Source: Leptospirales bacterium (GTDB lineage: Bacteria; Spirochaetota; Leptospiria; Turneriellales; JAOUFE01). From it: 19,643 nucleotides of DNA. Both the position numbers and the translations under genes were made by a program. Below the pieces are notes generated by a model. The model did not search any database, had not been told where the DNA came from, and worked only from the letters and a program-made list of their open reading frames with translations. Within the stretch, counting starts at the first letter, position 1, and every line of letters begins with the position of its first letter. Shown here piece by piece: positions 1 through 19,643 of this stretch. The stretch is taken from assembly GCA_040326155.1 (NCBI GenBank), contig JBEQLE010000075.1, positions 1-19,643 on the forward strand, in the 5' to 3' direction.

Positions 1-138
1 ATATAAATATTGTATATAGAAAATTCGAAAACGAAGTTTACAAATTCATAAAAAAACGTAGGGGGTAGGCCGCAACCGTGTGCGGCCGAGGGGGGAAACT
101 TCCACCCTTTAAATAAAAAAATAACCTCTCGTATTACT

Positions 139-1086
139 TTACAGGTTTTGAAATACCCAGGAAATAAAAATAAGGGCAACAAACATAATCCAGGAAGCGC
201 TTTGAAACAGCAGATTGCGTTTGTATTTATCATATTTGCCTAATGTTACTCCTAATAAAATGCCACTGAGCATTCCAAATAAGTGGGCGAAAATATCGGT
301 GTTTTGACCCGATATGCCCATCATCGCCAGCAGGGCAAACAGAGCCAGGACGGGAATTACAACTGATTCTCGCAGACGTTGGTCGCTTTTCCATCCCGAA
401 CGAATTCTTTTGGACCCTAAAAGTCCTAGAATACCGAATAACAAAGTGGAGGCGCCAATGGAAAGGTGTACTCCGGGTTTTATAATGGCGTGAAAATGTG
501 CGTTTGCATAGTTTCCGAGAATTCCAGCGAGTAGAGCCAGGAGCCAGCCCCAGCCTGAACCAGTCTCTTTAATGAGAAACGGCACAAGAATTAGAATTCC
601 CAGAACGTTGTTCATAAGGTGGCTCAGGTTGGAGTGCAAACAAAGAGCGGTAATGGTCCGAAAAAATTCCCCGGAGAGTATTTTTATATTGTCTGCGCCG
701 CCGCTTTGAAGCCAACTTGAAAAAGAGGAATTGTCTCTGATGATGAAATGAAAGTAGACCATTGCGCCCAAAACCAGCAATGTGGGTAGCAGTGAGTATT
801 TGTAATTTTCTTGTATTGATGTAGTAACGGTTTTTATTTTGGAAGGTTTTTGTTCTTTTTTAAATTGTTTCCATTCATGCAACGCGGCAGGGTAATCTTT
901 TTCTAAAAACACCAGTATAATGCGACCTCGTTTTTGGAACTCAGAATAGATAATTTGCGCAGCTCCCAGATAGGCTTCAAACTCTTTTTTTTCCTGATGT
1001 GAATGTAATTCAATGGCAAATTGCCCGTAATTATGGCCTGAACTGTTTTCGTATTGTTGCGTTGAGTTCCAGTTTGAATTTTCCAT
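139..1086 (-). CDS. Rhomboid family intramembrane serine protease (315 aa) with soluble N-terminal domain
   Basis: FFRTITALCLHSNLSHLMNN (L1 loop/TM2 HxxxN), catalytic G-A-S in SIGASTLLFG, catalytic His in AHLFGMLSG (HxxGxxxG), multiple TM segments. Confidence 0.92.
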   Translation of the reverse strand: MENSNWNSTQQYENSSGHNYGQFAIELHSHQEKKEFEAYLGAAQIIYSEFQKRGRIILVFLEKDYPAALHEWKQFKKEQKPSKIKTVTTSIQENYKYSLLPTLLVLGAMVYFHFIIRDNSSFSSWLQSGGADNIKILSGEFFRTITALCLHSNLSHLMNNVLGILILVPFLIKETGSGWGWLLALLAGILGNYANAHFHAIIKPGVHLSIGASTLLFGILGLLGSKRIRSGWKSDQRLRESVVIPVLALFALLAMMGISGQNTDIFAHLFGMLSGILLGVTLGKYDKYKRNLLFQSASWIMFVALIFISWVFQNL

Positions 1087-1169
1087 ACACTAGTGACTAT
1101 GTTTTTATTTTCCACTGCTCGTGACAAGCGATTCATAGAATGGGTAGAGCGACCCATCTGGCTATTTTC

Positions 1170-1227
1170 GTTTGCAGAAAAAGTTTGAGTTCGGGCAGCT
1201 ATAGCGACGCTTAAAACTGCCCGAGTT
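1170..1227 (-). terminator. Possible intrinsic terminator of the 1230-1463 gene
   Basis: Inverted repeat TCGGGCAG (1191-1198)/CTGCCCGA (1217-1224) directly after the stop codon, followed on the minus strand by a short T-run; the loop is long. Confidence 0.4.
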
Positions 1228-1229
1228 GC

Positions 1230-1463
1230 CTAGGCCACTATGAAACCGAAAATAACCCATCCCAGCGTATAGAAAATTGGAGAACCAATTAATGCGCCCA
1301 CGAGAACGATTACACCGGTTTTAATTTCGTCTTTGGCCAGAGAGACAACTCCAAGTATGATCGCCGTTAAATTACAAATTACAAAACCCAGGTACGAGAG
1401 AACCGGAATTGGTAAAATAGCAAATATCCAGGCAAGAGCCAGAGCAATATACGCCGATTTCAC
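1230..1463 (-). CDS. Small membrane protein (77 aa, about 3 TM helices)
   Basis: Almost entirely hydrophobic ORF with short charged loop (AKDEIK); GTG start; hairpin right after the stop. Confidence 0.65.
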   Translation of the reverse strand: MKSAYIALALAWIFAILPIPVLSYLGFVICNLTAIILGVVSLAKDEIKTGVIVLVGALIGSPIFYTLGWVIFGFIVA

Positions 1464-1746
1464 GATCGATTGATTTTTGGCATATTTTGATTTTGTCAGA
1501 GTTGTGAAGTGCGCTTGCCGGTTGTAGTTGTGCCTTTCTGGAATTTCGTTTAAACAAAGATTTAAAACGCCTATCTATAATGTATATTTCAATGGTCAGG
1601 GTAAACCAGACAACATGTATATAGTGCGTAAAGCGACCGCAGTAGCAGACCTGGTTTTGTATTTTTAAGCCAAGGGTGGTGAGCCTGGAAGGGATAAAGA
1701 CTTGCGGCAACGGCGTGCCTATCAGGTTATGACCAAATCAATTGGT

Positions 1747-2067
1747 ATGAAATATAAAAAAGCAGTAGAAATCACAATGTTTGAATTCATTGACAAAGCT
1801 AAATCAGGCTTGGTAAAATGCGAGTTAATCGATTGCAAAGAAAAGAAATGGTCTTTTCAAGGTAAACCTGCGATGTTCACAAAGGAAGAAATTAATGCGG
1901 AAACAAAATTCCCGCAAACAGGGTTGCTTCCATGTAAAATCGAAACCAAAAGGTTAGACAGCAAGGGAAAATTAGTTCTTCTTGTTAATAGCGCTCGTTG
2001 GAAAGTTGATACCATAGAAGGCGGCGGCTATTTTGAAGTTTACGATTCCCAGGTAGTTGACCTATAG
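1747..2067 (+). CDS. Hypothetical protein (about 106 aa; start uncertain, ORF open from 1702)
   Basis: Protein-like composition with pattern G-x-V-x-C-E-L-x-D...P...FP-x-x-G-x-L-x-C...W-x-V-D-T-x-E-G-x-x-x-F-x-V, which resembles a small conserved hypothetical family; ATG at 1747 chosen over TTG at 1702. Confidence 0.6.
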   Translation: MKYKKAVEITMFEFIDKAKSGLVKCELIDCKEKKWSFQGKPAMFTKEEINAETKFPQTGLLPCKIETKRLDSKGKLVLLVNSARWKVDTIEGGGYFEVYDSQVVDL

Positions 2068-2099
2068 ATTATTGCATAAGTTCAGGAAACAATAACAAT

Positions 2100-2531
2100 T
2101 CATGTATTGGACAGAGTGCCAACAAAAGCCTGTGAGCAGTCGCCGGACAGATGGCCTCTTTCATCTGATGATTCCATTCGAGAGGCCGTATTGACGGTAT
2201 CACCCCAAACATCGTAAGCAAACTTCTTTTTGCCAACCACACCGGCTACGACTTTGCCGGTATGAACCCCAATGCGTACGTCCCACACAGGTTCACCTTT
2301 CGATTCTTCATCAGTAAAATCATAATTATCAAAGACCTCATCAATATCATATGTAAAAGCAAGATTAGCAAATTCCTCAAACGCCTTTTTGGGTGTGCAT
2401 AGCAATGCCTCAATATTCATATTCTGATCTAGGTGTAGATAATTTTTATTCACAACTTTCCCCATAAAAGACAAGTCAGCAAATTTATTATTTGTTTCAT
2501 CTTTTTTTAAATCATCTAAATAGATTCGCAT
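2100..2531 (-). pseudogene. Chimeric ORF carrying a fragment of a class III adenylate/guanylate cyclase
   Basis: [39 protein letters not shown] (about 2170-2290) is the class III cyclase C-terminal signature. The N-terminal metal-binding half is absent, upstream residues are unrelated, and similarity ends right after RMESS. Confidence 0.75.
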
Positions 2532-2765
2532 TTAACTATCCGAGGGATTCCATTATTCAGATATTTAAACAGAGTGTAAACTCAAAAGAAAAACACAGGC
2601 AACTATGAACATTCCTTTCTTTATATGAAATTTTGTATCCCGATAGAGGGCGGGGATCACTTTATTTGATTTTAAGTAATTATTTGTGGCCTAATTGGTA
2701 TAATTGTATAAATTGTAAAAAGACTAATTATTAGTTAAACTTAAAACGAAAGGGAAGGTAGTAGT

Positions 2766-3884
2766 ATGGAACAGACAAATGTTTTAGTAAAAGAAGTAGA
2801 AATAACAGAGACTAAGTATTCGAACTCAACAAACGGTGGGTTTGATGTTGGCTTTCTTAGTATAACCTGGACTGCACAAAATGGAGGGCTTAGCATTGAT
2901 GTCCGAGTAGGATTTAAAGGGCTCAGTCATGATATGAGCACTTTTATATCAATCCACTCTCCCGCAGTTAAAATTCAAACACCAAATATTTTAGGAACTT
3001 ATGTTGAGGTAGAACTTAAATATGATGACAATGCCGGTTCTTTAACAGCGAAAGGGACGGCTCATTTTTGGTTGTTTGGAAATAGAGAAGAAAGTGTTGC
3101 CATAAGCACTGAAATTTTACCACCGTATATTATTGGATTATTAGCAATCGGTGGACAGTTTCCAGGCATACTTAAATTTGCTCCAGATATAATTAACGCG
3201 GGCTTGAATTTTAATGTGGCCTCCGATATTCGAAAAGTATTTGAAGAAGTTAGTGAAAAAGCAGGCATTTCCTCATCTAATATATATGATATTTTTAGAT
3301 CATTACCAGATTTCGGAAAAAACTTAGCCAGAAGTATTCCCTCAGATCGAGGCATATGCGAGGAAATAAAATCAATTTCTGCAACTAGTCTTGAGGCTGG
3401 CTTATATGCCGTTGTAAATGATTCACGCATAAAAGCAATATATCCAGGAATTGATGAGAAATTGATATTTAGCGAAGACGCAAGAAATGAAGCTCAAGCA
3501 AGTTTATCATCCATCATTGAAGATGATTACAAATTGGCAGAATTTAGTGATTTAAATAATAAGGAGAAAATTTTAAAAACAATACAAGCTGTTTTAATTG
3601 CCACCGGTGTTGTAACGGGCCTTACCGTTGCAGCTCTAGCAGTATTAGCTGGTTTCTTCGCTGCAATTGCTGCAGCTACTGCATTGTCAGGAGGCACTAT
3701 ATTTGCTATAGCATTAGCATTAACAATAACTGCAGTTATAGCTGCTGTAGTAGTTGCGACAATCGGAATTACTGTGGTTGTTATTGCCCTTATTTTTGAG
3801 CTTATATTGATTTGGACTGGTGACACAGCTAATGCCGTTAGTTTAATTGACCAAAATAATAGCCTCTCTTTAGGATTCAGCTAA
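2766..3884 (+). CDS. Hypothetical protein (372 aa) with a very long C-terminal hydrophobic segment
   Basis: Long ORF with purine-rich RBS (GGGAAGG) upstream; beta-rich N-terminus, helical middle, 73 consecutive uncharged residues (3579-3797). Confidence 0.8.
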   Translation: MEQTNVLVKEVEITETKYSNSTNGGFDVGFLSITWTAQNGGLSIDVRVGFKGLSHDMSTFISIHSPAVKIQTPNILGTYVEVELKYDDNAGSLTAKGTAHFWLFGNREESVAISTEILPPYIIGLLAIGGQFPGILKFAPDIINAGLNFNVASDIRKVFEEVSEKAGISSSNIYDIFRSLPDFGKNLARSIPSDRGICEEIKSISATSLEAGLYAVVNDSRIKAIYPGIDEKLIFSEDARNEAQASLSSIIEDDYKLAEFSDLNNKEKILKTIQAVLIATGVVTGLTVAALAVLAGFFAAIAAATALSGGTIFAIALALTITAVIAAVVVATIGITVVVIALIFELILIWTGDTANAVSLIDQNNSLSLGFS

Positions 3885-3935
3885 AACAATATTACAAGAA
3901 TAACAATCACGTTATGTGTAAATGAATACTGAATT

Positions 3936-4056
3936 TGGCGATCGAAACTTGAACAAAGTTTCGGTCGCCATGGTGGTTCAGTGAGTACCCGGTTGTAGTG
4001 CGGTCGCATTCCGCACTATATACAAACTCTGTGAGCGGGTGCGATTTTTCGCGCCC
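3936..4056 (+). other. Cluster of three stem-loops (structured intergenic element)
   Basis: TGGCGATCGAAACTT(3936-3950)/AAGTTTCGGTCGCCA(3956-3970); TAGTGCGG(3996-4003)/CCGCACTA(4011-4018); GGGTGCGA(4037-4044)/TCGCGCCC(4049-4056). Confidence 0.6.
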
Positions 4057-4408
4057 TTACCTTTACACCTCGAAAAAAACCTCTCTCGTGGACGGCCAGT
4101 TTTAATTAGACTGTTTAATCTAGTTCACGGACCGGTCTTCCAAATATACAGATAATTGGGGATAATTCAAAAAACATATTGACAGTGTAGGGGGAATGGG
4201 CCTTTTATTTAAAAGGTTCAAGACAATTTCAGTAAATAAAATCCGAAAATTTATTTTTGCGTTCAGGCAACTCGAATATTCATTATAAATATGGGAACAG
4301 AGTAGCCCTGATAAAATTGAAAACCCAATACGGAATATTTTTTGGTGTTTTCAAAAACGCTATGACAATGTACTGGAAGAATATTACGAACTAAACAGGA
4401 GATTTTAA

Positions 4409-4816
4409 ATGAAAAAATTAATGACTATTTTTATTACAATTGCTATGACTTTTGCTGTGTTAAACTGTACTAAAAAAGACAGCCTTGCTAACTATATGGA
4501 TGAGCTGGGATGCTGCACATGGACAGAAAATAGTGGGGGAAACGCTTTTGAATATACTTTTGCAAAAGAGTTTTACACTGTCATGGCGAATGGTAAGAAA
4601 TTTGGAGATTTCACAATTTCCAGTATTGACGATGAAAAAAGAGTAATTGTCATTTTCGCCAAACGTTCAAAAAAGTATAAAGATGTATGGTGGAAAGTAG
4701 AAGATGAAAATTCAGTTTCGATTAGCCAGATGGTTGGCGGAGATTACTATGATTCCCTGGAAGCGGCGCAGGCTGCTGAAAGAACAGGGAAATGGATGAA
4801 ACTTAAGAAAAAATAG
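4409..4816 (+). CDS. Predicted lipoprotein (135 aa)
   Basis: RBS AGGAG upstream; MKK, hydrophobic core, then FAVLN-C20 (spirochetal-type lipobox); terminator downstream. Confidence 0.82.
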   Translation: MKKLMTIFITIAMTFAVLNCTKKDSLANYMDELGCCTWTENSGGNAFEYTFAKEFYTVMANGKKFGDFTISSIDDEKRVIVIFAKRSKKYKDVWWKVEDENSVSISQMVGGDYYDSLEAAQAAERTGKWMKLKKK

Positions 4817-4854
4817 TACATTTCATTCTACGTTTCTTACAACATTAAATTTAG

Positions 4855-4878
4855 AAGCCGGGTAACTCCGGCTTTTTT
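4855..4878 (+). terminator. Rho-independent terminator
   Basis: AAGCCGGG-TAAC-TCCGGCTT stem-loop followed by a T-run, between convergent genes. Confidence 0.85.
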
Positions 4879-4932
4879 ATGAACTTTTATTCGTAACAAT
4901 GGAGCCGGAATCTCCAAAGAAAGTTTGTTTTA

Positions 4933-6213
4933 CTATCTTCGTCGGTTTTGAAAGCGATTGCGACTTCCGCCGCCGCTTCCGGGAGTGTTTCGATTGTGAC
5001 TTCGCTGGCTTTTTCGTTGAGCTTCTAAACTGGCTTTTGCTTTGCCGACACTGGTAATTTCGGCATTGGCCGCTTCGTCAGAATGGTAGGGATGGTTCAT
5101 ATCAATGTGAATTTTTTGACTGGTTGTTTTTTCAATACCCACTAAGAATGATTTCTCTTCTCCGGTGACCAGAGAAATTGCGTTACCTTCACTGCCTGCC
5201 CTGGCTGTACGGCCGATACGGTGAACATAACTTTCCATTATATTCGAAAGCTCATAATTTATGACGTGGGTAATACCGTCGATGTCAATACCGCGAGATG
5301 CAATATCGGTAGCTACAAGCACCCTCACTCTATTTTGGGTAAAATCTTGAATTGCTTTTTGGCGAGCAGGTTGACTTTTATTGCCATGAATGGCCGCAGC
5401 AGAATAACCGCTTTTAAGTAGTTTTTCGGTGATGCGATTGGCTATATGTTTCATTTGAACAAAAACCAAAACTTTTTTAAGTTTCGGATCTTTTAGCAAA
5501 TGAATAAGAAGGTCTATTTTGTCTTTTTTTTCTACATACATAGCCGATTGTTGAATAATTTTTACAGTCGTCGATTGAGGTGTAACCTCGACTTTTTTGG
5601 GTTCAACCAAAATTGTATTGGCGAGAGTTTGAATTTCCGAAGGCATGGTGGCAGAAAAAAACAGGTTGTGCCGTTTCGGTGGCAACATTGGCAGAATTTT
5701 TTTTATATCTCTCATGAAACCCATGTCAAGCATTCGATCTGCTTCATCCAAAACAAATATATCGACTTTATTTAAATTCAGAAATCTTTGCTCAATTAAG
5801 TCTAACAAACGGCCAGGGGTAGCGACTAAAACATGAGGCCCCCTTTGCAGGTCTTTTACTTGTTTACCTTGTTTTACACCGCCAAATATAACGGAATATT
5901 GCTGCTTTAAATTGCATCCATATTGCTCTAAATTTTCATGTATCTGAATGGCAAGTTCTCTAGTTGGTGTTAGAATAAGGACTCGAGGGCACCTTGGGAT
6001 ATTCTCAATTTTCTTATAAAGTAAAATGTCTAGAATCGGCAGGCAAAATGCCGCCGTTTTACCGGTACCGGTTTGGGCTATGCCTAGAATATCATGGCCT
6101 TTTAGAACAAGAGGTATTGTTTCTCTTTGAATAGGGGTAGGTTTATCATACCCTACTTTTTGTAGAGCTTGTTGAATCGGAGGCGCCAGTGGTAGATCGC
6201 TGAATTTATTCAC
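4933..6213 (-). CDS. rhlE: DEAD-box ATP-dependent RNA helicase, RhlE-like (426 aa)
   Basis: Q motif (GYDKPTPIQ), AQTGTGKT, PTRELA, TPGRL, DEAD, SAT, RGID, HRIGRTAR; basic C-terminal tail. Family certain, exact ortholog less so. Confidence 0.9.
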   Translation of the reverse strand: MNKFSDLPLAPPIQQALQKVGYDKPTPIQRETIPLVLKGHDILGIAQTGTGKTAAFCLPILDILLYKKIENIPRCPRVLILTPTRELAIQIHENLEQYGCNLKQQYSVIFGGVKQGKQVKDLQRGPHVLVATPGRLLDLIEQRFLNLNKVDIFVLDEADRMLDMGFMRDIKKILPMLPPKRHNLFFSATMPSEIQTLANTILVEPKKVEVTPQSTTVKIIQQSAMYVEKKDKIDLLIHLLKDPKLKKVLVFVQMKHIANRITEKLLKSGYSAAAIHGNKSQPARQKAIQDFTQNRVRVLVATDIASRGIDIDGITHVINYELSNIMESYVHRIGRTARAGSEGNAISLVTGEEKSFLVGIEKTTSQKIHIDMNHPYHSDEAANAEITSVGKAKASLEAQRKSQRSHNRNTPGSGGGSRNRFQNRRR

Positions 6214-6481
6214 ATCGAAAATTGGCGATACCGGGATGTGGCGTCAACCTATTCATGTAATTGTGAGCTAGAAATGTACTATTAAAGTTGGTAACTCATA
6301 TTGTAGGCTGCCTTTGCTACCCCCCGATTCCATATTTAGCGAAATCCAATAATTTGCATGGAATTTGTTGGTGTAGAAAAACCGACCATGCGAATTCGAG
6401 AATACACCGTACGAGGACACGATAAAAAGTGTTTCATGAATAGTTAAGCGTTCCCCGAAGCAGACTGTGCCTCTTTCAGCC

Positions 6482-7153
6482 TTACAAATACAAGTCGAAC
6501 ACTATTTGTATTTCGGGATAATTGTTCCAGATCATAAAATGACCCCCGCCTTCGATTTCGTGGCAGTCATCGATTTTTTTTATGGAAAAAATTCGGTCTT
6601 CGACCCCGTGAATGTGTATTGTATTCTCGGAAATGTTTTCTGCATCGTCACTGTTTGCATTCGAGTTAAAGGAAGGGGGTAATTCCAGAATACGGTTTAT
6701 CCCCCATTTCACCATTTCGGGAGAAGCGTCTTTCAAGAACTGTTTTAGAACGGCTGCATCTTCATTGCCTTCTATGCCAAAGAAATATTTTACAACGCGA
6801 TTATATCGGGTAAAAAATGCAGGCGGAAAAAGTCGCATAATTTTTAAGCCCCCAAGTATTCTTGCACAGCGCGGTAGTTCCTTCCTGCTTTTTACAGTGG
6901 AAATTAAAAGAACCTGCTCTGCGCGAACTCTTTTTGAAAGTGCAAGCGCCAGAATTCCCCCAAAAGAGACGCCAATTAAAATGGCGGGTTGGAACATGTC
7001 GATCTGGTCGGCAAGTTTTTCAACGTATGAATCGATGCTTTCGTTTTTCTCCGGTTCTATATAATCGATAGGTATAACGGGGTGGCCTTTGAAATTGTAA
7101 TTGTCAAACACCCGTCCATCGGTTCCGAGAGCGCTAAGTAGATATATTTTCAT
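6482..7153 (-). CDS. Alpha/beta hydrolase (223 aa)
   Basis: Nucleophile elbow GVSFGG, acid in HIHGVEDRIF, His in GGGHFM. Confidence 0.88.
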   Translation of the reverse strand: MKIYLLSALGTDGRVFDNYNFKGHPVIPIDYIEPEKNESIDSYVEKLADQIDMFQPAILIGVSFGGILALALSKRVRAEQVLLISTVKSRKELPRCARILGGLKIMRLFPPAFFTRYNRVVKYFFGIEGNEDAAVLKQFLKDASPEMVKWGINRILELPPSFNSNANSDDAENISENTIHIHGVEDRIFSIKKIDDCHEIEGGGHFMIWNNYPEIQIVFDLYL

Positions 7154-7268
7154 ATAAGTTTTTCAGTAGTACCGAGTTCCTTTCTAATAACCTGACCTTG
7201 TCGGTTTGCTCGGTCAACTATTATTGTTGTCGGGGGCTTTTCGTAAATCATTTTTCTTTATTTTGCTT

Positions 7269-8372
7269 TTATTCTATATTGCAGTTTTGTTTTACTACAT
7301 TCCAGCTTGTAGACTCTTTTAGAAATTGTTTACGAAAAGGTTTCGAGCATGATTGCATTTTTTCAAGTCTGGCAAACCAACAGGGAATATCTTTTTTGCA
7401 ACTTTCAAACAACAGTTGAAAACTTTCTCCCTGAGGTTGGTAACGTCCGTATTGAATGAGTACGGCATTGTTCAAGGGCGCTGCGTAAAGTTCTTCGGGT
7501 ATTTGTATATATTTTACATTTGCGGCAAGGGTTTTAAGTTTATTTTGCAACTCTAAATATATTTTTATTTTATTTTCAAATTTGTATTCTTTGGACAAGT
7601 CTGACTGGTAGAGCTTTTCGAGTTTGTTTCGGTAGCTTTGCATCAGGTTGAGGTAACTTTCATATTCATCACTTACTTTTGCAGGAGGTTTTTCTGCCAT
7701 CGGTTTCTTTAGAATATCGACAATAAAACGTTGCGCTGCAATATCGTCTATAAATGAAGAGAGTGATTCCGAAAAATTGGAGTCTTGTTTAAAGTAGAGT
7801 TTTTCATGAGACATCTCATGAAGTATAAGTCTTGCTAGAGAATATTCTGAAAGTTGTAAATAAGTTGAAAACAAGGGGTCTTGAAGGTACCCGAGGGTGG
7901 AGTATGCAGCAATTTCGTTTCCATAAACATCGTATCCATTTTGTTGCAGCCTGTCGATCCATTCTGTTTTTTTTTGTTCGTCAAAAAATCCCAGGTACGC
8001 AAAATCTCCTATGAAAGGAAACGAAAATAAAACCGCTTCAAGTTGCAGGGGGTAAGCGGCGGTAAGATTCCATCCGAGAACGTTACGGTTTAACGGAACA
8101 AAATTTTCATAGCTTTTGCTCTTTTCCAGTTGGTACAATTTTTTCCCATATTGTTTAACATCAGAGACCAATTCTATTTTTTGAATTTCTTCTTTGGTCA
8201 GCTTTAGTGTGGTAAGCGCATCTTCAGTTTGTACGGAGTTTAGAATTATATAACCCTGGTGCCACGCCAGGTGAGCAACATAACCAACCCATTTGTGCAT
8301 AATGACACCGGTTATAAAAAGGCCACCCAGTAAAACCAGGCAGGTTTCTCTTTTACGTTTGAATTTAATCAT
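7269..8372 (-). CDS. Putative zinc aminopeptidase (HEXXH; DUF2265-like), N-terminally anchored
   Basis: LILHEMSHEKLY with downstream FSESL Glu, AAYSTLGYLQDP, FPFIGDFAYLGFF; N-terminal hydrophobic anchor; overlaps the stop of the upstream gene. Confidence 0.85.
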   Translation of the reverse strand: MIKFKRKRETCLVLLGGLFITGVIMHKWVGYVAHLAWHQGYIILNSVQTEDALTTLKLTKEEIQKIELVSDVKQYGKKLYQLEKSKSYENFVPLNRNVLGWNLTAAYPLQLEAVLFSFPFIGDFAYLGFFDEQKKTEWIDRLQQNGYDVYGNEIAAYSTLGYLQDPLFSTYLQLSEYSLARLILHEMSHEKLYFKQDSNFSESLSSFIDDIAAQRFIVDILKKPMAEKPPAKVSDEYESYLNLMQSYRNKLEKLYQSDLSKEYKFENKIKIYLELQNKLKTLAANVKYIQIPEELYAAPLNNAVLIQYGRYQPQGESFQLLFESCKKDIPCWFARLEKMQSCSKPFRKQFLKESTSWNVVKQNCNIE

Positions 8373-9133
8373 TTCGTTTTTAGAATTTGTGCAAACCGAA
8401 AGGCAAAATATATAGCTGTCAGAATTACCGTTATGTTTAAGGTTAGATCGATCGGTTCATAACTTTTCGATTCACTGATTATAAAATATACTCCTATAAG
8501 GATGGCTGCCGGGTATGTGATTAGCGTTTGCCAACGCTGAATTGCAGGATAATTTGAAATTTTATATTTTGTACCGGATCGAAAAATAAAGTCTCCCAGG
8601 AAAAAACCAATGCCGCCGCCCACCAGAATGTCGAGTGGAAAGTGGACACCCACATATACCCTGGATATGGCGGCCAATATGCAGGTGAATATTACGGGAA
8701 TAGAGATATACCAAGGTTGACGAAAAGTTAAAAATCGGGCTAATACCATAATTGCAGCAGCGTGGCCTGATGGAAAGCTGCGATTCGAAAACACATCTCC
8801 GATTATAAATAGACTTTCCCCCTGTAGTAACTTTGGGGGTCGGAGAGCGGGGAAATAATACTTTATGGTATTTACAAGCAGGGCTGTGGCCAATAACGAT
8901 AAAATAAATCGGGCATGTTTTTCGTTTCGTTTTTTAAAAAATAAAGTTGCGATTATAAATACAATTAAACCGTCTGCCATTGCGGTTAAAAACAACATCG
9001 GGTATTGAAACAAGTCGGTATAAAACCCATTGATGGCCCGAAAGATTGGTATATTATATTGAAAAACTGTAAAAAGTGCGACTAAATAAAGAAAGGATAC
9101 GATTGCAAACCTTTGCCAGCTTTCTTTGAACAT
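8369..9133 (-). CDS. PAP2 family membrane phosphatase (254 aa)
   Basis: C1 KYYFPALRP, C2 SFPSGH, C3 SRVYVGVHFPLD; multiple TM helices. Confidence 0.93.
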   Translation of the reverse strand: MFKESWQRFAIVSFLYLVALFTVFQYNIPIFRAINGFYTDLFQYPMLFLTAMADGLIVFIIATLFFKKRNEKHARFILSLLATALLVNTIKYYFPALRPPKLLQGESLFIIGDVFSNRSFPSGHAAAIMVLARFLTFRQPWYISIPVIFTCILAAISRVYVGVHFPLDILVGGGIGFFLGDFIFRSGTKYKISNYPAIQRWQTLITYPAAILIGVYFIISESKSYEPIDLTLNITVILTAIYFAFRFAQILKTK

Positions 9134-9221
9134 CCCTCGAAAAAATATTACTGATTCAGGAGAACAAGGCTTTTTTAAAAATGCTGGTCAGGCTTGATAT
9201 AGTTAAAAAACTGCATAGATT

Positions 9222-9848
9222 ATGGGTGAAGGGTATTTTCTAGAATTCTTCGAGTCGATTCCACGTGAGGGATACTGGCTTTTGATTTTTTTTTCTACGT
9301 TCATGGAAAATATTTTCCCTCCTTTTCCCGGTGATACGATTGTCGCTTTTACCGGATATTTATGGGGAGCAGGCCTTGTTAGTTTTCAAACTCTTGCTAT
9401 AAGTATTCTAGCGGGTAACTTAGCTGGCGCTCTGCTGATGTACTTTTTTGGCCTTGAAGTGATGAATTTCTTTTTAAAACATTTAAAAAGTGAGCGTCTT
9501 AAAAAGCTTTTTGACAAGGAGCATCTCGATAAAACCCACAAATGGTTCAACAAATATGGGTTTTTTGCTGTTATGTTTTCTCGCTTTTCAGCCGGCATAC
9601 GGTTTTTTGTTTCTATTGTGGCCGGTATGGCCAATATGCATGTTTCTGTTTTCATTCTGGCCTTTTTACTGGCAACGGGCCTATGGAACTCTCTATTAAT
9701 CTATGGCGGTTATGTTATGGGAGAGAACTGGCGTGAAATTCTACAGTATATTCAAGTTTATAGCGCAGTTTTTGCCGTTGTTTTAATTGCTTTTGCTTAT
9801 TACTTTTACCATCGCTTTAAAAAATCAAAAATTGACTCTAACGAGTAA
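9222..9848 (+). CDS. DedA family membrane protein (208 aa)
   Basis: ENIFPPFPGD, WFNKYG, FSRFSAGIRFFVSIVAGMANM motifs. Confidence 0.93.
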   Translation: MGEGYFLEFFESIPREGYWLLIFFSTFMENIFPPFPGDTIVAFTGYLWGAGLVSFQTLAISILAGNLAGALLMYFFGLEVMNFFLKHLKSERLKKLFDKEHLDKTHKWFNKYGFFAVMFSRFSAGIRFFVSIVAGMANMHVSVFILAFLLATGLWNSLLIYGGYVMGENWREILQYIQVYSAVFAVVLIAFAYYFYHRFKKSKIDSNE

Positions 9849-9871
9849 TTCGAATCGCGCCTTTTTTTGCT

Positions 9872-9898
9872 TCAGCTACTTTCATTTTTGTCCGATAA
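9872..9898 (+). promoter_or_regulatory. Putative sigma-28 (FliA) promoter of fliS
   Basis: TCAG(9872-9875)-N15-TCCGATAA(9891-9898) versus consensus TAAA-N15-GCCGATAA, about 25 nt upstream of a late flagellar gene. Confidence 0.55.
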
Positions 9899-9922
9899 TA
9901 AGAGTAATAAGCAGGAGCAAAT

Positions 9923-10351
9923 ATGCAAAGCGCACATAATGAATATCATATGAACCAAATAGAAACCGCTGACCCGAAGCAGTTAGTGATAATGCTTTAT
10001 GATGGAGCCGGAAGGTTTCTCGAAAGAGCCGCAGCTGAAATTGATAATTTTAAAAAATACGATAATGTAAATACGAATATTCTGAAAGCCCAGGATATTA
10101 TAACTGAACTCATGTTATCACTCGATATGGAACAAGGCGGGGAGATCGCCGACAATTTGCTAAACTTATACGCCTTCATGAAAAAAGAACTTCTCGAAGC
10201 GAATATGAAAAAAGAGAAAGGTGGCATCGTCCAGGTAATTAAAATGCTAGACGATTTGAAAGAGGCATGGGTAAAAATGGAACCGGGCTCTGAAGTCAAA
10301 AAAGAGGCTCCACCAGAAAGACCGAAAGGCGGGTTTGTCGCCCAGGGTTAA
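9923..10351 (+). CDS. fliS: Flagellin export chaperone FliS
   Basis: IETADPKQLVIMLYDGA, KAQDIITELMLSLDMEQGGEIADNLLNLY, LKEAW; RBS AGGAG. Confidence 0.97.
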   Translation: MQSAHNEYHMNQIETADPKQLVIMLYDGAGRFLERAAAEIDNFKKYDNVNTNILKAQDIITELMLSLDMEQGGEIADNLLNLYAFMKKELLEANMKKEKGGIVQVIKMLDDLKEAWVKMEPGSEVKKEAPPERPKGGFVAQG

Positions 10352-10353
10352 GA

Positions 10354-10665
10354 TTGGAATTATCCTCTGTTTTTTACCGTCTTATTGCCTATAAAAATTT
10401 TCAACTCAACGCAATAAATAAAATTATCAGTGGAAAAGATTTTTCTACCGAGAGATTCTTGAAGTCCGTTCAACGACTGCATAACTATGCAGTGTCTCTG
10501 GAGTTGCGTGCGCCCATTTCACCTACCGAAAAAACTCTTCAAAGTTATTATCAGTTCCTTGAACTAAAACTAGATCGTAAAATGGTTGCTCTAAAAGACG
10601 ATTATAAAAGCCATCTCGACACTGAGATCATTAAACGTTCCTTGTCGGTCAAGAAAATTAGATAA
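10354..10665 (+). CDS. Hypothetical helical protein (103 aa) coupled to fliS
   Basis: TTG start 2 nt after the fliS stop; helical, charged composition; no recognisable motif. Confidence 0.55.
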   Translation: MELSSVFYRLIAYKNFQLNAINKIISGKDFSTERFLKSVQRLHNYAVSLELRAPISPTEKTLQSYYQFLELKLDRKMVALKDDYKSHLDTEIIKRSLSVKKIR

Positions 10666-10895
10666 AAGTATCTGTAAATTTTACCGAATAATTATTTGCT
10701 TTCTTTATGTTTCACCCGGTAGATGCTATATGAAAACCGGACAAAACTTAACAAGTCTTTATTGGTATGTATGTCTTCTAATTGCGACAAAATATCCATT
10801 TTACAATAAAAAAGTCCTCTAATTTTGTTACATTATTTAAAATTTATTATTAGTACTTTACTTGTTTCAAAGGAAAGTATATATGTCTCTAAACG

Positions 10896-12437
10896 ATGGT
10901 TGATTCAATTACAGCTCAAATGAGGCATGCGGATAATTCTGCTGATATATCGTCAGGTGATTTATTATATACGAAACCTGACTCAGAGCAGTTATATTAT
11001 CTTCAAAATATACATTTGCTGGAATTGCAAAATTCCGTTGTTGCTCTTAAAATAAATAATTCGGCTTTTTTTGAACTTGAAAAAGAAGCTCTTGCCCTTC
11101 TTAATGCTTTTTATTCGGAACAAGAAAAATACGACACATTGCAATCTAAACTGATTCCGATAACACGTAATTTTATTATAAAGTTTGTACATCAAAAAAG
11201 CGGTATTTCTTACGAAAATTTAAATGAAACTTTCGATGAACTTGTCTCTTTGGGGTTAATTGGCGAAAACCCTGAAAAAGTTTTGGCAACCCCGCAACTT
11301 CTGGAGCCTGCCGTATCGAACCTGGTTTTAATTTTAGCAGGCAAATGTAATCTGGCATGCAGTTATTGTTACGCTGATAAAGGATCTTTTCAGGGACCGG
11401 AGTCTTTGATGGAAGAAAAAACAGCATACAAGGCGGTGGATTTTTTAATTGAAAATTCCGATGTCGAACCATCTATCCATATTAATTTTTTTGGTGGTGA
11501 GCCGCTATTGAACTTTCCGGTTTTGAAATCTACGGTTGCTTATGCTAAAAAAAGAGCTGCTGTTGCAAAAAAAATGATATCTTTTTCTGTAACTACAAAT
11601 TCCACTTTGCTGAATGAAAAAGCCGGTGAATTTTTTTCTCGCGAAAATATTTCCATTTCTACAAGTCTTGATGGATCTGCCACTTTGCATGATGCAAATA
11701 GAAAATATCCATCCGGAAAAGGTTCATTTGAAGACGCAAAAAATAATATTCTATCCTGTAAAAAAAATTACCCCGAATTAAAAATTGGCGTTCGGGTAAC
11801 ACTGACGAAAGAAGAGATCTCTTTAAAGCGCCGGTTATTCGATCTTCTTGAACTTGGTTTTTCCGAAGTAGGGTTTTCCCCTGTTTCAAGCGCTGACCCG
11901 AACATAGCATTTTCTGATTTGGAGTACGCTGAATTTACCAGTCAATTTGAAGAGTTAATTACTCTTTATATAGAAACGGCACTGCAAGATCAACTTCTGC
12001 CCGTATCGAATATTTCAAATTTTTTAAGTTATTTGCATGATGGAATCGTAAAGAATTTTCCATGTGGCGGAGCTATTGGACTAATGGGAGTAAACCCGGG
12101 TGGCGAGCTGTTTTTATGCCATCGTCTAATTGGCCAATCCGAATATGCGTTGGGTAACATTTATGATGGTATCGACCGGACAAAACAAGCGCAGATCATA
12201 GAGAGTACCGCAGTGGGTAATAAACAAGGTTGTACTAATTGCTGGGCAAAACATTTTTGCGGTGGTGGGTGTCATTATGAAGTTCATTTGCAAAATGACA
12301 ATATTTCGGCAACCCCTTTGGAAAATTGCAAATGGTTTCAATCATGGGCTAAAACTTTAATCGAAGCATATGTCATTATTATGAATAAAAATCCGCAATT
12401 TATCGATCGTTATATAGATCAAAAATCATTATGTTAA
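10896..12437 (+). CDS. qhpD: Radical SAM/SPASM peptide maturase, QhpD-like (513 aa)
   Basis: CNLACSYC, FFGGEPL, SPASM cysteines FPCGGAIG..LCHR..CTNCWAKHFCGGGCHYE..C, QhpD-like tail W..IEAYVIIMNKNPQFI, RRE-like N-terminus (IHLLEL..INNSAFFEL); adjacent to a QhpC-like precursor. Confidence 0.85.
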   Translation: MVDSITAQMRHADNSADISSGDLLYTKPDSEQLYYLQNIHLLELQNSVVALKINNSAFFELEKEALALLNAFYSEQEKYDTLQSKLIPITRNFIIKFVHQKSGISYENLNETFDELVSLGLIGENPEKVLATPQLLEPAVSNLVLILAGKCNLACSYCYADKGSFQGPESLMEEKTAYKAVDFLIENSDVEPSIHINFFGGEPLLNFPVLKSTVAYAKKRAAVAKKMISFSVTTNSTLLNEKAGEFFSRENISISTSLDGSATLHDANRKYPSGKGSFEDAKNNILSCKKNYPELKIGVRVTLTKEEISLKRRLFDLLELGFSEVGFSPVSSADPNIAFSDLEYAEFTSQFEELITLYIETALQDQLLPVSNISNFLSYLHDGIVKNFPCGGAIGLMGVNPGGELFLCHRLIGQSEYALGNIYDGIDRTKQAQIIESTAVGNKQGCTNCWAKHFCGGGCHYEVHLQNDNISATPLENCKWFQSWAKTLIEAYVIIMNKNPQFIDRYIDQKSLC

Positions 12438-12446
12438 GGAGTGTTT

Positions 12447-13169
12447 ATGGCACAGGAAGTAGCAACAGTTAAAATCTTTCCCTACGAGCAAACTTTACCA
12501 CCGGGTTCCAATTCGGTCGATGTAAATACGGACCCGATGTTTGGCGTTGCACGTATTGGAGATAAAAGACCAACCGGGTATAGAACAAGCATTACTCCGG
12601 CCGATACGTTTCCAAACCGGGCGCCCAGAATACCCTGCCAGTTTGTTTTAGTCGGTTTCGATTCAACCGGGGCAAAAATCAGCGGCGGCGACATACTAGA
12701 CGGTATACTTTTTAATGGCGCAAAACTGCCCAACGGTAACACCGTGAAGGTTGACTGGAGCGCTACAATAAGCAATGGCAAATGGGATAGTTATATTATT
12801 CCAGATATGCGACAACCAGCCGTAGACCTTACCGAGTCGTGCGTCGCCGGAGACCCCCCAACTTCGGCGCTTGGATACTTTATTGATGATACAGGACAAA
12901 TGATGCCAGGCAATGATGGCATACTCCAGTTTCTAACAACTGGTCCCACGCCACAATATCCTGAAGCGTTGAGAAGTTCAGATTTTGGATACACGAATGA
13001 TTTTAACACTGATCGTTGTGGAGACGGTTTTGTAAAGGCCGATTATTCCGAAATAGTTACAGGCGGGGGCAGTTCAAATTCGAAACCCCAGGTTCAAATT
13101 AAATCGGTACTCACTCAGCCGGACTGGGCTGTAACTTTATACCAACCCAAAGGGTGGAATCTGCCGTAA
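12447..13169 (+). CDS. Stand-alone protein resembling domain IV of quinohemoprotein amine dehydrogenase alpha subunit (240 aa, no heme motif, no signal peptide)
   Basis: Colinear motifs VKIFP..VARIG..PRIPCQF..G.D..VDWS..IDDTGQMMPG..GPTP..NTDRCGDGFVKA..VLTQPDW..LP match the remembered QhpA C-terminal pattern (VKVxP..ARIG..PK...F..W.V..DG.FxPG..GPNP..TNNxGNL.V.A..IVTVQRW..P). AAGGAG at 12436-12441 favours ATG 12447. Confidence 0.7.
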   Translation: MAQEVATVKIFPYEQTLPPGSNSVDVNTDPMFGVARIGDKRPTGYRTSITPADTFPNRAPRIPCQFVLVGFDSTGAKISGGDILDGILFNGAKLPNGNTVKVDWSATISNGKWDSYIIPDMRQPAVDLTESCVAGDPPTSALGYFIDDTGQMMPGNDGILQFLTTGPTPQYPEALRSSDFGYTNDFNTDRCGDGFVKADYSEIVTGGGSSNSKPQVQIKSVLTQPDWAVTLYQPKGWNLP

Positions 13170-13201
13170 ATTATTCAGAAGATTTGTGATAGGAGAAATG
13201 T

Positions 13202-14815
13202 ATGAAACAAGTTAAGCCATTAAATAAAAAAGCTTTGGCTATTGCCGAAGAAGATACACCCGACGTGTTCGCCTGCGCGCCAATACCTAAACCGGATTGC
13301 ACCAGTAATTATGCACCCGGCATTGAAGTGTCGTCTGCCACATCGTCTACCGACCAGAATGCCAGTACAAAAGGGTTATGTTCTCCCTTTCTTAGAGATA
13401 CTATGATTTGTAGCTGTAGTTACTGGCCTTCACAAGATCCCGATTTAACAGTGCAAGAGACCGCTTCAAAATGGAGAAATGGTATGGGTCACGGGCAAGG
13501 TCATGGCGTTAACTCGCAAGAGCTTCGATTTGTCTACCCTACCGATCCTAAAAGCGATCCGAATCGCGCTTATGGCAACGGCAAAGATTCCTGGGATAAA
13601 AATGTTCCTTCGGATATAAACGAAATTATGATTAAAGATAATTGGGCCGATACTGGGTCCGTACCGACTTCGGGAAATACATGGACCAGTCCCGATATCT
13701 GGTTGCGCTACAACAACGAACCGGAAAGTAATTTTCCTGATCCGAATCTTAATTATCATCAGGGTAATCCGATTGTAAATAGAAATAATTATTTGTATGC
13801 GAGGGTACGTAATACCGGGCAGCATGTTATTGATCAGGTTTATGTAAAATTTTATGCAGGTCTTACAAGTACCAACCCTAGCGGTATTTTAGTCGGGCAT
13901 GGAATGGTTCGAGAGATGGCCGCTCAAAGTGTTGCCGTTGTAAAATCGATAAAACCCTGGGCTCCAAATGTCACGGGACATGGGTGTATACGGGTTATTA
14001 TCGATTCTACTCAAGACCCGGTAAAATTGCTGGGCTCGCCGCCAAATTTTAATTCTTACAATCAATTACTGGGACCCCAGTTTCAAGATGTATCCGTCGC
14101 TTATGATAATAATGTCGCACAACTTAACCTGAGCATTATTACGGTCATTCCGGGATGGGCGGGGATACCTTTTGATTTTGTGATCATGCCGAAAATTCCC
14201 CCGATTATCGATGATATTGAATGGCCTCCCCGTCCTTTGCCCGAGCCTGATCCGAATCCTGAGTGGCATAAAATAATTCTGGAAAGGCCACTGGCTCTAT
14301 CGCGACTAAAACTTGAAACAGCCCCGGTTGCAAAACATTTGCAAGCTTATAAACGGCCGTTCAAATTTTCCATATCGAAATTGTTTGAAGTACTTTACCA
14401 GTTGTTCTTGCCGATTCTAAGTTGGGTTTCGCCATCCTTGACGAACCATCGCAAGCGATTGATCACTTACATGCCTACGGAAAAAGACAGACCGGTAAAG
14501 CATAGTTTAATGATTAACCTGGACCGAGTTGCTCATGATGATCAGTATATGGATCACTCCTTTGTGATTAAACAAGCTTTCAAAGGAAAAACATTGGGTG
14601 GTATAACGGTAAGAATGAATGTTACTCATCCCAGTCTTGTCAGGTATATCGCAGACACCGATACGAAGGTCGCTCACTTTTTTAAATGCCCTGAGATTAA
14701 GCAAATACCGGATAATCGTAAAAGAGGTTTTGATGATCCGAATGAGGCGTTGGCTGCCGGGTATGCCGTGCATGATCGTTGCGATATTTTGTTGGCAAGA
14801 CGTAAGGGTGAATAG
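13202..14815 (+). CDS. QhpC-like (CTQ/ranthipeptide precursor) N-terminal domain fused to an Ig/CARDB-like domain, Pro-rich linker and C-terminal Ada-type metal-binding domain (537 aa)
   Basis: Leader MKQVKPLNKKA; core CTSNYAPGIEV, LCSPFLRD, CSCSYWPSQDPD, ELRFVYP; then WTSPDIWLR..YLYARVRNTG..GHGC..DNNVAQLN; terminal YIADTDTKVAHFFKC..EALAAGYAVHDRC; RBS AGGAG. Confidence 0.82.
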   Translation: MKQVKPLNKKALAIAEEDTPDVFACAPIPKPDCTSNYAPGIEVSSATSSTDQNASTKGLCSPFLRDTMICSCSYWPSQDPDLTVQETASKWRNGMGHGQGHGVNSQELRFVYPTDPKSDPNRAYGNGKDSWDKNVPSDINEIMIKDNWADTGSVPTSGNTWTSPDIWLRYNNEPESNFPDPNLNYHQGNPIVNRNNYLYARVRNTGQHVIDQVYVKFYAGLTSTNPSGILVGHGMVREMAAQSVAVVKSIKPWAPNVTGHGCIRVIIDSTQDPVKLLGSPPNFNSYNQLLGPQFQDVSVAYDNNVAQLNLSIITVIPGWAGIPFDFVIMPKIPPIIDDIEWPPRPLPEPDPNPEWHKIILERPLALSRLKLETAPVAKHLQAYKRPFKFSISKLFEVLYQLFLPILSWVSPSLTNHRKRLITYMPTEKDRPVKHSLMINLDRVAHDDQYMDHSFVIKQAFKGKTLGGITVRMNVTHPSLVRYIADTDTKVAHFFKCPEIKQIPDNRKRGFDDPNEALAAGYAVHDRCDILLARRKGE

Positions 14816-14836
14816 TTATCCGGTAGAACAGTATTC

Positions 14837-15691
14837 ATGAGAGTCTATTTTGGTTCGGAGTTCTGTGAATATTTAATTCCGTCTAAACGGGAATTGATAA
14901 ATGCTCATGAAAAAAGCCTGAGCGATGGATTTGACTTTACGTTTGTTACCCCTCCTGTAACCGATACGGGAGTTGAAAAACTACAGGTTTTGTTTGAATA
15001 CCTTGATTCTGTTGAAATGGAAATTGAGGTAGTAGCAAATGATTGGGGTGTAGTGACTTTGGCTTCCCGGTTCGAATTTTTGCAGCCTGTTATGGGACGA
15101 TTGTTAAACAAAATGTTGCGCGAACCGCGATTTAACACGATGTATAAAAACTCCGAGGTGCCAAAGGCGCCTCTTAAGATATTTCAAAATTCAGGAATAA
15201 GCAGTAATTTCATGGAAATTATAAAGAGATATCGTATAAAGAGAATCGAACTTGATAATCTTTACCAGGGGTTCGGCGAAGATTTGAATTTACATGGACT
15301 TGACGCATCGGTTTATTTACCTTATGGGTACATCGCATCAGGTCGAATGTGTTATTATGCAGCTGTTGGACGCCCTACCGAAGTTCGGTTTTTATACGGG
15401 CGTGAGTGCCAAAAACAATGTATTGGTAATAGTGCAACAATGGTATCGGAGAAGACCGCAGATTTAAATAACATTATACAAAAAGGTAACACGGTATTTT
15501 ACAAACAGGATAAAACAATGATCGACAAAGCTCTTCAATGGATAAAAAACAATCGTGCAAGAGTTGTTATTTTTGAAGACCCCATAGAGTTGCCTGCAAA
15601 AGCATTTGAAAATATCGAAGATGCTGAAGCTTGTCTCAGCAGGACATTCGAAAATCAGAGAAATATATTTAGCAAGTCATATGAAAATTAA
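14837..15691 (+). CDS. Divergent U32-family-like protein (284 aa), probable partner subunit
   Basis: RVYFGSEFCE, FTFVTP, EVVANDWG, GRLLNK, RIELDN, YGYIASGRMC..ECQKQC..KGNTVF: U32/UbiV-like barrel pattern with candidate Fe-S cysteines; overlaps the next U32 gene. Confidence 0.65.
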   Translation: MRVYFGSEFCEYLIPSKRELINAHEKSLSDGFDFTFVTPPVTDTGVEKLQVLFEYLDSVEMEIEVVANDWGVVTLASRFEFLQPVMGRLLNKMLREPRFNTMYKNSEVPKAPLKIFQNSGISSNFMEIIKRYRIKRIELDNLYQGFGEDLNLHGLDASVYLPYGYIASGRMCYYAAVGRPTEVRFLYGRECQKQCIGNSATMVSEKTADLNNIIQKGNTVFYKQDKTMIDKALQWIKNNRARVVIFEDPIELPAKAFENIEDAEACLSRTFENQRNIFSKSYEN

Positions 15692-16688
15692 CACGCCTGT
15701 TAACCATCCTGATGAAGTCGCCGCATTGGTAGAAGCCGGGTCTGATGAATTTTACTGTGGTTATAACCCGGAAGATTGGTCTGAAAAATTCAGTTTCGCG
15801 GTATGGATGAACCGTCGAGGTCCCGGTCCGGCAAATATCAGTAAATTTGAAGACCTGCAATCCATAATTGAACAGGCTGCACAGGCAAGACGAAAAGTCA
15901 TGGTGACCATGAATGCGCCGACGTATACCGACGAACAAAGAGATTTTTTAAAAAATTTAGTAGACTCTATTTTATCGATTGGCGGCGCCGGATTTATTTT
16001 ATCGGACATTGCTCTAATGCAATGGGTGGCGACAACACACCCCCAGGCACAAGTTATCGTTAGTTCTTTGGCTGCTGTTACAAATTGCGCCTCTGCACGG
16101 TTTTATCAAGACTCCGGAGCCTCCAGAATTATACTGCCGCGCCAATTGTCGATTTCTGAAATATTGCATATGAAGAAAAACCTGCCCGGACTCGAACTTG
16201 AAGCATTTGTCATGAATGACGGTTGCGTATATGAGGAGAGCTTTTGCAGCACCACTCATGCGATTGGGGCTTTTTGTCAGGACAAATGGAAATACACCAA
16301 TCACTGCTCGAATGAAAGTGGAACAAATAAAATTTCGGAAAAGTTGTTTCAAGATGCCATTGACGACTATCAAAAAAGAATCTGGTATTTAAGTAACTGT
16401 GGGAACACCCAGGCAGAAAACGGGGCACCCAACGGGCCATGCGGCTTATGCGCGATGTATGACTTTCATGAGGCGGGCGTGGAGTATCTGAAAGTTGTTG
16501 GCAGGGAAGCCACAACACACCGTAAAATAAAAAGCGTAGAAATGACTCACTCCGTATTACAAAAAATACAGATCGGGGCGGACAAGATGCAAACCTCAGA
16601 GTTTGCAAAAAGTTTACGTAATTTTGGCGAGGGGTGTCAAAATGGTTATATGTGCTATTATCGTGAACCAGCGACAGCGATGTCTTGA
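15681..16688 (+). CDS. U32 family Fe-S protein (335 aa), probable O2-independent hydroxylase
   Basis: EAGSDEFYCG, RIILPRQLSISEI, LEAFVMNDGCVYEESFC (C-x6-C), FCQ, CGLC, LKVVGRE; ATG 15681 overlaps the upstream stop (15689-15691). Confidence 0.88.
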   Translation: MKINTPVNHPDEVAALVEAGSDEFYCGYNPEDWSEKFSFAVWMNRRGPGPANISKFEDLQSIIEQAAQARRKVMVTMNAPTYTDEQRDFLKNLVDSILSIGGAGFILSDIALMQWVATTHPQAQVIVSSLAAVTNCASARFYQDSGASRIILPRQLSISEILHMKKNLPGLELEAFVMNDGCVYEESFCSTTHAIGAFCQDKWKYTNHCSNESGTNKISEKLFQDAIDDYQKRIWYLSNCGNTQAENGAPNGPCGLCAMYDFHEAGVEYLKVVGREATTHRKIKSVEMTHSVLQKIQIGADKMQTSEFAKSLRNFGEGCQNGYMCYYREPATAMS

Positions 16689-16697
16689 TGTCAGAAA

Positions 16698-17447
16698 ATG
16701 GGAATTTTACATTTAGAAAGTTTACGTAGAACTGGCGCGACCGGAAAAGGCGTCAAGGTTGCGGTTGTGGACAGCGGAATCAACGGAACTCACCCTCATA
16801 TAGGTGGTATAGCCGGAGGAATTAGAATTGCAGTTGATGAGAATAAAAATATTTATACGGACGCAAAGCATACCGGGGATGAAATTGGTCATGGAACGGC
16901 ATGCGCCGCTCTGATACGTCTAAAAGCTCCTGGTGTATCACTGCACAGTATAAAAATATTTGAAAACTCATTATCGACATATACTCAGGTTTTGATCTAT
17001 GCCCTCTCCTGGTGTATTGAGGAATCCTTCGATATTATCAATCTAAGCCTTGGCAGTAAAGGTAACCGTCATGCAGACTCCCTGCATAAAGTGTGTCGCC
17101 AGGCCGCCGAAAAAAATATACTTATTGTATCTTCACTGCCGCCTCTGTCGCAAAGTTTACCGGGTCTTTACCCAGAAGTGCTTGGCGTATGTTCAGACGA
17201 GAAATGTGGTTTCGATGATATTCTCCCGGATGATTTGGAAAACTTTAATTGTCGCGCTTCGGGGAACCCCAGGCCACTGCCGGGTCTGCCGGTTCAAATG
17301 AATTTTAAAGGTGACAGTTTGGCTTGTGCCCATGTCACAGGTTTTATGGCCTTGCTAAAAGAACAACAAAAAGGCATCCGATGGAAAACATTGTCTGAAA
17401 CATTGAAAGCTTACTTTGCTAAAGATTTTAATGAGCTTCAGCTGTAA
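16698..17447 (+). CDS. qhpE: Small cytoplasmic subtilisin-like (S8) leader peptidase, QhpE-like (249 aa)
   Basis: Triad VAVVDSG, GHGTACA, GDSLACAHVTG; IINLSLG; no signal or propeptide; IVSSLPP..PGLYPEVLGVCSDEKC resembles the QhpE-type segment. Confidence 0.8.
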   Translation: MGILHLESLRRTGATGKGVKVAVVDSGINGTHPHIGGIAGGIRIAVDENKNIYTDAKHTGDEIGHGTACAALIRLKAPGVSLHSIKIFENSLSTYTQVLIYALSWCIEESFDIINLSLGSKGNRHADSLHKVCRQAAEKNILIVSSLPPLSQSLPGLYPEVLGVCSDEKCGFDDILPDDLENFNCRASGNPRPLPGLPVQMNFKGDSLACAHVTGFMALLKEQQKGIRWKTLSETLKAYFAKDFNELQL

Positions 17448-17510
17448 ATTTCTGCAAAAGAAACATCTTTCATTAACGAGAGCTATCACCTCGCGAGACA
17501 AAAATATGTT

Positions 17511-18962
17511 TTATCGTGTAACAATTTCACCAACTAATTCAGTATCGTATAGAATATTCACCATTTGGCCTTTTTGCAGGTTGGTCGATACTGGTAACCT
17601 GCATTTTAGATAGTTCTCGGTGGTGACCTGTGCGGTTTCATTGTTGTTTGTTTCGATGATGGCGCGGTAAACATTTCCAGCGGTTTTTTGTATATAATTT
17701 TGCGCAGAAATATCAGCGGCTGTTTTCAGCCTTTTCACTCGTTCTCGAATAATACTGCCATGAACCATTTGCAGTTCACCATTATCTATTTTACGATCGA
17801 GAGAAGTCTGGCTTCTTCGCGACCATGGGAAAATATGGATATTAGCAAAGTTTGCATTTTTTACAAAAGCCAGAGTTTGCAAAAAGTCATCTTCTGTTTC
17901 ACCGGGAAAGCCAACGATCAAGTCGGTTCCAATGTGAACGTCAGGGCGAATCTTTCTCAGGGCTTCAAATTTTTGCATGACCAACTCTGGGTTGTATTTT
18001 CGGTTCATGAGTTTTAAGATTCGTTGCGAAGCGCTTTGCAGGGGAATGTGAAAAAACGGGGCAATTTTTTTATGGCCTGCTAGTTCGATAATTTCGGGAG
18101 TCAGAGATTCAGGTTCAAGTGAACTGATTCGATAATAGTAATGACCTGGCAGGGTGACCAGTTTGTGCAGTAACCATGAAAAATTTTCAACTTTGTCGGC
18201 CGCGCCAGTGGTTTTATAACGCCCGATATTAATACCGGTTAAAATAATTTCCGCAAAACCTGTTTTTCCCAGCGCTTTAACTTCCGATTCAATCGATCTA
18301 AAATTGCGTGAAATACCTTTACCGCGAGCCATAGGAATTTTACAATAGCTGCATCTTTTGTCGCACCCATCTTGAATTTTCAGATAAGCCCTTGAAAATT
18401 TTTCAAGAGATTGTGGATAACTTTTAAAAATGGTTTCCTGATTGCGGTTTGCCTTTGCAGGTTCCGACTCTGTCGTCGTAGGTATCGCAGATGGGTCAAT
18501 TTCATTGGTTTCTATAGCGGCAATTAGATCGGGAATGGAGTTTTTTTCTGCGTTAGAAACGACAAGGTAAACACCGTCCATGTTTTCAATTTCTTGTCGG
18601 TCCGTTGTAGCGTAACAACCTGTTACAATAATTTTCGCATGTGGGTTCAATTTTTGAACTCGACGAATGGCTCCCCGGTTTTTAACATCGGCGCGGTTGG
18701 TCACAGTGCAGGTATTAATTACCACATATGCGGCTTCTTCAATGGAGCCGGAGGTTTCAAAAGAGGTTAAAGTTGAATTTGAAAGAGATGAGTTGTTTTC
18801 CATATTGAGTGTTTCTAACCGATTGACACGGCATCCAAAATGGAAATAATATATTTTTTTAGTCTGGTTTATGTTCAAGGGGGCAGTTTTGGAGCCCGAG
18901 ACGGGTTCAGGTTCGAGACTGGGTCTGGGGTTTGGTTGCCGGGCGCCTGAAATCGGGCTCAT
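17511..18962 (-). CDS. mtaB: tRNA t6A37 methylthiotransferase MtaB (483 aa)
   Basis: UPF0004 cysteines GCRVN, NTCTVT, TGCYA; radical SAM KIQDGCDKRCSYCKIP; IVGFPGET; HIFPWSRR; TENY. Confidence 0.93.
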   Translation of the reverse strand: MSPISGARQPNPRPSLEPEPVSGSKTAPLNINQTKKIYYFHFGCRVNRLETLNMENNSSLSNSTLTSFETSGSIEEAAYVVINTCTVTNRADVKNRGAIRRVQKLNPHAKIIVTGCYATTDRQEIENMDGVYLVVSNAEKNSIPDLIAAIETNEIDPSAIPTTTESEPAKANRNQETIFKSYPQSLEKFSRAYLKIQDGCDKRCSYCKIPMARGKGISRNFRSIESEVKALGKTGFAEIILTGINIGRYKTTGAADKVENFSWLLHKLVTLPGHYYYRISSLEPESLTPEIIELAGHKKIAPFFHIPLQSASQRILKLMNRKYNPELVMQKFEALRKIRPDVHIGTDLIVGFPGETEDDFLQTLAFVKNANFANIHIFPWSRRSQTSLDRKIDNGELQMVHGSIIRERVKRLKTAADISAQNYIQKTAGNVYRAIIETNNNETAQVTTENYLKCRLPVSTNLQKGQMVNILYDTELVGEIVTR

Positions 18963-18964
18963 AA

Positions 18965-19606
18965 TTATTTGAGATTATCGATGTTTGTTTGAATGAGTTT
19001 TTTGAAACTGGGAACCAGGTTTGGATTGTTTAACGCGATATTAAAATGCTCGATCGCTTTCTTTTTTAGTTCATCGGCTTTCTCAGGAGATTTCGTTTTT
19101 TCGCTTTTATACCACTGCTGGTATATATAACCAAGCAGGTTATGCAAATACGGACTCTGCTTTCGAAATGAAAGCCCCCACAGCATAGAAAACTCAGCTT
19201 TTTCATAATCGGCCAGCGAAAGATGCGCGCGAGCTTCTAATACAACCGCTTCGAGTTTATCTTTAACACCTGTCTCTTTCTGATCAAAAACAGATTTGGC
19301 TTTCTCAGCGTATTCCAGGGCTTTTTTTGCGTTGTTTTCTAAAAGGTTAATGCGCGATAAAATATTGTATAATTTTGATGGAATAGACACTTTATGGTCT
19401 GTCAAATTTTGAATTCCACGAAGGGCAATTTTGCGAGCGGTACCAAGATATCTACGATGAATTTGCATTAAGGCATAATCGATGTAAGGCCCTGGTTTTG
19501 AGGGGTCCGTTTTTATGGTTCTTTCAAAATGGACAATTGCCGAATCGAAATTTCCCTGTTTCCAATGGTTGTGCGCAGCCAGGTAGCGAAGTTTAAAGTT
19601 TTTCAT
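18965..19606 (-). CDS. Tetratricopeptide repeat protein (213 aa)
   Basis: TPR-like helices (GNFDSAIVHFERTIKTDP, KALEYAEKA, YLHNLLGYIY, KAIEHFNIAL); stop 2 nt before the mtaB start. Confidence 0.8.
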   Translation of the reverse strand: MKNFKLRYLAAHNHWKQGNFDSAIVHFERTIKTDPSKPGPYIDYALMQIHRRYLGTARKIALRGIQNLTDHKVSIPSKLYNILSRINLLENNAKKALEYAEKAKSVFDQKETGVKDKLEAVVLEARAHLSLADYEKAEFSMLWGLSFRKQSPYLHNLLGYIYQQWYKSEKTKSPEKADELKKKAIEHFNIALNNPNLVPSFKKLIQTNIDNLK

Positions 19607-19643
19607 GTCTGACTTTATGACATGGCGAATGTGGTTAAGCGAC

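Follow-up and report, generated by a model that had tools for sequence, protein, structure and literature searches.

A stand-alone 240-residue protein encoded between QhpD-like and QhpC-like genes is a remote homolog of domain IV of the QHNDH alpha subunit

The results of this study showed, on the basis of fold, profile-profile alignment and gene context, that the 240-aa protein encoded at positions 12447..13169 is a remote homolog of domain IV of the alpha subunit (QhpA) of quinohemoprotein amine dehydrogenase (QHNDH). The gene belongs to a six-gene cassette in the window, that is, the whole stretch of 19,643 nucleotides of Leptospirales DNA that was analysed. The cassette genes and the features within them were as described below.

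10896..12437, forward strand: QhpD-like radical SAM/SPASM maturase, 513 aa (TIGR03906 quino_hemo_SAM 346.5 bits, cut-off 453; Pfam Radical_SAM)
12436..12441, forward strand: AAGGAG ribosome-binding site of the gene under study, read directly, five bases from ATG 12447
12447..13169, forward strand: gene under study, 240 aa, ATG at 12447, TAA at 13167-13169
13202..14815, forward strand: 537-aa QhpC (gamma-subunit)-like fusion protein (NF037958 29.6 bits, cut-off 50; PF08992 20.7 bits, cut-off 25)
13274..13546, forward strand: gamma-like core (residues ~25-115 of the 537-aa protein), in which all crosslink and cofactor residues lie
14837..15691, forward strand: 284-aa protein of no named family in Pfam or NCBIfam, four invariant cysteines, candidate UbiV-like Fe-S partner
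15678..16688, forward strand: U32-family protein, UbiU-like over its full length (PF01136 117 bits; NF047963 UbiU 84 bits)
16698..17447, forward strand: QhpE-like subtilisin-type protease, 249 aa (NF049966 QH_SP 144.3 bits, cut-off 165; Pfam Peptidase_S8)

Judged from its sequence relatives, the open reading frame at 12447-13169 is a real, conserved gene, since six homologs align with 49-58% identity across 100% of the length and three further, more distant relatives were found (9 relatives in all). The family is rare. The ORF listing also gives an alternative GTG start at 12441; ATG 12447 was taken as the correct start because all six close homologs begin with MAQEV or MVQEV. The ribosome-binding site and the radical SAM stop codon (TAA at 12435-12437) overlap, as had been described before, and a scan for promoters and terminators returned the same counts as in shuffled sequences. 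The earlier picture of a 240-aa protein devoid of CxxCH and of a signal peptide also held: the whole sequence contains no CxxCH and only three lone cysteines (C64, C132 and C191), and the N-terminus is not hydrophobic, the maximum 15-residue Kyte-Doolittle mean being 0.19 for windows starting at residues 1-20. Two further candidates for relatives, P0011 and P0012 (E 4e-4 and 8e-4), were judged spurious; they are repeat and fibronectin-type proteins and were left out of the alignment.

All three loci whose context could be read, namely the window, L002 and L003, contain the same six-gene cassette. In each of them, down to a relative of 31% identity, the gene is flanked by the QhpD-like and QhpC-like genes, and in L002 it shares 16 bases with the gamma-fusion gene. 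TIGR03906 is the best NCBIfam match of the radical SAM protein, which shares 32-37% identity with annotated peaB/qhpD genes on plasmids. The U32 protein aligns with positions 3-328 of the 331 in the UbiU model NF047963, at a score far under the cut-off of 440 bits. In the adjacent 284-aa protein, C10, C172, C191 and C195 are invariant in the three orthologs, giving the pattern CXnCX18CX3C, and the UbiV motif is CXnCX12CX3C (PMC6747719). BLASTP detected no significant similarity between the 284-aa protein and its U32 neighbour, and a sequence search of the PDB with the former found nothing. The six cassette genes and the flanking ORFs scanned included neither a QhpG flavin monooxygenase nor a QhpF ABC exporter.

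Curated family models did not recognise the 240-aa protein. No Pfam family matched it at E <= 0.1 by hmmscan, nothing matched seven family members at E <= 10, and no NCBIfam family was found. The domain IV model PF09100 (Qn_am_d_aIV, gathering threshold 25 bits) did not match it and had no genome-wide match at E <= 1, while two true QhpA proteins used as controls scored 174-184 bits. PF09100 and PF17990 (LodA_N) each matched none of 401 same-phylum genomes; for PF09100 the controls were equally silent, so that this is no evidence of absence. Searches of the PDB by phmmer and by profile gave no QhpA match. Weak matches to pepsin-like proteins at residues ~165-227 (penicillopepsin E 0.047, aspergillopepsin 0.17) were dismissed as chance, the aligned segments being ordered and spaced in a way that does not suit a pepsin lobe.

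The family was then compared directly with QhpA sequences taken from plasmid records and a protein search. BLASTP against two QhpA proteins yielded short patches only (E >= 0.04), among them PRIPCQFVLVGF aligned with PK(V/T)PAQF, which lies within domain IV of both. When the family alignment, shallow at 10 sequences, was compared by hhalign with an alignment of QhpA domain IV, the probability was 85.9% (E 5.3e-6), and the alignment was colinear over 104 columns, or 136 when extended. QhpA domains I, II and III gave only 0.1-0.6%, 20 column-shuffled domain IV profiles gave at most 2.7%, and the reversed profile gave 0.4%. Relative to domain IV, the family carries insertions at residues ~12-29, 40-57, 88-99, 108-122, 136-144 and 159-183. 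Motifs common to both were recognised by eye: GVARIG/TIARIGG, IPCQF/VPAQF and IDDTGxxxPG/IDDTGLFTPA. A probability of 86% is, by itself, suggestive and not decisive. The comparison nevertheless agrees with the earlier observation that the similarity is colinear, interrupted by insertions and confined to the last domain of QhpA.

An AlphaFold2 model of the 240-aa protein (pLDDT 80.7, pTM 0.79) was compared with 48,161 PDB representative chains with no prefilter. Only three chains reached Z >= 8, namely 1pby_A, LodA 2ymw_A and GoxA 6byw_B, all of them from enzymes with the cysteine tryptophylquinone (CTQ) cofactor. The best match was to residues 352-487 of 1pby_A, which correspond to domain IV, with a Z of 9.7 (rmsd 3.8 A, 125 residues aligned, 20% identity), although a Z of 9-10 for this model is only slightly above the 7-8 usual for unmatched models. 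LodA 2ymw_A followed over its residues 2-255 (Z 8.8, 154 aligned, 19% identity), then GoxA 6byw_B (Z 8.4, 162 aligned, 22% identity), and the fourth-best chain was a generic Ig-like fold with a Z of 6.7. The top Foldseek matches were LodA and GoxA (E 2.6e-4 upward), followed by 1jju_A and 1jmx_A. When the Foldseek list was realigned, ranks 1-16 were all QHNDH alpha, GoxA or LodA chains with Z of 8.2-9.6, and Z was 6.5 thereafter; the QHNDH alpha entries in this list included 1jju_A (Z 9.6) and 1jmx_A (Z 8.7, 22% identity). Over both comparisons, LodA gave Z of 8.8-9.4 and GoxA 8.4-9.6, with 151-169 residues aligned at 17-22% identity. The ESM Atlas was uninformative: its matches scored no higher than 0.82, and its model of the protein had a pLDDT of 0.34.

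The preliminary description had presented the protein as a homolog of QhpA domain IV and had let this proposal depend on a structural match to that domain; such a match is present and is the best of all chains compared. The homology stood on fold, profile and context, but its restriction to QhpA did not, since the fit of the LodA and GoxA N-terminal domain to the model is about equal to that of domain IV. Going by the model, the beta-sandwich domain appears to be common to all solved CTQ enzymes and not specific to QhpA. The earlier wording that only domain IV was kept would presuppose reduction from a complete QhpA, which is one conceivable direction of evolution. The role proposed there, a minimal gamma-binding scaffold or a chaperone for cofactor maturation, is putative. 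The model comparisons also suggest a homologous domain common to the QHNDH alpha subunit and LodA-like oxidases, of which the literature consulted, the primary structure papers aside, gave no statement.

The neighbouring 537-aa protein is the only gamma-like gene in the genome. Its family profile matched the gamma chains 1jmx_G (E 1.7e-5) and 1jju_C (8.6e-4), and all eight crosslink and CTQ residues were aligned: C33/E43, C60/D66 and C72/D81 with the gamma thioether pairs C7/E16, C27/D33 and C41/D49, and C70 and W75 with C37 and W43. We take E16, D33 and D49 to be the Asp/Glu partners of the gamma thioethers and C37/W43 to be the CTQ residues. The numbering of the thioether cysteines is that of PMC11951088. 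The gamma-like module is fused to ~420 further residues, for which a CARDB-like character is, from the sequence, a lead only. The AlphaFold2 model of the 537-aa protein had a pLDDT of 49 (~25-35 in the gamma region), and its Foldseek matches, with TM of 0.10-0.17 and rmsd of 14.5-28 A, were discarded as meaningless. When complex prediction was applied, without controls, to the 240-aa protein and the first 130 residues of the 537-aa protein, the scores were 0.00 and 0.00, an outcome that is neutral as to binding.

The preliminary description had expected an electron acceptor different from that of QHNDH. Consistent with this, none of the six cassette proteins contains CxxCH, and in the genome, which is 94.7% complete, the QhpA heme-domain model PF09098 had no match at E <= 1. 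The best genome match to the QhpB model TIGR03907, on another contig, scored 23.7 bits against a cut-off of 223. The LodA_N (PF17990) and LodA_C (PF18417) models matched nothing in the genome at E <= 10. The distant relative P0010 carries a cupredoxin domain at its C-terminus. This domain matched the nitrite-reductase-fused cupredoxin (E 2.4e-8), plastocyanin (1e-5) and amicyanin (3e-4); the His, Cys and His ligands align, and the position of the axial Met is occupied by Glu. The sequence of P0010 suggests that a copper protein may serve as the acceptor in that lineage.

On balance, we lean towards the hypothesis that the cassette encodes a heme-less CTQ enzyme in which the 240-aa protein is a stand-alone, domain-IV-like and permanent partner of the crosslinked module. 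In the scheme that we infer, the two proteins would associate permanently, and the place in the cell, the substrate, the function of the U32 pair and the acceptor of the electrons all belong to the inference. The scheme would run as described below. The QhpD-like radical SAM enzyme would introduce three Cys-to-Asp/Glu thioethers into the gamma-like part of the 537-aa protein, whose leader would be cut off by the QhpE-like protease. The UbiU/UbiV-like U32 pair would hydroxylate Trp75 without O2, so that CTQ (Cys70-Trp75) could form. The 240-aa protein would pack permanently on the compact crosslinked module, like domain IV in QHNDH, where this domain is reported to help hold the gamma subunit. 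The product would be a cytoplasmic, heme-less, amine-oxidising CTQ enzyme lacking the beta-propeller subunit, and its electrons would pass to an acceptor other than a built-in di-heme domain. Two observations were counted in favour of a role in the mature redox enzyme over a transient one, namely that solved PDB structures show the homologous domains within mature enzymes and that P0010 is fused to a cupredoxin.

The tight coupling to the radical SAM gene would fit a role in maturation equally well. The 240-aa protein could then be a chaperone or scaffold that acts during biogenesis only. It would bind the gamma-like module, or the leader of this module, before modification or when modification is incomplete, would present it to the QhpD-like enzyme as well as to the U32 pair, and would be missing from the finished enzyme. 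We regard this as rather unlikely, even though the gene sits between those of the maturase and the precursor, the overlap of its ribosome-binding site with the maturase stop suggests translational coupling with the maturase, and the rest of the cassette encodes mostly maturation enzymes. The accessible sections of PMC7876137 speak on both sides, since they describe QhpC-centred complexes (QhpCD and QhpCDG) in QHNDH biogenesis as well as direct binding of QhpD to QhpC with no such helper. Against a purely transient role, the homologous domain is permanent in the mature protein of all three solved CTQ enzyme families, and the cupredoxin fusion of P0010 suits an electron-transfer subunit better. 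The predicted model, moreover, appears unlike known RiPP recognition elements, its top matches all being beta-sandwiches.

A second alternative is that the 240-aa protein corresponds to the N-terminal domain of LodA/GoxA, not to QhpA domain IV, and forms, together with the 537-aa protein, a two-chain CTQ oxidase of the LodA type that converts O2 to H2O2 and needs no separate redox partner. LodA and GoxA are heme-less, like the cassette, and match the model about equally well and over more residues than domain IV does (151-169 vs 125). Nonetheless, a split oxidase seems improbable to us. The LodA models are silent in this genome, and the sequence of the CTQ module is QhpC-like and includes three thioether pairs not known from LodA or GoxA. 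Besides, the cassette has no flavoprotein of the LodB/GoxB type, and a U32 hydroxylase pair that works independently of O2 would be an unexpected partner of an enzyme that depends on O2. That the likeness to domain IV reflects merely a common Ig-like or beta-sandwich fold, with the cassette position incidental, is already disfavoured and in our view very improbable: beta-sandwiches are very common, many Ig-like domains gave Z of 5-6.7 against the model and no curated family model recognises the protein, but the only chains at Z >= 8 come from the three CTQ enzyme families, the similarity of profiles is confined to domain IV and vanishes with shuffled or reversed profiles and with the other QhpA beta domains, and the gene keeps its place in every locus seen.

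The hypothesis of a heme-less CTQ enzyme with a permanent domain-IV-like partner can be extended, tentatively, to the idea that the domain-IV-like beta-sandwich is the ancestral and universal partner of the CTQ module and that the cassette represents a CTQ enzyme in its smallest form, cytoplasmic and free of heme, for which a U32 Fe-S hydroxylase pair makes the cofactor in the absence of O2. The domain stands last in the QHNDH alpha subunit, is fused before the CTQ domain in LodA and GoxA, and is a free subunit here. If this extension were true, the cassette would connect, in evolutionary terms, the dehydrogenase branch of CTQ enzymes (QHNDH) with the oxidase branch (LodA-like).

Compared with domain IV of QhpA/PeaA (PDB 1JJU, 1PBY and 1JMX; PF09100), the 240-aa protein shares the beta-sandwich fold, a colinear profile and the motifs ARIG, P-x-QF and IDDTG-x3-P, and it is encoded beside qhpD-, qhpC- and qhpE-like genes. 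In QhpA, however, three other domains precede it within a secreted di-heme protein of ~510 aa, whereas here it stands alone with ~100 extra residues in six insertions, lacks the signal peptide and CxxCH, and fails PF09100. The gene order differs as well, the gene lying between qhpD and qhpC, while the QhpA gene lies upstream of qhpD in the QHNDH operon.

As for the canonical qhpADCBEFG(R) operon of Paracoccus and Pseudomonas, QhpD-, QhpC- and QhpE-like families are the best matches of three cassette genes, and all gamma crosslink and CTQ residues are kept. These three genes, on the other hand, all score under the NCBIfam equivalog cut-offs, the gamma module is part of a longer fusion, and no QhpB, QhpA domains I-III or heme was found in the genome. 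In place of the ABC exporter and the QhpG-type flavoprotein, which the cassette lacks, there is a U32 pair.

LodA (PDB 2YMW and 3WEU) and GoxA (6BYW and others; PF17990 LodA_N) resemble the system in being heme-less CTQ enzymes whose N-terminal fold ranks equally with domain IV. Their domain, however, is in the same chain as CTQ and has large insertions (chain ranges 2-507 and 4-683), whereas the candidate CTQ residues here, C70 and W75, are in a neighbouring protein. According to the accessible sections of PMC7876137, CTQ of LodA and GoxA is made with the flavoprotein LodB or GoxB, to which nothing in the cassette corresponds. Methylamine dehydrogenase and amicyanin, a tryptophylquinone enzyme with its cupredoxin acceptor, offer an analogy only: P0010 combines the domain-IV-like fold with an amicyanin/plastocyanin-like cupredoxin, while the 240-aa protein itself has no cupredoxin domain.

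To our knowledge, CTQ enzymes have only two architectures, the three-subunit periplasmic QHNDH and the single-chain LodA/GoxA oxidases. The cassette would be a third, composed of a free domain-IV-like subunit and a gamma-like module fused to putative beta-sandwich domains, with no heme, propeller subunit or cassette exporter, and with an O2-independent type of hydroxylase replacing the flavoprotein. Such an architecture would make two questions testable, namely which protein parts are truly required to hold and use a crosslinked CTQ module, and whether a tryptophylquinone can be synthesised without oxygen.

The gene considered here, whose 240-aa product was compared with domain IV of QhpA, the alpha subunit of quinohemoprotein amine dehydrogenase (QHNDH), is the second of six in a tightly packed + strand cassette (window 10896-17447):

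10896-12437, + strand, QhpD-like radical SAM/SPASM enzyme (513 aa; TIGR03906 346 bits, cut-off 453)
12447-13169, + strand, the 240-aa protein
13202-14815, + strand, 537-aa protein with a QhpC (gamma subunit)-like N-terminus (NF037958 29.6 bits, cut-off 50)
14837-15691, + strand, 284-aa protein of no named family
about 15678-16688, + strand, U32 protein, UbiU-like over its full length (336 aa; 84 bits)
16698-17447, + strand, QhpE-like subtilase (249 aa; 144 bits, cut-off 165)

On the + strand, the ORF of the 240-aa protein starts at ATG 12447 and ends with the stop codon 13167-13169. This start was preferred to the GTG at 12441 of the mechanical ORF list because all six of the six close homologues begin with MAQEV or MVQEV. 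The TAA stop codon of the upstream radical SAM gene lies at 12435-12437, and AAGGAG at 12436-12441 precedes the ATG by 5 bases; the ribosome-binding site and the stop codon therefore overlap. The protein contains three cysteines (64, 132 and 191) and no CxxCH motif in its 240 residues, and its N-terminus lacks hydrophobicity (maximum 15-residue Kyte-Doolittle mean of 0.19 for windows starting at residues 1-20). The preliminary description, which had claimed this overlap and a 240-aa product devoid of CxxCH and a signal peptide, was thus borne out. Among 5.8 billion proteins, a word-indexed search yielded 375 candidates, seven of them at E ≤ 0.01, namely the protein itself and six full-length homologues (49-58% identity). 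An exhaustive phmmer search of 1.84 billion representatives gave six sequences at E ≤ 0.001; apart from the protein itself, these were three genuine distant relatives (P0008-P0010) and a pair of repeat proteins, which were left out as spurious. These homologues show the ORF to be a real gene.

The protein matched no Pfam or NCBIfam family, and the PF09100 (domain IV) model had no match in the genome. When the PDB was searched with the single sequence or a 7-sequence profile, only fungal pepsins were matched, which was judged to be chance. An I-D-x-x-G stretch, IDDTG in this protein, is invariant in the family, and a pepsin kinship of residues ca. 165-227 (family profile, E 0.047 and 0.17) was rejected because this motif also aligns with the IDDTG found in QhpA domain IV. 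For the profile comparison with domain IV proposed in the preliminary description, two QhpA genes were taken from plasmid records, with domain borders set by Pfam; 120 QhpA proteins were collected, and the 113 of at least 480 aa were aligned and each domain cut out. Using hhalign, the 10-sequence alignment of the family (A2) matched domain IV with a probability of 85.9% (E 5.3e-6, 104 colinear columns), and domains I, II and III with 0.1%, 0.6% and 0.2%, respectively. As controls, none of 20 column-shuffled domain IV profiles exceeded 2.7% (E ≥ 0.017), and reversing the profile gave 0.4%. The extended alignment set residues 4-226 against all 138 domain IV positions, six insertions accounting for the ca. 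100 extra residues of the protein. Three motif pairs are recognisable by eye in the alignments (240-aa protein/domain IV): GVARIG/TIARIGG, IPCQF/VPAQF and IDDTGQMMPGNDG/IDDTGLFTPADAG.

An AlphaFold2 model built on A2 was a beta-sandwich (pLDDT 80.7, pTM 0.79). Foldseek against the PDB placed the cysteine tryptophylquinone (CTQ) oxidases LodA and GoxA first (E from 2.6e-4), followed by QHNDH alpha chains 1jju_A and 1jmx_A. When the Foldseek list was realigned with VIA-align, 1jju_A residues 352-487 gave Z 9.6 (rmsd 3.8, 125 aligned, 20% identity), 1jmx_A residues 364-493 gave 8.7, and GoxA and LodA reached 9.6 and 9.4; the first 16 rows were exclusively QHNDH alpha, GoxA and LodA, with Z 6.5 thereafter. 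The model was also aligned, independently of Foldseek, to the whole set of 48,161 representative chains, of which only three had Z ≥ 8, namely domain IV of 1pby_A (9.7), LodA 2ymw_A residues 2-255 (8.8) and GoxA 6byw_B (8.4), and the fourth was a phage tail-tube Ig-like domain (6.7). According to PMC7876137 and PMC11951088, QHNDH, LodA and GoxA are the known CTQ enzyme families.

Context could be read at two other loci, and both have the same six-gene order. One is a Nitrospinota MAG contig (L002), where the homologue has 50% identity and overlaps the following gene by 16 bases; the other is a contig from a metagenome (L003; 31% identity). L002 also carries, just upstream of the cassette (1548-2447, + strand), a 299-aa radical SAM protein with a 4Fe-4S dicluster insert; the window has no counterpart, and flagellar fliS (9923-10351) lies upstream instead. 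Of 401 genomes sampled from the phylum, only this one matched the family profile, and the closest homologues are from Nitrospinota MAGs and metagenomes. This patchy spread, together with the occurrence of the nearest relatives in a different phylum, suggests that the cassette was laterally transferred. Taken together, three independent lines (predicted fold, sequence profiles and gene context) show a remote homology between the protein and QhpA domain IV, upholding both this claim and that of a colinear similarity, with insertions, to the last QhpA domain only. The interpretation in the preliminary description is supported in part, as regards homology.

No CxxCH occurs in any of the six cassette proteins. 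A search of the genome, 94.7% complete, gave no match to the QhpA heme-domain model at E ≤ 1; the best QhpB match was 23.7 bits (cut-off 223), and the single match of the gamma model was the gene adjoining that of the 240-aa protein. The profile of the 537-aa family matches QHNDH gamma chains 1jmx_G (E 1.7e-5) and 1jju_C (8.6e-4), and every cofactor and crosslink residue of the gamma alignment is kept. The corresponding residues (537-aa protein, then QHNDH gamma) are as follows.

Thioether: C33/E43, C7/E16
Thioether: C60/D66, C27/D33
Thioether: C72/D81, C41/D49
CTQ: C70 and W75, C37 and W43

The cysteine numbers C7, C27 and C41 follow PMC11951088. The QhpC-like module is fused to ca. 420 further residues (about 120-537), which may take the place of the alpha and beta subunit parts that are missing. 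This extension has a weak CARDB match and, over one-third of the length, 30-34% identity with segments of large FTP-domain proteins and M20 peptidases; as a lead only, its closest structures in the Atlas are CARDB-like accessory modules found in secreted peptidases (TM 0.54-0.60).

The U32 pair (14837-16688, + strand) occupies the place of the flavoprotein QhpG in the qhp operon. C10, C172, C191 and C195 of the 284-aa protein are invariant in all three orthologues, and their pattern, CXnCX18CX3C, resembles the Fe-S motif of UbiV, CXnCX12CX3C (PMC6747719). The pair suggests a possible O2-independent hydroxylation of the CTQ tryptophan; among the papers listed by the literature search, none combined UbiU/UbiV with tryptophylquinone.

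In QHNDH, the alpha subunit cradles the gamma subunit. Most likely, the 240-aa protein serves the crosslinked CTQ module as a permanent structural partner, because it is homologous to a domain fixed in three mature CTQ enzymes, its gene strictly adjoins the only gamma-like gene, and the genome has no other alpha or beta subunit part. It would pack against the module as a lasting partner, an association that we infer. The distant relative P0010 (273 aa) has a C-terminal cupredoxin domain, matching a nitrite-reductase-fused cupredoxin (E 2.4e-8), plastocyanin (1e-5) and amicyanin (about 3e-4), with His, Cys and His ligands aligned and the axial Met replaced by Glu. In joining a redox domain to a domain-IV-like part, P0010 echoes QhpA, copper replacing heme, and this fusion favours a putative role in a working redox enzyme. 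A transient maturation chaperone, a reading that fits both the coupling with the radical SAM gene and the assembly of QhpCD(G) complexes from several proteins in QHNDH biogenesis (PMC7876137), is unlikely, as it leaves unexplained both the P0010 fusion and the permanence of the domain in the solved enzymes. Somewhat more doubtful still is a part of a split LodA-type oxidase: the LodA/GoxA fold match is equally good and heme is absent, but LodA HMMs had no match in the genome, no LodB-type flavoprotein is encoded in the cassette and the CTQ module resembles QhpC. A generic Ig-like protein is very unlikely, given that the top three chains are all CTQ enzymes, the shuffled and reversed profile controls were low and the gene position is conserved.

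The permanent partner proposed here is domain-IV-like, yet fails PF09100 by the family's own test. No description of such a cassette was found in the QHNDH/QhpC/QhpD and LodA/GoxA literature searched, nor was any statement relating LodA_N to domain IV, a relation that may already be in print in the primary structure papers. The cassette and the qhp operon have QhpC-, QhpD- and QhpE-like parts in common, all three of which fall under the equivalog cut-offs in the cassette, whereas every remaining part is different.

Follow-up and report, generated by a model that had tools for sequence, protein, structure and literature searches.

What does a peptide that resembles QhpC do at the head of a protein of 537 residues, and is the reading frame that joins it to the remainder genuine? 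In the window, that is, the entire stretch of 19,643 nucleotides analysed here, positions 13202-14815 of the forward strand form a single ATG-started open reading frame with zero internal stops in its translation, and AGGAG sits 8 nt 5' of the ATG (Table 1). The QhpC-like part closes with LRFVYP at residue 113 (nt 13540) and is followed by 424 further residues, which agrees with the original prediction of a frame running without a stop for about 420 residues past FVYP; the motifs quoted there (IKDNWADTG, WTSPDIWLR, NYLYARVRNTG, PW, GHGCIRVIIDS, DNNVAQLN and PKIPPIIDDIEWPPRPLPEPDPNPEW) are all found in the translation. The range assigned to the cargo at that time, 13622-14640, corresponds to residues 141-480 and does encompass both β domains and the linker, but it misses a 57-residue C-terminal His/Cys tail (14642-14812). 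Promoter and terminator scans returned numbers at the level of shuffled sequence (20 vs 18.8 and 7 vs 6.8, respectively).

Table 1. Features of the gene cluster and segments of the fusion protein, in positions of the window.
Feature	Residues or length	Position	Strand	Basis or remark
QhpD-like radical SAM/SPASM thioether maturase	513 aa	10896..12437	+	TIGR03906 quino_hemo_SAM is best family
Orphan protein, likely start ATG 12447	242 aa	12441..13169	+	candidate partner subunit
Fusion: leader	1-26 (inferred boundary)	13202..13279	+	MKxxKPxNxKA aligns to Paracoccus QhpC leader
Fusion: QhpC-like Cys/Trp core	27-113	13280..13540	+	NF037958 E 4.9e-7; family profile vs 1jmx_G E 0.0085
Fusion: connector	114-137	13541..13612	+	G127, D129, W131 family-conserved, invariant columns in alignment A1; low AF2 confidence
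Fusion: β-sandwich 1, CARDB-like	138-330	13613..14191	+	pLDDT 90-97 (141-270), 87-96 (291-330)
Fusion: Pro-rich linker	331-352	14192..14257	+	pLDDT 51-55; length varies, sequence not conserved (alignments A1, A2)
Fusion: β-sandwich 2, helical insertion 377-416	353-480	14258..14641	+	pLDDT 74-94
Fusion: C-terminal His/Cys zinc-ribbon-like tail	481-537 + stop	14642..14815	+	pLDDT 92-97; conserved His/Cys
UbiV-like partner of U32 protein	284 aa	14837..15691	+	Cys pattern, structure-cluster lead
U32-family protein, UbiU/TrhP-like, likely start ATG 15681	360 aa as listed	15606..16688	+	PF01136 117 bits
QhpE-like subtilisin-type leader protease	249 aa	16698..17447	+	NF049966 QH_SP is best family

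The junction and the QhpC-like head

The fusion is real, since its whole architecture is common, end to end, to nine further proteins from other assemblies that share 29-50% identity with it. All nine read through the junction with conserved LRFVY, G127, D129 and W131, and they include the DNA of two further loci, L001 and L005; searches of genome contigs and of metagenome contigs contributed one locus each. Given nine sequences from different assemblies that cross the same junction in this manner, an artefact of assembly or gene calling, in which a stop lost or a frame shifted near 13545-13620 had joined two genes, has a negligible chance of accounting for the frame.

The head resembles QhpC, the gamma subunit of quinohemoprotein amine dehydrogenase (QHNDH), of Paracoccus denitrificans and Pseudomonas putida (PDB 1jju_C, 1jmx_G; NF037958, PF08992) in its leader as well as in the four Cys, the Trp and their Asp/Glu partners, which can be aligned. 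C33, E42, C60, D66, C70, W75 and D81 align to Cys7, Glu16, Cys27, Asp33, Cys37, Trp43 and Asp49 of 1jmx_G and, along with P76 and P80, are kept in all nine aligned members; with Cys41 included, every one of the eight QhpC positions tested has its equivalent, and C72 occurs in only six of the nine members. From the match of Cys33 with Cys7 in the mature gamma chain (1jmx_G), leader cleavage at the canonical site would fall behind residue 26. Three distant members are devoid of both Cys72 and Asp79, so the cross-link count is not fixed. The spacing is shifted by one residue around the Trp (C70-x4-W75 and C72-x2-W75 vs C37-x5-W43 and C41-x1-W43 in QhpC).

The fusion protein also differs from QhpC in that it reaches the cut-off of neither QH_gamma NF037958 (29.6 bits; cut-off 50) nor PF08992 (20.7 bits; cut-off 25). 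Support for these sub-cut-off matches, and for the one to CARDB described below, comes from the fold and from relatives: of three distant family members, P0011 (39.7 bits) and P0013 (36.3 bits) pass PF08992, while P0012 fails at 22.2. QhpC is a free-standing subunit of ~80 mature residues, encoded as 110 aa in the Paracoccus operon, just as had been stated, whereas the present protein has 537 aa and its relatives range from 446 (truncated) to 557 aa. No shorter relative was found among 476 candidates in a search of limited sensitivity, and a 762-aa Nitrospinota protein that matches the head profile has no PDB or Pfam match. Neither a haem motif nor a signal peptide was found in the fusion protein. 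Since the head is modelled at low confidence (AF2; pLDDT 32-59), any particular packing of the head on the tail is not supported.

A tail shared with unrelated enzymes

The proposal that the cargo comprises an Ig/CARDB-like domain, a Pro-rich linker and a further β domain is borne out by profiles, the AF2 model and structure comparison. An initial AF2 model built from 7 sequences reached a mean pLDDT of just 46, and its Foldseek matches were uninformative; the better model of the tail has a pTM of 0.77 and pLDDT values of 74-97 except for the linker and one loop, and Foldseek, which the original prediction had put forward as a check, yields only generic tandem-Ig matches of low TM. Both large domains match Ig-like sandwiches, and QHNDH alpha chains are not among the 50 best matches listed by Foldseek or VIA. 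Sandwich 1 superimposes on the CARDB structure 3idu (VIA, AF2 model; Z-score 8.1, r.m.s.d. 2.6 over 100 residues, 22% identity), a score in the range where common folds fall as well, as evident from GH2 Ig domains and transglutaminase barrels (Z-scores 8.2-8.7). CARDB PF07705 itself scores 17.2-18.9 bits on the fusion protein (cut-off 22.7), and the homologous domain passes in 11 of the 28 relatives scanned. Sandwich 2 resembles sandwiches of the MSP, pilin and fimbrial-chaperone type (VIA; Z-score about 7), with Q458, G466, G467 and T469 being invariant and the helical insertion being absent from P0004 and P0006.

The C-terminal 57 residues are predicted to form an Ada-like His/Cys zinc ribbon. 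H492, C496 and C527 are present in 9/9 members and H524 in 7/9, and comparison with an 87-aa protein that is positive for PF02805 (Ada_Zn_binding) yields an hhalign probability of 82.6% (E 9.7e-6); when isolated C-terminal pieces were searched against Pfam, no Ada_Zn_binding match appeared at E up to 10. The putative ligand positions are occupied by His, Cys, His and Cys in the fusion family vs His, Cys, Cys and Cys in the other carriers of the tail.

The full-length tail (about positions 133-510 of the profile) is present in 14 other proteins that were fetched. Nine of twelve that were scanned bear a Pfam head, namely tyrosinase (2), M28 (2), S8 (2), M36 (2, one sub-cut-off) or C13 (1), the other three match no head family, and the tail also occurs alone. 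The tail is a portable, probably non-catalytic C-terminal module, and being shared with unrelated enzymes it was not built for QhpC. It had been anticipated that homologous operons might keep the QhpC N-terminus and swap C-termini; the opposite is seen, with the C-terminus kept in 10/10 family members and heads differing among the carriers. Searches of the tail and of the orphan protein described below against PADLOC found nothing, and among plasmids tblastn matched the tail only once, and weakly.

In a crude hydropathy count, which inherits any wrong start among metagenomic genes, a signal-peptide-like N-terminus is found in 0/14 carriers of the zinc-ribbon tail vs 14/30 proteins having the two sandwiches but no zinc ribbon; a 15th carrier, a 1393-aa ORF of G258, is likewise devoid of it. 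In fold and sequence motifs, sandwich 1 resembles CARDB (PF07705; 3idu) and the accessory sandwiches at the C-terminus of secreted hydrolases, but constitutes here the first piece of a fixed three-part tail that ends in a zinc ribbon and is carried by proteins without signal peptides. On the other hand, the Asp/Asn loops of sandwich 1 are conserved and resemble calcium sites, a trait that would be more in keeping with extracellular life.

The gene set around the fusion

Six genes occur in the same order in three loci (the window, L001 and L005), encoding the QhpD-like protein, the 242-aa orphan, the fusion, the UbiV-like protein, the U32 protein and the QhpE-like protein. The neighbourhood characteristic of qhp operons, QhpD and QhpE beside the gamma gene, is thus found here and in L001, with both enzymes scoring under the equivalog cut-offs. 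The QhpD-like protein matches TIGR03906 with 346.5 bits (cut-off 453) over profile positions 2-466 of 467 and shares 33% identity with the annotated PeaB/QhpD of Paracoccus; its second-best family is that of the PapB-type ranthipeptide maturases. The QhpE-like protease reaches 144.3 bits with NF049966 QH_SP (cut-off 165), and homologues of both enzymes hold the same positions in L001 and L005.

The window differs from the qhp operon in that it contains the orphan gene and the U32 pair, and in that QhpA, QhpB, QhpG and QhpF were not found. In the genome (completeness 94.7%), searches with PF09098 and with Paracoccus QhpA found nothing, the Paracoccus QhpB query gave only 56 residues (E 0.0018), Paracoccus QhpG found nothing, and the best NF049967 match has 27 bits (cut-off 240) and is confined to the dinucleotide-binding motif. 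Among the window ORFs around the cluster there is no transporter gene, and in particular no ABC transporter that could represent a QhpF-type exporter.

The 242-aa orphan has no family in Pfam, NCBIfam, PADLOC or the PDB, and Atlas rows are at chance level only. It is 50% identical to the product of the same-position gene in L001 and also occurs in L005; its family counts only 11 members in 5.8 billion proteins, and these share contigs with the fusion. Prediction of a complex between the fusion and this protein gave a score of 0.00, with the fold of the partner itself being uncertain.

For the U32 protein, the best NCBIfam matches are UbiU and TrhP, both far under their cut-offs (UbiU 84 bits vs 440), and C207-X6-C214, C224, C279 and C282 are invariant. 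The adjoining 284-aa protein is UbiV-like, as judged from a structure-cluster lead and its Cys pattern: its nearest Atlas structure cluster is 'Peptidase U32' (TM 0.77 over 239 residues; a lead only), and its invariant C10, C172, C191 and C195 form CXnCX18CX3C, which is to be compared with CXnCX12CX3C in UbiV (PMC6747719). Both proteins keep four-Cys motifs like the [4Fe-4S] ligands of UbiU and UbiV. The two genes adjoin in 5/5 loci. UbiU-UbiV, described as a U32 iron-sulfur heterodimer for O2-independent ubiquinone hydroxylation in PMC6747719 and PMC10990095, is alike in pairing a U32 protein with a smaller partner and in the layout of the four Cys, the first Cys of the small partner being far upstream. 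The window pair differs in that its small partner has no sequence-level U32 match (hhalign against the U32 neighbour, NCBIfam, PDB), and in that it would presumably act on a side chain of a protein.

Proposed maturation and alternative readings

The fusion points to a hitherto undescribed, probably cytoplasmic, single-chain version of a quinone enzyme, and we suggest that the gene product is a self-contained protein made of two unrelated parts. In the proposed pathway, (i) the head (residues 1-113) would be a QhpC-type substrate whose leader is recognised by the QhpD-like radical SAM enzyme, which would make thioethers between Cys33 and Glu42, between Cys60 and Asp66, and between one further Cys and an Asp, (ii) the QhpE-like protease would cut off the leader, and (iii) Trp75, located near Cys70, would become a cysteine tryptophylquinone (CTQ)-type cofactor. 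Because no QhpG flavoprotein was found, (iv) the UbiU/UbiV-like U32 iron-sulfur pair is a candidate O2-independent hydroxylase, which may carry out the hydroxylation that is otherwise due to QhpG. The tail (residues 138-537), predicted to consist of two rigidly packed Ig-like β-sandwiches and the Ada-like zinc ribbon, would (v) stay attached and support the knotted head as a scaffold, or else shield or localise it, taking the place of the large subunits in which QhpC is held in the known enzyme, while (vi) the co-inherited 242-aa protein would be a likely second subunit. We estimate that a cytoplasmic, thioether-knotted and probably quinone-bearing head on a generic scaffold tail has about an even chance of being the correct description.

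The quinone may be questioned, since the QhpD-like and QhpE-like genes would suffice for knotting and for removal of the leader. The head could then be only a thioether-knotted peptide, for instance a cap that resists proteases, a metal-binding site or a plug without redox activity, and the U32 pair could act on a small molecule or on another residue. Consistently, the known tryptophan hydroxylase of the CTQ pathway was not found, and the 284-aa/U32 pair is not specific to QhpC-like substrates, because homologues are also present in unrelated surroundings, for example within an ACP/ketosynthase cluster of G289. However, the pair lies within the fusion cluster in 3/3 loci, and Trp75-Pro76 and Cys70 are retained throughout, even in the clade without Cys72. 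As such conservation would otherwise be hard to explain, a Cys-Trp cofactor is favoured, and we consider a head without quinone to be improbable.

One may also ask if the tail remains attached. Leader, core, radical SAM enzyme and S8 protease represent a RiPP-like layout, PapB-type maturases are the second-best family for the radical SAM enzyme as mentioned above, and the connector (residues 114-137) is modelled as flexible; the protein might then be a precursor from which a knotted head of 85 residues is released by cleavage after the FVYP region, with the tail being a carrier or recognition handle during maturation. This appears quite unlikely considering that the connector holds the invariant G127, D129 and W131, that the same tail is a permanent enzyme domain in 14 other proteins, that an exporter and a second protease were not found in the cluster, and that the (limited) search described above yielded no free-standing short relatives.

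A comparably small chance is given to the sandwiches being specific evolutionary replacements of the QhpA Ig-like domains II-IV (and of QhpB), in which case the protein would be a compacted periplasmic amine dehydrogenase. Domains II-IV of QhpA are likewise β-sandwiches and wrap the gamma subunit, the tail is made of Ig-like sandwiches, and searches of the genome found neither QhpA nor QhpB. Comparison of the fusion family with Paracoccus QhpA gives, however, no sign of homology (hhalign probability 0.17%), the tail is common to tyrosinase and peptidase heads, haem motif, signal peptide and QhpF-type exporter were not found, and it is the zinc-ribbon version of the tail that goes with proteins devoid of signal peptides. 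Of the two roles originally envisaged, a QhpC module serving as head or warhead on another protein is thus a better fit to a portable tail, while replacement of the alpha Ig domains or the beta subunit finds no counterpart in homology to QhpA and may hold as a functional analogy.

Turning back to the preferred reading of a quinone-bearing head, comparison with known CTQ enzymes is instructive. According to a 2025 review (PMC11951088), three types of enzyme are known to contain CTQ, and O2-dependent flavoproteins take part in the maturation of all of them; LodA and GoxA are described there as CTQ oxidases of a single polypeptide that owe their maturation to the flavoproteins LodB and GoxB. If the quinone is present, the fusion would resemble LodA and GoxA in having CTQ inside one large polypeptide without haem subunits, but these are devoid of thioether knots and depend on an O2-dependent flavoprotein, for which no gene was found in the window, and no similarity of their sequences to the tail was found. 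It is tempting to speculate, though we regard this as rather doubtful, that the protein represents a fourth kind of CTQ enzyme: a cytoplasmic single chain with a radical-SAM-knotted head, a Trp hydroxylated O2-free by the U32 pair, and a tail acting as a general module for regulation or docking inside the cell, which latent tyrosinases and peptidases would also carry. Full-text searches of the literature on QhpC, QhpD and QhpG, on U32 enzymes and on the QHNDH gamma subunit turned up no account of this fusion, and the words 'fused', 'fusion' and 'U32' are all absent from the QhpG paper.

If the proposed maturation is correct, a QhpC-type head without the large subunits would make the cross-linked quinone peptide a transferable catalytic unit. 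We know of no U32 enzyme that acts on a protein, and the locus would provide a testable case of protein hydroxylation by such enzymes and the first of its kind. According to PMC10990095, U32 proteins are proposed to be prephenate-dependent hydroxylases, whose chemistry still awaits reconstitution in vitro. Likewise, the locus would add to the naturally occurring cases in which RiPP-type thioether maturation takes place on a full-size protein. A 2026 paper (PMC13692751) calls such cases scarce and describes CrpA/CrpC, where a SPASM radical SAM enzyme puts thioether cross-links on a large protein. The two systems are alike in having a RiPP-type radical SAM thioether maturase act on a full-size protein, but differ in that CrpA/CrpC has a Cys-rich archaeal substrate and no Trp cofactor, U32 pair or shared tail. 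Finally, the three-part tail constitutes an uncatalogued module on probably intracellular proteases and tyrosinases.

A QhpC-like head on a folded tail

The 537-aa fusion protein is encoded by a single open reading frame having an ATG start, an AGGAG motif 8 nt 5' of the ATG and no internal stops; LRFVYP terminates the QhpC-like head at residue 113, and 424 residues remain downstream. The original prediction had proposed a QhpC-like precursor with a large folded cargo, and all of the motifs it quoted are present in the translated frame. The matches of the fusion to QH_gamma (NF037958; E 4.9e-7, 29.6 bits vs a cut-off of 50), PF08992 (20.7 bits vs 25) and CARDB (PF07705; 17.2 bits vs 22.7) appear to be genuine though sub-threshold.

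Searching 5.8 billion proteins by word index yielded six full-length relatives (P0002-P0007; 40–48% identity, 86–99% coverage), one of which is N-terminally truncated, and when 1.84 billion cluster representatives were searched exhaustively with HMMER, 208 proteins reached E ≤0.001, including three more distant full-length members (P0011-P0013; ∼30% identity). The order of parts from the leader to the C-terminal His/Cys motif is common to all ten sequences including our own, and a search of limited sensitivity found no relatives of 30–294 aa. Since the relatives share this architecture, and since the DNA of both a Nitrospinota MAG contig (L001) and a metagenome contig (L005, whose fusion frame is P0013) reads through the junction, an assembly artefact is ruled out for the family as the origin of the fusion. 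Of 401 genomes sampled from the window's phylum one contained the full fusion, as did one of 120 Nitrospinota, and such sparse occurrence is consistent with horizontal spread.

The AF2 model built with a 50-row alignment (pTM 0.77) exhibits high block-mean pLDDT for residues 141–270 (90–97) and 291–330 (87–96), which are separated by a loop (271–290; 64–72), as well as for residues 351–537 (74–97), with the Pro-rich linker 331–350 at 51–55. Comparison with 48,161 chains using VIA-align relates residues 140–310 to Ig-like sandwiches, that is, GH2 domains and transglutaminase barrels (Z 8.2–8.7) and the CARDB domain 3idu (Z 8.1; r.m.s.d. 2.6, 100 residues, 22% identity), and residues 309–480 to MSP, pilin and chaperone-type sandwiches with Z about 7, a range which common folds also reach. 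Foldseek matched the model to tandem-Ig proteins only. The predicted succession of an Ig/CARDB-like domain, a Pro-rich linker and a further β domain is thus borne out. A zinc-ribbon-like C-terminal end, a putative metal site, must be added: within the last 57 residues, H492, C496 and C527 are present in 9/9 members and H524 in 7/9, and the family profile matches small proteins and a PLD-like protein which all end in an Ada-type motif. One of these small proteins is PF02805-positive and aligns to the family by hhalign (probability 82.6%, E 9.7e-6); Pfam makes no call on the fusion's own C-terminal end.

For the head, the family profile matches the solved gamma subunit 1jmx_G with E 0.0085, aligning C33, E42, C60, D66, C70, W75 and D81 to Cys7, Glu16, Cys27, Asp33, Cys37, Trp43 and Asp49. 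These seven residues, along with P76 and P80, are kept in 9/9 aligned members, while C72 (the counterpart of Cys41) and D79 occur in six and are jointly absent from P0011-P0013; because these three form one clade, the loss counts as a single evolutionary event. Relative to QhpC, the distance between Cys and Trp is shifted by one residue, and the leader (MKxxKPxNxKA) aligns to that of the 110-aa Paracoccus QhpC. Since Cys33 corresponds to mature Cys7, canonical cleavage would be expected after residue 26, where we infer the leader/core boundary to lie. In the AF2 model, block-mean pLDDT of the head is 32–59.

A portable tail

When the family HMM was run across 159 fetched proteins, the entire tail, sandwich 1 through His/Cys motif (profile ∼133 to at least 495) recurred in 14 non-family proteins, and both sandwiches without the ribbon in 30 further ones. 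A Pfam scan covering 12 of the 14 (all except P0079 and P0085) identified as heads tyrosinase (2), M28 (2), S8 (2), M36 (2, one sub-cut-off) and C13 (1); no head family was assigned to the remaining three, two of which are hardly longer than the tail. In the 14 carriers the tail either stops 1–18 residues short of the C-terminus or precedes a helix-hairpin-helix motif. It had been proposed to look for operons that keep the QhpC-like N-terminus while swapping C-termini, and the opposite is seen: the C-terminus is never swapped within the QhpC-like family, and across families the tail stays constant while the head varies. The cargo is thus, as judged from sequence, a portable tail.

The head types of the carriers, tyrosinase and several families of peptidases, are enzymes which additional domains often keep latent, so that the tail may have a shielding or regulatory function. 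A 1393-aa protein of a spirochaete-phylum genome (G258) also bears the tail, in the order Ig-like repeats, two sandwiches with the His/Cys motif, helix-hairpin-helix, and a ∼190-residue end of Lys/Pro/Ala-rich histone-H1-like repeats; this layout suggests that the tail may be associated with nucleic acids in some carriers. The window's own genome contains two very long frames (1183 and 1404 aa) matching only the CARDB-like first sandwich.

Gene cluster and absent qhp partners

Six genes on one strand, with gaps of 3–32 nt or overlaps, encode in order a QhpD-like radical SAM protein, a 242-aa orphan, the fusion, a 284-aa protein, a U32 protein and a QhpE-like S8 protease; set and order are identical in L001 and L005. 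The orphan family has only 11 members among 5.8 billion proteins (database copies being 240 aa), 3 of which share a contig with a fusion gene. The shift in G+C (Table) and the patchy distribution are consistent with horizontal acquisition of the cluster, the flanks of which are ordinary. The activase gene immediately upstream of the Nitrospinota cluster hints at an anaerobic host.

Table. Positions of features in the window and in fetched loci
Feature	Locus	Positions	Strand	Remark
Upstream flank	window	9222-10665		DedA/UptA-like protein, FliS, 103-aa ORF without family
Region just upstream	window	10001-12500		G+C 0.34-0.37
Stretch of higher G+C	window	12001-14500		G+C 0.43-0.47
242-aa gene start	window	12447		probably this ATG, not GTG 12441
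Fusion	window	13202-14815	+	537 aa
Predicted cargo	window	13622-14640		fusion residues 141-480
284-aa and U32 genes	window	14837-16688		adjacent
Overlap with preceding gene	window	15606-15691		86 nt, from listed TTG start of U32 gene
U32 gene start	window	15681		likely this ATG, from conservation
Downstream flank	window	17511-19606	opposite	MtaB, TPR protein
Glycyl-radical-enzyme activase	L001	1548-2447		Nitrospinota
284-aa and U32 genes	L042	7343-9551		adjacent
284-aa and U32 genes	L043	6924-8938		adjacent
1393-aa tail carrier	L045 (G258:C7)	772-4953
First-sandwich matches	L011, L013 (G000:C109)	18681-19295, 29851-30282
762-aa protein and following flavoprotein	L020 (G414:C79)	5428-8727	minus	Nitrospinota

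Compared with the canonical Paracoccus operon (QhpG, A, D, C, B, E, F, R), the window's genome, which is 94.7% complete, gave no matches to PF09098 or the Paracoccus QhpA query and none to the QhpG query; the QhpG family model reached at best 27 bits vs a cut-off of 240, the match being confined to the dinucleotide-binding motif, and the QhpB query matched 56 residues (E 0.0018).

The 360-aa U32 protein belongs to PF01136, its best NCBIfam matches (UbiU and TrhP) staying far under cut-offs, and keeps C207-X6-C214, C224, C279 and C282. For the 284-aa protein, whose family has no catalogue entry, sequence methods revealed no U32 relation; the nearest Atlas structure cluster is named Peptidase U32 (TM 0.77), which serves as a lead only. 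Its invariant C10, C172, C191 and C195 form CXnCX18CX3C, and the [4Fe-4S] ligands described for UbiV form CXnCX12CX3C, the first Cys preceding the others by a long stretch (PMC6747719). The family turned up in four of the 401 genomes from the window's phylum and, among 120 Nitrospinota, solely in the fusion-bearing one. It adjoins a U32 gene every time, that is, in the three fusion clusters and at two clear extra loci in other contexts (genomes G133 and G289), and looks like a general UbiV-like partner of U32 enzymes. The G133 copy adjoins a TPR protein, and the G289 copy lies within an ACP/ketosynthase/desaturase cluster. As U32 proteins have been proposed to be O2-independent, prephenate-dependent hydroxylases (PMC10990095), and QhpG is described as dihydroxylating the CTQ tryptophan (PMC7876137), the pair would be an obvious candidate for QhpG's replacement.

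Cellular location and proposed role

A crude hydropathy count (highest 11-residue Kyte-Doolittle mean within the first 45 residues, threshold 2.4) identified signal-peptide-like N-termini in none of the 14 ribbon-bearing proteins (maximum 2.25) and in 14 of the 30 ribbon-less two-sandwich proteins; the 1393-aa protein likewise has none. Since no such N-terminus is seen in the ribbon-bearing proteins, a QhpC-type leader rather than a signal peptide opens the fusion, and none of the six genes encodes a transporter, we infer with moderate confidence that the fusion is cytoplasmic. The conserved Asp/Asn loops of sandwich 1 could, however, be calcium sites, which would argue against this location.

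Most likely, the fusion is a single-chain cytoplasmic protein in which a thioether-knotted, probably quinone-bearing head would stay on a generic tail, made up of both sandwiches plus the zinc ribbon, with the 242-aa protein as a probable partner. We hold the architecture with high confidence, the quinone and the U32 step with low to moderate confidence, and give the whole chain an even chance of being correct. No earlier description of a fusion of this kind emerged from full-text literature searches, and in its account of CTQ a 2025 review names QHNDH, LodA and GoxA only (PMC11951088).

Finally, the segment LCAAIASFWPAVAPD of a 762-aa Nitrospinota protein matches the head profile (E 1.2e-6). 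This protein has no match in Pfam, NCBIfam or PDB and is followed by a 332-aa flavoprotein with QhpG, GoxB and LodB as best families; it could represent a further, as yet unrecognised Cys-Trp quinone protein.

Follow-up and report, generated by a model that had tools for sequence, protein, structure and literature searches.

A U32 protein pair in qhp-type operons and its candidate role in the oxygen-independent maturation of a tryptophylquinone protein

Described systems and the six-gene operon

The closest described system to the cassette reported here is the canonical qhp operon, qhpADCBEFG(R), for quinohemoprotein amine dehydrogenase (QHNDH) in Paracoccus and Pseudomonas putida. Its flavoprotein QhpG, which is FAD- and O2-dependent, is the peptidyl-Trp dihydroxylase of the pathway. 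To our knowledge, every known route to a tryptophylquinone (TTQ or CTQ) needs O2 or H2O2 for the oxygenation of the Trp ring.

A second point of comparison is the U32 family, of which we know of no member that acts on a protein. TrhP (tRNA U34) and RlhA (23S rRNA C2501) have the U32 domain, Fe-S dependence, and O2-independent C-hydroxylation in common with the role proposed here; however, each consists of one protein that is extended at its C terminus, whereas the present locus encodes a pair. UbiU-UbiV, the O2-independent hydroxylation system of ubiquinone biosynthesis in E. coli and other Pseudomonadota, are likewise encoded by two adjacent genes, one for a U32 protein and one for its smaller partner. 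U32 proteins have been tied to the O2-independent hydroxylation of aromatic rings, and prephenate is the oxygen donor of UbiU-UbiV; according to the same account, hydroxylation in vitro has so far been shown for no U32 protein (PMC10990095). The 4Fe-4S ligation motifs are described as CXnCX12CX3C in UbiV and CX6CX16CX38C in UbiU (PMC6747719). Our literature search found no published account of a quinone-cofactor cassette with a U32 pair.

The window analyzed is a stretch of 19,643 nt on contig JBEQLE010000075.1 of a Leptospirales bacterium (GCA_040326155.1). Positions 10896–17447 of the forward strand form one tight operon of six genes. The first (10896–12437) encodes a QhpD-like radical SAM/SPASM maturase of 513 aa and the second (12441–13169) a conserved, family-less protein of 242 aa (p242). 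These are followed by the precursor and presumed quinoprotein of 537 aa, which has a QhpC-like N-terminal core (13202–14815), the UbiV-like partner U32-A of 284 aa (14837–15691), the UbiU-like U32-B of 335 aa (15681–16688), and a QhpE-like subtilisin-type S8 protease of 249 aa (16698–17447). The initial annotation had described two overlapping U32-like ORFs with Cys clusters in the gap between the precursor and the peptidase, and these were found where it had placed them. It had also reported that the operon lacks a flavin monooxygenase, in agreement with our Pfam scan, which gave no flavin monooxygenase match among 21 window ORFs (the six operon genes and 15 larger flanking ORFs). The window holds 61 ORFs of at least 60 aa, and those outside the scan are mostly shorter and overlap scanned genes. 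A scan for promoters and terminators between positions 10300 and 17700 gave no excess over shuffled sequences (20 versus 18.8 and 7 versus 6.8).

The identical six-gene order was found in a Nitrospinota MAG (L003) and a metagenome contig (L019). Since the same genes occur in the same order at these loci, the arrangement is not due to chance.

QhpD-like and QhpE-like genes are shared between the window and canonical qhp operons. However, the QhpC-, QhpD-, and QhpE-like proteins of the window all scored under the curated cut-offs of the canonical qhp models, and the cassette is without QhpG. QhpA, a QhpB-like propeller, and a QhpF-like ABC exporter, which belong to the canonical operon, were not found among the scanned window ORFs, and the QhpA model (TIGR03908) had no match in the host genome or in the Nitrospinota genome. 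The best NCBIfam match of the maturase was the QhpD model TIGR03906 (346.5 bits, under the cut-off of 453), followed by a PapB-type ranthipeptide maturase (309 bits). The maturase also matched Pfam Radical_SAM and showed 39% identity to its Nitrospinota ortholog; it presumably forms Cys-to-Asp/Glu thioether crosslinks in the precursor. The protease had the QhpE model NF049966 as its best match (144.3 bits, just below the cut-off of 165) and also matched PF00082 (E 6e-22). Its orthologs occupy the equivalent position in L003 and L019, and it presumably removes the leader of the precursor. No Pfam or NCBIfam match to p242 was obtained, even at E 10. p242 has orthologs in the corresponding place of L003 (50% identity) and L019 (32%), and its Atlas leads were all under the trust level (best 0.82). 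This protein is possibly a partner subunit of the quinoprotein.

The precursor and its predicted CTQ site

The 537-aa precursor comprises a leader (residues ~1–28), a QhpC-like core (~33–95; nt 13298–13486), and a C-terminal part of ~440 aa with beta-sandwich (CARDB/COG1470-like) domains and a small C-terminal domain. In canonical qhp operons, QhpC is a free protein, whereas in the window the QhpC domain is fused to these ~440 further residues and accompanied by p242. The precursor scored 29.6 bits against the QH_gamma model NF037958 (cut-off 50) and 20.7 bits against PF08992. We attribute the low QH_gamma score to the insertion and the fusion in the precursor.

A profile alignment with the solved QhpC (PDB 1jmx_G) placed all four Cys of that protein, its Trp, and the three acidic residues of its crosslinks on residues of the precursor. 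C33, E42, C60, D66, C70, W75, and D81 correspond to C7, E16, C27, D33, C37, W43, and D49 of 1jmx_G, respectively. By alignment, all QhpC-type features are present, namely, the leader, three Cys-Asp/Glu thioether pairs, and the CTQ Cys and Trp. The predicted cysteine tryptophylquinone (CTQ) pair lies in the segment from Cys70 to Trp75 (C-S-C-S-Y-W), which is encoded at positions 13409–13426 of the forward strand. An alignment of three fused precursors, four sequences from canonical operons of the U32 type, and one Paracoccus QhpC (A6) had 12 columns that were invariant in all eight sequences: N8, C33, P39, G40, E42, C60, P62, D66, C70, W75, D81, and W91. The invariant Asn8 lies in the leader. 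C70 and W75 were also invariant in two further alignments (A1 and A5), and the divergent L019 precursor retains both, while its equivalent of C72 is missing.

The initial annotation had offered Tyr74 as an alternative to Trp75 as the residue to be hydroxylated. We rejected Tyr74 as an unlikely target because family members have either W or Y at its position. Trp75, in contrast, is invariant and falls on Trp43, the CTQ residue of the solved QhpC.

The AF2 model of the precursor, which was built with eight sequences, was of low confidence (pLDDT 49), and the Atlas structure lead for residues 100–480 had a TM of 0.51–0.59. The fusion of ~440 aa to a QhpC domain points to an undescribed class of quinoprotein. 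The cassette encodes no heme subunit, beta-propeller subunit, or ABC exporter. Its mature product, which may include p242, is therefore probably a new cytoplasmic quinoprotein.

The U32-A and U32-B proteins

As initially delimited, the second U32 ORF spans positions 15606–16688 (360 aa from a TTG). Its homologs begin at an internal MKI... (alignments A3 and A4) and, thus, the likely start is the ATG at 15681. From this ATG, U32-B overlaps the end of U32-A (TAA at 15689–15691) by 11 nt, versus 86 nt from the TTG. U32-B matched PF01136 with 117 bits (cut-off 22.4; E 1e-33) over model positions 4–231 of 233. It scored 84 bits against the UbiU model NF047963 and 77 bits against the TrhP model NF011996, below the respective cut-offs of 440 and 534. 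A PDB sequence search with U32-B found no related chain. Seven Cys (182, 189, 199, 254, 257, 319, and 325) were invariant in 29 of 29 sequences. C182, C189, and C199, which form a CX6CX9C motif (C182-X6-C189-X9-C199), align on C169, C176, and C193 of E. coli UbiU, and C240, which is present in the majority of the sequences, lies one column off UbiU C232.

U32-A is far more divergent. The window copy had no Pfam or NCBIfam match even at E 10, and the same applied in Pfam to the L003 copy and seven further family members. No match to the UbiV model NF047965 (cut-off 275 bits) was obtained, BLASTP between U32-A and U32-B returned nothing, and a PDB sequence search with the U32-A family profile revealed no relative and no solved U32 pair. 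A profile-profile comparison (hhalign) of U32-A with the U32-B subfamily gave a probability of 88.8% (E 2.5e-6 over 71 columns), and a comparison of the U32-A family with the single E. coli UbiV and UbiU sequences was insignificant (E 0.12). The AF2 model of U32-A is a TIM barrel (pLDDT 81) that superimposes on the solved U32 protein Mk0906 (5d88) with Z 8.7 and an rmsd of 4.1 over 180 aligned residues; Mk0906 ranked 11 in a wide structure search with U32-A, level with many other TIM barrels. Foldseek against PDB returned generic radical SAM, viperin, CutC, and DHPS barrels (E ~1e-3). C10, C172, C191, and C195 were invariant in 18 of 18 sequences and form a UbiV-like CXnCX18CX3C motif (C10...C172-X18-C191-X3-C195). 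We predict from the sequence that these four Cys form a 4Fe-4S site. We counted U32-A as a U32 protein because of the hhalign hit, the TIM-barrel model, the four invariant Cys, and the constant pairing with U32-B; we regard it as a divergent relative of U32 proteins that lies outside the library families. The U32-A family comprises 2251 representatives at E<=1e-3.

The Cys arrangements of the UbiU and UbiV types are thus present in the window pair, with four conserved Cys per subunit. However, the spacing differs from that in E. coli, with X18 in U32-A versus X12 in UbiV and X9 in U32-B versus X16 in UbiU. Furthermore, four of the invariant Cys of U32-B (C254, C257, C319, and C325) are absent from UbiU. 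The Fe-S nature that the initial annotation assigned to the pair is consistent with these motifs, which match those described for 4Fe-4S binding by UbiU and UbiV (PMC6747719).

The initial annotation had also envisaged a UbiUV-like heterodimer and had proposed modelling the two U32 proteins with the crosslinked core as a check. A two-chain model of the pair came out in favour of this heterodimer. The median score of the U32-A/U32-B model was 0.91, and the best control scored 0.00. Scores this high were obtained for 116 of 157 solved complexes and 2 of 215 mismatched pairs, a benchmark that applies only approximately here because the pair was modelled with our own alignments. Three runs shared at least 93% of the contacts, the partner pLDDT was at least 83, and the predicted interface takes in the Cys-rich stretches of both chains. 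This model confidence supports a predicted heterodimer of U32-A and U32-B.

The host carries a separate TrhP-like U32 gene on another contig (390 bits), indicating that the operon pair is an extra, specialised copy. In contrast to UbiU-UbiV, the window pair has no UbiT or ubiquinone context (no ubi gene and no UbiT-like or SCP2 protein was found among the scanned window ORFs) and has qhp-type neighbours instead. On the scores and the gene context, we rejected the assignment of the pair as a ubiquinone UbiUV or as TrhP.

The U32 family name traces to collagenase activity. The pair could accordingly be a peptidase or a chaperone that processes the leader or holds the precursor for QhpD, without redox chemistry. 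A holding function has a parallel in QhpG itself, which plays a scaffolding role by stimulating QhpD crosslinking in a ternary complex (PMC7876137). However, we consider this explanation highly improbable. The operon already encodes a dedicated QhpE-like protease, the invariant residues of both U32 proteins are mostly Cys motifs of the Fe-S type, and the U32 family is now described as comprising hydroxylation-linked Fe-S proteins (PMC10990095, PMC6747719).

Linkage of the pair to qhp genes and its proposed role

A U32-B relative lies beside U32-A in 73 of 81 related loci, and in the remaining eight, the contig ends no more than ~240 nt upstream of U32-A. The pair is joined to qhp genes at 13 loci: three of the fused type (the window, L003, and L019), eight with canonical qhp genes (L016, L022, L023, L024, L027, L033, L036, and L056, among which L022 and L023 are near copies), and two (L012 and L031) at which the contig shows just the U32 pair followed by a QhpF-like exporter. 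At L036, QhpA (553 bits), QhpD (590 bits), QhpC (141 bits), and QhpB (280 bits) all scored above the cut-offs, and their genes are followed by U32-A, U32-B, an ABC exporter, and QhpE (164.4 bits, just under the cut-off of 165). The order at L022 is QhpC, QhpA, QhpD, QhpB-like, U32-A, U32-B, ABC exporter, and QhpE. These two loci have all canonical qhp genes except qhpG, and the U32 pair occupies the place expected for qhpG. The other canonical loci, L016, L024, L027, L033, and L056, also carry qhp genes.

The operons at L022, L036, L016, L024, L033, and L056 have pairs of the same clade as that of the window, in the same A-then-B order, and, similar to the window, encode QhpD and QhpE without QhpG. 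However, they encode a free QhpC of ~105–120 aa, QhpA, QhpB, and an ABC exporter, whereas the window, L003, and L019 encode a precursor of 500–540 aa and p242. The free QhpC, QhpA, QhpB, and exporter indicate that these canonical operons make a periplasmic QHNDH.

The initial annotation had anticipated that qhpG and the U32 pair would exclude one another next to QhpC homologs, and none of the 13 linked loci had a QhpG match. A phmmer search with the verified QhpG (403 bits; PDB 7ctq) of our reference qhp operon, from Paracoccus pantotrophus pPAN2, gave no match at any of the 81 loci, with metagenome flanks of up to 8 kb. The QhpG model NF049967 had no match among the 59 ORFs scanned with NCBIfam. 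In genome-wide searches, QhpG scores did not exceed 27 bits in the host (genome 94.7% complete) or 60 bits in Nitrospinota, versus a cut-off of 240. The host genome encodes one group-A flavin monooxygenase elsewhere (HpxO-like), and in principle this enzyme could work in trans.

The U32-A tree has a branch (support 100/99) with every one of the 13 qhp-linked copies on one side and, on the other, a clade of 50 rows with a different gene context. The qhp-type clade also includes at least four distinct loci (L018, L053, L014/L017, and L039/L040) without a qhp gene in 6–8 kb upstream. The pair may use other substrates there, or its genes may lie apart from the qhp genes in those genomes. The link between the U32 pair and qhp genes is strong, but not exclusive.

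These loci bear on the view that the pair does not modify the precursor but acts on RNA, on a quinone, or on some other small molecule. Its tie to the qhp-like genes would then be loose, as when it supplies the quinoprotein with a cofactor or metabolite. Clade members without qhp neighbours (L018, L053, L017, and L039) are consistent with this view, as are U32-A relatives fused to SAM methyltransferases (P0133 and P0134), which recall the hydroxylation and subsequent methylation of a small molecule or RNA. The characterised U32 proteins are also reported to use ubiquinone precursors, tRNA, and rRNA (PMC10990095, PMC6747719). However, 13 loci of two architectures have the pair within the operon, flanked by precursor or structural genes on one side and by exporter or protease genes on the other. 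The scores of U32-B, which are far under the UbiU and TrhP cut-offs (84 versus 440 and 77 versus 534), the separate TrhP-like gene of the host, and the lack of a ubiT-like or ubiquinone gene among the scanned window ORFs further argue against this view, which we regard as unlikely.

We propose that the six genes form a self-contained CTQ-type maturation cassette in which the U32 pair replaces QhpG and oxygenates Trp75 without O2, and assign a probability of about 0.58 to this reading. The CTQ part is based on the retention of all QhpC functional residues and on QhpD and QhpE being the best families for the flanking enzymes. The replacement of QhpG is based on the conservation of the pair, its presence in otherwise complete qhp operons, and the failure to find QhpG. 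The proposed target is an aromatic ring, as for UbiU-UbiV; however, it is a protein side chain and not a prenylated phenol.

In the proposed sequence of events, the QhpD-like enzyme would bind the conserved leader and install the thioethers C33-E42, C60-D66, and C72-D81. The U32-A/U32-B heterodimer, with one putative 4Fe-4S cluster in each subunit, would then place two oxygen atoms on Trp75 in an O2-free reaction. In analogy to UbiU-UbiV, prephenate would probably donate the oxygen, and the clusters may carry off two electrons per hydroxylation. The Cys70-Trp75 bond would form and the product would be oxidised to the quinone, and the QhpE-like protease would finally cleave off the leader of ~26–28 residues. 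The fuller claim, that a U32 heterodimer hydroxylates a Trp in a folded, crosslinked protein without O2 and that the product is not the periplasmic QHNDH but a new heme-free, probably cytoplasmic CTQ enzyme made up of p242 and a QhpC domain with fused beta-sandwich domains, is more tentative, and we place it slightly short of even odds.

The same synteny is also consistent with a role for the pair in CTQ maturation as a two-cluster redox module that inserts no oxygen. The pair would then act in the formation of the Cys70-Trp75 bond or in the oxidation of dihydroxy-Trp to the quinone, and either a separate enzyme would supply the hydroxyls or a different catalyst would draw them from water. The sister clade of the pair adjoins electron-transfer genes (ETF, HdrD-like, and FAD-linked oxidase), and C254, C257, C319, and C325 of U32-B could make up an additional site for redox chemistry or a metal. 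Moreover, the clusters of UbiU-UbiV have been proposed to pass electrons from the substrate on to some acceptor (PMC10990095). However, L036 and L022 miss only the hydroxylase gene qhpG, with no other candidate oxygenase present, and the account of the known pathway in PMC7876137 describes no dedicated enzyme for its later steps. We therefore consider a purely redox role doubtful.

If oxygenation of Trp75 by the pair is correct, it would give the U32 family its first protein substrate and would be the first way of making a tryptophylquinone cofactor without oxygen. Proteins would join lipids and RNA as targets of O2-independent and probably prephenate-dependent hydroxylation, and a function would be gained for a so far unassigned U32 subfamily and for its partner family, which has no Pfam model and at least 2251 cluster representatives. 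The mechanism of U32 hydroxylases would also become testable by MS on a defined peptide, which, judging from PMC10990095, has been missing so far. This reading bears on how anoxic or low-oxygen organisms could make tryptophylquinone enzymes.

The initial annotation had expected enrichment in anaerobes, which our results did not support. Heme-copper oxidases are encoded in both fused-cassette genomes that could be examined (the host and Nitrospinota), and the anaerobic ribonucleotide reductase NrdD was not found in either. The oxidases indicate that these hosts are not strict anaerobes and, together with the lack of NrdD, that an O2-free route is not obviously needed there.

Only six homologs of the precursor were found among 5.8 billion proteins. 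Scans with the precursor alignment gave no relatives among 108 pattern matches in metagenomes and one relative (L003) in species genomes. Among 401 genomes sampled from the phylum of the host, none had a QhpD above the cut-off and one had a full-length precursor, showing that the cassette is sporadic in its own phylum.

Gene content of the operon

Six tightly packed genes occupy positions 10896–17447 on the plus strand of the window, with intergenic gaps of 3 to 32 nt. The first gene (10896–12437, +; 513 aa) has as its best family TIGR03906, the radical SAM maturase QhpD of quinohemoprotein amine dehydrogenase (QHNDH), with a score of 346 bits, which falls short of its cut-off of 453. It is followed by a gene for a 242-aa protein (12441–13169, +), which has no Pfam or NCBIfam match even at E 10, and by the precursor gene (13202–14815, +; 537 aa), which is weakly matched by models of the gamma subunit QhpC (29.6 and 20.7 bits) in its N-terminus only. 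The next two genes are U32-A (14837–15691, +; 284 aa), also without a Pfam or NCBIfam match at E 10, and U32-B (15606 or 15681 to 16688, +), a clear U32 protein (PF01136, E 1e-33). Since the homologs of U32-B begin at an internal MKI, its start is most likely the ATG at 15681, giving an 11-nt overlap that ends with the U32-A TAA. The last gene (16698–17447, +; 249 aa) encodes a protease with QhpE as its best family (144 bits; cut-off, 165).

A convergent MtaB gene lies downstream of the cluster, and FliS and a 103-aa ORF lie upstream; the remaining flanking genes are housekeeping genes unrelated to the cluster. The precursor family is very rare, with six homologs among 5.8 billion proteins. 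A search of species genomes identified one homolog, in a Nitrospinota MAG (locus L003), and the only one of 401 sampled genomes of the same phylum with a full-length precursor was the present genome itself. This sporadic occurrence and the higher G+C content of the cluster (0.40–0.44 at 12001–17000 versus 0.36–0.37 directly upstream, at 9001–12000) are consistent with horizontal acquisition of the cassette. Elsewhere in the window, a 143-aa ORF (2100–2531, −) matches only the last quarter of an adenylate/guanylate cyclase domain (profile positions 99–143 of 183), which could reflect either a fragmented gene or a misplaced start.

Distribution of the U32 pair and the search for QhpG

When metagenomes were scanned, the U32-A alignment retrieved 80 loci, or 81 with L003. 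A U32-B relative adjoins U32-A in 73 of these (order A-B in 28 and B-A in 45); in the other eight, the contig ends within approximately 240 nt upstream of U32-A. Ten of the 81 loci also contain qhp genes, and NCBIfam scans showed that some of these are complete operons. Locus L036 encodes QhpA (553 bits), QhpD (590), QhpC (141), and QhpB (280), all over their cut-offs, followed by U32-A, U32-B, a 94-aa ORF, an ABC exporter, and QhpE (164). In L022, a response regulator, QhpC (147), QhpA (432), QhpD (432), and a QhpB-like protein (103) precede the pair, and an ABC exporter, QhpE (162), an iron alcohol dehydrogenase, and an aldehyde dehydrogenase follow it. L016 contains QhpD (588), a QhpC ORF, U32-A, U32-B, an ABC exporter, and QhpE (166). 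Further combinations of qhp genes with the pair occur in L024, L027, L033, and L056, and in L012 and L031 the pair is followed by the exporter and then the contig end. The window, with L003 and the metagenome contig L019, represents a second architecture beside the L022/L036 type, with a fused precursor, no heme subunit, no exporter, and the same pair. We also noted that a fused DAHP synthase/prephenate dehydratase gene (L016:1180–2865) precedes the QhpD/U32 cluster of that locus by approximately 3 kb. This is notable given that U32 enzymes are proposed to take their oxygen from prephenate, but it is a single locus and may be due to chance.

The divergently transcribed 412-aa gene of the Paracoccus pantotrophus pPAN2 operon served as the QhpG reference, and its identity was confirmed by NF049967 (403 bits) and by PDB 7ctq, "peptidyl tryptophan dihydroxylase" (E 2e-43). 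A phmmer search with this protein matched none of the 81 loci (ORFs of at least 50 aa, E<=1e-3), and the QhpG model matched none of the 59 ORFs of these loci scanned with NCBIfam. Genome-wide, the model (cut-off, 240 bits) scored at best 27 bits in the present genome, which is 94.7% complete, and at best 60 bits in that of the Nitrospinota MAG. Since the QhpG searches were negative while all other canonical genes were present, we concluded that the U32 pair stands in place of qhpG in operons holding every other canonical gene. In line with the mutual exclusivity that the initial annotation proposed as a check, QhpG was not detected with the pair in any of the 81 loci (flanks of up to 8 kb) or in either genome.

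We read the cassette as one for maturation of a cysteine tryptophylquinone (CTQ)-type cofactor, in which the pair would hydroxylate Trp75 of the precursor independently of O2 in place of QhpG, and assign this reading a probability of approximately 0.58. Besides the qhp-free loci and the COX1 genes described below, two points count against it: the present genome encodes one group-A flavin monooxygenase (HpxO-like) elsewhere, and, according to PMC10990095, in vitro hydroxylation has yet to be demonstrated for any U32 protein. The pair may instead serve a different oxidative step of CTQ formation; the gene missing from L036 and L022 is that of the hydroxylase itself, and we regard this alternative as rather unlikely. 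A full-text search, with most subscription papers outside its reach, found no paper joining U32 proteins with QhpG, QHNDH, or tryptophylquinone.

In a U32-A tree of 80 rows (IQ-TREE careful mode; two loci with a match of <200 query residues omitted), a branch supported at 100/99 set all 13 qhp-linked copies apart from a 50-row clade. A narrower 22-row group (93/86 support) held nine of the ten canonical-type and all three fused-type copies. Within this group, the 6–8 kb upstream flanks of L018, L053, L014/L017, and L039/L040 contain no qhp gene; therefore, the pair is not always tied to qhp genes. These flanks would suit a pair acting on a substrate other than the precursor, and the position of the pair inside the operon in 13 loci of two architectures argues for the precursor; we consider another substrate improbable. 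The 50-row clade beyond the 100/99 branch has the gene order B-A almost throughout. Its recurrent neighbors are one or two FAD_binding_4 oxidases (20 loci), an HdrD-like CCG/4Fe-4S protein (13), and ETF subunits (13), with examples (among L020–L091, U32-B then U32-A) at L090:3335–7620, L050:4858–10082, and L052:1–2655. Judging from its gene neighborhoods, this clade appears to constitute a distinct U32-dependent redox system, not described before, with its own electron-transfer partners.

U32-A, U32-B, and their predicted heterodimer

The family of U32-A has no name but is sizeable, with 2251 cluster representatives at E<=1e-3 and 819 at E<=1e-30. Its cysteines C10, C172, C191, and C195 are invariant in 18 of 18 aligned members, and the resulting CXnCX18CX3C pattern resembles the CXnCX12CX3C motif given for UbiV in PMC6747719, the first Cys lying far upstream in both. 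The AF2 model is a TIM-type barrel (pLDDT 81) that matches the solved U32 protein Mk0906 (Z 8.7, rmsd 4.1, 180 residues aligned), with many other barrels tied. Profile-profile comparison with the U32-B subfamily gave a probability of 88.8% (E 2.5e-6, 71 columns); the U32-A profile had no significant match to single UbiV or UbiU sequences. Based on the Cys motif, the barrel model, and the profile-profile match, we assign U32-A as a putative divergent relative of U32 proteins in the UbiV role, and not as a library member of the U32 family. Two relatives, P0133 (481 aa) and P0134 (489 aa), carry a fused SAM-dependent methyltransferase domain, one C-terminally and the other N-terminally. These fusions point to hydroxylation with subsequent methylation elsewhere in the family.

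U32-B scores far below the equivalog cut-offs of UbiU (84 of 440) and TrhP (77 of 534). Its C182, C189, and C199 align with the UbiU ligands C169, C176, and C193, and C240 adjoins C232. The cysteines C182, C189, C199, C254, C257, C319, and C325 are invariant in 29 of 29 subfamily members. Unlike the first three, C254 and C257 (CGLC) and C319 and C325 (C-x5-C near the C-terminus) have no counterpart in E. coli UbiU, and these four are candidates for a second metal or cluster site. A protease or chaperone role of the pair would suit the historical name of the U32 family, and the invariant Fe-S-type cysteine motifs and the QhpE-like protease already encoded speak against it; we consider this highly improbable. 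We place the cassette outside the canonical QHNDH system and the UbiU/UbiV, TrhP, and RlhA families, as kin to qhp-type maturation and U32 O2-independent hydroxylases, both of which are already known.

The two-chain model of U32-A and U32-B scored a median of 0.91 over three runs versus 0.00 for the best of three controls. Of 157 solved complexes, 116 attain this mark, as do 2 of 215 mismatched pairs; these counts apply only approximately to the custom alignments used here. Contact agreement between runs was at least 93%, partner pLDDT was at least 83, and the predicted interface takes in the Cys-rich stretches of both chains. The modeling supports, as a prediction, the heterodimer previously suggested for the pair.

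The precursor and its proposed maturation

QhpC carries three thioether pairs and one CTQ pair, according to PMC7876137. All have aligned counterparts in the 537-aa precursor: with a profile of seven family members, C33, E42, C60, D66, C70, C72, W75, and D81 correspond to C7, E16, C27, D33, C37, C41, W43, and D49 of the solved gamma subunit 1jmx_G. Leader N8, C33, P39, G40, E42, C60, P62, D66, C70, W75, D81, and W91 are invariant in eight of eight sequences (three fused precursors, four free QhpCs from U32-type operons, and Paracoccus QhpC). The initial annotation named Trp75 or Tyr74 as the hydroxylation target. Position 74 is Trp or Tyr among relatives; therefore, Trp75, invariant and aligned to W43, is the likely target, and Tyr74 is not. 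The most divergent fused precursor (L019:1241–1600) lacks the C72 equivalent and retains C70 and W75, and hence the third thioether crosslink may be dispensable.

We propose that the leader-bearing precursor would first undergo QhpD-type crosslinking, after which the U32-A/U32-B heterodimer would doubly hydroxylate Trp75 without O2. By analogy with UbiU-UbiV, prephenate would be the likely oxygen donor and the clusters the electron path. The Cys70-Trp75 bond would then be made, followed by oxidation to the quinone, and the QhpE-like protease would take off the leader. QhpA had no match in the present or the Nitrospinota genome, and no QhpB-like or exporter gene was detected among the window ORFs scanned. 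On these grounds, the mature quinoprotein probably lacks heme and resides in the cytoplasm, and it may form a complex with the conserved 242-aa protein.

The enrichment in anaerobes that the initial annotation proposed as a check was not supported by the two genomes examined. COX1 was matched three times in the present genome (445, 171, and 64 bits) and at 214 bits in the Nitrospinota genome, and NrdD was detected in neither; their gene content thus indicates that these organisms are not strict anaerobes. The presence of the fused cassette in COX1-bearing hosts resembles the distribution of UbiU-UbiV, which occur in facultative bacteria according to PMC6747719. A glycyl-radical activase is nonetheless encoded ahead of the Nitrospinota locus.

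The AF2 model of the precursor (pLDDT 49) was too poor for use. For the remaining ~440 residues, an Atlas lead (TM 0.51–0.59) suggests a two-sandwich CARDB/COG1470-like module, of a kind that occurs as an accessory part of secreted peptidases. The middle beta-sandwich part (profile positions ~127–310) also matches within two very long ORFs of the present genome (1183 and 1404 aa), at G000:C109:18684–19262 and 29851–30273 (loci L103 and L105).
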